The position numbers were made by a program, and so were the translations under genes. The notes below the pieces were generated by a model. The model ran no database searches and was not told the origin of the DNA. It saw only the letters and a program-made list of their open reading frames with translations. A DNA stretch of 42,222 nucleotides from a virus. This document shows positions 1 to 42,222 of the stretch, in pieces. Location: positions 1 to 42,222 of the IMG/VR virus record IMGVR_UViG_2728369266_000002; one strand, written 5' to 3'. Numbering within the stretch: position 1 is the first letter of the stretch; the number at the start of each line of letters is the position of its first letter.

Positions 1-95
1 TGAGAACCAGAGGGCTGACGGCCCCATGACGGCCCCAGAGACCCTTGTCGCAGCAACGGAGCAGGTATAGCGTGGAAACACTCCAAACGATCCTG
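1..95. repeat. Left copy of the 95-bp perfect direct repeat (identical to 42128..42222)
   Basis: Base-by-base identity read from the sequence. It contains the last 23 codons and stop of the integrase reading frame, and a tandem 11-mer TGACGGCCCCA x2 at 16..37. Confidence 0.95.
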
Positions 96-310
96 GACTG
101 AAGCGAGCGTTTGACCTACCAGGACCGACGTCGACTGAATGGCGTTTGACCTGCAATTACAGGACTGACGACTACCGATCGGTACCGACGATTGCCGAGT
201 GTCTGACGGCCCTTAGACGGCCCGGATGATCTTCAAACGGAAGCGGCGGGTCTTGGGTGACCAACGCTCCAAAGCAACCCGATTCCACTAATAGGAAGGT
301 TTCCTAAGAG
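96..310. promoter_or_regulatory. Putative att (attP arm-type) region downstream of int
   Basis: GC is visibly lower and no credible ORF is present. GCGTTTGACCT occurs at 107..117 and 142..152, each followed by ACCAGGAC-CGACG or ACAGGACTGACG. TGACGGCCC and TAGACGGCCC occur at 204..212 and 214..223 and match the tandem pair at 16..37. CTyCAAAsg occurs at 81..89, 231..239 and 267..275. Confidence 0.5.
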
Positions 311-493
311 ATGTTACCGGCTCTCCGACCTGCCCGTCTGCTACCCGGTCTACTGCGCGGCCTCGTCTGGTTCACCCTCGGGGCGCTGCTCGGCATCGCC
401 CTCGCGACCGCCTACTCCCCGGCACGCCCGCCCGGCTGGAGTCCGGCCGACGTGCCGGGCCCGACGCCCGCCCCCTCGATCTCCACCCCGTAA
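311..493 (+). CDS. Small membrane protein (60 aa), hypothetical
   Basis: The ATG has GGAAGG about 12 nt upstream. One hydrophobic helix (LVWFTLGALLGIALATAY) is followed by a Pro-rich tail, and a stem-loop follows the ORF. Confidence 0.5.
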   Translation: MLPALRPARLLPGLLRGLVWFTLGALLGIALATAYSPARPPGWSPADVPGPTPAPSISTP

Positions 494-499
494 CGAAGC

Positions 500-535
500 G
501 GCCCCGGCCGGTGCTGGAACACCGGTCGCGGGGCC
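500..535 (+). terminator. GC-rich stem-loop, possible terminator or attenuator
   Basis: GGCCCCGGCCGGTG - ctggaa - CACCGGTCGCGGGGCC. The stem is imperfect and there is no U-tract. Confidence 0.4.
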
Positions 536-569
536 TTGATCACCACCTGCTCACGACAGGAGATGACCC

Positions 570-1367
570 GTGGAACACAGTAACGAATCCGCCCCGTCCG
601 CGACGGTGCGTCGGACCGGTCAGCGTGTGGCCGCGCAGGCGCTGAGCCTGGCGCTGGGCGTTGATCTGCCGGTGGCGGACTGGAGCATCGACCGCCGGGG
701 CGACCGGCTCTACGGCCAGTTCGGCGCCGACAGCATCGACGCGGTGACCGCCTGGGCGGAGCGCTTCGGCGGCGAGGTCGAGTACTTCCTGACCGGCTAC
801 CGGATGGCGCTGGTGCACCTGGACCTGTTCGGGACTCCGGCGCGGGTGTGGTGCCCGCTGAGCGGTGACCCCGGTACGGAGCTGCCCGCCGAGCCGCCGG
901 CCCCGGTCGAGTCGCTGAGCGTCGGTTCGCAGGCCGTCGTCGGCCTTGGCGACCGCTCGCCCGCCCCGGGTACCTTCTCCGAGTTGGCCGACCGGGCGGA
1001 GCGGCGCCGCGCCGAGCTGCGTGCGGCCCCGGTCTACATCCCGCCGACGCCCACCGTGTTGGGCGCCACGCTGCGGCTGGCCGCGCAGGTCGCCGACGAG
1101 CTGGGCGAGGTGCCCGGCACCCAGGCCACCGTCTACTCCGACCTGGCCGGCCGCCCGGTGGTCGACATCAGCGTCCCCTCCCGGCAGCCGATCGAGCACC
1201 GCCGGGCGCTGGTCGACGCGGCCGCCGCCCTGGGGCAGGTCACCACCGCCGAGCACCGGGGCGCCCGCCTCGCCGAGCTGACGATCCACGACTACGAGGG
1301 TTCGGGTGCCGAGGTCTGGGTGGGCGCCCGTATCCGCGACGAGGCCGACGCGGAGGCGACCCGATGA
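570..1367 (+). CDS. Hypothetical protein with two similar ~100-aa halves
   Basis: The GTG start has AGGAG 8 nt upstream and the composition is protein-like. The stop overlaps the next start (ATGA at 1364..1367). Confidence 0.75.
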   Translation: MEHSNESAPSATVRRTGQRVAAQALSLALGVDLPVADWSIDRRGDRLYGQFGADSIDAVTAWAERFGGEVEYFLTGYRMALVHLDLFGTPARVWCPLSGDPGTELPAEPPAPVESLSVGSQAVVGLGDRSPAPGTFSELADRAERRRAELRAAPVYIPPTPTVLGATLRLAAQVADELGEVPGTQATVYSDLAGRPVVDISVPSRQPIEHRRALVDAAAALGQVTTAEHRGARLAELTIHDYEGSGAEVWVGARIRDEADAEATR

Positions 1368-2689
1368 GCGACTTCGTCTTCTCCCTGCCCCCGGCAATCC
1401 TGGCGGTGCTGACCGTGGCGGCCGTGGCGGTCCCGGCGCTGGTGGTGTGGCTGGTGTGGCGGTCGGTCAGCGAGATGGCGAAGCGGTTCGCCAAGGGCGG
1501 CACCACCGCCCTGCTCGCCTTCTTCGTCGCGGTCACCATGGCGCTGAGCGCGTCCGGGCTGATCGGGTTCGGGTACGGCGAGATGGGCCTGGACGGGTGG
1601 CTGACGCCGCTGAGCGTGGCCGTGTTCCTCGCCCTGGACGGCGCGGCGCTGGCGATCGCGCGCAGCGTGTGGCTGCTCAACCGCGACGGCAAGAGCGCGG
1701 GGGTGCACCGGGCGTTCATGTGGGTGCTCGTCGCCGCGTCGGCGTGGTTCAACTGGGTGCACGCGCCCGAGGTGTTCGCCGCCCAGGCCGCCTACGCGCT
1801 GTTCCCGGTGTCGGCGGCGGTGCTGTTCGAGCTGATCCTGGCCGCGCGCCGCAAGGCCGACGAGGTCATCGACCGGCGCATCGGGGTGGAGCGGTGGCTG
1901 CACCCGGTGGAGATGGTGCGGGTGCGCTGGCTGCTGGCCGCCGACGCGCAGTTGGCGGCCGATGTGGCGACCCGCCGGGTGCGCGTGCAGGCCGCCGCCA
2001 ACTCCCTGTACCGGGTGCGCCAGATGGCCGGGGCGCCGGCGCCGTTCGGGCTGGGGTGGGTGATGCCCGGCATCTACCGCAGGGCGGTACGGGCTGCCCA
2101 GGCCGCGGCCGCGCGGGCGGACTTCGCCGACCCCCTGGCGGCCGCCGAGGTGGTCCGCCAGTTGCAGGTGCTCACCCTCGTCGAGCGGTTCGCCGGGGCG
2201 GACTACCGCACCCCGCACGAGGCCCGCGACCTGGTCGCCAACCTCATCACCCCCGCCAACCTCGGAGTTGGCGGGGGTGCCGACGAGGTCGGCCTGTACG
2301 CGGAGTTCCGGGCGATCCTCGCCGGGGTCGGCCTGGACGCCGCACCGGCGGAGCGGCCGCATCTGGCGGTGGTCGCCGAGCAGCCGCCCACCCCCGCCAA
2401 CCACGGGGGCGGCGCCGTCGAGCCGGGCCCGACCGCTCCCGCCTGGTCGCTGGAGGAGGCCGCCGCGGCGGTCGACTGGGGTGCCGTCCCGGCCGAGGAG
2501 GTTGGCGGCCTGGTGGCGGATCTGGCGGCGGACTTCGTGACCGACCGCCAGGACTCTGGCGCCCCGGCGTGGGGGGCGGGCAAGACCTTCGCCCGCGCCC
2601 TGCTCGCGGCCGGCTGCCCGCTGTCGGACCGCCAGCTGCGCGACTACGTCAAGCGCGCCCAGCGCGACCTGGAGTCCACCGGCTCCTGA
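1364..2689 (+). CDS. Polytopic membrane protein, DUF2637-like (Spd-like candidate)
   Basis: ATGA coupling to the upstream gene. Several hydrophobic helices lie in the first ~170 aa, followed by an Ala/Arg-rich soluble C-terminal half. The gene sits directly upstream of the FtsK/SpoIIIE gene. The family assignment is from memory. Confidence 0.7.
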   Translation: MSDFVFSLPPAILAVLTVAAVAVPALVVWLVWRSVSEMAKRFAKGGTTALLAFFVAVTMALSASGLIGFGYGEMGLDGWLTPLSVAVFLALDGAALAIARSVWLLNRDGKSAGVHRAFMWVLVAASAWFNWVHAPEVFAAQAAYALFPVSAAVLFELILAARRKADEVIDRRIGVERWLHPVEMVRVRWLLAADAQLAADVATRRVRVQAAANSLYRVRQMAGAPAPFGLGWVMPGIYRRAVRAAQAAAARADFADPLAAAEVVRQLQVLTLVERFAGADYRTPHEARDLVANLITPANLGVGGGADEVGLYAEFRAILAGVGLDAAPAERPHLAVVAEQPPTPANHGGGAVEPGPTAPAWSLEEAAAAVDWGAVPAEEVGGLVADLAADFVTDRQDSGAPAWGAGKTFARALLAAGCPLSDRQLRDYVKRAQRDLESTGS

Positions 2690-2793
2690 CCGGCGCCCGT
2701 CGCCCGCCCGCCCATGGCCTGCATGACACAGGTCATGATCGGGCGGGTGGCGGGGACCGGGCCAGGTCCACCACTCCGATGAAGGGACACGCC

Positions 2794-2943
2794 ATGGCCA
2801 AGATCAGGGTCTACGCCAAGGACGGATCGGTCCTGGACGTCACCACAGAAAACCTCGACGACCAGCGGTTTTATGAGGACCTGCCGTTCAACTCCGACGC
2901 CGTGAGCAGGGTGACGGTCGTCGAGGAACGCGACGAGAAGTAG
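2794..2943 (+). CDS. Small hypothetical protein (49 aa)
   Basis: The ATG at 2794 is preceded by GAAGGGA, with an alternative ATG at 2779. The sequence is non-repetitive and acidic (MAKIRVYAKDGSVLDV...). Confidence 0.55.
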   Translation: MAKIRVYAKDGSVLDVTTENLDDQRFYEDLPFNSDAVSRVTVVEERDEK

Positions 2944-2948
2944 CCGGT

Positions 2949-2991
2949 CCGGGCCGCCGCTGCGATCCCTGGCAGGAACGCGGCGGCCCGG
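2949..2991 (+). terminator. Stem-loop between the small ORF and the FtsK-like gene
   Basis: CCGGGCCGCCGC (2949..2960) pairs perfectly with GCGGCGGCCCGG (2980..2991), with a 19-nt loop. Confidence 0.4.
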
Positions 2992-3031
2992 ATGCCCCAC
3001 ATCCTTCGATGAGGAACGGAGCCCCACCAGC

Positions 3032-5155
3032 ATGGCACTGCTGTCCCACCGGCCGGAAGAGTCCGGCGAGGTCGAGCGGAAGGTGTTCGACGGCGAGATC
3101 GTCGACGAGGCGCCCACCGACACCGTCCGGGTGGACGAGGTGCGCGTGGACGCCCCCGAGGTGTTGGACGACACCGGGTCGTGGGTGGCGCGGCGCCGCG
3201 CCCTGCTGGCCGACGCGCCGCCGATCATCCCTCCGTACCTGCGCACCCGCGAGCAGTTGGAGGAGACCGCGCGGTGGGCGGTGGCCTACTACGCGCACGT
3301 CGGCGCGTTCCACGCCACCCGCTCCCCGTTCTACATGCTGCGCCTCATGGCTCGCTCCCCGCGCGGCGCGGGGCGGCTGATCGGCCGCTGGGTGGCGTGG
3401 GTGGCCGACGCCCAGGCCGCGCCCGTGCACGCCAAGGTCGCCGCGTCCGGCGACGTGCAAGCGTGGCTGGTGCTGTCGCGCGAGCACTCCCGCCGGGTCA
3501 AGCCGCGCCGCATCACCTCCGCCGTGGTCGCGGTCCCGGTGGCGCTGGCGATGCTGACCGCGGTGCTGGTGATGCCCGCCTGGGTGAGCGGGCTGGGGGT
3601 GTGGCTGCTGCTGTGCCTGCTCGGGCTGGCCGGTGGGGACCCTGACCGGCCCCTGATCGCCCGCTACGTGGCCGCCCAGCTCCAGCGGCCGCTGGCCTCC
3701 CCGGAGATCGAGGCGGCGCTGGAGGCCATCGGCATCAAGGGCAAGGTCGACTTCGTCGAGCAGATCGCCGTCGACGGCCCCGGCTGGCGCGCCGAACTCG
3801 ACCTCCCGCCGGGGGTGCTGGCCGAGCGGCTGCTGGACAAGCGCAAGGAGCTGGCCGGGGCGATGCGCCGCCCCCTGCAGTGCGTCTGGCCGAGCGTGGG
3901 CAGCGAGCATCCGTCGCGGGCGGTGCTGTGGGTGGCCAAGCGCGACCCCCGCACCATCAAGCGCGCGTGGCCGCTGCTCGCCGACGGCCAGGCCGACATG
4001 TACGCCGCGTTCCCCTTCGGCGTCACCCCCCGCGGGGAGACCGTGCCGCTGACCCTGATCGGCACCAACGTCCTCATCGGCGGCGTGATGGGGTCGGGGA
4101 AGACCAGCGCGGTGCTGGTGATCGCGCTGGCCGGGGCGCTGGACCCCACCTGCCAACTGTGGCTGTTCGAGCTGAAGGGCTCCGGGGACATGGAGTCCGT
4201 CCAGCCCGTCGCCCACCGCTACGTCCAAGGCGACGACGACGAGCACTGCCACGCCGCCCTGGACGCCATGTACGCGCTGGAGGCCGAGCTGAAGCGCCGC
4301 AAGAAGATCGTCGCCGCGCTGCCGGTGGAAGACGTCCCCACCGGCCGCAAGGTCACCCGCGCCCTGGCCGACAAGTACCCGCACCTGGACCTGGACCCGA
4401 TCCTGGCCATCTTCGACGAGGTGCACACCGTCTTCGAGCACCCCGAGGTCGGCAAGGAAGCCGCCGAGGTCGCCGGCCGCCTGATCCGCAAGGCGCGCGC
4501 CTACGGGATCATCCTCGTGCTCACCACCCAGAAACCCGACGGCGACTCCATCCCCAAGATGGTGTCCGACAACGCCATTGTCCGGTTCTGCTTGGCGATC
4601 ACCGGGCACATCGCCAACGACCTGGTGCTGGGCACCGGCATGTACAAACGCGGCATCCGCGCCAACATCTTCGAACCCGCCGAGGGCGACGACCCCAAGG
4701 ATTCGGGAACCGGCTGGCTGACCCGCTCGGCCACCAGCGCCAAGATCGTGCGCGCCTACTTCATCGGCCAGGCCGACGCCCGCGCCGTCGGCCGCCGCGC
4801 CCTCGCGCTGCGCACCGCCGCCGGGACGCTGACCGGGGAGGCCGCCGGACGCACCGTCGAGCCCGTGGTGCGCGAGACGATCGCCGACCACCTGCACGCG
4901 GTGTGGCCCGAGGGCGCCGACCGGGTGCACTCCCACCGCCTCGTGGAAGCCCTGGCCGCCTACCGGCCCGAGCTGTACGCCCCGTGGCTGGAAGAGGACG
5001 ACCCCGCCGCCCGCTCCACCACCCTGGCCGCCGCCCTCAAACCCCACCGCATCCCCACCCACCAGCTCACCATCCGCGACTGCTGCGGCGGCGCCAAGGG
5101 CGTGCGCCACCAGGACCTCCCGCCCGCCAAGACCCCCGCCGACGACGACGAATAG
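3032..5155 (+). CDS. FtsK/SpoIIIE-family DNA translocase, TraB/TraSA-like (conjugative-type)
   Basis: Walker A is GVMGSGKTS (about 4081..4110) and Walker B is ILAIFDEVH (about 4400..4426). Hydrophobic helices lie near aa 165-200 and the C-terminal tail is helical. The ATG has GGAG upstream. Confidence 0.9.
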   Translation: MALLSHRPEESGEVERKVFDGEIVDEAPTDTVRVDEVRVDAPEVLDDTGSWVARRRALLADAPPIIPPYLRTREQLEETARWAVAYYAHVGAFHATRSPFYMLRLMARSPRGAGRLIGRWVAWVADAQAAPVHAKVAASGDVQAWLVLSREHSRRVKPRRITSAVVAVPVALAMLTAVLVMPAWVSGLGVWLLLCLLGLAGGDPDRPLIARYVAAQLQRPLASPEIEAALEAIGIKGKVDFVEQIAVDGPGWRAELDLPPGVLAERLLDKRKELAGAMRRPLQCVWPSVGSEHPSRAVLWVAKRDPRTIKRAWPLLADGQADMYAAFPFGVTPRGETVPLTLIGTNVLIGGVMGSGKTSAVLVIALAGALDPTCQLWLFELKGSGDMESVQPVAHRYVQGDDDEHCHAALDAMYALEAELKRRKKIVAALPVEDVPTGRKVTRALADKYPHLDLDPILAIFDEVHTVFEHPEVGKEAAEVAGRLIRKARAYGIILVLTTQKPDGDSIPKMVSDNAIVRFCLAITGHIANDLVLGTGMYKRGIRANIFEPAEGDDPKDSGTGWLTRSATSAKIVRAYFIGQADARAVGRRALALRTAAGTLTGEAAGRTVEPVVRETIADHLHAVWPEGADRVHSHRLVEALAAYRPELYAPWLEEDDPAARSTTLAAALKPHRIPTHQLTIRDCCGGAKGVRHQDLPPAKTPADDDE

Positions 5156-5183
5156 CGCCCGGAAGGCCCCGTCGGCCACCACC

Positions 5184-5283
5184 CCGAAACCCGATATCAG
5201 CCCAGGTCACACACCATTCCAGCCGACATCGCAGGCGAAACCGGTTTCACGGCCAGGCGAAACCACCACCCCCACCCGAAACC
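5184..5283. repeat. Four copies of CGAAACC just downstream of the FtsK-like gene (candidate clt/TRS repeats)
   Basis: CCGAAACC occurs at 5184..5191, AGGCGAAACC at 5233..5242 and 5255..5264, and CCGAAACC at 5276..5283. The palindrome GAAACCGGTTTC lies at 5237..5248. Confidence 0.6.
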
Positions 5284-5288
5284 AGTCC

Positions 5289-5311
5289 GCGGCCCCTCCC
5301 GGTGGGGCCGC
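5289..5311 (+). terminator. Stem-loop GCGGCCCC-tcccggt-GGGGCCGC
   Basis: Perfect 8-bp stem with a 7-nt loop, about 135 nt after the FtsK-like stop. Confidence 0.45.
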
Positions 5312-5319
5312 GAACGGGG

Positions 5320-5352
5320 GGTGCACATGCACCCGCCGGTGCACGTACACCC
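5320..5352. repeat. Direct 15-mer repeat GGTGCACaTgCACCC / GGTGCACgTaCACCC
   Basis: Copies at 5320..5334 and 5338..5352 are 13/15 identical. Each contains the GTGCAC palindrome. Confidence 0.6.
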
Positions 5353-5373
5353 CGACCGAGGTCCCCAGGACCT

Positions 5374-5434
5374 CAGTCGTGGCCGTCTCACCCACGACTG
5401 CCCCAGGCTTTCAACCGTGGGCGAGACGGCCACG
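5374..5434. repeat. Nested, mutually exclusive inverted repeats (structured DNA or RNA element)
   Basis: CAGTCGTGG (5374..5382) pairs with CCACGACTG (5392..5400). The 19-mer CGTGGCCGTCTCaCCCACG (5379..5397) pairs with CGTGGGcGAGACGGCCACG (5416..5434), with one mismatch. Confidence 0.55.
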
Positions 5435-5498
5435 GTTACCGGCACCGGCAAGCTGGCCGACCTGCACGAATCTGCGGGGCCCTTTGGGGGCCTCGCAA

Positions 5499-5522
5499 GG
5501 GGTACGGACTAGTCCGTACCCC
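5499..5522. repeat. Perfect 24-bp palindrome GGGGTACGGACTAGTCCGTACCCC
   Basis: Read directly from the sequence. It lies between the convergent FtsK-like and NUDIX genes and could act as a bidirectional terminator or a dimer-binding site. Confidence 0.6.
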
Positions 5523-5523
5523 T

Positions 5524-5545
5524 GGGTACACGCTGCCGTGTACCC
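5524..5545 (-). terminator. Hairpin GGGTACACG-ctgc-CGTGTACCC, 10 nt downstream of the NUDIX stop
   Basis: Perfect 9-bp stem with a 4-nt loop. The arms share the GGGTACA/TGTACCC core with the hairpin at 33611..33639. Confidence 0.55.
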
Positions 5546-5554
5546 CCTGCGCGT

Positions 5555-6046
5555 TCACCCCAGGTACGGCTCGCCGTCCTTCAGGCCGTGGTCGATGCGG
5601 CGGCGGATCGCGGGGTGGATGTCGTAGTCGCCGAGGTCGGCCGGGTCGACCCACCGGACTTCGAACGCCTCGCTGGGCTCGGGCTGGATCCGGCCGCCGA
5701 CGGGGCGGCCGCGGAAGCAGGTGTTGATGGGCTGGCGGACCTCGTCGACCTTGCCGCGCTTGATGTAGGCGATGAGGTGGTCGGGGTCGGAGAAGATCCC
5801 GACGAGGCCGGTGACCTCGATGTCGATGCCGGTCTCCTCCTTGCACTCCCGGATGCCGGCCTGGGCGACGGTCTCCCCGGTCTTCACGCCGCCGGTGGGG
5901 ATGGTCCACAGGTTGTTGTCGGTGCGCTGCAGGAGCAGCACCCGTCCGCGGTCGTCGCGGACGAACACCGACGCGGACGCTTTGCGGCTGGTGGGGGCGG
6001 GGGCGTTGGGGTCTTGCCAGTAATCGATCCTGCGGGTACGGGTCAT
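5555..6046 (-). CDS. NUDIX hydrolase (Pif-like candidate)
   Basis: The NUDIX box is GGVKTGETVAQAGIRECKEETGI (about 5826..5894). The ATG at 6046 overlaps the upstream stop (ATGA). The longer ORF start at 6088 is less likely. Confidence 0.9.
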   Translation of the reverse strand: MTRTRRIDYWQDPNAPAPTSRKASASVFVRDDRGRVLLLQRTDNNLWTIPTGGVKTGETVAQAGIRECKEETGIDIEVTGLVGIFSDPDHLIAYIKRGKVDEVRQPINTCFRGRPVGGRIQPEPSEAFEVRWVDPADLGDYDIHPAIRRRIDHGLKDGEPYLG

Positions 6047-6786
6047 CGGTGCTCCAGTGCCATGTCGGCGGGCTTCGCCGATCCCCATACCCGCTCGAAG
6101 CTCTCGACGTAGGTGGTGAAGTAGGCGCCGTCGATGCGGCGCAGGTGCATGGTGGGGGTGTAGGCGGCCAGCACTCCGTAGGCGTGGACGTTGACGATCA
6201 TCTCGTCGTCGAACCGGTAGATGCTGTTGTACAGCGGAGTGTCGTGCAGCCGCACCTCCACCGAGGGCGGCATCCGCTCCCGGTAGTAGTACAGGACGGC
6301 GGCGACCCGCCCGGCCACGCCGCCGCCGATGCGGTGCTCGGTGTCGCGGAACGCCAGCTGCTTGCCGTCGGGATCACCCAGCAGCAGCCGCACCCGGGCG
6401 CCGGCCTGGGCCTTGGCGACCAGGGTCGGAATCCAGTCCGGGTGCTCCTCGGTGAGGAACAGCCCCGCGTAGGCCAGCAGGTCGACGTCGCGCTCGGCCG
6501 CGCGCAGCAGCTCGGTCCACAGGTGCTTGGGGACGTCGTTGCGGCGCGGCCAGGTGGCCACCAGCTCCGCCCCGGCCAGCGAGGCGCCGTTGACGGTGTC
6601 GGGCCACAGGTAGCTCTCGTCCTCCTGGACGATCGCCGCCACCCGGTAGCGGGTGCGCGGGTAGGGCACGGCCGTCCCGGCCAGCCACCGTTCGACGGTC
6701 TTCGTCGACACCTCGGCCGCCGCGGCGAAGGACCGGATGTCGTGCCCGGCCCGGTGCATCGCCCGCCGGAGCCGTTCGTTCACCAT
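6043..6786 (-). CDS. XRE-family HTH regulator with a ~180-aa C-terminal domain (DUF5919-like, from memory)
   Basis: The N-terminal HTH is IRSFAAAAEVSTKTVERWLAG. The gene is translationally coupled to the NUDIX gene and divergent from 6858..7172. Confidence 0.85.
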   Translation of the reverse strand: MVNERLRRAMHRAGHDIRSFAAAAEVSTKTVERWLAGTAVPYPRTRYRVAAIVQEDESYLWPDTVNGASLAGAELVATWPRRNDVPKHLWTELLRAAERDVDLLAYAGLFLTEEHPDWIPTLVAKAQAGARVRLLLGDPDGKQLAFRDTEHRIGGGVAGRVAAVLYYYRERMPPSVEVRLHDTPLYNSIYRFDDEMIVNVHAYGVLAAYTPTMHLRRIDGAYFTTYVESFERVWGSAKPADMALEHR

Positions 6787-6857
6787 GCGGTCATCGTGCC
6801 ATCAACCGACATCGCGGCCCATGCCCTTGTCGGTTAGATGTCGGTAGATGTCGAGCG
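6787..6857. promoter_or_regulatory. Divergent promoter/operator region
   Basis: AACCGACATC (6804..6813) is inverted relative to GATGTCGGTA (6837..6846), and GATGTCGAG (6847..6855) follows in tandem. GTCGGT also occurs at 6829..6834. Confidence 0.45.
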
Positions 6858-7172
6858 GTGTCGATGCGCTGTCCGTTGACCTCGACAGATGCTTACGCCA
6901 TGCCCGAGACAGCGCCCCAGGGCGCGACATCCTCGGTCATCGCTGACGCTCACACCCTGACCACCTTGCAGCAGCGATGGCCCACGCATCGCATTTGGAG
7001 ATCCCGCGACGAGGCGGGCCGCCCGGCGGGTTGGTACGCCACCGCCCACGATCCGGCTCCCGGTGAGGACCGCACCGTGGGCGCCGACACGGCGCGCCAG
7101 CTGGAGCTGAAGCTGGCCGCGCCGCCGGATCCCGCGCCCCGGTTTCAGCCCGGCGCGGTCGGCCGCTGGTGA
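6858..7172 (+). CDS. Hypothetical protein (start uncertain: GTG 6858 or ATG 6900)
   Basis: The composition after aa 15 is protein-like. There is no clear RBS, so the transcript may be leaderless. Two hairpins follow the ORF. Confidence 0.5.
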   Translation: MSMRCPLTSTDAYAMPETAPQGATSSVIADAHTLTTLQQRWPTHRIWRSRDEAGRPAGWYATAHDPAPGEDRTVGADTARQLELKLAAPPDPAPRFQPGAVGRW

Positions 7173-7183
7173 GACCTTCCCTC

Positions 7184-7212
7184 GGCGCCGCTCTCCCCTG
7201 AGGAGCGGCGCC
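7184..7212 (+). terminator. Stem-loop GGCGCCGCTC-N9-GAGCGGCGCC
   Basis: Perfect 10-bp stem, 12 nt after the stop at 7172. Confidence 0.5.
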
Positions 7213-7215
7213 ACA

Positions 7216-7258
7216 GCGGGCCCGGCCTTCCAGGAACAGGGAGACCGGCCGGGCCCGC
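7216..7258 (+). terminator. Second stem-loop GCGGGCCCGGCC-N19-GGCCGGGCCCGC
   Basis: Perfect 12-bp stem (7216..7227 with 7247..7258). Confidence 0.4.
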
Positions 7259-7414
7259 CTTCATCGGCCCCGCGGCCAGACAACCCGGACGGTGTCGGTC
7301 GCGGGGTCCCCCAGCCACCGCGCGGCGCCTTCCCGCCCCAGGGCGCCGCACCCCCGCGGGCCCGGCCGTTCTGTCCGAGGGCCGGGCCCGCACCCTCGAC
7401 AGGAGGCCGTCGAC

Positions 7415-7663
7415 ATGATCGCCTACATCGCCCACCTGGGCGACGACGAGGCGGCCGCCGCTGACGCGCGCCGGCTGGCACGGCTGCGCGGGGTGGTGTC
7501 CCCCCTGCCGGGCATCGTGCTCGCCACCCCCGCCGGCCTGATCCGGCTGATCCGGGGCGCCTCGGCCCGCACCATCACCGACGCCGACGGCGAGGAGCTG
7601 CTGGAGGTGTGCTGGCCGGACGGCCGCACCCTGCGGTTGCTGATCGTCGGCGACGACCGGTGA
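7415..7663 (+). CDS. Hypothetical protein (82 aa)
   Basis: The ATG at 7415 has AGGAGG 8 nt upstream. The upstream part of the listed ORF is Arg/Pro-rich shadow sequence. Confidence 0.7.
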   Translation: MIAYIAHLGDDEAAAADARRLARLRGVVSPLPGIVLATPAGLIRLIRGASARTITDADGEELLEVCWPDGRTLRLLIVGDDR

Positions 7664-7805
7664 CCCACTGACCGCCGCGCGGCCGGCCGCCCGACCCCCC
7701 GTGGTCGCGGCGTTACCCCCAGGCCGGCCGCGCGGTGCCGGCGGGGGGATGGCCGGACACGACGAATCGCCCCGCCGGCCGACGCTGGCGGGGCATCCTG
7801 GTGCC

Positions 7806-7994
7806 ATGGAGATGAGACTGGTCGACGGCCCACTCGACGGCGGGACGCTGGACGTGAGCGCGCTGAGCGCCGAGGAGATCGCCGGCGGCTTCGCGCTGCC
7901 CTCCCCCCACGGCCTGTACCTCGGGGGCCGCAGCATCTACGACCCCGACCCAGCCGAGCCCGGCGTGCTGCGGTGGCAGGGCGACGTGGCCTGA
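7806..7994 (+). CDS. Hypothetical protein (62 aa)
   Basis: The ATG lies at 7806 (MEMRLVDGPLDGGTLDV...). A strong bidirectional hairpin follows. Confidence 0.55.
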   Translation: MEMRLVDGPLDGGTLDVSALSAEEIAGGFALPSPHGLYLGGRSIYDPDPAEPGVLRWQGDVA

Positions 7995-8009
7995 CCCCGG
8001 GCATGCCGA

Positions 8010-8039
8010 AGCGCCCCCGCTCCGAAGAGCGGGGGCGCT
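8010..8039. terminator. Bidirectional terminator hairpin between convergent genes
   Basis: AGCGCCCCCGCTC-cgaa-GAGCGGGGGCGCT, a perfect 13-bp stem with a 4-nt loop. Confidence 0.7.
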
Positions 8040-8059
8040 GTGCTGCGCGGGGCGGGCGG

Positions 8060-8335
8060 TCAGGCCGCCAGGTCGTACTCCGGCCGGCGCCGGGTGAGCC
8101 CCAGCGACAGCAGGATGCGGCCCCATACCGGCGACACGTAGGTCTCCAGCGCGCGGGCGATCCCGTAGTAGGCGGCCGTCACAGCCACGGTGACGATCTC
8201 GGTGACCGCGCCCTCCGGCAGTTCGACACCGAGGCGGAGCGCCTGCACGAGCAGGACGCCAACGGCGACCGGCACGACGGTGCGCAGGATGGAGGCGAGC
8301 AGGCCGGGCGGGGGCGGATCAGAGTGGTGGACCAT
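8060..8335 (-). CDS. Two-TM membrane protein, putative holin or lysis accessory protein
   Basis: The ATG at 8335 is preceded by GGAGGGAAT. There are two hydrophobic helices. It is the last gene of the late operon, next to the endolysin. Confidence 0.7.
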   Translation of the reverse strand: MVHHSDPPPPGLLASILRTVVPVAVGVLLVQALRLGVELPEGAVTEIVTVAVTAAYYGIARALETYVSPVWGRILLSLGLTRRRPEYDLAA

Positions 8336-8444
8336 GGGGATTCCCTCCGGGCATAGATCAGCCCCGGGCCGGTGGCGCCGGGGCGGTGGTGCGCCCAGCA
8401 GCCGCAGTGCAGCCGCGGGGCGTGGCAGCGGGGGCAGTACTCGG

Positions 8445-9164
8445 TCAGGAGGCGCCGCCGCTGGTGAGGTCGCGCAGGCGGCGCAGCGCACGCTCCAGGA
8501 GCGTGCCCGCGTTCTTGCGGTCGGAGCTGTCGGCGGTGTCGGGGTCCTGGAGCTGGTAGCGCCAGACCTCCGCGGCGAGCGCCGGGCCGGCCGCGCGGAT
8601 CCGCTCGTCGATCAGCTTCTGGATCTTCTTCAGGTCGTCGCCGGTCAATTCGTCCTCCTCGGTGGGGGTGCCGCCGCTCGGCGGCTTGCTGAAGGTGCCG
8701 TTCTCCACGAGCGCGTAGAGCGCGTCGCCGGGGCACTCGGTGGCGATGAAGTCGCGGTGGCCGCGCACCGCGCCGGACACGCCGCGCTCCATCAGGTAGG
8801 CCCGCAGGTCGCGCACCCCCCGCACCTGCTCGTCCGTCGGCCGCTCGCTGCCGCCGAGCATCAGCGTGACGGAGTACCAGTTCGCGTTCCCCGAGGTCGT
8901 CCCCTGCGCCGCCTGGTACCGGTTGAGTCCGCGGCCGGTGAAGACCTCGCCGTGGCGGCAGGCGGCGTAGGAATACCCCACGTCCGCCCATCCGTTGCCG
9001 TTGATGTGGTCGGAGCGGATGCGCTTCCAGTAGGCGACGCACTCGTCGTGGCCGTCGAGGTCGGTGGCGGGGCCGTTGTAGTGGACGACGAGGCCGGAGC
9101 GCGGGTTCGCGTAGTCGGCGCCGGACGGCCCCCAGCCGAAGTACGAGCGCGGGCGGATGATCAT
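8445..9164 (-). CDS. Endolysin, N-acetylmuramoyl-L-alanine amidase (Amidase_2/PGRP type)
   Basis: Recognised motifs: GLVVHYNG..., GWADVGYSY and HRDFIATECPG. The ATG at 9164 has AGGAGG upstream and overlaps the upstream stop (ATGA). Confidence 0.9.
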   Translation of the reverse strand: MIIRPRSYFGWGPSGADYANPRSGLVVHYNGPATDLDGHDECVAYWKRIRSDHINGNGWADVGYSYAACRHGEVFTGRGLNRYQAAQGTTSGNANWYSVTLMLGGSERPTDEQVRGVRDLRAYLMERGVSGAVRGHRDFIATECPGDALYALVENGTFSKPPSGGTPTEEDELTGDDLKKIQKLIDERIRAAGPALAAEVWRYQLQDPDTADSSDRKNAGTLLERALRRLRDLTSGGAS

Positions 9165-9529
9165 ACGGGGCCTCCTGGTGGCTGGACGGTGATGTCCTGG
9201 CGGATGGTGGGGGCGGTCTGGTGGTCGGCGGTGTGGGCCTGGAGTGCGGTGCTGAGGTCGCCGAGCTTGCCGTCCAGGGCGCGGACCTTGTCCTTCAGCG
9301 ATCCGCCGGAGTTGTACGTCACCTCGTGCTCGATGCGCTGCACCCGCTCCATCAGGCCGGGGCGGGCGTCGACGCCGGGGCGGGCGGGCTCGCCGAGTAG
9401 GTCGTCGATGAGGTGGCCGGCCCGGCGCAGCCACCGGCCGGCGGCCCAGGTGAGACCGCCGACGGCGGCGAGGCCGGCGAGGAGGGCGGCGAGCTGCGCC
9501 ACGGTGAGGCTGCTGATCCAGTCAGGCAC
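9161..9529 (-). CDS. N-terminally anchored membrane protein, putative holin or lysis protein
   Basis: The TM helix is LTVAQLAALLAGLAAVGGLTWAA. The gene is coupled to the endolysin. Confidence 0.7.
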   Translation of the reverse strand: MPDWISSLTVAQLAALLAGLAAVGGLTWAAGRWLRRAGHLIDDLLGEPARPGVDARPGLMERVQRIEHEVTYNSGGSLKDKVRALDGKLGDLSTALQAHTADHQTAPTIRQDITVQPPGGPV

Positions 9530-10133
9530 GGGGGTGGTCCTCTCTGGGCTGGTCGCCGAGCAGGCGGCGGCGGTAGGCGGCGGCGCGGTCGGCGGGGGCG
9601 GTGCGGGCGGTCGTGGGGGTGGCGGCCTGGCGCAGGTGGGCGCGGGCGCGGGTGACGTGGTCGGCCATGACGGCGATCACCTCGGGGTCGGTGGGGGACT
9701 CGGCCAGCACCTGGTCGAGCAGCTTGTCGGGGTCGGCCAGGGGGACGCGCTGCCGGGCGGCGGCCACGCGTAGCCGGTGGGCGGCGCGGGCCTCAGTGAT
9801 GCTGTCGGCGGTGTGCAGGGTGCTCGGCATGGTGTCGCCGACGGCCACGCCGGGGCGGGCGACGAGGGCCGGCGCGTAAAAGCCGGCCGCGACCGCGACG
9901 TCTTCACGGACCCGTGCGGGGTCGGCGGGGTCAGGGATGAAGGGCTCGGCCAGCACCATGTCCAGGGCCTCGGCGGCGTCGACGCCGTACTCGGCCATCC
10001 GCCATTCCAGGCAGTCGGCGGGGAAGACGTGCTCGTGCGCCTCGCCATCGGCCCGGCGGTAGCGGATGCGCCAGCAGGGATGCCCGGGAGCGGGCTCGGC
10101 GGTGGTCACCGACTCCACCGTGTACTCGGTCAT
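9522..10133 (-). CDS. Hypothetical protein (203 aa)
   Basis: The ATG at 10133 begins MTEYTVESV.... The upstream part of listed ORF 9522..11528 is Arg/His/Asp-rich shadow frame inside the tail gene. Confidence 0.7.
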   Translation of the reverse strand: MTEYTVESVTTAEPAPGHPCWRIRYRRADGEAHEHVFPADCLEWRMAEYGVDAAEALDMVLAEPFIPDPADPARVREDVAVAAGFYAPALVARPGVAVGDTMPSTLHTADSITEARAAHRLRVAAARQRVPLADPDKLLDQVLAESPTDPEVIAVMADHVTRARAHLRQAATPTTARTAPADRAAAYRRRLLGDQPREDHPRA

Positions 10134-10144
10134 GCGGGCCCCTC

Positions 10145-13100
10145 TCATACGCGGAAGCACCAGAAGTTCACCCACACGCTCACGTTCGAGCCGGAGGTGA
10201 AGTTGGCGAAGGCCACCGTGAAGGAGTCCTGCGACGCCTCGGTCATCTTGTGGTGGAAGAACCTGCCGGAGTCTCCGCCGCTGGTGACCAGGCCGTAGAC
10301 GGGTGCCATCGCGGTGTCCATCGTGGGGCCGTAGCTCAAGGTCACGCTGTTCACGGTCGCGAAGAACTGCCTGCCGGTGAAAATGGCCTGGTCGCTCGCG
10401 GCGGCGACGTAGTCGAGGTAGCGGCCGTAGGTGCGGATCCGGCCGTCGTCGCCGTAGCGGGTCTCGACGCGCACCCCGGCGGGCGGGTTCCAACCGATGC
10501 GGGTGCCGGCCGCGTTGCCGTAGATCATCGGGCCGCTGGTGTGGGCCAGCTCGATGTAGTCCTCGGTGGCGTCGATCTGGGCGACGGTGTCGCCGCCCGC
10601 GATGGCGTTCACCCTGTTGAGGATCGCGCCCGCCGCGACCGTCAGCCGCGACCGCACGGTCCCGGCGTTGTTCTCGCCGGTCTCCAAGGCCATGGTCGCC
10701 TCGTCGGGGAAGGCCCCGTCGGTGGAGTAGATGCGGCTGAAGTTCGTCGAGGTGGAGGGGTAGAAGCGGATCTCGGCCAGCCACGCCGGATCGATGACGA
10801 CGCGCCGCCCGGACACGGCCGTGCGGATCACCGACCCGGTGACGATCTTGCCGGTGATGGCGTCGGCCGCCACCGCCTGGGCGGTCACCGCGCCCGCCTC
10901 GATCTTGTCGGCCGTGATGGCGTTGGCGGCGATGTGTCCGGCCTGGATGGCCAGGGCCTGGATCAGCGCCCCGGTGATCGACTCGGCGACGATCTTCTCG
11001 GCGGCGACGAGGGTGCCGTCGACGATGTGCGCGCCGTCGATCACCTCGCCGATCAGGTCGGTGTCCACCAGCGGCTGGGTGGCGATGACGCCGCTGGCGC
11101 TCTCCGCGCTCTCGTTGCCGGAGGTGTCGGTGGCGGTGAACCAGATCGTGCGGTCCTCGCCGTAGGGGGCGCCGACGATGACGACGCCGCCCGCGCCGCG
11201 CAGCTGGTCGACGGCCACCGGCGGGTTGGTGCCGTCCGACATCCACACCGTGACGTAGGCGAAGTCGCGCGGCATCGGGGCACCGGCGTGGTCGAGCCCG
11301 TCCCAGTCGGCGCGGATCACCCCGAGCCGGGTGGACAGCACCGGCGTCGACGGGGCCGGGGGCGGGGTGGCGTCGCCGGGCATGGTGACGGCGTAGACGG
11401 CGCTGAACTCGCCCTTGCGGCCGGTGGTGGCGACGGCGCGGACCTTGAACGCGTACTGCTCGCCGGTCTGCAGCGGTGACCAGGTGGTCGTCGTCTCGTC
11501 GGCCTCGGTGGCGGTGAGCTGGTACCACGGCTCGCCGGAGAGGTTGATGCGGGCGTACAGCTCGTAGCCGTCGACCTCCAGCGCCACCCCGGCCACGTCG
11601 GCGGTGACCGCGCCCCAGGTCGCGGTGATCTGGCCGCGCGCCGTCCCGTCCAGGTCGATGTACGCCTGCGGGTCGACGACCAGCCCGAGCGGCGCGGCCG
11701 GGGTGCGCCCGGCCGGGACGTCGGGCGCGGGTTGGGCGCCGGACCCGCCGCCGGCGGTCGCGCCGCCCACGATGCCGCGGGTGCGCCGCGCCATCCGGAT
11801 CTCGCGCTCGATCAACCGGTCATTGAGGACCAGGTTGCCCGAGACGCGTCCGTCCTGGTCGCGGGTGAGGGTGATCTGGCGGATCCGCAGCGGCGCCATG
11901 GTGCCGCCGTCGCCGGGGGCGAGGATGTAGTCGCCGGGCGCGTAGTCGCGCCACGGCAGCCACCGGGCGGTGTAGAGCGCCACGGCGCGGGTGATCTGCA
12001 CGCGCTCGGCGCCGCCGCGCTCCAGGGCTGCCTCGGCCAGCAGGATCGCGGTGCCGGTGTCGCTCACCCCGCCCTGGGTGATGTAGGTCTCCCACCGCCC
12101 CCACGGCAAGTCGGCGGACGGGTTGTCCAGCTCCAGGCTGAACCCCGCTTCGCCCTGCAGGTACACCGCCGAGACGGCATCCTCCAGGGTGCCCTCGTCG
12201 GGCGCCTCGACCACGTCGCGGCCGAGCCGCAGGTCGACCGGCGCCGGCCCGGACGCCAGGTCGGCGGCCAGCTCCGAATCCGCGTTGAAGACCCGCAGGG
12301 TCCGCCCCTGCGTGCACCAGTCCACCACGCCCTGCTCGGCCAGGTTGAGCAGCGCCGTGCCGGCGTCCAGGCCGGGCGCGTAGTAGATGGTGAGGACGGT
12401 GTCCCAGGGCTGGCCGTCGCTGTCGTGGGTGGTGGTGAAGTCGGTGTCCAGCCCGGCCAGTGCGCCGCGGGCGTGGCCTTCGTCGATCCAGGTGCGCAGG
12501 ATCTCCCCGGCGGTGGCCGACAGGAAGGGGCGCTTGCCGTCGACGAGCGTCGAGGGGTCCGGCGGCGGGTAGAGCGGGAGCTTGCCCAGCTGCCAGGCGT
12601 AGCCGGGCAGCTGGTAGTCGCGGGCGCCGGTCTGGTCGGTGACGTCGCCGCTGCGCGCGATGCGCAGGAACCGGGAGTTCGGCGGCTCGAACCAGGTGCC
12701 GGACCCGGGGTCGACCTCCACCGCGACCTCGACGGGCTGCGCCAGCCAGCTCGCGTTGGCGGCCAGCGTCGAGTACCGCACCCGCGCCGACGGGGTGTCG
12801 TTGAGCGGGGCGGCCACCTCCACCGACAGCGGGCTCGGCAGCACGCCCATGCGCGCGCCGTTCGGCTCGTAGGCGACCAGGCGCAGGTCCAGGTAGGCCG
12901 GCTGCTGCGGGTCGATGGGGATCGTGTCGTCACCGTCGCCCACCCCGGCCGGGGTGGCCACGGCCGCGATCGCCCCGCTGCCCGAGGTCGCGCGGGTCCC
13001 GGCCGCGGCGACGGCCGCCGGCGCCGGGACGGTGCCGGAGCCGGCCGCCGCGCGGGTGCCGGAGCCGCCGAGCAGCGCCGCGCCGGGAAGCTCGGCCTCG

Positions 13101-14104
13101 CCCTGGCCGTGCTTCACCCCGGTGCCGCCGGTCGCCGCGGTCGCGGTGATGGTGCCGGCGCCGTTGGGGCCCAGCGCCTCGCCCTCGCCCGCCAGCTGCG
13201 CCGCGCCGACCAGGGCGCCGGACCCTGCGCCACCCTTGGCGCCGGCGGCCGCGATGACCGCGATGCCGCTCGTCGCGCCGGTGCCGGTCAGGTCCACGTA
13301 CCGGGTGAGGTTGAGCAGGTTGTCGAGCGCGGCCCTGGTCTCGGGCCCGGTGATCCCGTCGACGAGCAGCCCGGCGTCGGCCTGGAAGGCGCGCACGGCG
13401 GTGTCGGTCTCCCCGCCCACCGACCCGTAGTCGCCGTCCGCGCCGAAGACCGGCAGCGGGTAGCCGGCCGCGATGAGGTCCTGCTGCAGCCGGGTGACGT
13501 CGATGCCGACGTCGCCGGGGCCGAGGATGCCGTCACCCGGCCAGTCGGCGGTGTCGCCGATCCTGACCCAGTCCAGGAACGCCGGACCTCGGCTCGCGCC
13601 GCCGGCGGTGAAGATCGCCGTGGTGTGGCTGCCCGACCGGCCGCTGGTCGCCTGATAATCGGCCGCGCCGCTGCTGAGGTAGTTCGTCCAGTAGAACCGG
13701 TAGGTGCTCGTGCTGCCGGTGGCGATCGCCTCAATGCGGATGGGCCGGTTGAACAGGTTGGCGGCCTGGGCGTTGTGGGAGACGCCGCCGAGGGTGAGCA
13801 CGCCGGTCTCGATCACGATCGTCGTGCCCGCGCCGAGGTTGATGCTCAGGTAGCCGCCGGTGGGGATGTAGGCGTAGGTCGCGAACGCCACCGAGGTGTT
13901 GCTGGTGGAGATCTGCCGCGACATCGACCCGACGGTGCCGGTGGCGCCGAGCCGGATGCACGGCCAGTCGGCGGTGTCGGGCCGCACCGCGTACATCGCC
14001 GGGCCGCTGATCGGGCTGAACCCGTTGCCGTGCAGCGTGCTGTTGGTCGTCGTCACCGCGACGCCGGGGCGGCCGTGGGTGGTGTTGACCCTGGTGAGCG
14101 CCAT
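10145..14104 (-). CDS. Tail-tip protein (Tal-like, 1319 aa) with an N-terminal lectin-like plus peptidoglycan-binding extension and FN3-like repeats
   Basis: The ATG at 14104 overlaps the Dit stop (TAATG). A PG_binding_1-like motif spans aa ~198-265. A Gly/Ala-rich linker spans aa ~271-393. Tal-type N-terminus (AYLDLRLVAYEPNGARMGVL) follows. The gene sits after TMP and Dit. Confidence 0.85.
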   Translation of the reverse strand: MALTRVNTTHGRPGVAVTTTNSTLHGNGFSPISGPAMYAVRPDTADWPCIRLGATGTVGSMSRQISTSNTSVAFATYAYIPTGGYLSINLGAGTTIVIETGVLTLGGVSHNAQAANLFNRPIRIEAIATGSTSTYRFYWTNYLSSGAADYQATSGRSGSHTTAIFTAGGASRGPAFLDWVRIGDTADWPGDGILGPGDVGIDVTRLQQDLIAAGYPLPVFGADGDYGSVGGETDTAVRAFQADAGLLVDGITGPETRAALDNLLNLTRYVDLTGTGATSGIAVIAAAGAKGGAGSGALVGAAQLAGEGEALGPNGAGTITATAATGGTGVKHGQGEAELPGAALLGGSGTRAAAGSGTVPAPAAVAAAGTRATSGSGAIAAVATPAGVGDGDDTIPIDPQQPAYLDLRLVAYEPNGARMGVLPSPLSVEVAAPLNDTPSARVRYSTLAANASWLAQPVEVAVEVDPGSGTWFEPPNSRFLRIARSGDVTDQTGARDYQLPGYAWQLGKLPLYPPPDPSTLVDGKRPFLSATAGEILRTWIDEGHARGALAGLDTDFTTTHDSDGQPWDTVLTIYYAPGLDAGTALLNLAEQGVVDWCTQGRTLRVFNADSELAADLASGPAPVDLRLGRDVVEAPDEGTLEDAVSAVYLQGEAGFSLELDNPSADLPWGRWETYITQGGVSDTGTAILLAEAALERGGAERVQITRAVALYTARWLPWRDYAPGDYILAPGDGGTMAPLRIRQITLTRDQDGRVSGNLVLNDRLIEREIRMARRTRGIVGGATAGGGSGAQPAPDVPAGRTPAAPLGLVVDPQAYIDLDGTARGQITATWGAVTADVAGVALEVDGYELYARINLSGEPWYQLTATEADETTTTWSPLQTGEQYAFKVRAVATTGRKGEFSAVYAVTMPGDATPPPAPSTPVLSTRLGVIRADWDGLDHAGAPMPRDFAYVTVWMSDGTNPPVAVDQLRGAGGVVIVGAPYGEDRTIWFTATDTSGNESAESASGVIATQPLVDTDLIGEVIDGAHIVDGTLVAAEKIVAESITGALIQALAIQAGHIAANAITADKIEAGAVTAQAVAADAITGKIVTGSVIRTAVSGRRVVIDPAWLAEIRFYPSTSTNFSRIYSTDGAFPDEATMALETGENNAGTVRSRLTVAAGAILNRVNAIAGGDTVAQIDATEDYIELAHTSGPMIYGNAAGTRIGWNPPAGVRVETRYGDDGRIRTYGRYLDYVAAASDQAIFTGRQFFATVNSVTLSYGPTMDTAMAPVYGLVTSGGDSGRFFHHKMTEASQDSFTVAFANFTSGSNVSVWVNFWCFRV

Positions 14105-14994
14105 TACGCGTAGGCCCTCCTCGCCCGGATCGCAATGCTGCTGGCCGCGGTGGTGCCGACGGCGGTGGCGGACACGACGATCCGCCTGGTGTGGGCGTCG
14201 TCGCCGACGACCGTCGGGGTGAGCTGCAGCCAGCGCGACGCGGATCCGGGGCCGGACGCGTCGACCTGGCCGGTGATGTCGGTGCCCTCGTCGAGGTCCC
14301 AGGTGTCGGTGTCGACCATGGCGGCGCGCAGCCGGCCGCAGTCGAGCAGCAGCCGCTCGCCGGCGGCCAGGGTGCCGGGCCAGGTGACCGCGCCGCCCGT
14401 CGGCCCGTCGGCCACCGTGACGCCGGTGGCCGGCCCCGTGGCGCGGATCAGCGCGTCGGGGATCGGGGCGGTGGCGCCGGCCAGGGTGGTGACGATCTGC
14501 CCGCCGCCCTCGCCGTCGAGGTCCCCGGTCCAGGTGACGGGGTCGACGTCGCGCCACAGCGCCGAGGGGATGCGCAGCAGCACGCGGAGCTGGGCGGCGT
14601 GCGCGGCGACCTGGGCGTCGCCGAGGTATTCGGGCTGGATCTCGGCGATGCTCTTGGCGTCGGCCTGCAGCACCCGCGATCCGATGGTGTGGCGCAGGTC
14701 CAGCAGCCGGTGGCGCACTCCCAGGACCGCCGACAGCGCGTCGAGGTTGGCCTCCAGTTGCGGCTCGCCGCCGTGCACGCCCTCGGGGGTGAGGTCGCGC
14801 ACCAGCAGCGTCATGCCCAGCACGGTCACCGCGGCGTCCTCACCCACCACCGGCAGCTCGCCGGACCTTCCCGGCACGGTCACCTCGATGTTGCGGGTGC
14901 CGGGCAGCGGGCGGCGCGGGCTGCCGGTGGCCAGGATGCGCCAGCAGCCGGCCGGGTGGTCCAGCGGGACGGAGTCGATGCTGTAGGTCGACAC
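14104..14994 (-). CDS. Distal tail protein (Dit-like / phage tail family)
   Basis: The call rests on position between the tape measure and Tal genes, size (296 aa) and beta-rich composition. Confidence 0.75.
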   Translation of the reverse strand: MSTYSIDSVPLDHPAGCWRILATGSPRRPLPGTRNIEVTVPGRSGELPVVGEDAAVTVLGMTLLVRDLTPEGVHGGEPQLEANLDALSAVLGVRHRLLDLRHTIGSRVLQADAKSIAEIQPEYLGDAQVAAHAAQLRVLLRIPSALWRDVDPVTWTGDLDGEGGGQIVTTLAGATAPIPDALIRATGPATGVTVADGPTGGAVTWPGTLAAGERLLLDCGRLRAAMVDTDTWDLDEGTDITGQVDASGPGSASRWLQLTPTVVGDDAHTRRIVVSATAVGTTAASSIAIRARRAYA

Positions 14995-14995
14995 C

Positions 14996-17488
14996 TCAGA
15001 ACTCCCCCAGGCTGCTGGCGTACTGCAGGCCGCGATTCACCGTGGTGGAGGTGGGTTCGGCCTGCGGGTACTGGTTGTGCACGTTGACGACGACGCCTGA
15101 GCCGCCGGGCTCGTCGTCCTCGTCGTCGCCGCGGGCGGCGTCGGCGGCGCGGCGCATGGTCGCGTCCGCCGCCCGGCCGGCGCCGAAGGGGTCGAACATC
15201 GAGTCCGACAGCTGGTTCATCTGCCGGTGCAGGGTTCCGGCGCCGCGTGCGATGCCCAGGGCGATGCCGGCCGGGATCATCCGGCCGACCCGGTCGGCGA
15301 ACTCCCGGCTGGGCGAGGCGATGCCGAGCGCGCCCATCGCCGCATCGAGGGCCTGCTGGGCGATCCCGCGCAGGCTCGCGAACAGGGAGCCGGCCGCGCC
15401 GGTCACGCCGCGGATCACGCCGCTGATGATGTCGCGGCCGATCTGCACGAACCGCCCGACGATCCCGCGCACGGTCGATACCGCGGTGTTGAAGGCCGAG
15501 GTGATCGATCCGCGAATGGAGTTCCAGGCCGAGGAGGTGATCGACCGCAGGGTCGACCAGGCTCCCGAGATCAGCGACCGCACGGCCGAGACGGCCGAGG
15601 ACACGCCGGACCGGATCGCCGACCAGGCGCCCGAGACGAGCGACCGCACCGACGACCAGGCCGCCGACGTCGTCGAGGTCACCCAGGACCAGACGGCGCC
15701 GATGATCGTCTGCACCATCTGCACGTGGTGCTGCACGACCGCGACGACCAGCGCTATCGCGGTGGTCACCATGTCGACCAGCAACGACCAAGCTGCCGAG
15801 GTGGTCGAGGTGATCCACGACCAGACCGCCGAGACCACGGCCTGCACCATCGCGATGTGGTGCTGGACAGCGGACACGATCGCCGACCAAGCAGCCTGCA
15901 GCCACGCCACGATCGCCGACCAGGCTGCCGAGGTGACCGACTGCACCCAGGACCAGGCCGCGGAGATCGCGGCGACGATTTCGTCCCAGTACAGGATGAT
16001 CAGGGCGACGAGGGCGACAACGGCCGCGATGATCCACCCGATCGGGCCCAGGCCGATCAGCCAGGCGGCGGCCATCCGCGCGGCCTGGATCAGCGCCTGG
16101 GCGCCCATCAGCACCCAGGCGGCGACGAAGCGGGCGGCGGTGGCGACCATGCTCGCGGTGGCGCGGGCGGCGGCGGCGATCATGCGGCCGGTGGCGGCGG
16201 TGACCGCGACGGCGGCGCGTCCGGCGGCCGCGCCCCAGGCGGCGAACGCGGTGGCGCCGGTGCGCACCGCGCTGATCGCGCCGGGGATGCCGCGGGCGAT
16301 GCCGATGATGGCGCGTGTCGCGGTGGTGGCGATCCCGGCCAGGGCCGCCAGCCGGGAGGCGACCGGCCCGAGCACGATGGACCAGGCCAAGAACTGGGTG
16401 ACGGAAGACTGCACGCCGGGCGGCAGGGCCTGGAAGGCGGCGGCGATAGTGCCGATGACGGCCGCGACGCCGGGGAGGATGGACAGCAGGTCGGCGGCGA
16501 CCTGCCGCAGCAGGGAGAAGGTCTGTGCCAGCTGCTGCTGGCCCTCGGCGCTCTGCGCCCAGGTGGCGAAGCGGGCGGTGAGGGATTCGATCGTGTCGAG
16601 CAGCCCCTGGCCGTCGGCGTGCGCGGCGCCGAAGACGCCGGCCAACCCGGTGCCGAGGTTGACGGCGATCGCCCACAGCTGGCCCAGCACCACCACGGAG
16701 CGCTCGACGAAGCCGTTCATCGCGGCGATGCCCTCGGCGCTGGTCAGCCAGGCGGCGGCCGCGGACAGGCCGCCGGCCGCCCACTGGTTGAACATCGTGA
16801 CGAGCGGCAGGCCGGCGACGCTGAGCTGCATCAGGACGGTGATCAGCGGCCCGACCACGGCGGAGAAACTGTCGAGGGCGGATCGGGTACCGCTGAAGAC
16901 CTGTTCGAGCTGGCCCCGGAACAGGGGCGTGCTCATCGCGTCGATGGCTGATCGGGCCAGGGCGTTGATGCCTGCGGCGACGCTGGTCATGCCGCGGCGC
17001 AGGGTGGGCATCGCCCCGGTGGCCAGCCGCGACAGCTCATCGCCCAGGCCAGCGAACAGGCGCTGCTGCACCGCGCGCTGGATCGGGGCGAACCGCTCGC
17101 GGATACCGGCCCAGCTGCGCACGAACCGCTGCGCCGAGGGCGCGAGGCGATCCAGCGCCTCCTGGAGGGCGGCGGCGTCGCCGTCGGCCACGGCGGCCAT
17201 GGCGTCGCCCATACCGCTCAACCCGACCGCCACGGTGGCGGCCGCGGCCGTGGTCATGGCCAGCGCGGCCGGGACCGCCAGCACCGCGCCCGCCGCCGGG
17301 CCGGCCGCCGAGGCGAGCTGCACAAGCCCGGCGGCGGCGGTGGCCAACGTGGTGACGCGGCCGACGGTCTCCAGCCGACCCAGGCGGCCGATGAGGTTGT
17401 CCACGCCGCGCGCTGCGCGCCGGACTCCGGAGTCGAAGCGCTTGGAGTCCAGGCCGAGCCGGACCAGGAGGGAGGCGACCGTGGCCAC
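14996..17488 (-). CDS. Tape measure protein
   Basis: 830 aa, Ala-rich and helical, with hydrophobic segments and tandem AAWS/VQHH repeats. It follows the G/G-T chaperone pair. Confidence 0.9.
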   Translation of the reverse strand: MATVASLLVRLGLDSKRFDSGVRRAARGVDNLIGRLGRLETVGRVTTLATAAAGLVQLASAAGPAAGAVLAVPAALAMTTAAAATVAVGLSGMGDAMAAVADGDAAALQEALDRLAPSAQRFVRSWAGIRERFAPIQRAVQQRLFAGLGDELSRLATGAMPTLRRGMTSVAAGINALARSAIDAMSTPLFRGQLEQVFSGTRSALDSFSAVVGPLITVLMQLSVAGLPLVTMFNQWAAGGLSAAAAWLTSAEGIAAMNGFVERSVVVLGQLWAIAVNLGTGLAGVFGAAHADGQGLLDTIESLTARFATWAQSAEGQQQLAQTFSLLRQVAADLLSILPGVAAVIGTIAAAFQALPPGVQSSVTQFLAWSIVLGPVASRLAALAGIATTATRAIIGIARGIPGAISAVRTGATAFAAWGAAAGRAAVAVTAATGRMIAAAARATASMVATAARFVAAWVLMGAQALIQAARMAAAWLIGLGPIGWIIAAVVALVALIILYWDEIVAAISAAWSWVQSVTSAAWSAIVAWLQAAWSAIVSAVQHHIAMVQAVVSAVWSWITSTTSAAWSLLVDMVTTAIALVVAVVQHHVQMVQTIIGAVWSWVTSTTSAAWSSVRSLVSGAWSAIRSGVSSAVSAVRSLISGAWSTLRSITSSAWNSIRGSITSAFNTAVSTVRGIVGRFVQIGRDIISGVIRGVTGAAGSLFASLRGIAQQALDAAMGALGIASPSREFADRVGRMIPAGIALGIARGAGTLHRQMNQLSDSMFDPFGAGRAADATMRRAADAARGDDEDDEPGGSGVVVNVHNQYPQAEPTSTTVNRGLQYASSLGEF

Positions 17489-17509
17489 GACGTCACCCCC
17501 TCGGGTCGG

Positions 17510-18261
17510 TTATTCAGGTGTGTCGGGCGCGTCGATGGTGGTGCCGCCCATCGCCTCGTGCGCGGAGCGGAGCGCGGCCCACATGTCCTCGTCGGACTGG
17601 TAGTCGTCCCACTTCGGGACCAGGTCCGAGGGGTTGATCAGGGGGGCGCCCTTCTTGCGGTTCACGTTGTAGATCGCCGCGACGATCTGGGCGGCGGCCA
17701 CGTCGATGCGCTTGCCGCCCAGCGGGCCGGCCACCTTCTCATAAACGGCCCACTCGGTCAGCTCCCGGGAGCTGGTCTCCTCCAGCAGCTTCTCGACCGA
17801 GGAGGATCCGAGGTGGCCGGCCAGGCGGAAATAGAACTGCCGCTCTGGCCGGCGCCTCATTCCCCCAGGAGTTCGTCTACGTCCTCGTCGGTGATGCCGC
17901 TGAGCTTCTGGCACGCCTGGAACACGCGGTCGAGGACGGCGGCGTTCTTGCGGCCCAGGGCGGCGGTGTCGGCGGTGCTGAACAGCTGCTGGCCCTGCTC
18001 GTTGATGGCGCACTTGGCGACGAGCTTGGCGCGGATGTTCTCCAGCCGCAGCTTCTTGCCGTTGCCCGCGATGCCCGCCTCGAAGGCGTCGCGCTCGGTG
18101 CCGGACAGGGACCTGATCTTGACGCGGCCGCCCCACTCCGGGACGTCGACGTAGTCGGTCAGCGCGTCGCGGGCGCTCAGGATCTGGTCACGGCCCAGCA
18201 CGCCGCCGGTCAGCGGCACCTCGGCCACGGGCTCGATGTCGTCCTTCTTCGTGCCGAACAT
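17510..18261 (-). CDS. Tail assembly chaperone G-T fusion via -1 programmed frameshift
   Basis: The -1 frame stays open from the G5 run (17862..17866) down to 17510 and encodes a protein-like sequence (QFYFRLAGHLGSSSVEKLLEETSSRELTEWAVYEKVAG...). Confidence 0.65.
17857..18261 (-). CDS. Tail assembly chaperone (gpG analogue)
   Basis: The ATG at 18261 is preceded by GAGGAGAG. The gene lies between the major tail and tape measure genes and ends at the slippery G5 run. Confidence 0.8.
   Translation of the reverse strand: MFGTKKDDIEPVAEVPLTGGVLGRDQILSARDALTDYVDVPEWGGRVKIRSLSGTERDAFEAGIAGNGKKLRLENIRAKLVAKCAINEQGQQLFSTADTAALGRKNAAVLDRVFQACQKLSGITDEDVDELLGE
17860..17868 (-). other. Candidate -1 slippery site CUGGGGGAA
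   Basis: The minus strand reads CTG GGG GAA TGA. A Gly-tRNA can re-pair one base back on the G5 run. Confidence 0.55.
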
Positions 18262-18313
18262 GGCTCTCCTCATCTGGTGTGCGCCGCCGCGCTAGCCGCG
18301 GCGGCCGGGATGG

Positions 18314-18730
18314 TCAGGGGGCGGGGGTGATGGTGGGGCGGCCGGTGACCTGCCAGGTGATGGTCCCGGCCATCTGGCCGTCTACGGGCATCTCGCGCTC
18401 GAAGCCGGTCATGATCGCGCTGAACTCCCAGACCTCGCCGACCGGGCTCTCCATCTGGTAGGTGCGGGCGTCGTCGTCTTCGAGGTCGGCGACCAGGAGG
18501 TCGTGCTTGTCGGGGTCGTAGTGCACCTCGACTGAGACTTCGCCCCCGTTGATCAGACCGCCGATGAACTCCCGGTAGCGGGTCGGGGAATCGTGTGCGG
18601 TGACGTCGTAGGTGTCGCGCTCCGGCGACGGCCCGCTGAAGGTGCCGACGTTGCCGATCGCGGTGAAGATCTCCGGCGACCCGCCGTCGCCGCGGCGCAG
18701 CTCGGTGCCGAAGGCGTCGCGTCCTGCCAT
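18314..18730 (-). CDS. Major tail protein
   Basis: The ATG at 18730 has GAGGAG upstream. 138 aa and beta-rich, positioned upstream of the chaperone pair. Confidence 0.8.
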   Translation of the reverse strand: MAGRDAFGTELRRGDGGSPEIFTAIGNVGTFSGPSPERDTYDVTAHDSPTRYREFIGGLINGGEVSVEVHYDPDKHDLLVADLEDDDARTYQMESPVGEVWEFSAIMTGFEREMPVDGQMAGTITWQVTGRPTITPAP

Positions 18731-18732
18731 GG

Positions 18733-19134
18733 TTACTCCTCTGTGCTGAGCCACACCCGGTAGCGCACCGGGCAGTGGCGGATGGTGGGGTCGGGGTCGC
18801 GCACCAGGCGCGACCACTCCCGGAAGACCGTGACGTCCTGGAAGCCGTCGACCGCCAGGGGCCGGCGGTCCAGGAGCCGGTCGAGGTGGGCCAGGATCGT
18901 CGCTGTCTCGGCGTAGCCGCGGTACTTCGACCACACGTGCAGGGTGAGCGCGACGGTGAGCCCCTGGTTGTCGTGGGTGTCGTCGGGCTCCTCGACCACC
19001 TCGCCGACCGCGACGTGCGGGTAGGGCGCGGGCTCGGGCACGTTGTCGTACACGCCGCACATCGCGGTCAGCTCGGGGTCGGCGCGCAGCCGGGTGATGA
19101 CGGCGACCTGCAGCGGCCACGCGGCGGTCGCCAT
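18733..19134 (-). CDS. Tail completion / tail terminator protein (DUF3168-like)
   Basis: The call rests on position and size, with ATG at 19134. Confidence 0.65.
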   Translation of the reverse strand: MATAAWPLQVAVITRLRADPELTAMCGVYDNVPEPAPYPHVAVGEVVEEPDDTHDNQGLTVALTLHVWSKYRGYAETATILAHLDRLLDRRPLAVDGFQDVTVFREWSRLVRDPDPTIRHCPVRYRVWLSTEE

Positions 19135-19135
19135 C

Positions 19136-19507
19136 TCAGCCGATCCGCTTCTCGATGCCCTCGCGCACCCAGCCGCGCACCTGCCGGTTGGCGGCGGAGG
19201 CGTTGGGATACATGAACGGCTGCGCCGCCATCTTGCTGGTGCCGAACTCCACGAACTGGCCGTAGTACTCCTCGTCCTCCCACACACCGACCTCGGCGTC
19301 AGCGGTGGACCCCGAGCCGCGCACCCGCTTCTCCAGGGCGGACCCGAGGTCGCCGGTGTCGATGGGCACATCACGCACCGCGCCCTCGTAGGCGGCGTCC
19401 GCCCACTTCTCGGCGACCTCCTCCTGCACCTCGTGCATGTCGGTGGTCATCCGAGCGAAGACCCGGCGCAGCGCCTGGGCGCCGACGACGCGCACCCGCA
19501 CCGCCAT
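19136..19507 (-). CDS. HK97 gp10-family head-tail joining protein
   Basis: The characteristic C-terminal motif FGTSKMAAQPFMYPN is present. Confidence 0.75.
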   Translation of the reverse strand: MAVRVRVVGAQALRRVFARMTTDMHEVQEEVAEKWADAAYEGAVRDVPIDTGDLGSALEKRVRGSGSTADAEVGVWEDEEYYGQFVEFGTSKMAAQPFMYPNASAANRQVRGWVREGIEKRIG

Positions 19508-19839
19508 CAGCGCGCCACCCGCAACACGGCGACCTCGGCGTCAGTGGCGACGTCGTAGGTGATGGAGGCCCGGCCGGTCGAGGGCGAGCGATAGACGGTG
19601 TCCATCGGCACGGCCGCGACGTCCCCGGCCGCGACGGTGAGCGCGACGTCGGCGATGGGGATGCCACGCACGGTGCGGGGCGTGGCGATCGTGGCGGTGA
19701 GCGAGCCCGCGCCGATGTTGCGCACCAGGAGCAGCAGGCCCCCGCCGACGGGCGCCTCGTCCCCGCCGCCGGCGGCCGCGCCCCACACGATCTCGGCGAG
19801 CCCGGCCACCGGCACGGACTGGGCGGCGATGATCGCCAT
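19507..19839 (-). CDS. Hypothetical virion-module protein (110 aa)
   Basis: GAAGGAG lies upstream of the ATG at 19839. The gene is tightly packed in the head-tail module. Confidence 0.7.
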   Translation of the reverse strand: MAIIAAQSVPVAGLAEIVWGAAAGGGDEAPVGGGLLLLVRNIGAGSLTATIATPRTVRGIPIADVALTVAAGDVAAVPMDTVYRSPSTGRASITYDVATDAEVAVLRVAR

Positions 19840-19845
19840 GGTCGG

Positions 19846-20022
19846 TCACTCCTTCGGTTCGGCGTCGAGCACGTCGGCGGCTTGGCGCAGCGCGTCGGCG
19901 AGCTGCGGCCCGATCGGGTCGGTGAGGTCGACGGTCAGCGTGCCGAGGCGGCTGCTGCTCGCGCCGACGGTGAGGGTGATGTCGAGGTCGGCGCACACCG
20001 GCGGCGCCGGGATGATGGCCAT
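19846..20022 (-). CDS. Small hypothetical protein (58 aa), absent from the supplied ORF track
   Basis: Hand translation gives MAIIPAPPVCADLDITLTVGASSSRLGTLTVDLTDPIGPQLADALRQAADVLDAEPKE. GAAGGAG lies upstream, GC3 is high, and the start overlaps the upstream stop. Confidence 0.6.
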   Translation of the reverse strand: MAIIPAPPVCADLDITLTVGASSSRLGTLTVDLTDPIGPQLADALRQAADVLDAEPKE

Positions 20023-20369
20023 CAGGCGGCTCCTTCGGCTTGGCGGGATGTGCAGTCGGCACGCAGGTAGGTGCCGGGCTCCGAGGGCTCGAACGCCGCG
20101 GTCACCAGGTCGACCTCCGTCACGCCCGCGCGGCGCAGCTCGTCGCCGCGCCGCACGTCGGCGCCCGGCAGGAAGTACCAGACCGCGGCCAGGCGGGCGC
20201 CGTCCTGGTCGCCGACCTCACGCTGCACAGACGTCGGCTGGGCGCGGCGCCCGCGCACGGTGGCGACCTGGGCCCAGGTGCGGGTCTGGCCGCCCCCGCC
20301 GTCATCGGCCAGGACGGGCCGCCAGACCTGGACGGGGGTGCGTAGCAGCCGCCCGACCCGCGCCCTCAC
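20022..20369 (-). CDS. Head closure / head-tail adaptor protein
   Basis: The GTG at 20369 overlaps the upstream stop (GTGA). The call rests on the motif VQVWRP...DDGGGGQTRTW and on position. Confidence 0.7.
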   Translation of the reverse strand: MRARVGRLLRTPVQVWRPVLADDGGGGQTRTWAQVATVRGRRAQPTSVQREVGDQDGARLAAVWYFLPGADVRRGDELRRAGVTEVDLVTAAFEPSEPGTYLRADCTSRQAEGAA

Positions 20370-20959
20370 CGGGTCCTCACCACCGCGGCGCCGCCGCCGA
20401 ACCGGCTGGCGAGGCGGCCGCGGAGGTAGTCGGGCAGCTCCATCTCGGTGATGAGCCCGGTGTCTCCGTAGGTGACGGCGTAGTCGCCGATGCGCTCCTG
20501 GCGGATGTCGGCGGCGGCCAGGCCCTCGCCGTCGGGCTCGGCCCGCTGGGCCACCAGGCAGGCGGCGGCGATGCGGCACACCAGGTCGACGATGTCGGCG
20601 GGCACCACGGGCAGGCCGTGGGTGTAGGTGACCTCCACGTCGGAGGGCTCGGTGCAGCCCTGCCAGCCGCCCCACCGCCACAGCGAGGCGCTGGAGCGGC
20701 GCAGCCGCCAGTCGTCGACGGCCGCCCCGTCGATCAGTACCGACGCCACCGCGGTGATGGGCGGCCCCGGCAGCCGCAGCCGGTGGTCGGGGCCGCCGTC
20801 CAGGGTGATGGTGGAGGTGGTCTGGCTGATCGGGCACCCGGCTGCCTCCCGCACCGCCGCTGAGGCGGTGGCCAGGTACACCTCCAGCAGCGGCTCCTCC
20901 TCGGTCGTGACGGTCAGGCCGCGGGCGGTGCAGTCGGCCACGGTGGCCAGCGGGTCCAC
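20366..20959 (-). CDS. Head-tail connector protein (gp6-like)
   Basis: The call rests on position between the capsid-proximal genes and the adaptor, and on size (197 aa). Confidence 0.65.
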   Translation of the reverse strand: MDPLATVADCTARGLTVTTEEEPLLEVYLATASAAVREAAGCPISQTTSTITLDGGPDHRLRLPGPPITAVASVLIDGAAVDDWRLRRSSASLWRWGGWQGCTEPSDVEVTYTHGLPVVPADIVDLVCRIAAACLVAQRAEPDGEGLAAADIRQERIGDYAVTYGDTGLITEMELPDYLRGRLASRFGGGAAVVRTR

Positions 20960-20971
20960 GACGCGGCCCCC

Positions 20972-21430
20972 TTACTCGCCCAGCTCGTCGGCGCGCTTGA
21001 TCAGCTGCGCCTTGCTGAGGGCGCCGGCCTGCTCGGCGTCCAGATCGGTGACCGCGGTGATGTAGGTGATCCAGTCGGCCTTCGGTGCGGCCTGCGGCGG
21101 CCGCGCCGGCGCCTCGCGCGTCGGCGGGGTGGGCGCGGCGCCGGCCGCCGAGGCGATCGCCTGACCGGTCACCTCGTTGGCGGCGATCGCCTCGGGGGTG
21201 ATGGCTCCGGCGGCGATCGCCTCGGCGGTGACCGGCGCCGGCGGTCGGGGATCGGCGGGCGGCTCGGGCGGGTTGTGCTCGGTGACGCCGTGCACGGCGG
21301 GCACCTGGCGCAGCTCGGCGGCCAGCTCGGGATCGGTGACGATGGCGAGCCCGGCCCGGAACCGCACCAGCCGCCCGGAGCTGGTGCGGATCTTGCCCTC
21401 GGGGTGGCGGCGGCATTCGAAGACGGCCAC
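20972..21430 (-). CDS. Hypothetical protein with a Pro/Ala-rich linker and C-terminal HeH/Rho_N-like motif
   Basis: The C-terminus reads WITYITAVTDLDAEQAGALSKAQLIKRADELGE. The gene lies immediately downstream of the capsid gene. Confidence 0.7.
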   Translation of the reverse strand: MAVFECRRHPEGKIRTSSGRLVRFRAGLAIVTDPELAAELRQVPAVHGVTEHNPPEPPADPRPPAPVTAEAIAAGAITPEAIAANEVTGQAIASAAGAAPTPPTREAPARPPQAAPKADWITYITAVTDLDAEQAGALSKAQLIKRADELGE

Positions 21431-21433
21431 GGG

Positions 21434-22657
21434 TCACGCTCCGGCCGGGGCGGTGACGCCCAGGAGCTTGCCGTGGGTCTTCTCGTTGCCGTAGCGCAGC
21501 CCGATCTCGCCGTAGATCTGGGACTTCTCCGAGGCGCCTTCCTTGGCCAGCGGCTCGACGAACAGGAAGCCCCTGCCGGGGATGGGCAGGAACACCGGCG
21601 CGCACTGCTCCAGGCTCACGACCTGCAGCGCGGACGTGGGCATGTGCCGGTTGAGCATCACGTTGAGGGTGCCGAAGTCGGTCTCGATGGTCATGACCCG
21701 CACCCCGCCGACGGTGCGGCTGGACTCCTGGAACCCGGCGTCGGTGATGAAGATCTTCGTCAGGGCCCGCTTGATGGCGGCGTTGCACATCAGGGTGGCG
21801 GTGTCGGACTGCTGGATGCCGCCGGAGGTCCACACGTCCTGCAGGATGTCCAGCACCATGCCCTCGGTGAGGGCGGCCGCGGAGTGCACGTCGGCGCCGC
21901 CGTCGGTGGCGAAGGCGATGGTGGTGCCGCCGGGCTTGGCCGCCAGGGTGAAGGTGTTCGCCGTCGCCCCGGTGACGTAGTAGAGGGTGTTGGTGGCGAG
22001 CACGCCGACCGCGCCGCCGGTCAGGGCGGTGACCACCACGGCGTCGCCGTCGGACAGGCCGTGCGCCGCCAGGGTGAAGGTCTCGTTGTCGGCCTCGATG
22101 GTGGCGGTGCCGATCTCGGTGGACCGGTCGGAGGTGTTGGTCTCGGTGGCGGCCATGATGCCGCGGGTGCGCCGCGCGGTGGCGTTGGTGCCGGGGTTGT
22201 GGAACGTGCCGGTCAGGAAGCTGACCTCGACGTCGCGGGCGATCTGGATGAGCTGCTGGTCGACCTGCCAGTCCAGTTCGTTGAGCACCGGGTTGGCGCC
22301 GGCCAGGCCGACCGCGCCGGGGTGGGCGGAGCCGGTGGAGTGGAACTGCCCGGTCGCGGCCAGCTTGGTGTAGCTGACCTCGACGGCCTCCTGGTGGATC
22401 TCCACCACGTTGGTGACGTTGAACCGCACCCGCGCCTCGGCGGTGGGGGCGGCCGCGCCCTCCACCCGCTGCCGGGCGGCGTCGGGGGAGCGCAGGTCAT
22501 AGCCCTGCCACTGGAACAGGATGCCGTCGGCGATCTCGCCGCCGGTCAGCCCGCCGATCGCGGACAGGAACGGGGTGTCGGTGGGGGTGACGGCGAACAG
22601 CTCGCCGACGAAGTTCGGCAGGTCAAAGGTGTTGCCCATGCCGGTGATGCCAGGCAT
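21434..22657 (-). CDS. Major capsid protein (SU10-type fold family, from the N-terminal signature)
   Basis: The N-terminus reads NTFDLPNFVGELFAVTPTDTPFLSAIG. 407 aa, and the gene follows the scaffold gene. Confidence 0.85.
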   Translation of the reverse strand: MPGITGMGNTFDLPNFVGELFAVTPTDTPFLSAIGGLTGGEIADGILFQWQGYDLRSPDAARQRVEGAAAPTAEARVRFNVTNVVEIHQEAVEVSYTKLAATGQFHSTGSAHPGAVGLAGANPVLNELDWQVDQQLIQIARDVEVSFLTGTFHNPGTNATARRTRGIMAATETNTSDRSTEIGTATIEADNETFTLAAHGLSDGDAVVVTALTGGAVGVLATNTLYYVTGATANTFTLAAKPGGTTIAFATDGGADVHSAAALTEGMVLDILQDVWTSGGIQQSDTATLMCNAAIKRALTKIFITDAGFQESSRTVGGVRVMTIETDFGTLNVMLNRHMPTSALQVVSLEQCAPVFLPIPGRGFLFVEPLAKEGASEKSQIYGEIGLRYGNEKTHGKLLGVTAPAGA

Positions 22658-22702
22658 TCGGTGCCTCCTGGTGGTGACGGGGCAGGCACGCGCCTGCCGC
22701 TG

Positions 22703-23464
22703 CTACTTGGTGGTGTTGAGCTGGTTGGCGAGCTTGAGCCGCCGCGCGGTCTTCCAGTCGCCGGCCTTCTCCGCGTCGCGGATCTGGTCGGCCAGCGTCG
22801 CGGCCCGGCCGCGCTTGCCGCCGTCGCCCCCGCCCGCGAAGCGGCGCCCCGTTCCGCCGGCGGCGGCGAGGTAGGGCTTCTTCTTCAGCAGGTCCTCGAT
22901 CGCGTCGGCGATCTCGCCGGCGTCGACCGCGCCGTCGTCGTCGACCTCGAACGCGGTGAGGTCCAGGAACTGGTAGGCGTCGGCCGGATCGGCGAGCTTC
23001 CCGGCCGCCGCGGCCTTGACCTCGGCACGGACGATCCGGGCGTTGGCCTTGGCCGTTGCGGCCTTCTCCGCCTCGGAGCGAATGACCTCGGGGTCGTTCT
23101 CCTTGCCTTGGGCCTTGAGCGCGGCCAGCTCCTGCTCGGCCTTGCGGGCCCGCTCGGCCAACGCCTTGCGCTTGGCCTTCTCCGCCTCCAGGGCCTTGCG
23201 CCCCGGGGCGCCAAGCGGCTCGTCGCCGCCGTCACCCTGGCCCTCGCCGCCGTCGCCTGGGCCGTCGGGGTCCGCGCCGTCGGGGTCCGCGCCCTGGCCC
23301 TCGCCGCCGTCGTCCGCGCCCGTGTTGCCGCCGTCGCTGGGGGCGCCGTCGCCCTCGCCCGAGCCGCCGAGGATCGGCCAGATGGGCCGCCCGTCGCGGC
23401 GCCACCCGAGCGCGGCCAGGCCGGTGATGGGGTGGACAGGCAGGTCGGTGTCGTGATCGGTCAT
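22703..23464 (-). CDS. Capsid scaffolding protein
   Basis: An acidic Gly/Asp-rich N-terminus is followed by an Ala/Lys/Glu coiled-coil. The gene lies between the MuF-like and capsid genes. Confidence 0.75.
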   Translation of the reverse strand: MTDHDTDLPVHPITGLAALGWRRDGRPIWPILGGSGEGDGAPSDGGNTGADDGGEGQGADPDGADPDGPGDGGEGQGDGGDEPLGAPGRKALEAEKAKRKALAERARKAEQELAALKAQGKENDPEVIRSEAEKAATAKANARIVRAEVKAAAAGKLADPADAYQFLDLTAFEVDDDGAVDAGEIADAIEDLLKKKPYLAAAGGTGRRFAGGGDGGKRGRAATLADQIRDAEKAGDWKTARRLKLANQLNTTK

Positions 23465-23514
23465 CGTGTTCTCCCGTTGCGGGTGGTGGCGGCCGCCGTT
23501 GCGGCGGCCGACGT

Positions 23515-24465
23515 CTAGGTGAGGTAGCCGAACCGGCGCAGCAGCCGGATCGCCTCGGCGTGGTCGCCGCGCGCATCAGCGATCAGCTGCTCGGCGGTGG
23601 GGCGCGGCACGGTCGACATCCGGTACTGGTAGCCGGGCACGCGCCGCAGCTGGCCGAGGATGCGCCCGGACAGGCCCCGCGCGCTGGTGCCCTCGGTGGT
23701 GAACTCCCGCCCGCCCGCGACGGTGAGGCCGCGGCGGGCGTTGACGACCTGGGCGATGTCGGCACCGGCGCGGATCGCGGCCGCGGCCGCCGCACCGAAC
23801 CGCCGGTCCTGCTGCTCGCGGGCCATCTGCTCGAACAACTCGCGCGGCGAGTCGGGCGCGTCATCGACGCCGGGGCGCAGCGGCACCAGGGCGCAGTCGC
23901 AGTTGGGGTGCCGCTCGAAGCCGGTCGACCAAGGGTAGGTCTGGCCAGCGAGGATGATGCAGCGCGCACAAGCGGGCAGCTGCACCACGCGGGTGTAGGC
24001 GACCACGCCGGGCCGGGCCGCCAGCCCGATGAGGTCGGCGACGCGGGCGGCGTCGGCGACCTGGGTGCGCACGATCATGTCCAGCAGCGCCAGCCCCAGC
24101 GCCATCGCGTCGGCCAGCGGCCGACCGGCGGCCAGGTAGGCCAGGGCGGCGGCCGCGGGCTGCATCAGCAGGGTGGCCAGGTCCCGGCCGTCGGAGGCGA
24201 CGCCGGCCAGGGCGGCCGGCACCGGGGCGGCGGCCGGCGGGGCGGCGCCGCCGAGCAGCCGCGCCAGGTAGGGGTCCGACAGCTGCGCGGCGGCGTACTG
24301 GCCGGACGTCAGCATCGCCAGCACACCGGGCAACCGGGCGGCCCAGTCGCCGCGGATCTCGGTGGTGTCGACCTCGCGCCAGGCCGCCCCTGCGCGCGTC
24401 GCGGCGGCGGCGGCCAGCCGGGCCTGGGCGGCGCGGTGCTCGGTGGCCTCAGCCGGGACCGTCAC
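23515..24465 (-). CDS. MuF-like / SPP1 gp7-family minor capsid (head morphogenesis) protein
   Basis: The motif CARCIILAGQTY...HPNCDCALVP is present. The gene overlaps the portal stop. Confidence 0.8.
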   Translation of the reverse strand: MTVPAEATEHRAAQARLAAAAATRAGAAWREVDTTEIRGDWAARLPGVLAMLTSGQYAAAQLSDPYLARLLGGAAPPAAAPVPAALAGVASDGRDLATLLMQPAAAALAYLAAGRPLADAMALGLALLDMIVRTQVADAARVADLIGLAARPGVVAYTRVVQLPACARCIILAGQTYPWSTGFERHPNCDCALVPLRPGVDDAPDSPRELFEQMAREQQDRRFGAAAAAAIRAGADIAQVVNARRGLTVAGGREFTTEGTSARGLSGRILGQLRRVPGYQYRMSTVPRPTAEQLIADARGDHAEAIRLLRRFGYLT

Positions 24466-26012
24466 GGCGCGCCCACCCCGCCGGCGCCCTCATCGGCGAA
24501 GGGGTCGACGCCGAAGGGCAGCGGCAGCGTGCCGGCCCCCGCAGCGGGCTGGGTGCGGCCGATCTCGGCCGAGATCGCGCCGATCGGGTCCAGCCGCGCC
24601 TCGGCCTCGCGCATCGCCAGCACCCGCTCGACCTCGGGCGGCTCCAGGCCGTACTGCTCGGCCAGCCACGCGAACGGGAACCCCATCTGCCGCAGCTTGA
24701 GCAAGGCGTCGACCTTCTGCGACAGGGCGCGGAACTGGGTGTCGGCCCACATCACCGTGCCAGCGCGCGCCGCGGCCGCCCGGTCCTCGTCGCCGGCGGC
24801 CTGGGCGGTCAGCGCGTAGATCTCGCGGATGGAGGGGTCGGCGTAGACGATCCGCTCGTTGGTCTTGCTGACGAGCCCCGTTTCGGCCGCCGTCAGGGCC
24901 TCGGCCGCCAGATTGGCCACCCGGCCGATGAGGTAGTGGGGCGGCGTGCGCGACTGGGCGGCGATGTGCTCCACCGCCCGCTCGATCACCGCGCTGAACA
25001 CGTCCAGCCGGGCCGCACTCCATTCGGAGGTCGAGGCGTTGGGGTCGGGGACCCACAGGATGCGCTCGCGGACCAGCGTGTCCAGGTCCAGGGGCCGCTC
25101 GCCGACCTGCTGCCCGGTGGCGTCCAGGATCGGGATCTTGGGCATATCGGCGCCGGTGACCACCCGCTGCGGCAGCGTGGCGTAGTCCAACCCGTTCATC
25201 AGGTACGCCCAGACCAGATTGGTGGCGTCCTGCATCGCGATGACGCCGTCGATGTCGGAGATCGGCGCGTCGTCGAGCAGGGTCTGGTTGCGCAGCTCCA
25301 CCAGCGGCACCGCGCCCATCGGGTTGGGCAGCGGCCAGGCGTCGTCTCCGGCCGGGTGGCGGGGCTCCCAGCCGCCCGAGGGCAGCACCGCGGCGCTCGG
25401 CTCCTGGTGGACGTAGGCGCCCGCCCCCTTGCGCTGCCACTTCCACAGGTACTCAGGGGTGTAGAGGGTCGCGAACTCGTGGCCCTCCCACTCGTCGCGC
25501 CACAGCTTCAGCCCCGCGCGGGCTTGGCCGGTCTCGGCGTCGTAGCCCACGATGGCCTGGTCGGGGCGCTCCCAGGTGATGCGCGGCGTCGACTCATCAT
25601 CCGGGTTCCCCCACACCAGCGCGAAGCTGCGGGCCGCGGCCAGCAGCACGGCGAAGGCTTCGCTGCTGCCGCGCTCGGCGCCGTTGACCCGCCACACCCG
25701 CGCCAGCTCAGCGTCAGGGCGCTGCTCGGACCCGAGCCGGATGCCGAGCACGTTCATCCGCTCCGCCGGCGAGGACACCACCGGGGCGCACCAGTTGTCG
25801 GAGAAGCCGGCGAACCGGCTGCCGAAGTAGCCGGCGAACTCCTCCGACGCGAAATGCAGCGGGTGGGCGCCCCGGAAGTAGTCCAGCCTGCGCGCGATCA
25901 CCGGCTGCCGGTTGCGCAGCTCGGCGGCCAGCCGCCCCATCACCTCCAGCGCGGCGGCCGCCTCGGTGCTCATCTGCCCGCCCGGCGCGGCCGGCTCGGC
26001 CTCATCGGCCAC
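24462..26012 (-). CDS. Portal protein (SPP1 Gp6-like)
   Basis: The GTG at 26012 is preceded by GGAGGTGA, with an alternative ATG at 25973. 516 aa, following TerL. Confidence 0.9.
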   Translation of the reverse strand: MADEAEPAAPGGQMSTEAAAALEVMGRLAAELRNRQPVIARRLDYFRGAHPLHFASEEFAGYFGSRFAGFSDNWCAPVVSSPAERMNVLGIRLGSEQRPDAELARVWRVNGAERGSSEAFAVLLAAARSFALVWGNPDDESTPRITWERPDQAIVGYDAETGQARAGLKLWRDEWEGHEFATLYTPEYLWKWQRKGAGAYVHQEPSAAVLPSGGWEPRHPAGDDAWPLPNPMGAVPLVELRNQTLLDDAPISDIDGVIAMQDATNLVWAYLMNGLDYATLPQRVVTGADMPKIPILDATGQQVGERPLDLDTLVRERILWVPDPNASTSEWSAARLDVFSAVIERAVEHIAAQSRTPPHYLIGRVANLAAEALTAAETGLVSKTNERIVYADPSIREIYALTAQAAGDEDRAAAARAGTVMWADTQFRALSQKVDALLKLRQMGFPFAWLAEQYGLEPPEVERVLAMREAEARLDPIGAISAEIGRTQPAAGAGTLPLPFGVDPFADEGAGGVGAP

Positions 26013-26016
26013 AGGA

Positions 26017-27672
26017 TCACCTCCGGCGCGTCGAGGACGCGGTGTAGATATAGGCGCCGCGCTTTTTGGCCAGGCCGGCGGCGATGACGTCCCCCAGCGC
26101 CTCGTGCGCCAGGATCGAGGGGATGACGGCGTCGATCTTCTGCGTCGGGCTGGCCTTGCGCAGCACGTAGCGGTCACCGGGGCGGGCCGCGGCACGAGCG
26201 TTGGCGATGTGGTCGGCGGTGATCTCACACCCGTCATGGGCGAAGGTGGCATCCTTCTTGGTGACGTCGGTGCGCAGCCGCTCGCAGGCGGCGTGCATCT
26301 GGACGATGCGGCGGGTGTGCCAGCGGATCACCCGCTCCTCGCCGTAGAGGTCGACCCAGTCGTCGACCTCGGTCTCCCAGTACGGAGGGTCCGCGTACAG
26401 CCGCACCACGTCGAAGCGGCGCATCACCTCGTCCATGCCCGCGCGCACCTCCGCACGCGGCACCTGCCCGCCGAAGTCGGCCGGGTTCCAGACCGCCGGC
26501 TGCCGGTCGGGGCCCACCAGCGGCGTGAACTGGAAGCCGTCCATGGTCTCGCAGCGGATCGCCGTCCAGTCATCGACGTCGGACCCGTCGAACCCGGCCA
26601 CGATGCGGGTCCGGTCCGGCACCGCGCGGGGCGCGGCCCGCCGCTCCCAGGCCGCCGGGTCCAGCCACGAGCTGGTGCCGGCCACGCACCGGTTGCCGAA
26701 GAACCGCTCGGCCTGGGCGGGGTCCTTCTCCATCAGCTCGGCGGCCTCGGCCTCGATGGCGTCCAGGTCCACGTGGTCGCTGCCCGCGTAGACGTAGGCA
26801 TGGATGCGGCGGCGCTGCCGCTTGTCTCGGTAGGACCAGGTCTTGGGGGCCTGGGGGTGGTAGCGGAAGATGTCCTTGGCCTTGGACTCCGAGGTGCGCC
26901 GGGCGGTGGAGTCCTCGCCGGGGTCCCAGGCGTTGGTGGTCTCGATCGCCCGGCCGCCCATGCCCGCCAGGCCGCGGCGCTGCGCCTCGGCGACCGAGGT
27001 CATCCTGTTCGCCGGGGTGTAGATCCCGGTCTCGTCCTGCAGCGCGAACACGATCGGGTTGCCCAGCCGGCTGCGCGCCGAGGAGGTGACGACGTCGATG
27101 CGGCCGCCGCCGGACCCGGTGCGGATGCGGGTGAACTCCTCGCCCACCGTCAGCACGTCGGCCAGCGGCCCGGCGGCCACCGTCGCCTTCAGGTGCCCGT
27201 AGACGTTCGTCTCGACTTGGTCGCTGCTCACGCCCAGCAGCTGGATCAGCGGGTCGTGCCAGGGGCGGCCCATCGGCTCTCCTGCCTCATAGCGGTACCA
27301 CCACCCGCACTCGCACCCGTGGTCGGCGCACCGGTAGACCTCACCGCCGACCGCCCACCCGGCGAAGACCACCGGGCCCACCGCCTCGGCCAGCGAGATG
27401 AACGCCGACCACGGCCCTTTGCCGGTCTTCTGCGGCGCCACCACCAGGGAGCGCCGGCAGTGGAACGCGGTCGCCAGCTGCCCGACCACCGCAGTCGGCC
27501 GAACCCGGTAGTGGCTGACCGTGCACCACAGCTGCCACCGGTACAGCTCCAGGTCCTCACCGGCGCGGAACCCGCCGGGCACCGGGCAGTGCGCCTCGAT
27601 CCACTCCGGCACGATCCACAGCGTCGGGAAGTCGACGACGAACTCGGCGGAGGCGTCAGCCGCCTTCGCCAT
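26017..27672 (-). CDS. terL: Terminase large subunit
   Basis: A Walker A-like motif VVAPQKTGKGPW is present, and the C-terminal half is nuclease-like. 551 aa. The gene overlaps TerS by 17 nt. Confidence 0.9.
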   Translation of the reverse strand: MAKAADASAEFVVDFPTLWIVPEWIEAHCPVPGGFRAGEDLELYRWQLWCTVSHYRVRPTAVVGQLATAFHCRRSLVVAPQKTGKGPWSAFISLAEAVGPVVFAGWAVGGEVYRCADHGCECGWWYRYEAGEPMGRPWHDPLIQLLGVSSDQVETNVYGHLKATVAAGPLADVLTVGEEFTRIRTGSGGGRIDVVTSSARSRLGNPIVFALQDETGIYTPANRMTSVAEAQRRGLAGMGGRAIETTNAWDPGEDSTARRTSESKAKDIFRYHPQAPKTWSYRDKRQRRRIHAYVYAGSDHVDLDAIEAEAAELMEKDPAQAERFFGNRCVAGTSSWLDPAAWERRAAPRAVPDRTRIVAGFDGSDVDDWTAIRCETMDGFQFTPLVGPDRQPAVWNPADFGGQVPRAEVRAGMDEVMRRFDVVRLYADPPYWETEVDDWVDLYGEERVIRWHTRRIVQMHAACERLRTDVTKKDATFAHDGCEITADHIANARAAARPGDRYVLRKASPTQKIDAVIPSILAHEALGDVIAAGLAKKRGAYIYTASSTRRR

Positions 27673-28138
27673 CGCGCACGACCCTCATCCGGTCGCGCAC
27701 CGACCGCCGCATCGGCACGATCGGCGCCGGCGCGGACTCGTCCGACTCGATGGCGGCCGCCGCCGGGGCGATCTTCCACCGGTTGCGCAGCATCCCCTGC
27801 ACCGACAGCCCCAGGCTGTCGAGGTACTGGCGCACGACCTTCTGCAGCTCCACGCTCGCACGCGGCAGTTCGGCCTCGGCGAGCTTGCGGACGAACATCG
27901 CCACCTCGTAGCGCTGGTCCAGCCGCTCCCACATCACAGCCTGCGGACGCGACCACAGGTCGAGCCACAGGTCCCACTCCCGCGGCTGCAGGTCGATCAG
28001 CGGCCACTCCGGCGGATCACCCGCCCGCCCCTCGGCGGGCAGCGTCACCCACCCTGCCTTGTCGTCCTTGCGGTTACGCCGCAGCGCGTTGGGGTCCGGT
28101 GCCGGACCCGACACCACGCGGGCACCTCCACGAGACAT
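27656..28138 (-). CDS. terS: Terminase small subunit (P27-like)
   Basis: The ATG at 28138 has AGGAGG 9 nt upstream, and the track start is GTG 28171. The call rests on the motif GPAPDPNALRRNRKD and on position between the HNH and TerL genes. Confidence 0.75.
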   Translation of the reverse strand: MSRGGARVVSGPAPDPNALRRNRKDDKAGWVTLPAEGRAGDPPEWPLIDLQPREWDLWLDLWSRPQAVMWERLDQRYEVAMFVRKLAEAELPRASVELQKVVRQYLDSLGLSVQGMLRNRWKIAPAAAAIESDESAPAPIVPMRRSVRDRMRVVRDGEGG

Positions 28139-28171
28139 CGGCCCTCGCCTCCTCGCCGCGTTGCGCGGCAC

Positions 28172-28359
28172 CGGTCGCCGTCACGTTGCGTGACGGCGGG
28201 GACCTTTTGAACTTGACGGACTTCTCGGAGCCCTCCCCGGCGTTCCCCTATAAGCCCAGGTCAGGGGTATACCCCCAGGTCGGGGGCTCGTGATGCCCGC
28301 TCCGTGTCCGCGCAGGTCAGCGGCTTGCATTGCGCAGCGCTATCCACGCAGGTCAGCGG
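28172..28359. promoter_or_regulatory. Candidate cos / terminase recognition region
   Basis: IR CGCCGTCAC-gttgc-GTGACGGCG lies at about 28175..28197. CCCAGGTC(A/G)GGGG occurs at 28255..28267 and 28274..28286, flanking the palindrome GGGGTATACCCC (28264..28275). CGCAGGTCAGCGG occurs at 28311..28323 and 28347..28359. Confidence 0.5.
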
Positions 28360-28727
28360 GGTTCGCGGTCGTTCCATCCGCCGGGCTGCTCACGTGCGGT
28401 CTTGCGGCTGTGGTGGCTCTTGGTCATGCCGACCAGATTGCTCCAGTCGTGCCCACGCGGCCCGAGCGGCCCGAGCCCGTCCTTGTGGTCCACCTCGGTG
28501 GCGCGCGGCCGCAGCAGTTCGGGAAACCGCGCGCACTCCTCACACCCGCAGTAGGGATTCGCCATCAGGTAGGCCGCACGCGTGCGCTGCCAGGCGCGGT
28601 CATAGCCCTTCGCGCTGGCGCTCGGCCGTGACGCCGCCGCCTTCGCCACGCAGTCCGCACAGCGCCCCGCCTTGGTCAGGCGCGGGCACCCAGGAGTGGG
28701 GCACACCTGCAGGGCCCGGCGCGCCAT
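28353..28727 (-). CDS. HNH endonuclease (packaging-associated)
   Basis: The call rests on the Cys-rich motifs CPTPGCPRLTKAGRCADC and CGCEEC plus EVDHKDG...H. The ATG at 28727 overlaps the upstream stop. Confidence 0.85.
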   Translation of the reverse strand: MARRALQVCPTPGCPRLTKAGRCADCVAKAAASRPSASAKGYDRAWQRTRAAYLMANPYCGCEECARFPELLRPRATEVDHKDGLGPLGPRGHDWSNLVGMTKSHHSRKTAREQPGGWNDREPR

Positions 28728-28918
28728 CAGCGGCCGACGCGGCCGATCAGCCACCGCGCCGGAGCGGCGAGCGCCGCCCATGCAGCGATGACGATCCGCG
28801 CACCGATGGACCGCTCATCGGCCGGGCGGTGCTCCTCACCGTGCATCCACGCCGCATAGGCGAACGCCAGCACGCCCGTGAACACCACGGCGGCGGCAAC
28901 GACGGTGAGGTCGGACAT
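28727..28918 (-). CDS. Small membrane protein (63 aa)
   Basis: GAGGAG lies upstream of the ATG at 28918. There are two hydrophobic segments. Confidence 0.65.
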   Translation of the reverse strand: MSDLTVVAAAVVFTGVLAFAYAAWMHGEEHRPADERSIGARIVIAAWAALAAPARWLIGRVGR

Positions 28919-29070
28919 GCTCGCTCCTCGGACTCGGCGGGCGCGCGCCCGTGCCGTCTCTTCCTACCAGGGGGATTCAGGGACCGCCGCCGTTCCGGAT
29001 TCGAACCGGTACTGGCCAGCGTCGCGCGGCAGCCTCCGCGTGCCGACGGCGTCCCCGCCTATGGGGGTCC

Positions 29071-29259
29071 TCAGCGGACCGGGGTGTGCCACTGGTGGGC
29101 GCTCAGCGCGTCGGCCCACACCACGGTGCCGGTGTCGGTGCCGCACGGGCACCAGGCCCGGCCGGTGCCGGCGGGCTCGATGACGCGCCAACCGTCGACC
29201 GGCGCCAGCTCGCGGACGTCGCGCTGCAGCGTCGGCGCGCAGCTGCTCACCAGCGTCAC
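29071..29259 (-). CDS. Small hypothetical protein (62 aa)
   Basis: The GTG at 29259 overlaps the upstream stop (GTGA). Confidence 0.5.
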   Translation of the reverse strand: MTLVSSCAPTLQRDVRELAPVDGWRVIEPAGTGRAWCPCGTDTGTVVWADALSAHQWHTPVR

Positions 29260-29405
29260 ACCCTCTCGATCTCGGCCAGGGCCGACGCCAGCGCGATCCA
29301 GCCCTCGGCGATGCGGACCTTGCTGTCCACCATGGCGGGGTTGGGCTCCATGTCGGCCCGCTCCAGCACCTCTGCCGCCTTCTCCGCGGCCTGTCCAGCG
29401 GTCAC
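29256..29405 (-). CDS. Small hypothetical protein (49 aa)
   Basis: The GTG at 29405 overlaps the upstream stop (GTGA). The sequence is helical. Confidence 0.5.
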   Translation of the reverse strand: MTAGQAAEKAAEVLERADMEPNPAMVDSKVRIAEGWIALASALAEIERV

Positions 29406-29563
29406 CGCCGAATCCCGGCGATCGCCTGGGAGCGGTACTCCTCGGCGTGCGACGCCCACCACGCCGCCGCGATGATCCACACCAGCACCTGCCAGTCGCG
29501 GTGCACCAGGGCCAGCGACGCGCACAGAGCACACAGCGCGATGTAGTTGGAGAGGGCGCTCAC
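29402..29563 (-). CDS. Small membrane protein (53 aa)
   Basis: The GTG at 29563 overlaps the upstream stop (GTGA). The sequence is hydrophobic (ALCALCASLALV..., VLVWIIAAAWW). Confidence 0.5.
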   Translation of the reverse strand: MSALSNYIALCALCASLALVHRDWQVLVWIIAAAWWASHAEEYRSQAIAGIRR

Positions 29564-29913
29564 AAGCCCGTCACCGTCGCGGCCGTCAGCGTGTAGGTGC
29601 CCTGCGCGCCGAAGACCTCGCTGGCGCTCAGCGCGCCGCCGCCGTAGAAGGTGCCGCCGCTGGACGCGCTCCACAGGCCGAAGTGGCTCACGGTCGCCCC
29701 GGCCGGGACGGCGAAGATCGGGTCGTTGGTGATGCCGATCTGGGCGCCGCTGGCCGCGCCGAATGTGACGCTCTGCCGCGCGTAGGCCGGCGACCCGCCG
29801 CTCAGCTCGTTGTCGCCGGCGGCGCCCGGGTCGGCGTCGTGCAGGCTCGCGTACACCGCCAGCGGGCCGAGTTCGTTCAACATCGCGTTCCAAGCCGCTT
29901 CGCTCAGCGCCAT
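29560..29913 (-). CDS. Hypothetical protein (117 aa), first gene of the late operon
   Basis: The ATG at 29913 is preceded by GAAGGAG. The composition is beta-rich and Gly/Ala/Ser-rich. Confidence 0.7.
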   Translation of the reverse strand: MALSEAAWNAMLNELGPLAVYASLHDADPGAAGDNELSGGSPAYARQSVTFGAASGAQIGITNDPIFAVPAGATVSHFGLWSASSGGTFYGGGALSASEVFGAQGTYTLTAATVTGL

Positions 29914-30035
29914 GACGTACTCCTTCGTGACGTGGTTGCCGTGCTGGCCGAGGTCGGCCGTCCGGGGGCGCCCGAGCCATCGGCGCCTTACGGTGACCTT
30001 CACCAGCGGTCGGGGATTCCCAGGGAGGGGCGATC

Positions 30036-30581
30036 ATGGCCACGGAGGCGCTACGGCCGGACATCCAAGCGGCGCGGGACCGGATGACGACGCGGCTCGG
30101 CTCGAACCGCGAGATCCGGCGCCTGGTCGAACACCTGTGGGACGGGGAGACCGTCGAGCGCCTGGCGGCGGGGTCCTATGGCGGCGGCACCGGCCTGCTC
30201 GTGCTGACCGGGCGCCGGCTGCTGTTCATCCGCGATGGATGGACCGGGCAGGTCTCCGAGGACTTCCCGTTCGAGAAGATCTCGTCGGTGCAGTGGGCGG
30301 GCGGCCTGCTGCTCGGCAAGCTCGTCGTCTTCGCCAGCGGCAACAAGGCGGAGATCGGCCAGCTCGACAAGACCGACGGGCGGGCGATCGCCGACGCGGT
30401 CCGCGGCCGCCTGTCGGGCGGTTCGGCACCGGCAGCCCCCGCGCCCCAGGCGCCGGCGGCCGCGGCTGCGGCCGACGACGTGTACGAGGCGCTGCGCAAG
30501 CTCGGCGAGCTGCGCGACGCCGGGATCGTGACGGCCGATGAGTTCGACGCGAAGAAGGCCGAGCTGCTGCGGCGGGTGTGA
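30036..30581 (+). CDS. Bacterial PH-domain (YokE-like) protein with C-terminal SHOCT domain
   Basis: The ATG has GGGAGGGG upstream. The PH-like core reads LLVLTGRRLLFIRDG...FPFEKISSVQW. An Ala/Pro linker leads to the SHOCT-like tail DVYEALRKLGELRDAGIVTADEFDAKKAELL. Confidence 0.8.
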   Translation: MATEALRPDIQAARDRMTTRLGSNREIRRLVEHLWDGETVERLAAGSYGGGTGLLVLTGRRLLFIRDGWTGQVSEDFPFEKISSVQWAGGLLLGKLVVFASGNKAEIGQLDKTDGRAIADAVRGRLSGGSAPAAPAPQAPAAAAAADDVYEALRKLGELRDAGIVTADEFDAKKAELLRRV

Positions 30582-30586
30582 TGGTG

Positions 30587-30624
30587 CCCGCCCGGCGCGG
30601 CCCCCGACGAGCGCGCCGGGCGGG
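30587..30624 (+). terminator. Stem-loop after the PH-SHOCT gene
   Basis: CCCGCCCGGCGCG (30587..30599) pairs with CGCGCCGGGCGGG (30612..30624). The 13-bp stem is perfect and the loop is 12 nt. Confidence 0.6.
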
Positions 30625-30730
30625 GTCTGGACATGACGAAGGCCCCGGAGGGGATGTCCTCCAGGGCCAGTTCGCGCCATTCAAGTCGACGCCAGTGTGA
30701 CACGTGTAGCGCGGCTACGCAAGCGGAGTG

Positions 30731-31015
30731 TTAGCGCTGGAGCCTAGCCAGCATGTCTTGGGCGTACTGGACCTCGTCTTCGGGGTAGCAGTGGGGGTTG
30801 TCGACGATCAGCGAAGTCGCTTCTCGGTGGTAGTGATCGATCAGGTCGACGTCGGCTGAGAACAGGCTGCCCTCTGCTTCGGCCATGTCGATGGCGTGCC
30901 AGACCTCGTCATCGACTTCGTCGCAGGGGCGAGCCGACCAGTCGATTCCGGCGATCAGCAGCGTCAGCCAGACCGCGAATGCCCCCAGCGCGATGAACTT
31001 GACGATCTTCATCAT
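30731..31015 (-). CDS. Small N-terminally anchored or secreted protein (94 aa), lower GC
   Basis: The N-terminus MMKIVKFIALGAFAVWLTLLIAG is a signal or anchor helix. The start overlaps the upstream stop. GC is visibly lower than in neighbouring genes. Confidence 0.7.
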   Translation of the reverse strand: MMKIVKFIALGAFAVWLTLLIAGIDWSARPCDEVDDEVWHAIDMAEAEGSLFSADVDLIDHYHREATSLIVDNPHCYPEDEVQYAQDMLARLQR

Positions 31016-31878
31016 GCCCTCTCGGTCTCGGGCAGCAGCCCGATCACGTCGCCCACCCGGTAGCGGGGGCGCCGGCGGTCGTCGCGCGGGTCCGGTGGGT
31101 ACTGCGCCAGCTTTCCACGCTGGACCCACTTGCGCAGCAGCTCGGCCGTGACCGGCCGCCCCATCCGGCTGACCGCCCCGGCAACCTCGGCGGCCGTGCC
31201 GAGGTGGGCGTCGGCCCACCGGTGCAGCAGCCCCAGGCGGGCATCGGCGTCGTGGGCGTGGCCGCAGTCGCGGCACGTAGCGGTCGGCGCGCCGGGGCGC
31301 GTGTAGAGGTCCGCGCCGCACGACGCGCAGGGGCCGACGTAGGCGCGCTCGACGGGGAGGTCGAGCACGGGCAGCACCTCGGCCAGGGCGGCCAGGACCT
31401 CATCGACGCACTCCCCGCCGGCCTCGTGCAGCCTCACCCGCTCCGCACGCGCGGACAACCACCCGGCCATCGCGGGCAGGTTGTCCTCAGGGAGGCCGGC
31501 GCCGCCCCGGCGGATCTCCGCACAGGAGGCGTGCGCACACCGGCGGCAGACGGGTCCGTACCGGGGCGGCCGGCGGGGCGGCTGGTCCTCACCATAGGCA
31601 TTGGCCAGCACCCGCACCCACGTCACCAGGGCGTTGCGCAGCACCCACCCGACCTCACTCGCGCCCGCGTTGAACACCAGCGGCGCCTCGGCCGAGCGGC
31701 GGCCCCCGCTGCCGCCGCCCATCCGATCCCCGCGCGTGACCGCGGTGTCCAGCTCCGCCGCCAGCTCCGGCACCCGGCCCAGGGCGCGCCGCAGCTCGGC
31801 GATGCACGGCGTGCACACCGTCGCGTCGCGCACCCGCCGGTAGCAGTCCGGCACCGCGCACAGGCCCCCGTCGTCCAT
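31012..31878 (-). CDS. Cys-rich DNA-binding protein with C-terminal excisionase/MerR-like HTH
   Basis: Several CxxC pairs are present (CAVPDC...CTPC, CRRCAHASC, CASC...CRDC). The C-terminus reads TAAEVAGAVSRMGRPVTAELLRKWVQRGKL. Confidence 0.7.
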   Translation of the reverse strand: MDDGGLCAVPDCYRRVRDATVCTPCIAELRRALGRVPELAAELDTAVTRGDRMGGGSGGRRSAEAPLVFNAGASEVGWVLRNALVTWVRVLANAYGEDQPPRRPPRYGPVCRRCAHASCAEIRRGGAGLPEDNLPAMAGWLSARAERVRLHEAGGECVDEVLAALAEVLPVLDLPVERAYVGPCASCGADLYTRPGAPTATCRDCGHAHDADARLGLLHRWADAHLGTAAEVAGAVSRMGRPVTAELLRKWVQRGKLAQYPPDPRDDRRRPRYRVGDVIGLLPETERA

Positions 31879-31887
31879 CGAACTCCT

Positions 31888-32319
31888 CTACTTGGGGCCG
31901 AAGCCGCACTGGCCCCGGGGGTGCCCGGCGGTTCGCTCGCATCGGCCGACGCGCGTGCCGACCATGACCTGGGCGCCGCAGCGACGCGATGGGGCGGTGT
32001 GGGGAGACAAGGCCGCGCGCACGCCGTCGAGCCGCGCGTTCGCCCGGTCCAGGTTGTCGGCCAGCTCTCGGGTCAGCATCCGCTCCTCGGCCAGCTCCCG
32101 GGCCAGCTCGGCCTCGGGGCTGCCGTCGACCAGCTCCACCACCGCGATGCGGCCGGCGAGGCCCTTGGTCTCCACCGTGGCGCGCATCGCCTCGGCGAGG
32201 GCGGCGGGGTCGTCGAGGCGGCCGTCGTCGTCGAAGTCGAGCACCAGCAGGCCGCTGGAGGCGCCGGCGGCCTTCAGTAGGGTCTTGGCGGCCTCGACGG
32301 CCGCGGCGTAGTCGGTCAT
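31888..32319 (-). CDS. Hypothetical protein (143 aa)
   Basis: The composition is protein-like and the gene is tightly spaced in the early operon. Confidence 0.65.
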   Translation of the reverse strand: MTDYAAAVEAAKTLLKAAGASSGLLVLDFDDDGRLDDPAALAEAMRATVETKGLAGRIAVVELVDGSPEAELARELAEERMLTRELADNLDRANARLDGVRAALSPHTAPSRRCGAQVMVGTRVGRCERTAGHPRGQCGFGPK

Positions 32320-32320
32320 A

Positions 32321-32584
32321 TCAGTTCCCCTTCTTCGCTGCCAGGTAGTCGATGGCCTCCTTCATCCCGGGCTCATGTCCCAGGGCGGCGGCCACCTCCT
32401 TGCGGATGCGCTTGCCGCGCTTGGCCCAGGAGGTCGGCAGGGTCATCCCGGGCTCGCCCTGGGCGGCCTGGCGCTGCCATTCGGCGCGGACGGTCTCGGG
32501 CGGCATGTCGATGAGCAGGGCGACGGCTTCGTGGGAGAGCACCGGCTCCCCGTCGAGCAGCGTGTAGAGCGGCCGGTCGGTCAT
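32321..32584 (-). CDS. Hypothetical protein (87 aa)
   Basis: The composition is protein-like, with 1-nt spacing to its neighbours. Confidence 0.65.
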   Translation of the reverse strand: MTDRPLYTLLDGEPVLSHEAVALLIDMPPETVRAEWQRQAAQGEPGMTLPTSWAKRGKRIRKEVAAALGHEPGMKEAIDYLAAKKGN

Positions 32585-32585
32585 G

Positions 32586-33260
32586 TCAGTTCTCCTCGGT
32601 GGTGTCGGGCAGGTGCGGGCCGCGGCGCGCCTTGCGGCGGGCCTCGTCCTCGGTGAGGTCGCTGTGGAACAGCGGATTGCCGGCGGCCTTGTCGCCCCAG
32701 AACCGGCGGAAGGCGTGGCGCATCACGTCGGTGGTGTTGGCGATGAACTCCTCGCGCCACGGGCTGGCGGTGAACAGGGCCGGGATGCGGTCGGTGCTGA
32801 TCAACCAGTCGCCGGCGAAGGACCAGCGGCGTCCTCCTGCGTCCGGGCTGGCCTGCGGGTCGTCCACGCACAGCCACAGGTCCAGGTTGAGCAGGCCGCG
32901 CAGGCAGTCGTAGCCCAACCGGCCGTCGCCGCGCCGCTCGTCGGCCTCCCGCTGGGCGCGCAGGCCCTCCAGGTGGTCGCCGTCGGCCCAGGCGCACACC
33001 GCGGGCAGCGACATGCCCAGCTGCTCGCCGACCTCCGACAGCAGCAGGTAGCGGTCCTCGCCGCTGGCGAAGTACACCGGCGCCTTGCCGAACCCGGCCA
33101 GGTCCACCACGGTGCCGGCGACCGGCGTCAGCGGGGTGTGGGCGTGGAAGCGCTCCAGCGCCGCGACGGCGCGGGCGATCTGCTCCTCGGGCCCGTAGTC
33201 GAGCAGGTGGGGCTCGTGCTTGGTGACGATGGCGGTGGCCAGCTGGCCGAACTCGATCAT
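32586..33260 (-). CDS. Hypothetical protein (224 aa)
   Basis: The ATG at 33260 has GGAG upstream. The upstream part of listed ORF 32586..34397 is shadow frame. Confidence 0.7.
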   Translation of the reverse strand: MIEFGQLATAIVTKHEPHLLDYGPEEQIARAVAALERFHAHTPLTPVAGTVVDLAGFGKAPVYFASGEDRYLLLSEVGEQLGMSLPAVCAWADGDHLEGLRAQREADERRGDGRLGYDCLRGLLNLDLWLCVDDPQASPDAGGRRWSFAGDWLISTDRIPALFTASPWREEFIANTTDVMRHAFRRFWGDKAAGNPLFHSDLTEDEARRKARRGPHLPDTTEEN

Positions 33261-33289
33261 GGCTACTCCGTTCGGGTTGGACGTGAATT

Positions 33290-33640
33290 CGACTGGGGGT
33301 ACCGGGGGTACGTGCGTGCCCCCGGGCGCTCGCACGCGTCCCCGTTCCGGCGTTTCCGCAGGTGGGAATGGTCGAAGAATTGGATAGGTATAGGTATAGG
33401 TACTAATGGAGCCATTAAGGCGAACCGTGAAATGTGCCCCTGGGGTGTGTGCGCAGGCGGGGGGAGGTACCCGTGGTGCCCCTGGTGCCCCTGCTGGGGG
33501 TCGGTGGCCGTAGCTGCGCAGGTCGGCGGGCATCTCGTTGCGGGTACACGCGGGTACCCGTGGTGTACCCCTGGTACCCCCAGTCTCGGGACCGGGGGCA
33601 CCGGGGGACCACTGCGGGTACATGGCGTGTACCCGCAGTC
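33290..33640. repeat. Iteron-like block of tandem 6-10-mers with a GTAC core plus an AT-rich island (candidate origin or operator array)
   Basis: Tandem pairs: GGGGGTAC(C/G) x2 at 33295..33312, GGTGCCCCT x2 at 33476..33493, CGGGTAC(A/C)CG x2 at 33541..33560 and ACCGGGGG(C/A) x2 at 33591..33608. GGATA-GGTATA-GGTATA-GGTAC lies at 33382..33403. The palindrome TAATGGagCCATTA lies at 33404..33417. GTGTACCC lies at 33563..33570 and GGTACCCC at 33573..33580. Confidence 0.7.
33611..33639 (-). terminator. Hairpin 20 nt downstream of the primase gene stop
   Basis: ACTGCGGGTACA-tggcg-TGTACCCGCAGT, a perfect 12-bp stem. Confidence 0.6.
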
Positions 33641-33658
33641 GGTTCGGGCGGCGGGGGT

Positions 33659-36052
33659 TCACCGCTGCCCCTTGATGAGGTCGGGGTGGGGCATGAAGAC
33701 GGCCGTCTTGCGGCGCCGCCCGCGGCCGTCGTACTGGATGACGGAGGTGATCCAGCGGTCGCGGTAGAGCTTGACCAGGGCGGCGTCGCGGGCCTCGGAG
33801 CTGTACCAGGAGGCGTTGCGCAGCGAGGTCTTGAGGTCGCCGGCGGCGAATGTGTCGGGCTTGCGCTTGCGAATCCAGGCCAGGATGGGCTCGACGCCCG
33901 GCTCGATGTCGCGCCGCAGCCAGGCCTTGTACACGCGCTCGGCGTGGTTGATGGTCCACAGGCCGAAGGCGACGGCGTAGGTCATGGTGGCCGCGCTGAT
34001 GGGGCGGCCTTCGCCGTAGCCCTGCGCCAGGTGGAAGAGGCCGGCCAGCCGCAGCACCTTGCCGCAGAGCTTGGACGCCCAGTCGCGCATGTAGTTGAAC
34101 CGGCCGACGGTCTCCTCCAGGTTGGGCTCGATGTTGTCGAGCAGGTGCTGCAGGAGCTTGTCGGCGTCGGCGTCCAGGGTGAGGTAGGGGCGCTTGGGGC
34201 CGTGCGGGGTGTAGTTGAGGATGCCCTGGAGGGTCTGGCTCCACCATTCGAGCTGGTCTTGGGGCATGCGGGTGCGCCGGTTCTTGCGGTAGCCCAGCAT
34301 CGACTTGGGCAGGACGTAGAACCAGCGGCCGAGGAAGCCGCGTTCGCGGATGCCGGGGATCTTGGCGACGTCCATGATGACGTCGGGCTGCACGCACAGC
34401 CCCATGGCCAGCGCGGGGTTGTGCAGGATCACGGTGCCGCGTTCGACGCGGTCGAAGGGGATGTACTCCTCGTCGTATGCCTTCAGGTAGATCTCGAAGC
34501 TGGCGTTGCCGTCGCTGTAGCGGCCCTTAATGATGTTGAAGACGCCACCCTCGGCGGTCATGATCCCCAGCGCCTCGTCGTTCTCCTTCAGGCGCTGGGA
34601 GAGCGCTTCGGGCGTGGTGTCCTCGACGAGCAGGCGGGGCGGCGAGGCGTCCTTGGGGGGCAGCGCCTTGAGCTTGTCCTGGACGTCGGCCAGGTCGGAC
34701 TCCAGCGTCTGCTTGTCGCCGTTGCCCTTGCGCAGGTCCTCCTTGATGCGCTTCAGCTCCGGATCGAGCAGTTCACGCTCGGCGGCGGCCTCGTCCATCT
34801 TCGCCTGGTGCAACTCGGCCAGGCCCCGCTCGGCGAGCCGCAGCGGCCCGGCGGTGATGCGGATCAGGTCGGACTTGCGCTCACCGGGCGGCAGCCCGGC
34901 CGCCATCCACAGGATGAGGGGCTGCAGCCATCCGCCGCCGCCGTCGACCATGTGCCGCCCGACGGCGGCGACGGACAAGGCGGCGATGGCCATGCTCGCC
35001 ACCGCCTCGATCGGCACCTCCAGGTGCTCGGCGACGGCGCGGACGAACTCCGCCAGGCGGGGCGGCAGCGCCTGGTCGACGTCGAGCGGCTTGGGCTCGG
35101 CCTCGATGCCGCCGAGGGGTTCGGGCGGCTCGATGAACCGGGCCTGCCCGTCCTCGGGCGTCGGGTAGACGCCGGACAGGATCTCCTCGGCGCTGCACTC
35201 GGCGTCGCCGACCCAGGTGTCTTCGAAGGGGTCGCGCGGCGGCTCCTCGTCGGCGGGGGGCGGCTCGTCGGCGCGCGGGGGCGCCTGGTCGGCGTCGAGC
35301 GCGACGAAGTCGCCGGCGCCGTGCCCGGCGTTGAAGTGGTCGGTGGCGTCCTTGCCCGCGGCGGCCTGGACGATGCGAACGTGTGCGGCGACCCCGGCGA
35401 GGGTGCGGGCGACGTGTCGGGCGTGGTCGAGGCCGGGGTCGTCGCGGTCGGCGATGACCACGACGTCGGCGCCGCTCAGGTGCTCGGCGTATTCCTGGCG
35501 CCACTTCCCGGCGCCGCCGGGGTTGCACGTGGCCTCCAGGCCGTGCCGCTCCAGGGTGTTGCAGTCGCGTTCCCCCTCGGCGATGTAGACGGTCGTCCCG
35601 GCGCGGACCGCGGCGAGGATCTGGGGGAGCCGGTAGGGGACGCGGCGGGTGTCGCCGAGCCGCCAGGCCCACCCCGACTTCTTCGACCGGTCCGGGATGC
35701 GGCACGGGAACTGCTTGTCGGCGGTGCGCAGCACCTGGAACAGCAGCTCGCCGTTCTCGTCGAAGTAGTCGTAGACCGCGATGGCGTCGCCGCGCGGCGT
35801 CCACTCCCCGCCCCGGGGGCGCTCCTCGCGCGGCTTGCACAGCTCGGCCCAGGTCAGGCCGAGCGCGTCGAGGATGGCGTCGCGCTCGCACCCGGCATGG
35901 CAGTGGAAGACGACCGGGTGCTCCTTGCCCACCGACACCGACAGGCTCGGCTGGCGGTCGGGGTGCGCCGGGCAGCGGGCCATGTAGTACCCGGCCTGCT
36001 TGCGGATGCCCTCCAGCCGGGGCAGCACCACCTCGTACAGGACGTCGCTCAT
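33659..36052 (-). CDS. Bifunctional DNA primase (CHC2 zinc finger + TOPRIM) fused to a DUF3987-type helicase-like domain
   Basis: The zinc-finger motif is CPAHPDRQPSLSV...FHCHAGC and the TOPRIM motifs are YIAEGERD and VVIADRDDPG. A large C-terminal domain follows. The ATG at 36052 overlaps the helicase stop. Confidence 0.85.
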   Translation of the reverse strand: MSDVLYEVVLPRLEGIRKQAGYYMARCPAHPDRQPSLSVSVGKEHPVVFHCHAGCERDAILDALGLTWAELCKPREERPRGGEWTPRGDAIAVYDYFDENGELLFQVLRTADKQFPCRIPDRSKKSGWAWRLGDTRRVPYRLPQILAAVRAGTTVYIAEGERDCNTLERHGLEATCNPGGAGKWRQEYAEHLSGADVVVIADRDDPGLDHARHVARTLAGVAAHVRIVQAAAGKDATDHFNAGHGAGDFVALDADQAPPRADEPPPADEEPPRDPFEDTWVGDAECSAEEILSGVYPTPEDGQARFIEPPEPLGGIEAEPKPLDVDQALPPRLAEFVRAVAEHLEVPIEAVASMAIAALSVAAVGRHMVDGGGGWLQPLILWMAAGLPPGERKSDLIRITAGPLRLAERGLAELHQAKMDEAAAERELLDPELKRIKEDLRKGNGDKQTLESDLADVQDKLKALPPKDASPPRLLVEDTTPEALSQRLKENDEALGIMTAEGGVFNIIKGRYSDGNASFEIYLKAYDEEYIPFDRVERGTVILHNPALAMGLCVQPDVIMDVAKIPGIRERGFLGRWFYVLPKSMLGYRKNRRTRMPQDQLEWWSQTLQGILNYTPHGPKRPYLTLDADADKLLQHLLDNIEPNLEETVGRFNYMRDWASKLCGKVLRLAGLFHLAQGYGEGRPISAATMTYAVAFGLWTINHAERVYKAWLRRDIEPGVEPILAWIRKRKPDTFAAGDLKTSLRNASWYSSEARDAALVKLYRDRWITSVIQYDGRGRRRKTAVFMPHPDLIKGQR

Positions 36053-37635
36053 GCCGCCGCCCGCAGGCTGCGGATGATGCGGGCCGCGTTGTGCGCGCTC
36101 ATCAGGTCCGACGCCTGCCCGCAGGTCTGAACCTTCGGCAGCACTTCGGCGTAGCCCATCCGCTGCAGCGCCTGGAGCTGCGCCGGGGACGGCGGCCGCG
36201 CCCGCCACCGGGCATCGGCGCGCGACAGCACGCCGCCCTTGGCGCGGGCGACCTCCTCGCCGACCCCGCGCGCCCACTCCAGCGCCAGGCCCGGGGAAAC
36301 GATCTTGGGCCGGGCGGTGCGCGTGCACTCCCAGACGTTCCACAGGTCGCCGTCGGCGGGCATGAGCAGGATGGTGGTGTCGCGGCCGGCCGGGAGCATC
36401 CAGCAGTCCAGGACCGGCAGCCAGCGCAGGTCCGACGCCTTGAACAGGTCCACCGACTTCGCGCGCACCGCCGCCGCGACCGCCGGGGGCGCGGTGCCCT
36501 CGGCTACGGCCCGCTCGGCCGCCTCGGTCAGCTTCTCGCCCGGCTTCACCGCCTTGGGCGGCAGCCCGGCCAGGTCTGCGATGGTGGCCAGCCCGGCCGC
36601 CGAGGCGCCCGCCACGTCGAGCACCAGGGCGTCGTCCTTGCCCGGGTGCGGCCGCAGCGCACGCCCGACCATCTGCACGAACAGCGGCGCGGACTTCGTG
36701 GGCCGCGCCATCAGGACGCACGACACCGCGGGCTCGTCGAAGCCCTCGGTGAGGACGGCGCAGTTGGTGACCACCTGCACGTCGCCCTTGCGCAGCCGGG
36801 CCAGCACGTCGCGTCGCTGCTGGCGCGGCATGGCGCCGTCGATGTGGTCGGCCGTGATGCCCTGGGCGCGCAGCGCCTCGGTGAGCGCCTGCGAGGTCGC
36901 CACCGTCGGCGTGAACGCGATCCCGGGGCGTTCGGGCGCGAACCGCTTGTAGGAGACGGCGGCCGCGTCGATGGCGCCCGAGCGCTCCAGCTCGTCGCCG
37001 AGCTGCCCGTCGACGAAGTCGCCGGCGCGGGTGCGAACGTTGCCCAGGTCCATCTCGCTGCTGACGGCCAGCGCACGGACGTTGACCAGGTACTTCTCGG
37101 CGATCATCTGCAGGATGCCGCGCTGGTACACGATGTCCTGCCAGACGTGCCCCAGTCCCGCGCCGTCCGAGCGCCCCGCCGTCGCGGTGAACCCGGCGAC
37201 GAGCGGACCCCCGCGGTCCCGGAAGGCCCCGAACCGGTCGAGCACCGTCCGGTATGTGGAGGCCACCGCATGATGCGCCTCGTCGACCACGATGGTGCGG
37301 AAGTCGGCGTCGAGCCGTTCCAGTCGCGACGGCCGGACCAGGGTCTGGACCGAGGCGACGACCACCTGGGCGTCATGCTCGTCGTCTCCGGCCTTGACCA
37401 CCCCGACGCGCAGCTCGGGCGCGATCTGCCGGAGCTTGTCGGCGGCCTGCTGGATCAGCTCGTCGCGGTGCGCCAGGATCAGCGCGCGCCCCCCGCGGCG
37501 CTGCACCAGGTGCGCGAACGTCACGGTTTTTCCGGCGCCGGTCGGCATTACGCACAGCGGCCGCATGGTCCCGGCGGCGGCCGCCGCCTCGATGGCCGTG
37601 ATGGCCTCCTGCTGGTAGGGGCGGAGCGAGATCAT
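36049..37635 (-). CDS. SF2 DEAD/DEAH-box helicase
   Basis: Motif I is MPTGAGKT, motif II is VVDEAHH, followed by FTAT and QMVGRALR. Confidence 0.9.
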   Translation of the reverse strand: MISLRPYQQEAITAIEAAAAAGTMRPLCVMPTGAGKTVTFAHLVQRRGGRALILAHRDELIQQAADKLRQIAPELRVGVVKAGDDEHDAQVVVASVQTLVRPSRLERLDADFRTIVVDEAHHAVASTYRTVLDRFGAFRDRGGPLVAGFTATAGRSDGAGLGHVWQDIVYQRGILQMIAEKYLVNVRALAVSSEMDLGNVRTRAGDFVDGQLGDELERSGAIDAAAVSYKRFAPERPGIAFTPTVATSQALTEALRAQGITADHIDGAMPRQQRRDVLARLRKGDVQVVTNCAVLTEGFDEPAVSCVLMARPTKSAPLFVQMVGRALRPHPGKDDALVLDVAGASAAGLATIADLAGLPPKAVKPGEKLTEAAERAVAEGTAPPAVAAAVRAKSVDLFKASDLRWLPVLDCWMLPAGRDTTILLMPADGDLWNVWECTRTARPKIVSPGLALEWARGVGEEVARAKGGVLSRADARWRARPPSPAQLQALQRMGYAEVLPKVQTCGQASDLMSAHNAARIIRSLRAAA

Positions 37636-37751
37636 GCCGCCCCCCGTCGAAACTCCGAGATCCGAGCATGAGTTCGAACCCCGACGTGCAGTGCTGCCTT
37701 GCTCCCCATTCCGGGGACCCCCTGTCGGTCGTGCTGGTGAAGGTCGGAGGG

Positions 37752-37776
37752 GGCGGCGCGGAGCGGGCGCGCCGCC
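37752..37776 (-). terminator. Stem-loop GGCGGCGCG-N7-CGCGCCGCC downstream of the 37786 gene
   Basis: Perfect 9-bp stem in the 150-bp gap before the helicase gene. Confidence 0.45.
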
Positions 37777-37785
37777 CGGCGCGGG

Positions 37786-38121
37786 TCAGTCGGGGGCGGC
37801 CTCCTCCAGCTGCGGTGCCGGGGCGTATCCGGCGGCGCGGTACCCGGCGGCGGCCAGGACTCCGAGCACCACGGCGGCGGCGCCGCGGATGTCCTCGGCA
37901 CGTGCGTCGGGGTCGGCGACGGCGGCCAGCACGCAGGAGCCGACGGGCGTCCTGGCGGCGTCGGTGCGGCTGTAGACGACGCAGCGGGTCGGCGCCGAGG
38001 TGGGGAACGGAGGCCCGTGGATCGCCTGCACGGGAACCCCGTCCACGCGGCCGAGGTCGGCGACCAGGACGCGCTCGCCTCCGACGAGATCGGCCAGCTC
38101 GGTCCAGGGCACGGCTGTCAT
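37786..38121 (-). CDS. Hypothetical protein (111 aa)
   Basis: The ATG at 38121 overlaps the upstream stop (ATGA). Confidence 0.65.
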   Translation of the reverse strand: MTAVPWTELADLVGGERVLVADLGRVDGVPVQAIHGPPFPTSAPTRCVVYSRTDAARTPVGSCVLAAVADPDARAEDIRGAAAVVLGVLAAAGYRAAGYAPAPQLEEAAPD

Positions 38122-38480
38122 GAGGTCGCCTCCGCCGCGTCGACGAGCTTGCGCAGGGCGTCGGCGAGGGCGGACGCCTCGCCGAGGGTGAGCTTCAGTC
38201 CGGTGGAGGTCTGGTTCAGGCCGAGCCACACGCGGGGCTCACGCTCCAGCTCGTACTGCGACAGGGAGACGTCGAACGCCTGCGCCTCGACGTAGCGCTC
38301 ACCGGCGTAGGTGTCGCAGATGGGCGGCTCGGTGGTCGCGACGATCTCGAAGAAGTCGTGGCTCATGTGAAGGGCATCGGCGATGCTCTCGTCGCGCGCA
38401 TGGCCGCTGGAGCACCAGGTCGGACACGGGCGCGTCTGCCAGTACGGCCGCTCGTCCGCCTGGACGTCGGGGGCGCTCAT
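38118..38480 (-). CDS. Hypothetical protein (120 aa) with a CPTWC...H motif
   Basis: The ATG at 38480 overlaps the upstream stop (ATGA). The composition is protein-like. Confidence 0.7.
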   Translation of the reverse strand: MSAPDVQADERPYWQTRPCPTWCSSGHARDESIADALHMSHDFFEIVATTEPPICDTYAGERYVEAQAFDVSLSQYELEREPRVWLGLNQTSTGLKLTLGEASALADALRKLVDAAEATS

Positions 38481-38695
38481 CGGGTGCCCCCGGGGATGAG
38501 CAGGCCGACGAACGCGCGGGCCTGCCGCATCAGCTCGGCGCGGTCGAACTCCGGCCAGGTCGGGGCGGGCATCTCGGCCTGGATGCTCGCGCCGTCGTTG
38601 GTGAGGACGCCGACCATGCCGGGCGGCATCGTGTCGGCCGGGACCGCGAAGACGTCCGCGATACCGAGCTGGCCGACGAGGACGCGGGCGCTCAT
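38477..38695 (-). CDS. Hypothetical protein (72 aa)
   Basis: The gene is coupled to both neighbours by 4-nt overlaps. Confidence 0.6.
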   Translation of the reverse strand: MSARVLVGQLGIADVFAVPADTMPPGMVGVLTNDGASIQAEMPAPTWPEFDRAELMRQARAFVGLLIPGGTR

Positions 38696-38952
38696 CGGAC
38701 ACCGCCGTCCCGGTCGGCGCGCAGCTCGACCAGCTCGGCGCGGACCTTGGCCAACTCCTTCTCGGTGGTGCGCAGCTGCGCCCGCACCTTGGAGGCGTCG
38801 GCGAGGTCGATGAGGAGGAACACGAGGTTGAAGACGAGGACGATGGTGCCCACGATCAGGGCGGTCGCGCCGACGGCGGCGAGGATGACGAGGGTCGTCG
38901 ACGGTTCGCGGTCGAGACCGGACAGGTTGAGACTGGAAGCCAGGTGATACAT
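38692..38952 (-). CDS. Membrane protein with a C-terminal coiled coil (86 aa)
   Basis: The TM helix is LVILAAVGATALIVGTIVLVFNLVFLLI. The ATG at 38952 is preferred over 39003 because GC3 drops upstream. Confidence 0.6.
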   Translation of the reverse strand: MYHLASSLNLSGLDREPSTTLVILAAVGATALIVGTIVLVFNLVFLLIDLADASKVRAQLRTTEKELAKVRAELVELRADRDGGVR

Positions 38953-39128
38953 GGGAACCCCAAGAGGGTGTGCGAAGCCAGACCGCTGGCCCTGTGGAGC
39001 CATGGCCTGAAGTCAGATGTGAGGGTGGCGGTCGGGGCAGGGACCGCTGGGGACGTCGCCCGCTATGGGGCGGAGGCGTCTACGGAGATTCGCCGGACCC
39101 AAAGGCCGGGTCGATGACCTGCCAGCGC

Positions 39129-39437
39129 TCAGTCCGACAGCGACGCCGCGCGCTGGGCGTTCAGCCACGCGATCAGCTCGGACTTCCACGCGACGCGGCG
39201 GCCGCGCAGCTTCCAGATCGGCGGCGCGTCTTCGCCGCCCTTCAGGATCCAGTCCCTGACGGTCCCCTCGGGGCGACGCACCAGGTCGCAGATCTCCGGC
39301 ATGGACAGCAGGGCGTCGCCCTTGGTGCCCACCGCGAGCTGGGTTGCTCCAGCGGGGGCCTTGACCTGCGAGGATGTGATTCTGCGAGCGTTTGTTCGCC
39401 GATTCACATGGGGGTTGCTACCCTGAGACGCGGGCAT
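39129..39437 (-). CDS. Excisionase/AlpA-type HTH DNA-binding protein (Xis or Cro-like), first gene of the leftward early operon
   Basis: The ATG at 39437 is preceded by GGAGTGAAGC. The motif is LLSMPEICDLVRRPEGTVRDWI...WKLRGRRVAWKSELIAWL. Confidence 0.75.
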   Translation of the reverse strand: MPASQGSNPHVNRRTNARRITSSQVKAPAGATQLAVGTKGDALLSMPEICDLVRRPEGTVRDWILKGGEDAPPIWKLRGRRVAWKSELIAWLNAQRAASLSD

Positions 39438-39879
39438 GCTTCACTCCAAATTGCCTAGGAGCTGTCCACAGGGCCTCCGCGATGCCAGTCGCGGGGGCCC
39501 ATTTGCGTCTCGGGGGAGATCGCGAAGGGGCCCGACCTTCTCCTACGGGAGAAAGTGACCCATGGTGCTCGTGTGTCGAGACCAAGGTACCACCTGATCG
39601 CCAGCCGTGGAGCGCGGCGCGCATCGACCGACTACCGGCGACGCTCGATTCCGACTGACCCCACATAGCACAACATGTAGTGTCTGTCCTGCGGACAGAA
39701 CGGGACAGATTGAGCCAGACCGCCCTCTGGTCTTGCTGAGACCTGCCGACTGTTGCCGAGAAGTACCGCATAGCGTTGACATCGTTGGGCTAGCGTTGTC
39801 CAATCGATGTGCAGTCCGGCCGTACTGCCGTCCGGCATCAGCCCAGCTCACGGCCTTGCGACTGACGGAGTTGATACCA
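39438..39879. promoter_or_regulatory. Low-GC divergent switch region with operator-like repeats
   Basis: TCTGTCC-tgc-GGACAGA lies at 39683..39699, with a further GGACAGA at 39703..39709 and CTGTCC at 39462..39467. A near-palindrome CACAACATGTAGTG lies at 39669..39682. TAGCGTTG(A/T)C occurs at 39771..39780 and 39791..39800, and each copy starts with a TANNNT -10-like hexamer. TTGACA lies at 39776..39781. Confidence 0.55.
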
Positions 39880-40890
39880 GTGAACGAAGGCTTGACGTCC
39901 ATCAATGAACAGCTGCGCGTAAGGCGACAGGAGGGCTTGAAGATCACTAAGGGCGACTTGGCGTGGTTGTCCAGCACGGCCCGGGGGACCGTCACGAACC
40001 TAGAGGCGGGCCGCGGAGATCCGGAGCTCCGGACCGTGCGCCGGATCGCCAACGCGCTGGGAATGTCCATTGTCTCCCAGAACCCCGGGTACGACATCGC
40101 CACGGGGCCGATCAGTCTGGTCGAGGCTATCGATGTGCCCGCTCTCCGACGCATGATCGAGATTATCAAGGCAGTGCGTGACGAGTCCTCATCCACTGCC
40201 AGGGTGCTCGCCTCGCTCTACGGCGGCTTGGCGCGAGACCTGCCCACCTTCAGGGGTGACAGCGAAGCCGAGAAGTCCATGCGTCGGTTCCGAGTGCAGG
40301 AACTTCAGGAAGCCTTCGCCGAGCACCTCGAAGACCGCGCGGAAGACTGGCCAGTCCTTGATCTGCTCAATCGCCTCAGCGGCGTTAAGTGGAGGCCCTT
40401 CACCGGGCGCGCTCCCATTACGTCCGCAGGCCCTTCTGTGGCTGACGGCCTTGGGGCCGAGTCAGCCGCATACGCGCCGCCGACAGCCGAGTCCCGAGCG
40501 GCGATGGAGCGTCGCCTGACTGTGCCGCCGACGATGATGCCCGGATATCTCGAAGCCCAGATATCCGGCATCGAGACATCGGTAGCGCACCTGACGGCCT
40601 CCGTGAACGAGCTGCGCGTCATGCTGCACCGCATGGCCAGTGGCTCGGGGTATGAACGGACCGCCATCCGAGCCCTGAACAAACTGCCGTTGCCGTTGCG
40701 ACGGGCGCTGGTCCACGGCGAGGTCTTCGACAGCAAGGTGTCCGCAGACTCAGACGCTGTCTACGCTGCGCTCGCCATTCGAGCACCTGGTGACGTGACG
40801 CGAACGCACTCACACATGGATGATGTCTTGCAGCAGCTCAAGGACGAGCACTCGCCTTCGCCCGAAGAGGCGGACAGGCAGGAGGAGTAA
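39880..40890 (+). CDS. XRE-family HTH repressor-like protein with a ~250-aa uncharacterised C-terminal domain
   Basis: The GTG at 39880 has GGAG 10 nt upstream. The HTH is ITKGDLAWLSSTARGTVTNLEAGRGDPELRTVRRIANALGM. GC is lower, and the integrase gene follows 3 nt downstream. Confidence 0.7.
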   Translation: MNEGLTSINEQLRVRRQEGLKITKGDLAWLSSTARGTVTNLEAGRGDPELRTVRRIANALGMSIVSQNPGYDIATGPISLVEAIDVPALRRMIEIIKAVRDESSSTARVLASLYGGLARDLPTFRGDSEAEKSMRRFRVQELQEAFAEHLEDRAEDWPVLDLLNRLSGVKWRPFTGRAPITSAGPSVADGLGAESAAYAPPTAESRAAMERRLTVPPTMMPGYLEAQISGIETSVAHLTASVNELRVMLHRMASGSGYERTAIRALNKLPLPLRRALVHGEVFDSKVSADSDAVYAALAIRAPGDVTRTHSHMDDVLQQLKDEHSPSPEEADRQEE

Positions 40891-40892
40891 CG

Positions 40893-42197
40893 GTGGCCCA
40901 CATCGAGGACCGCTGGTACCGGGAGGTGCGCGACGCCGACGGGAAGGTCCACAAGGAGAAGAAGGACCGGTACGGCGTCGGCAAGCGGTACCGGGTCCGG
41001 TACTACGACCTCGACGGCAACGAGCACAACGAGTCCTTCGAGAAGCTGACGCCCGCGAAGCGGTTCCTCGCCGAGGTGCAGGCCGACGAGGCGCGGGGCG
41101 TCTTCAACGACCCCAAGGCCGGCGACGTGTCGCTGCGGAAGTACAGCGCCGAATGGCTGGAGAACCAGAGCTTCGGCCGGTCGTCGTATGAGGTGGTCGA
41201 GTCGCGCCTGCGGCTGCACGTGTGGCCGACGCTCGGCACGCATTCGCTCGCCCAGCTGGCGCGCCGCCCGTCGCTGATCCAGAACTGGGTGCGCGGCCTC
41301 CAGGCGGCCGGCCTCGCGCCGACCTACATCGCGGCGATCCTCGGGCATGTCTCCACGGTCCTGAAGGCCGGCGTGGACGACGGCCTGGTCGCGCGGAACC
41401 CGTGCGACTCCAGCTCGGTGAAGGCTCCGAAGGCGGTGCCCCGCAAGGTGGTGCCGTGGACGCCGTCGCGAGTCGAAGCGATCCGCGGCGGGATGTCCGA
41501 GCGGTATCGGGCGACCGTGGACCTGGGGGCCTGCTGCGGCCACCGCCAGGGCGAGGTGTTCGGCCTGGCGGTGGCCGACCTCGACCGCAAGGGGAAGATG
41601 GTCCGCGTCCGCCGCCAGGTCAAGATCGTGGGTAACCGGCTCGTCTTCGCGCCGCCCAAGCATGGGCGCGAGCGAGAGGCGCCGCTTCCGAACCTGGTCG
41701 TCGATCGCCTCGACGCGCACCTGGAGCGCTTCCCGGCGGTGCCGGTCACCCTGCCGTGGGAGGAGCCGGACGGGGTGCTGGTGACGCACAAGCTCGTCTT
41801 CACCACCCAGCGCGGCGGCGCGATCGGCCGGTACTACTACAACCCCTACGTCTGGCGCCCCGCCGTCGAGCCCGTCCTGGTGAAGGCCGGCGTCCTGCCC
41901 GTGCTGATCGAGGGCGAGAAGCGGGGCTCGATGCGGGACTACGGGTTCCACCAGCTCCGCCACAGCTTCGCCAGCGTGCAGCTCGACGGCGGCACGTCGA
42001 TCCGCGCGCTGGCGGAATGGCTGGGCCACGCGGACCCGTCCATCACGCTGCGGATCTACAGCCACCTGATGCCCGACAGCGACGGTCGAGGGCGTGGCGT
42101 CATCGATATGGCGTATAGATACGATCTTGAGAACCAGAGGGCTGACGGCCCCATGACGGCCCCAGAGACCCTTGTCGCAGCAACGGAGCAGGTATAG
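40893..42197 (+). CDS. int: Tyrosine integrase
   Basis: The C-terminal catalytic motifs are HQLRHSFAS, LGHADPSITLRIYSH. The N-terminal arm-binding type domain is RWYREVRDADGK...RYRVRYYD. The last 23 codons lie inside the 95-bp repeat. Confidence 0.95.
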   Translation: MAHIEDRWYREVRDADGKVHKEKKDRYGVGKRYRVRYYDLDGNEHNESFEKLTPAKRFLAEVQADEARGVFNDPKAGDVSLRKYSAEWLENQSFGRSSYEVVESRLRLHVWPTLGTHSLAQLARRPSLIQNWVRGLQAAGLAPTYIAAILGHVSTVLKAGVDDGLVARNPCDSSSVKAPKAVPRKVVPWTPSRVEAIRGGMSERYRATVDLGACCGHRQGEVFGLAVADLDRKGKMVRVRRQVKIVGNRLVFAPPKHGREREAPLPNLVVDRLDAHLERFPAVPVTLPWEEPDGVLVTHKLVFTTQRGGAIGRYYYNPYVWRPAVEPVLVKAGVLPVLIEGEKRGSMRDYGFHQLRHSFASVQLDGGTSIRALAEWLGHADPSITLRIYSHLMPDSDGRGRGVIDMAYRYDLENQRADGPMTAPETLVAATEQV

Positions 42198-42222
42198 CGT
42201 GGAAACACTCCAAACGATCCTG
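42128..42222. repeat. Right copy of the 95-bp perfect direct repeat
   Basis: Identical to 1..95. The window ends with the repeat, so its full extent is unknown. Confidence 0.95.

Follow-up and report, generated by a model that had tools for sequence, protein, structure and literature searches.

A TraB-like module, probably for conjugation, beside the integrase of a temperate tailed actinophage

Small conjugative elements of actinomycetes use a pump, a recognition site and regulator genes for hypha-to-hypha movement. In the clt site of plasmid pIJ101 an inverted repeat occurs together with direct repeats, which there read G(C/A)AAC (PMC3583192); the cassette described below is similar in pairing the two kinds of repeat. 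In AICEs a nud-xre cluster has been described, and attP by convention adjoins int, as it does in phages (PMC2440964). Phages enter this picture at two points: the Streptomyces plasmid-phage pZL12 is cited in PMC3583192 as transferring through its tra gene, and Thoma et al. 2015 suggested a role in spreading phage DNA for the SpdB2 homologues that they noted in phiC31 and VWB (PMC4447253). An initial annotation of the DNA analysed here had stated that actinophage FtsK-like genes lack an assigned role, which holds for the ATPases of isolated phages but misses these precedents.

Here, we describe genes for the same pump, site and regulators in a stretch of 42,222 nucleotides (the window) that represents a 42.1-kb circularly assembled, temperate siphovirus-type genome from the actinomycete Allonocardiopsis opalescens. 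We consider it rather probable that this is a circular temperate tailed actinophage with a working Streptomyces-type conjugation module for double-stranded DNA beside its integrase.

The phage genome and its module

All features reported in the initial annotation were found where it had placed them (Table 1), including a single integrase and a full virion and lysis programme, recovered as PHROG and Pfam genes. The products encoded between 8445 and 28171 include an endolysin, a holin-like protein, a 1470-aa tail protein, tape measure, capsid, scaffold, portal and large terminase, and the primase/helicase shares a cluster with rep from AICE-like relatives. Because the contig ends overlap exactly over 95 bp, the integrase runs straight into the module on the circle. 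A putative attP region lies between them; no tRNA was found. Third-position GC is high, as in genuine genes, in the ORFs starting at 311, 570, 1364 and 3032 on the plus strand and in those spanning 5555-6088 and 6043-6786 on the minus strand.

Table 1 Features of the window, with the evidence for each.
Feature	Position	Strand	Evidence and remarks
Terminal overlap	1..95 = 42128..42222	.	Exact 95-nt prefix = suffix; 42,127-bp unit, circular assembly
Lower-GC intergenic stretch, putative attP region	96..310	.	Immediately 3' of integrase; sequence and int-adjacency convention (PMC2440964)
60-aa ORF	311..493	+	Single hydrophobic segment; no family (Pfam)
265-aa protein, no family	570..1367	+	4-nt overlap with next gene
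441-aa polytopic DUF2637 membrane protein	1364..2689	+	Pfam DUF2637, E 1e-9; 4 predicted TM segments
59-aa acidic ORF	2764..2943	+	Between membrane protein and ATPase; position of orf108 in pSVH1 and of an 80-aa ORF in AICE L092
TraB-like FtsK/SpoIIIE ATPase, 707 aa	3032..5155	+	Pfam, TraB similarity, predicted structure
clt-like cassette	5170..5300	-	CGAAACC at 5185, 5236, 5258 and 5277; inverted relative to ATPase gene
Hairpins between convergent genes	5378..5545	.	19-nt arms 5378-5434; perfect 13+13 palindrome 5498-5523; 5524-5545
NUDIX hydrolase, AICE-type	5555..6088	-	Pfam NUDIX, E 1e-21
XRE-type HTH + DUF5919 regulator	6043..6786	-	5' of NUDIX gene, same strand
Lysis, tail, head and packaging genes	8445..28171	-	PHROGs, Pfam
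Primase/helicase and helicase (replication genes)	33659..37635	-	PHROGs, clustering
Xis-type HTH_17 protein	39129..39437	-	Weak match; divergent from regulator-integrase pair
336-aa HTH_31 regulator	39880..40890	+	Directly 5' of integrase; same pairing in AICE L092
Tyrosine integrase, sole one in genome	40893..42197	+	PHROG integrase, E 6e-52; same orientation as the transfer module, next on the circle

The ATPase only just exceeds the Pfam threshold for FtsK_SpoIIIE (26.6 bits, cut-off 24). Membrane helices towards the N terminus (aa ~142-200), a beta domain, a motor of the RecA type (aa ~327-575) and a winged helix at the C terminus (aa 617-692) make up its predicted architecture. In the AlphaFold model (mean pLDDT 77, motor 85-95) the internal hydrophobic helices that had been read from the sequence appear at aa 142-200, and the C-terminal domain is formed by three helices and a beta-hairpin (pLDDT 80-91). 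The Walker A (GVMGSGKTS, aa 351-359) and Walker B (ILAIFDEVH, aa 457-465) motifs noted earlier are present in the translation and, like the catalytic residues, invariant across 20 homologues. The earlier assignment to the TraB type also held: the protein groups with conjugative TraB, in a family with genuine AICE and plasmid members and not in a non-conjugative clade. Over 392 aa it is 33% identical to pSVH1 TraB (139 bits, E 3e-38), and it matches pSG5 TraB with 30% identity, whereas its best PDB match, FtsK, reaches just 30 bits; judged by sequence, it is much nearer to pSVH1 TraB than to canonical FtsK. The motor is 30-33% identical to pSVH1/pSG5-type TraB, and the N- and C-terminal domains only ~19%. 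A Foldseek search with the model placed the FtsK motor on top (E ~1e-15) and the conjugative coupling protein TcpA next.

Among the other module genes, the 265-aa protein, for which the initial annotation proposed two domains, has no Pfam or PHROG match and no homologue among 90 related loci; its 4-nt overlap with the gene that follows represents translational coupling. That gene encodes the polytopic DUF2637-like protein of the initial annotation, matched by plasmid DUF2637 proteins at 35-41% identity. It occupies the place taken by SpdB2 in pSVH1 and pSG5; no homology to SpdB2 was supported at the sequence or profile level, and the related-loci comparison did not find this membrane partner conserved among relatives. 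The convergent XRE/NUDIX pair was likewise recovered. For the NUDIX gene, 6046 is a likelier start than 6088, and its product is 67.5% identical to the protein of AICE L092 and 46% to that of the AICE-like plasmid NZ_CP107792. The Pfam matches of the regulator, HTH_31 and DUF5919, are both weak and below their cut-offs, and it is 76% identical to its partner in L092; by sequence, the pair is an AICE-type nud-xre cluster.

The repeat cassette

The repeat-rich noncoding locus noted initially downstream of the ATPase gene (5156-5554) holds a CGAAACC array that is conserved in relatives. Its repeats exceed chance, and all four CGAAACC copies of the 42-kb window, counting both strands, lie within 100 bp. 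They belong to a conserved ~125-bp set of GGTTTCG/CGAAACC repeats, in which the alignment has an invariant GAAACCGGTTTCG core and a second CG.GTTTCG; the window copy aligns as the reverse complement, has the 19/22/50-nt spacing of its relatives in reversed orientation, and contains the near-palindrome CGAAACCGGTTTCA at 5236-5249. Across 73 related loci (1.43 Mb in total), 228 of the 359 GGTTTCG/CGAAACC copies (64%) fall within 250 bp past the ATPase stop codon, ~100-fold over background, and 64 of the 73 loci have at least three copies there. As a control, the same k-mer method applied to pSVH1 returned GACCCGG, core of the 8-bp recognition repeat already established for that plasmid (PMC4447253). 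We take these patterns to mark the noncoding locus as a conserved clt-like cassette; the hairpins beyond it are probably terminators.

The C-terminal domain of the ATPase is its best conserved part inside the GGTTTCG clade (65% versus 59% for the motor) and its least conserved part relative to the deep clade (29% versus 42%), in which the repeats are other motifs. In these comparisons the putative DNA-binding domain co-varies with the repeat motif.

A pump loaded at such repeats could instead segregate the phage genome. While hyphae form compartments and sporulate, it would clear or partition excised or replicating circles of phage DNA, or else the lysogen chromosome, through septa as they close, and so keep the prophage in spores. 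The FtsK-type fold and top structural matches are in keeping with this, a C-terminal winged helix with oriented 7-8-bp repeats recalls FtsK-gamma with KOPS, 'DNA segregation' roles have been proposed for phage FtsK-like genes (PMC4569894, PMC3706429), and assembly as a free circle implies an extrachromosomal phase. We nevertheless consider segregation in place of cell-to-cell transfer unlikely, given that the sequence lies far nearer TraB, that the repeats form a single clt-like cluster and are not spread and polarised genome-wide like KOPS, and that small integrative AICEs, which are defined by transfer, carry the same ATPase and cassette. Segregation also overlaps mechanistically with TraB-driven intramycelial spread and hence is a rival only in part.

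The cassette also bears on a role in defence, exclusion or host takeover, in which the membrane ATPase and NUDIX protein would aid the lysogen by blocking or expelling incoming phage or plasmid DNA or by altering host nucleotide pools. PHROGs classes phage FtsK/SpoIIIE-like genes as 'moron, auxiliary metabolic gene and host takeover', ATPases of the HerA/FtsK type are known from defence complexes, which appear among the lower-ranked Foldseek matches, and the Pif protein of pSAM2 is a NUDIX factor for exclusion (PMC2440964). However, a conserved cis-acting cassette on its own DNA is not expected of a defence pump, and in the Foldseek search HerA structures from defence systems ranked far below FtsK and TcpA, which makes this role very improbable.

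Distribution and a possible second route of spread

The ATPase and cassette recur in at least 35 further prophages, whose head modules are unrelated (at least two types), and in at least eight AICE-like elements, and AICE L092 has the same gene order. The proposal of a phage-AICE chimera stands insofar as an AICE-like module sits in a full phage genome, but the element is a member of a widespread lineage and not a one-off. At the level of sequence the module shares ancestry with AICE modules. In AICEs that hold only rep, xis, int and regulators besides ATPase and cassette, transfer is the only plausible role of the two. No isolated plaque-forming phage in INPHARED has this ATPase family (best match 27% identity), so every phage context is a prophage or a circular contig whose viability is unproven.

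A module adjoining int and the presumed attP occupies the usual spot for acquired genes, and Streptomyces elements often accrete at one att site (PMC9513070). It might therefore be passenger DNA with no role in the phage life cycle, either an AICE fragment recombined beside attP or a tandem AICE. The NUDIX/XRE pair, common to the window and AICE-like relatives only and absent from the other prophages in the related-loci comparison, fits such an origin, as does locus L003, in which the ATPase follows a Prim-Pol, xis and int block that could be an adjacent AICE. Against this, the window is one circular contig with a single integrase, a search of it found no direct or internal att-like repeats flanking 311-6786 that would mark a separate element, and in GC content, overall and at third positions, the module matches the remaining genome. 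The prophages, despite their unrelated head modules, retain the cassette and an ATPase that is intact and invariant at its catalytic residues, and the window's own ATPase subclade (65-71% identity) is found in phage contexts throughout in a neighbour-joining tree without support values. We regard a mere passenger as quite unlikely.

In the conjugative reading that we prefer, the N-terminal helices would anchor the ATPase in the membrane, where it may form an FtsK-like hexameric pump and pore, and its winged helix would bind the repeats just 3' of its gene. Granted a conjectural timing of module expression, the pump could conjugate the phage circle, as excised or replicating double-stranded DNA, into an adjacent hypha, spread it within the mycelium through septal cross-walls, or do both. 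Spd-like helper roles would fall to the DUF2637 protein and to the small ORFs transcribed with it, and the XRE/NUDIX pair may regulate or limit transfer in the fashion of AICEs. Points against this reading are the near-threshold Pfam score of the ATPase, a membrane partner neither conserved among relatives nor supported as an SpdB2 homologue, the inverted cassette of the window, a GntR repressor that was looked for in vain, and the absence of the ATPase family from isolated phages in INPHARED. With the module occurring in dozens of other prophages, phages of this lineage probably have a second, lysis-free spreading route.

Comparison with known systems

With the TraB/clt systems of pSVH1 and pSG5 (also pIJ101 and pJV1) the window has in common one FtsK-like membrane ATPase, a C-terminal domain for DNA recognition and short direct repeats clustered beside the gene, and the pSVH1 order spdB2-orf108-traB recurs as a ~400-aa four-TM membrane protein, a small ORF and the ATPase. 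It differs in being a 42-kb tailed phage and not a small plasmid, in its repeat (GGTTTCG, not GACCCGGA) and in a DUF2637 membrane partner without detectable SpdB2 homology; no GntR repressor (Kor/TraR) of the kind usual in TraB systems was found in it.

Integrase, Xis-type HTH, Tra ATPase, NUDIX hydrolase and XRE regulator are shared with AICEs, and closest in order is the pMEA300-type Actinoallomurus AICE L092: DUF2637, small ORF, ATPase, cassette, NUDIX and XRE (both on the minus strand) and, further on, HTH_31 and int. Identity to L092 is 54% for the ATPase, 68% for NUDIX and 76% for XRE but just 21% for the integrase. AICEs, at 9-24 kb, lack genes for virion, packaging and lysis, of which the window has the full set; the window in turn has neither a RepSA, RepAM or Prim-Pol initiator nor an HD-domain (mdp) gene.

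Phage-borne FtsK/SpoIIIE-like ATPases of unassigned role are also found in Thermobifida phage P1312 (ORF63, likewise with a large upstream ORF near the integrase), cluster J mycobacteriophages and the Streptomyces phages Gilgamesh and Coruscant, and phiC31 and VWB carry Spd-like membrane proteins, also without an assigned role. The ATPases of these isolates, however, are at most 27% identical to that of the window, belong to other families and often have no membrane or TraB-like features; no clt-like cassette or AICE-type regulators are reported for them in the literature. As a phage with two routes of transfer, the window has its functional precedent in pZL12 (phage ZL12, GQ919031), a tailed phage with an FtsK/SpoIIIE-like Tra (pZL12.71c) beside membrane-protein genes. 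pZL12 is a 90-kb ParAB plasmid prophage, in contrast to the 42-kb integrase-type temperate window, its Tra is barely related to the window ATPase (25% identity over 139 aa, E 8e-4), and no GGTTTCG array was found in it. A phage with a transfer gene was thus already known; what is new here is the conserved GGTTTCG/CGAAACC cassette at a noncoding locus.

Phage genome and position of the module

Judged by its gene content, the window is a temperate tailed phage (Caudoviricetes), with terminase, portal, major capsid, tape measure, lysis genes and integrase all on one circular replicon (PHROG E values 1e-37 to 1e-143). The first 95 bases are repeated exactly at the 3′ end, which gives a circular assembly with a unit of 42,127 bp, and a free circular contig fits an excised or a plasmid state alike. 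No plasmid partition (Par) genes turned up among the subset of window ORFs scanned, which do include an integrase gene. The identified phage genes are nearly all on the minus strand, with the HTH_31 regulator and the integrase on the plus strand. A Gp80-like fibre protein gene (29560-30003) stands apart from the tail genes, between terminase and replication region. No near-identical DNA was found among 50,697 deposited phage records, and a promoter and terminator consensus scan of the window was uninformative in this high-GC genome.

Features of the phage genome and its transfer module
Feature	Position	Strand	Evidence or remark
Lower-GC intergenic stretch	96-310		between integrase and module on the circle
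265-aa protein	570-1367
DUF2637 membrane protein	1364-2689		Pfam
TraB-like ATPase	3032-5155	+	Pfam, BLASTP
clt-like cassette	5170-5300		repeats 3′ of ATPase gene
NUDIX protein	5555-6088		Pfam
XRE regulator	6043-6786		weak HTH_31 and DUF5919 Pfam matches
Endolysin	8445-9434	-	PHROG/Pfam
Holin-like gene		-	PHROG/Pfam
1470-aa tail protein, PG_binding_1 (peptidoglycan-binding) and fn3 domains	10145-14557		PHROG/Pfam
Tape measure	14996-17488		PHROG/Pfam
Scaffold and portal			PHROG/Pfam
Major capsid	21434-22657		PHROG/Pfam
Large terminase	26017-27672		PHROG/Pfam
Primase/helicase and helicase	33659-37635 (primase/helicase 33659-36721)		PHROG/Pfam
Xis-type HTH (HTH_17)	39129-39437		weak Pfam match, 22.9 bits
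HTH_31 regulator	39880-40890	+	directly 5′ of integrase
Integrase, sole one in window	40893-42197	+	PHROG

All genes listed in the initial annotation are present, with a coding-type third-position GC of 0.92-0.97, and profile searches recovered the three families that it had named: DUF2637 (Pfam E 1e-9), NUDIX (Pfam E 1e-21) and FtsK_SpoIIIE (PF01580, 26.6 bits, barely over the cut-off of 24). The 265-aa protein and the small module ORFs have no family match in Pfam or PHROG. The gene for the 265-aa protein shares 4 nt with that for the DUF2637 protein, an arrangement comparable to translationally coupled spd operons.

The module does not appear to be a separate element within the phage. A direct-repeat search for att repeats of its own around 311-6786 gave chance-level 15-mers only, base composition is uniform between the module and the rest of the window, there is a single integrase, and the association with phage genes is recurrent. 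No tRNA gene was found at the att region of the window. Four Streptomyces prophages with the window layout (loci L024, L027, L028 and L049) have a tRNA-Arg(ACG) gene approximately 5 kb 5′ of the ATPase gene (at about 4.3-5.4 kb in the locus coordinates), a location that would roughly fit a prophage border with attP situated between int and module. The 3′ end of this tRNA-Arg points away from the module, and the regulator genes usually found 3′ of the ATPase gene (clusters c14 and c8) are, in L028, on the opposite side of the tRNA.

Strictly speaking, the window is not an actinomycete integrative and conjugative element (AICE): it is 42.1 kb long and carries terminase, portal, capsid, tape measure and endolysin genes, whereas AICEs are about 9-24 kb and lack virion, packaging and lysis genes. 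It nevertheless holds an AICE-type set of integrase, weak Xis-like HTH_17, Tra ATPase, NUDIX and XRE genes. RepSA, RepAM/DUF3631 and Prim-Pol are absent among the window genes scanned, and the primase/helicase clusters with rep genes of AICE-like loci; the same protein cluster includes the ‘rep’ of loci L002, L017, L019, L053, L059 and L086. Replication modules, besides transfer modules, may thus be common to these phages and AICEs, as this clustering hints.

The ATPase and its candidate recognition site

The proposal that the ATPase is TraB-like was borne out. The protein matches one of Allonocardiopsis opalescens at 100% identity. By BLASTP it aligns with the experimentally studied TraB of pSVH1 over 392 residues at 33% identity (139 bits, E 3e-38) and with pSG5 TraB at 30%, whereas its best match among PDB sequences, FtsK of E. 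coli and P. aeruginosa, reaches just 30 bits (E 1e-6). By sequence it is therefore nearer to characterised TraB than to E. coli or P. aeruginosa FtsK. The Walker A (GVMGSGKTS) and Walker B (ILAIFDEVH) motifs match those first quoted and are invariant across 20 homologues.

An AlphaFold model of the ATPase, built with 20 homologues in the alignment (mean pLDDT 77), has four parts. Long hydrophobic helices (residues 142-200) are followed by a beta-rich domain, then by a RecA-type motor with pLDDT 85-95, and finally by a C-terminal domain. A hydropathy segment at residues 163-181 and the long model helices at 142-200 mark an N-terminus predicted to be membrane-associated. At the C-terminus (617-692, pLDDT 80-91), helices 634-644, 646-654 and 658-672 and a beta-hairpin at 677-692 make up a three-helix bundle plus hairpin, which in the model is a winged-helix topology. 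Foldseek ranked FtsK motors first (E ~1e-15, TM-score 0.64-0.70 on the target), then the conjugative coupling protein TcpA, followed by EccC/EssC and HerA. The domain at the equivalent C-terminal position of TraB and FtsK reads 8-bp DNA motifs (PMC4447253). A role of the ATPase in segregating the phage genome is less likely than one in transfer.

The repeat-rich noncoding locus of the initial annotation proved to be a conserved clt-like cassette. CGAAACC occurs at 5185, 5236, 5258 and 5277 (span 5185-5283), the sole copies on either strand of the 42-kb window. When the commonest 7-mer in the 500 bp 3′ of the ATPase gene was determined for each of 90 related loci, its reverse complement GGTTTCG came out on top in dozens of them, and pSVH1, put through the identical procedure as a positive control, gave GACCCGG, which forms the core of the sequence its TraB is known to recognise. 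In the 73 non-redundant loci, 1.43 Mb in total, one 250-bp bin after the ATPase stop codon holds 228 of the 359 motif copies, a density of 3.26 per locus against ~0.03 per bin elsewhere (about 100-fold enrichment), and 64 of the 73 have at least three copies within that distance.

The common layout consists of copies at +14 and +33, a palindrome CGAAACCGGTTTCG at +48/+55 and a further copy at ~+105, with gaps of 19, 22 and 50 nt; in the minus-strand direction the window spacing is 19, 22 and 51 nt. When 5150-5320 is reverse-complemented, it aligns with the forward cassettes of relatives whose ATPases are only 50-70% identical, and across this multiple alignment neither the core GAAACCGGTTTCG nor a second CG.GTTTCG varies. 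Hence, as aligned, the window carries the same cassette as its relatives, inverted relative to the ATPase gene. A structured RNA was considered and ruled out by the lack of an Rfam match and of compensatory pairs or covariation in the alignment, which fits protein-binding DNA repeats. An inverted repeat together with direct G(C/A)AAC repeats is likewise the described make-up of the pIJ101 clt (PMC3583192).

Motif and C-terminal domain vary together. Within the GGTTTCG clade, mean identity to the window ATPase is highest in the C-terminal domain (65%), compared with 59% in the motor and 49% in the N-terminus, whereas in a deeper clade the C-terminal domain is the least similar part (29%, against 42% for the motor) and the clustered motifs differ (for instance CCGCTAG, GACACCC and CGATAGC). 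A C-terminal domain that reads the repeats would be expected to show such a pattern. With clustered short direct repeats on the same element as the ATPase, the cassette is a candidate cognate clt. In Streptomyces, TraB together with clt is enough to transfer double-stranded DNA, and spread within the mycelium is driven by Spd proteins (PMC4447253).

Neighbouring genes and distribution of the family

In most loci a polytopic membrane protein (2-5 predicted transmembrane segments, 260-520 aa) is encoded on the same strand a few genes 5′ of the ATPase, the position that SpdB2 occupies in pSVH1 and pSG5. These upstream proteins split into several families (DUF2637, clusters c4 and c26, and others) with no unification found, and the DUF2637 protein of the window has no close relative among 90 loci. 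Its homology to SpdB2 is not supported by BLASTP (E 2.0) or by profile-profile comparison (hhalign probability 2.5%); the resemblance is limited to position, size and four-segment transmembrane topology. Streptomyces prophages have a conserved translationally coupled operon before the ATPase gene (for example L024 6290-9036 and L069 6041-9867) in the order c106, c5, DUF6907, c33, membrane protein and small ORFs, which is missing from the window.

Homologues of the NUDIX gene occur on AICEs. A NUDIX-XRE cluster has been described as a hallmark of AICEs, and in pSAM2 the NUDIX protein Pif acts as the factor for transfer immunity (PMC2440964). A defence role of the module is less likely than one in transfer. 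With its called start, the NUDIX ORF shares 46 nt with the XRE gene (6043-6088); an alternative Met at 6046 would leave a 4-nt overlap, comparable to the 11 nt in L092, an Actinoallomurus AICE. Such a short overlap suggests an XRE-then-NUDIX operon with translational coupling. The short tandem repeats TGTCGGTTAGA (x2.5) and TGTCGATGCGC (x2.4) at 6828-6873, just 5′ of the XRE/DUF5919 start, may belong to an operator or a promoter.

A scan of one genome per species gave 183 ATPase relatives, from which 80 loci with 10-kb flanks were analysed together with viral contigs and plasmids; flanking proteins were clustered, the clusters annotated, and contexts assigned for 73 non-redundant large-clade loci. 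Phage head, tail or lysis genes lie within 10 kb in 35 of the 73, and two more are IMG/VR viral contigs. Eight are AICEs or AICE-like, 21 have no assigned context and seven are short contigs. Among the phage contexts there are at least two terminase/portal/capsid sets unrelated to each other, as well as a tail-first layout like that of the window, and the association of ATPase and phage genes recurs across many genera; that the module is passenger DNA is less likely than that it serves transfer.

In a neighbour-joining tree rooted on pSVH1 and pSG5 TraB, the window subclade (65-71% identity) is entirely phage-associated, and AICE-like sublineages lie nested among those of prophages. The deep clade (36-41% identity) contains mainly small int-bearing elements and one further complete phage genome, pPaSha2 of Pseudonocardia alni (CP052773, L001). 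Although filed as a plasmid, this replicon has the gene content of a complete phage-like genome (terminase, portal, protease, capsid, holin, Bet recombinase), and its deep-clade ATPase and DUF2637 genes adjoin the integrase. Large flanking ORFs near distant homologues, considered as tape-measure genes, are actually host gyrA, PDH E1 and lanB; the host gyrA beside small int and ATPase elements (L084 18462-22022, L087 16978-20694) carries a LAGLIDADG intein.

Synteny with AICEs also held. L092 has the order DUF2637, 80-aa ORF, ATPase, NUDIX(-), XRE(-), RepAM/DUF3631, HTH_17, HTH_31 and int with no virion genes, and on this gene content is a pMEA300-type AICE with the gene order of the window. 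Identity between the two is 67.5% for NUDIX, 76% for XRE and 54% for the ATPase, and merely 21% for the integrase. The 18.4-kb circular NZ_CP107792 carries GntR, HD, NUDIX, XRE, DUF2637, ATPase, Prim-Pol and int genes. In locus L017, tRNA-Val(TAC) genes at 2791-2866 and 16309-16383 flank a ~13.5-kb element with ATPase and rep genes and look like the att-site borders of an AICE.

Interpretation and known systems

The observation is confirmed, and the earlier reading of a phage-AICE chimera is supported as far as anatomy and ancestry go. By gene content and homology, the window is a tailed temperate phage whose TraB-clt-NUDIX/XRE transfer module it has in common with AICEs; there are many prophages of this kind. 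The likeliest function, which we consider fairly probable, is that TraB moves the circular phage genome between or within hyphae independently of lysis. More tentatively, these prophages may form an overlooked large lineage of temperate actinophages doubling as AICEs (‘conjugative prophages’), in which the TraB pump and a GGTTTCG clt would pass double-stranded DNA genomes between hyphae and through mycelial compartments without lysis, with AICEs and phages as one continuum exchanging int, rep, tra and clt. If so, this could also account for the lack of plaque-forming isolates from the lineage.

Phages and conjugative elements are usually viewed as separate routes of gene flow, and the integration and replication modules of AICEs are already thought to be phage-derived. 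If TraB transfer takes place, lysogeny and cargo genes could pass through the mycelium or to neighbours by way of the temperate phages of antibiotic-producing actinomycetes, with no killing of the donor and no need for a receptor. It would change models of prophage host range, immunity and horizontal transfer in Streptomyces and relatives and bear on the origin of AICEs. Large screens for phage/conjugative hybrids rely on relaxase and T4SS models, which are blind to the one-protein TraB system (PMC7969092). The interest lies mainly in the module being widespread and in a directly testable candidate protein-DNA recognition pair, the GGTTTCG cassette and the conserved C-terminal domain, which could become a tool to mobilise DNA in hard-to-transform actinomycetes.

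As the initial annotation had noted, isolated actinophages (P1312, cluster J, Gilgamesh and others) have FtsK-like genes without an assigned role, and their products are at most 27% identical to the window ATPase; P1312 ORF63 was rejected as a family member (25% identity, E 0.025). We found no description of an integrase-type tailed prophage with a TraB-clt module, or of the GGTTTCG cassette, in a literature search that had most subscription journals outside its reach. The finding is not without precedent, as pZL12 and a suggestion on phage Spd homologues came before. The pZL12 record has an FtsK/SpoIIIE-like gene, pZL12.71c, beside a membrane protein; this is the real tra gene, and pZL12.18c-20c, considered for that role, are not FtsK-like. 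However, pZL12.71c is only remotely related to the window ATPase, the GGTTTCG array is absent, and pZL12 is a 90-kb ParAB plasmid prophage.

Follow-up and report, generated by a model that had tools for sequence, protein, structure and literature searches.

Sites of the clt type have been experimentally defined for only a handful of small Streptomyces plasmids. TraB binds the 8-bp repeats of these sites through a C-terminal winged helix (PMC4170104, PMC4447253). In pWTY27, the clt consists of four copies of TGACACC (7 bp) plus inverted repeats, begins 16 bp inside the tra gene and reaches ~160 bp beyond it; it is needed in cis and was footprinted by the Tra protein (PMC3583192). [quoted passage not shown] For pSAM2, the archetypal integrative element, a 2022 survey noted that no clt motif had been described (PMC9513070). 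A different kind of site, sps, is the target of SpdA, a small plasmid-encoded DNA-binding protein; this 12-bp palindrome occurs in two or three copies near the protein's own gene, has changed little among many plasmids, and insertion of a T does not abolish binding (PMC4170104).

The window analysed here, by which we mean the whole stretch of 42,222 bases of viral DNA, carries a TraB-like gene followed by a 400-bp non-coding gap, for which a sequence-only reading had proposed a clt function. Our analysis indicates that one part of this gap, positions 5162-5293, is probably the clt, or cis-acting recognition site, for the TraB-like translocase whose gene lies directly upstream. The segment 5285-5545 is separate, and its hairpins most likely belong to RNA 3' ends or terminators.

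Results

A TraB-like translocase upstream of the gap

The plus-strand gene at 3032..5155 encodes a 707-aa TraB-like DNA translocase of the FtsK/SpoIIIE family, identified by Pfam (FtsK_SpoIIIE, PF01580, E 5e-6, 26.6 bits with a cut-off of 24), profile and homology. The profile of its clade matches the FtsK motor structures 2ius (E 3e-10) and 2iuu, and the Walker A (GGVMGSGKTS) and Walker B (IFDEVH) motifs are present in the translation. Residues 221-577 share 33% identity with TraB of pSVH1, and identity to the TraBs of small Streptomyces and Pseudonocardia plasmids is 38-41% over 72-87% of the length; phage proteins described as 'FtsK-like' are only 22-27% identical. The translation also contains a long hydrophobic stretch, ITSAVVAVPVALAMLTAVLVMPAWVSGLGVWLLLCLLGLAG, as a candidate N-terminal membrane anchor; hydrophobic segments read from it lie at about aa 190-232.

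At the C-terminus, an AF2 model predicts a winged-helix-like domain at about aa 617-695; the last ~80 aa have a pLDDT above 90 and the order H-b-H-H-H-b-b. In a Foldseek search with this model the top matches were almost all winged-helix DNA binders, with E values (0.18-1.4) that are not significant. FtsK-gamma was not among the top 50 Foldseek matches, and a PDB sequence search with the domain gave no match. Comparison of the sequences shows that the C-terminal helix and wing are kept within the clade that carries CGAAACC (see below) and differ in clades with other repeats. Upstream of traB, at 1364..2689 on the plus strand, lies a gene for a DUF2637 membrane protein; the same order is seen in NZ_CP107792.1 and in the related loci L005, L008, L049 and L056, and a small, weak HMM placed DUF2637 upstream of traB in only 19 of 68 clade loci, which gives little backing to DUF2637 as a universal partner or binder.

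A repeat cassette behind the traB stop

The word CGAAACC starts at 5185, 5236, 5258 and 5277, where the sequence-only reading had placed it, and these are its sole four copies in the window, all falling within 5185..5283. The genome-wide count thus agrees with that reading, with four copies, all in the gap, against a first-order expectation of 0.96. Its reverse complement, GGTTTCG, is absent from all 42,222 bases as a plus-strand word (1.8 expected), and the 6-mer core GAAACC/GGTTTC has four further occurrences in the window outside the cassette. The CGAAACC copies sit 30-128 nt past the traB stop, the first core being 30 nt beyond it. The raw count is weak evidence, because in ~10% of dinucleotide shuffles of the GC-rich 399-nt gap some 7-mer occurs at least four times on one strand. 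We replaced this uninformative statistic with a rarity-weighted test, together with the comparative counts given below; four CGAAACC in 150 nt have a Poisson p of 5.6e-12, joint top among the 7- and 8-mers of the window. The earlier view that the gap holds no credible ORF also stands, and a small ORF was rejected on its third-position GC of 0.76-0.78, compared with 0.93-0.97 in the flanking genes.

The copies belong to a conserved cassette, the candidate clt, at 5162..5293, which on the minus strand is colinear with the post-traB cassette of related loci. Read on that strand, its order is GGTTTCG-12nt-GGTTTCG-8nt-TGAAACCGGTTTCG-5nt-GATGTC-26nt-GATATC-g-GGTTTCG. Four of its five GGTTTC(G) cores, each 7-8 bp long, point the same way; the fifth is inverted and forms a central palindrome with its neighbour. 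This 14-bp near-palindrome, CGAAACCGGTTTCA (5236..5249; CGAAACCGGTTTCG in relatives), contains copy 2 and one inverted copy, with GAAACCGGTTTC located at 5237, and so the claim that one CGAAACC lies inside a palindrome proved correct. One base beyond copy 1 (5185..5191, plus strand) is a GATATC (5193-5198), and the surrounding unit, GATATCgGGTTTCG in minus-strand reading, is common to the related loci L090, L010, L025, L091 and L094. Copy 3 (5258..5264, plus strand) starts 22 nt beyond the start of copy 2, and copy 4 (5277..5283, plus strand) 19 nt beyond that of copy 3. With start-to-start distances of 19, 22 and 51 nt, the copies are separated by about two or five turns of the helix. L109, a related locus, has the very same 12-nt spacer, GGTGGGGGTGGT.

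Unlike nearly all relatives, the window has its cassette inverted with respect to traB. In the 17-bp imperfect stem that the first repeats of the relatives make directly past the traB stop, the inner complementarity is mostly lost here, with 10 Watson-Crick and 3 G-T pairs of 17 (the alignment was inspected by eye) and the inner 8 bp largely gone, and one GATATC has changed to GATGTC. Given the inversion, the loss of the inner stem and this substitution, the window cassette could be a decaying copy. Its fold scarcely beats shuffled sequences (z -1.95).

Comparison with characterised sites

As a positive control we ran the same procedure on pSVH1, a plasmid of Streptomyces venezuelae. There the traB stop is at 8142, and right behind it an array of GACCCGGA was recovered de novo, at 8158, 8180, 8212 and 8233 plus an inverted copy at 8249; we take this word to be the recognition word of pSVH1 TraB. 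Both arrays thus place four direct and one inverted copy of a 7-8-bp word directly past the traB stop, spaced by roughly whole helical turns. They differ in the word itself, GACCCGGA in pSVH1 and (C/G)CGAAACC in the window, and the pSVH1 array has neither the 14-bp palindrome nor the GATATC elements of the window cassette. Further, pSVH1 is a 12.6-kb rolling-circle plasmid and the window a 42-kb phage genome, and binding has been demonstrated for pSVH1, whereas the window cassette is a candidate site.

The clt of pWTY27, a theta-type Streptomyces plasmid, overlaps the 3' end of its tra gene, as the cassettes of some relatives do; it has another word and sits on another kind of host element, and experimental proof exists on the pWTY27 side only. 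The pIJ101 clt, compared by its description, resembles the window in combining an inverted repeat with a GAAAC-like core; its repeats measure 5 bp, and it is located close to korB instead of right behind the tra gene. More distantly, FtsK with KOPS and SpoIIIE with SRS are cases in which a hexameric FtsK-family motor reads a short 8-bp word with a C-terminal domain (PMC4447253), as is proposed for the window. KOPS and SRS are dispersed and strand-polarised over the chromosome, whereas the words of the window form one local cluster.

Conservation of the cassette across TraB relatives

Two sets of loci were compared: 70 distinct loci with a TraB-like protein that shares at least 50% identity with that of the window, and 50 more distant loci (TraB 31-41% identical). 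At least three clustered copies of GGTTTC/GAAACC were found at the traB stop in 67 of the 70 close relatives and in none of the 50 loci from distant clades. Within 303 nt around the traB stop the 70 loci hold 298 copies, or 14.05 per kb, a density 94-fold higher than the 0.149 per kb found elsewhere in the same loci. The architecture is fixed among the relatives, with spacers of 12 and 8 nt and the central palindrome, and the GGTTTC cores are invariant, whether they fall in a stem, in a loop or outside stems, across 50% divergence of the TraB protein. In the loci L007, L008, L017 and L035 the cassette overlaps the 3' coding end of traB.

The cassette stays at the traB 3' end while the genes on its far side vary: the next gene may encode a WL..AKQA-type small protein, a 66-aa HTH_17-like protein or others, or be convergent. 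No window protein other than TraB is common to the related loci. L056 and L049 resemble the window in having an inverted cassette and a convergent next gene. The 17-bp stem of the relatives shows compensatory changes, and in the extended inverted repeat 88% of cells are paired; 58 cells carry double changes, against 22 ± 7 in shuffles (none of 500 reached 58), a covariation signal that stems largely from two spacer haplotypes.

The distant clades have their own, almost locus-unique repeats at the same traB-end position, for example AGGGAGG(CA) and CCGCTAG(C)/GCCGCTACC, with GGTCCTAGGAC, ACACCGACA, CCAGTGAG, CGAGTTAGC, GGTCGGAG and GCTATCGATAGC as further words. Motif and clade are correlated at the level of deep clades, so that their association amounts to few independent events. 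A DNA similarity search of positions 5100-5620 against plasmid records gave no match.

Hairpins and the convergent HTH-NUDIX operon

Outside the conserved cassette, seven tandem stem-loops fill 5285..5545 and are assigned to the minus strand (5288-5312, 5318-5353, 5350-5382, 5374-5438, 5474-5496, 5498-5523 and 5524-5545); four of the 20 perfect hairpins of the window with a stem of at least 9 bp fall in 5288-5545. The elements listed in the sequence-only reading are there, some in a different form. The two GTGCAC 15-mers (5320-5334/5338-5352) are present, are 87% identical and can equally be read as a 16-nt inverted repeat (5318-5333/5338-5353). The 19-bp arm pair exists at 5378-5396/5416-5434, one base off its reported position, with 18 of 19 positions complementary, and a pair at 5374-5382/5392-5400 lies nested inside, as described. 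The palindrome reported as 24 bp at 5499..5522 is indeed perfect and actually measures 26 bp (5498-5523), and the hairpin with a 9-bp stem at 5524-5545 is as reported. What did not hold is their inclusion in a clt: beside no traB relative is there a conserved counterpart of the GTGCAC repeat, the 19-nt arms, the 26-bp palindrome or the 9-bp hairpin, and their pattern of mismatches points to RNA structure.

On the minus strand the RNA fold of the gap has a z-score of -9.95 and is more stable by 17 kcal/mol than that of the plus strand, for which z is -9.04. The imperfect arms contain mismatches that turn into G-U pairs on the minus strand only, which points to a structured 3' end on the RNA of the NUDIX operon. 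That operon is convergent to traB and consists of a NUDIX hydrolase gene (5555..6088, minus strand; Pfam NUDIX, E 1.3e-21) and, upstream of it, an HTH regulator-like gene (6043..6786, minus strand; PHROG transcriptional repressor, E 5.5e-5). We regard 5285-5545 as most likely a structured RNA 3' end, or a set of terminators, serving the convergent traB and HTH-NUDIX transcripts and mainly the latter, on the minus strand. No G+C-rich hairpin followed by a T/U run, the signature of a Rho-independent terminator, was found in 5156-5554 on either strand; terminators lacking a T-tail are common in high-G+C actinomycetes, so that the hairpins may still have this function. A 76%-identical homologue of the HTH protein occurs in the same HTH-NUDIX pairing in L172, the sole relative of this operon that extends past NUDIX, and no hairpin cluster follows NUDIX there. 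Another regulator of the element is encoded at 39129-39437.

The GGGTAC(A) palindromes of the last two stem-loops occur again at 33.3-33.65 kb, and the two may double as protein sites in common with the repeat region located there. Viral contigs scanned for an exact match to the GGGTAC palindrome pair contained none. Searches of the gap revealed no tRNA and no Rfam family at gathering score; two matches to microRNA precursors at E<=1 were dismissed as hairpin noise. An sRNA gene in the gap is conceivable.

A complete siphovirus genome

The window is a closed circle that encodes a complete siphovirus, with terS, terL, portal, SU10-type capsid, tape measure, tail, holin and amidase genes. The element is a phage, not a plasmid, and the TraB module with its candidate clt consequently lies inside a phage. 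Like pSAM2-type elements (PMC2440964), it has a tyrosine integrase gene followed by attP-like repeats, genes for an HTH regulator and a Tra translocase, a primase-type gene for replication, and a NUDIX gene whose product is comparable to Pif, the immunity factor of those elements. Unlike those elements, the circle adds terminase, portal, capsid, tape-measure, tail and lysis genes; with int, regulator, Tra, Rep and Nudix accompanied by virion genes, it falls outside the definition of an AICE, which has no virion genes. Neither the phage nature of the element nor the inversion of the cassette had been part of the sequence-only reading; both emerged here. A search of the available papers for TraB in prophages found nothing relevant.

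The attP-like arm repeats are directly after int, at ~70-310, and an attP identity of the cassette was rejected for this reason. The order traB, cassette, HNH, terS, terL, seen in several relatives, raised the possibility of a cos/pac site, which was rejected because the terminase genes of the window (26017-28171) are 21-23 kb from the cassette. The primase/DUF3987 gene is 28 kb away from the cassette and has beside it a separate, different repeat cluster at 33.26-33.66 kb.

Discussion

The locus described here combines the traits of a TraB with those of a clt. Its motor is of the FtsK/SpoIIIE type with Walker motifs and is homologous to characterised plasmid TraBs. In the window, as in the 70 related loci and pSVH1, the candidate site is found where traB ends or directly behind it. 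A short word (5-9 bp), rare in the rest of the element, is repeated there several times and accompanied by an inverted repeat (the 14-bp palindrome, and in relatives the 17-bp imperfect stem); the repeat word differs with the TraB clade, as a correlation only. The sequence-only reading had argued that both position and repeat structure fit a clt, and the finding of the same cassette past the traB stop in essentially all members of the clade agrees with it. Of its proposal that the gap as a whole is a clt, the repeats at 5162-5293 survive, being conserved, clade-specific and matched by the pSVH1 control, and the extent does not, as only ~130 of the 400 bp belong to the cassette. From these comparisons we infer that the CGAAACC array and the neighbouring TraB probably represent an instance of the Streptomyces-type TraB-clt pairing, on a phage genome. 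By analogy with pSVH1, pWTY27 and pIJ101, the TraB-like translocase would load onto double-stranded DNA and, using ATP, pump it into a neighbouring hyphal compartment or recipient cell.

Other functions have to be weighed for the same repeats. A dimeric factor of the element or the host, LacI/GalR-like or the small downstream HTH protein, might use CGAAACCGGTTTCG and its half-sites as an operator or promoter that controls the genes behind traB or insulates traB transcription. The palindrome, perfect in relatives and flanked by half-sites, is of the type bound by dimeric repressors, and it resembles TGAAACCGGTTTCA, found in papers on the Pseudomonas regulators PtxS/GntR, presumably LacI-family proteins with this sequence as their operator. 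Moreover, most relatives have a co-directional ORF starting 80-300 nt past the cassette, in many of them the 66-aa HTH_17-like DNA-binding protein, and a regulatory role could therefore coexist with a clt role. As an explanation on its own, we nevertheless consider an operator unlikely. In the window, L056 and L049, with a convergent next gene and an inverted cassette, there is nothing downstream to regulate, and among the relatives the downstream gene families change while the cassette is constant. Pfam scans of 27 window proteins revealed no member of the LacI family, the region upstream of traB has no copy of the motif, and the class of motif tracks the TraB clade. Nor is the layout that of a LacI/GalR operator (TGNAANCGNTTNCA, a 14-16-bp palindrome plus a cognate regulator): such a site would not account for the additional single cores with their fixed spacing, although a regulator might be supplied by the host. 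SpdA and its sps provide the model for another binder of this kind, but sps is located within or beside spdA, is conserved across plasmids and is dispensable for transfer, whereas the cassette is at the end of traB and its word varies with the TraB clade.

The gap could also be a mere cluster of terminators or a 3'-UTR in which the CGAAACC copies are incidental parts of stem-loops. Its extremely stable folding (z -9 to -10), the strand-specific G-U compatibility with the more stable minus-strand fold, and the compensated 17-bp stem past the traB stop of relatives all speak for RNA structure. Such a cluster accounts for 5285-5545 and not for 5162-5293, where the z-score is modest and the GGTTTC cores are invariant regardless of their position in the stem; no hairpin has a T-run behind it, and the inverted cassette is out of register with traB transcription. 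For the cassette we thus hold this explanation to be very unlikely. We give a comparably small, if anything slightly smaller, probability to the repeats being some other cis-acting site, such as replication iterons, a partition centromere or a phage packaging site (cos/pac). Direct and inverted repeats are typical of iterons and centromeres too, and in L023, L027, L048 and L053 the cassette is only 0.4-1 kb upstream of HNH, terS and terL. In the window, however, the cassette is still joined to traB with the terminase and primase/DUF3987 genes many kilobases off, a different repeat cluster already accompanies the primase gene, arm repeats already follow int, and no ParB-like gene was found among the scanned proteins. 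Finally, a chance cluster of a short word in GC-rich non-coding DNA, which the shuffles might have allowed, can practically be dismissed: the word contains A/T and is rare, with the low p value given above, and its presence in nearly all related loci already refutes chance.

Taken as a clt, the cassette offers a delimited site of 130 bp, with a 7-8-bp word, fixed spacers and a palindrome, that is common to a large TraB clade. The set of words that goes with the TraB clades would constitute a specificity table for how the TraB C-terminal domain reads DNA, and for annotation such loci could be flagged automatically as a 'repeat cluster at the traB stop'. It is a tentative possibility, which we judge less probable than the clt assignment itself, that a widespread family of 35-45-kb temperate siphoviruses of mycelial actinomycetes, from Allonocardiopsis, Streptomyces and soil metagenomes, carries TraB with its cognate clt and that the genomes of these phages could spread in a conjugation-like manner as well as by virions. 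If so, the double-stranded DNA genome of the phage would pass between hyphal compartments or into recipient mycelia, making the phage also a self-transmissible conjugative element, and the GGTTTCG cassette would be a handle for testing this. A motor and its site in complete phage genomes, if active, would make the boundary of transduction with conjugation less distinct in the bacteria that are the main producers of antibiotics.

A conserved repeat cassette follows the traB-like gene

In the window, whose G+C content is ~72%, the gap at 5156-5554 is bounded by the stop codons of an FtsK/SpoIIIE-family gene (3032-5155, plus strand, 707 aa) and a convergent NUDIX gene (5555-6088, minus strand). 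A sequence-only reading had proposed this whole gap as a clt, and the elements it listed are all present, some with amended coordinates or lengths. Four CGAAACC copies start at 5185, 5236, 5258 and 5277, the palindrome GAAACCGGTTTC lies at 5237, a 15-mer is repeated at 5320/5338 and a 9-bp hairpin occupies 5524-5545. The 19-nt arm pair, complementary at 18 of 19 positions, lies at 5378-5396 / 5416-5434, one base off from where it had been placed, and the perfect palindrome is 26 bp long (5498-5523) instead of 24 bp. ORFs in the gap are not credible, as had been claimed, because their third-position GC is 0.76-0.78 versus 0.93-0.97 in the neighbouring genes. The observation is confirmed, and the clt interpretation is supported for ~130 bp (5162-5293), a conserved cassette, but not for the remaining hairpins.

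The raw argument that one 7-mer occurs four times is weak, because some 7-mer does so on one strand in ~10% of dinucleotide shuffles of the gap stretch. CGAAACC is expected 0.96 times in 42 kb and was observed four times, always in the gap, with zero copies of its reverse complement in the 42-kb window; a rarity-weighted Poisson test gives the cluster p = 5.6e-12, which ties for the best value in the window. Our comparison covered 169 related loci, drawn from metagenomes, species-representative genomes and viral contigs, and two plasmid records, pSVH1 (L170) and NZ_CP107792.1 (L171). In 67 of the 70 distinct loci with TraB at least 50% identical to that of the window, at least three GAAACC/GGTTTC copies occur within ~300 nt around the traB stop, where their density is 14.05 per kb versus 0.149 per kb in the rest of the same loci. 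The layout is fixed: GGTTTCG - 12 nt - GGTTTC(A/G) - 8 nt - CGAAACCGGTTTCG - 5 nt - GATATC - 16-38 nt - GTTTCGnGTTTCG (or GATATCgGGTTTCG), and in four loci (L007, L008, L017 and L035) the traB reading frame runs at its 3' end into the first repeats. The conservation of the cassette across relatives excludes a chance origin of the CGAAACC cluster.

In the relatives, a 17-bp imperfect inverted repeat is made up of the first repeat, the left palindrome half and the spacers next to them; in its alignment several positions swap A-T and G-C on both arms. Pairing is kept in 88% of cells, and 58 double changes were counted against 22 ± 7 in shuffles, with none of 500 shuffles reaching the observed value; these changes reflect few independent events, because they come mainly from two spacer haplotypes. 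The window carries the same cassette on the opposite strand. The reverse complement of 5162-5293 aligns gap-free with that of the relatives, keeping spacers of 12 nt (with the same sequence as in L109) and 8 nt, a palindrome with TGAAACC on one side, as in L021, GATGTC as a degenerate form of GATATC, and a terminal GATATCgGGTTTCG unit, as in the closest relatives L090 and L010. The complementarity of the inner 8 bp of the stem is largely lost. Only the window, L056 and L049 have the inverted orientation, and in these three the next gene is convergent, not co-directional.

TraB as the candidate partner of the cassette

The 707-aa protein scores above the Pfam FtsK_SpoIIIE threshold, its translation shows Walker A and B motifs and, towards the N-terminus, a long run of hydrophobic residues, and a profile built from its clade matches FtsK motor structures. 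Among annotated proteins it is closest to the Tra/TraB proteins of small actinomycete plasmids, with 38-41% identity across most of the sequence. To TraB of pSVH1, the best-studied plasmid TraB, it is 33% identical over the motor; proteins of isolated phages labelled 'FtsK-like' are far more distant (22-27%). The last ~80 residues were modelled with pLDDT above 90 as helix-strand-helix-helix-helix-strand-strand. The top Foldseek matches of this C-terminus are nearly all winged-helix DNA-binding domains (PadR, BlaI, Fur, forkhead, ORC), but none is significant and FtsK-gamma is not among them, so that a C-terminal winged helix is a plausible prediction. Members of the CGAAACC clade share the C-terminal helix and wing (A[AR]ST.L..ALKP ... 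T.Q.T.R.CCGGAKG.R); those of other TraB clades differ.

Three lines of comparison point to TraB as the partner of the cassette: it is the product of the only shared gene, the repeated word follows its clade, and pSVH1 serves as a control. While traB is common to all these loci, the other window proteins have no homologues there, except packaging genes in a few, and 3' of the cassette they have either no gene or one drawn from at least four unrelated families. None of 50 loci with TraB 31-41% identical has a GGTTTC cluster at the traB stop. Instead, loci of other TraB clades carry other words, near-unique per locus, in the 350 nt around the traB stop, such as AGGGAGG(CA) (4-8 copies in ~20 loci), CCGCTAG(C) or GCCGCTACC (4-9 copies), GGTCCTAGGAC (7-10 copies), ACACCGACA, CCAGTGAG, CGAGTTAGC, GGTCGGAG and, in plasmid NZ_CP107792.1, GCTATCGATAGC. 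The same procedure, applied blind to pSVH1, returned GACCCGGA at 8158, 8180, 8212 and 8233 plus an inverted copy at 8249, just past the traB stop (8142); as in the window cassette, there are four direct copies and one inverted.

TraB hexamers assemble at clt, and their C-terminal domain recognises 8-bp repeats (PMC4170104, PMC4447253). The clt of pWTY27 consists of four 7-bp repeats that overlap the tra 3' end and are footprinted by the Tra protein, and that of pIJ101 of an essential imperfect inverted repeat plus G(C/A)AAC repeats (PMC3583192). In anatomy, the window cassette matches these descriptions in every feature, and we regard it as a likely TraB recognition site and candidate clt.

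The main alternative is that the cassette is the operator of a dimeric regulator. It contains a 14-bp palindrome, it lies upstream of a gene in most relatives, and a near-identical word, TGAAACCGGTTTCA, which we take to be the LacI-family operator of PtxS/GntR, appears in papers on these Pseudomonas regulators. An operator, however, is difficult to reconcile with the window, L056 and L049, where the cassette is inverted and no co-directional gene follows, with the variable downstream genes of the relatives and with a motif that tracks the TraB clade, and no LacI-type gene was found among 27 window proteins scanned. A dual role, as operator and TraB site, is possible. Iterons, a centromere or cos/pac are disfavoured, given replication and packaging genes 21-28 kb away in the window and a cassette that stays at traB. 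If the gap held terminators only, its right part (5285-5545) would fit, but the sequence-invariant GGTTTC cores would not.

A hairpin cluster at the junction with the HTH-NUDIX module

That right part forms seven consecutive stem-loops. Hairpins are truly concentrated in the gap: four of the 20 perfect hairpins in the window with a stem of at least 9 bp fall in 5288-5545, and folding z-scores of the hairpin-rich gap are -9 to -10. The cluster is absent in every traB relative, where a gene starts 80-300 nt past the cassette, and is missing after HTH-NUDIX in L172, the sole operon relative reaching past NUDIX; on these grounds it is specific to the junction of the two modules. L172 is a 43.5-kb viral contig with the HTH-NUDIX pair at 3001-4220 (76% and 62% identity), after which come a small convergent gene and an ORF that, judged by eye from its N-terminal sequence, is integrase-like. 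Because no traB lies within 2.5 kb of the pair in L172, HTH-NUDIX is a separate mobile module.

No T-run follows any hairpin of the cluster. Two long stems are imperfect, and their mismatches, C·A / A·C in plus-strand RNA, become G·U on the minus strand, whose RNA fold is 17 kcal/mol more stable (-194.1 vs -177.4 kcal/mol). The most economical reading is RNA structure, which would terminate or stabilise the HTH-NUDIX transcript and block traB read-through. The last two palindromes (5498-5545) may also be sites for an element-encoded protein. GGGTACA and TGTACCC each occur three times in the window (~0.9 copies of each expected). All copies fall either in the 5524-5545 hairpin or in a dense repeat region at 33.5 kb (at 33542-33634 within it), and this confinement suggests a common DNA-binding protein. 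The latter region (33263-33658, 396 bp) is intergenic, beside the primase/DUF3987 gene, and holds ATAGGT, GTGCCCCTGG and GCGGGTAC three times each, GGGGGTAC twice and a hairpin at 33611-33639. Its over-representation in the rarity-weighted test equals that of the CGAAACC cluster, and it may contain an origin, iterons or operators. Two more perfect hairpins with 13-bp stems lie at 2248-2279, inside the DUF2637 gene, and at 8010-8039, 3' of small plus-strand ORFs at 7.2-8.0 kb.

The cassette in a phage genome

The window is a complete 42,222-bp contig of Allonocardiopsis opalescens. Its first 95 nt (1-95) are identical to its last 95 (42128-42222), an overlap that includes the integrase 3' end, so that the contig is either a closed circle or a concatemer, ~42,127 bp long. 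TraB and its candidate clt share one molecule with a complete siphovirus-type set (terS, terL, SPP1-type portal, SU10-type capsid, tape measure, tail proteins, holin and amidase), together with primase/DUF3987, a helicase and a tyrosine integrase, and alongside an AICE-like set of int, HTH regulator, NUDIX, DUF2637 and TraB. Many contigs of 34-43 kb with a viral classification carry relatives of this TraB clade. Four loci (L023, L027, L048 and L053; TraB 52-56% identical) show the order traB, cassette, HNH, terS, terL, portal, with homologues of the window HNH/terS/terL/portal within 0.4-1 kb of the cassette, and four more (L016, L025, L052 and L113) show it in part. By this gene order, the TraB clade of the window is repeatedly embedded in phage genomes; the literature searched yielded no account of phages that carry TraB.

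Several further features were seen around these genes. A conserved 66-aa protein (MESQIIRPGHLTAHQTA..LG....VR.LV.RG.L.R.GG) is encoded 3' of the cassette, ~140-190 nt past the traB stop, in L017, L018, L019, L023, L027, L033, L036, L040, L045, L052, L053, L054, L059, L101, L105 and L113. On visual inspection it resembles an excisionase/MerR-type HTH, and in that subgroup it is possibly a second protein that binds the region; the window has no such gene beside the cassette, its sole HTH_17-type ORF (39129-39437) lying near int. Right after the integrase stop, an AT-richer stretch (70-310) with repeated GACGGCC and GCGTTTGACCT(N)CAGGAC(C/T)GACG units is probably attP with arm-type sites. Just upstream of traB is a 49-aa ORF (MAKIRVYAKDG..., 2794-2943), and three AGGAACG copies in and after it (2876-3026) may serve to regulate traB expression.

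The clt of a TraB translocase is a known kind of element; new here are the word, the conserved cassette layout, its inversion in the window and its residence in phage genomes. GACCCGA is a further traB-stop word among loci L061-L084, L115-L157 and L171. Together with CGAAACC, the words of these loci provide a candidate table of TraB-to-word specificity.
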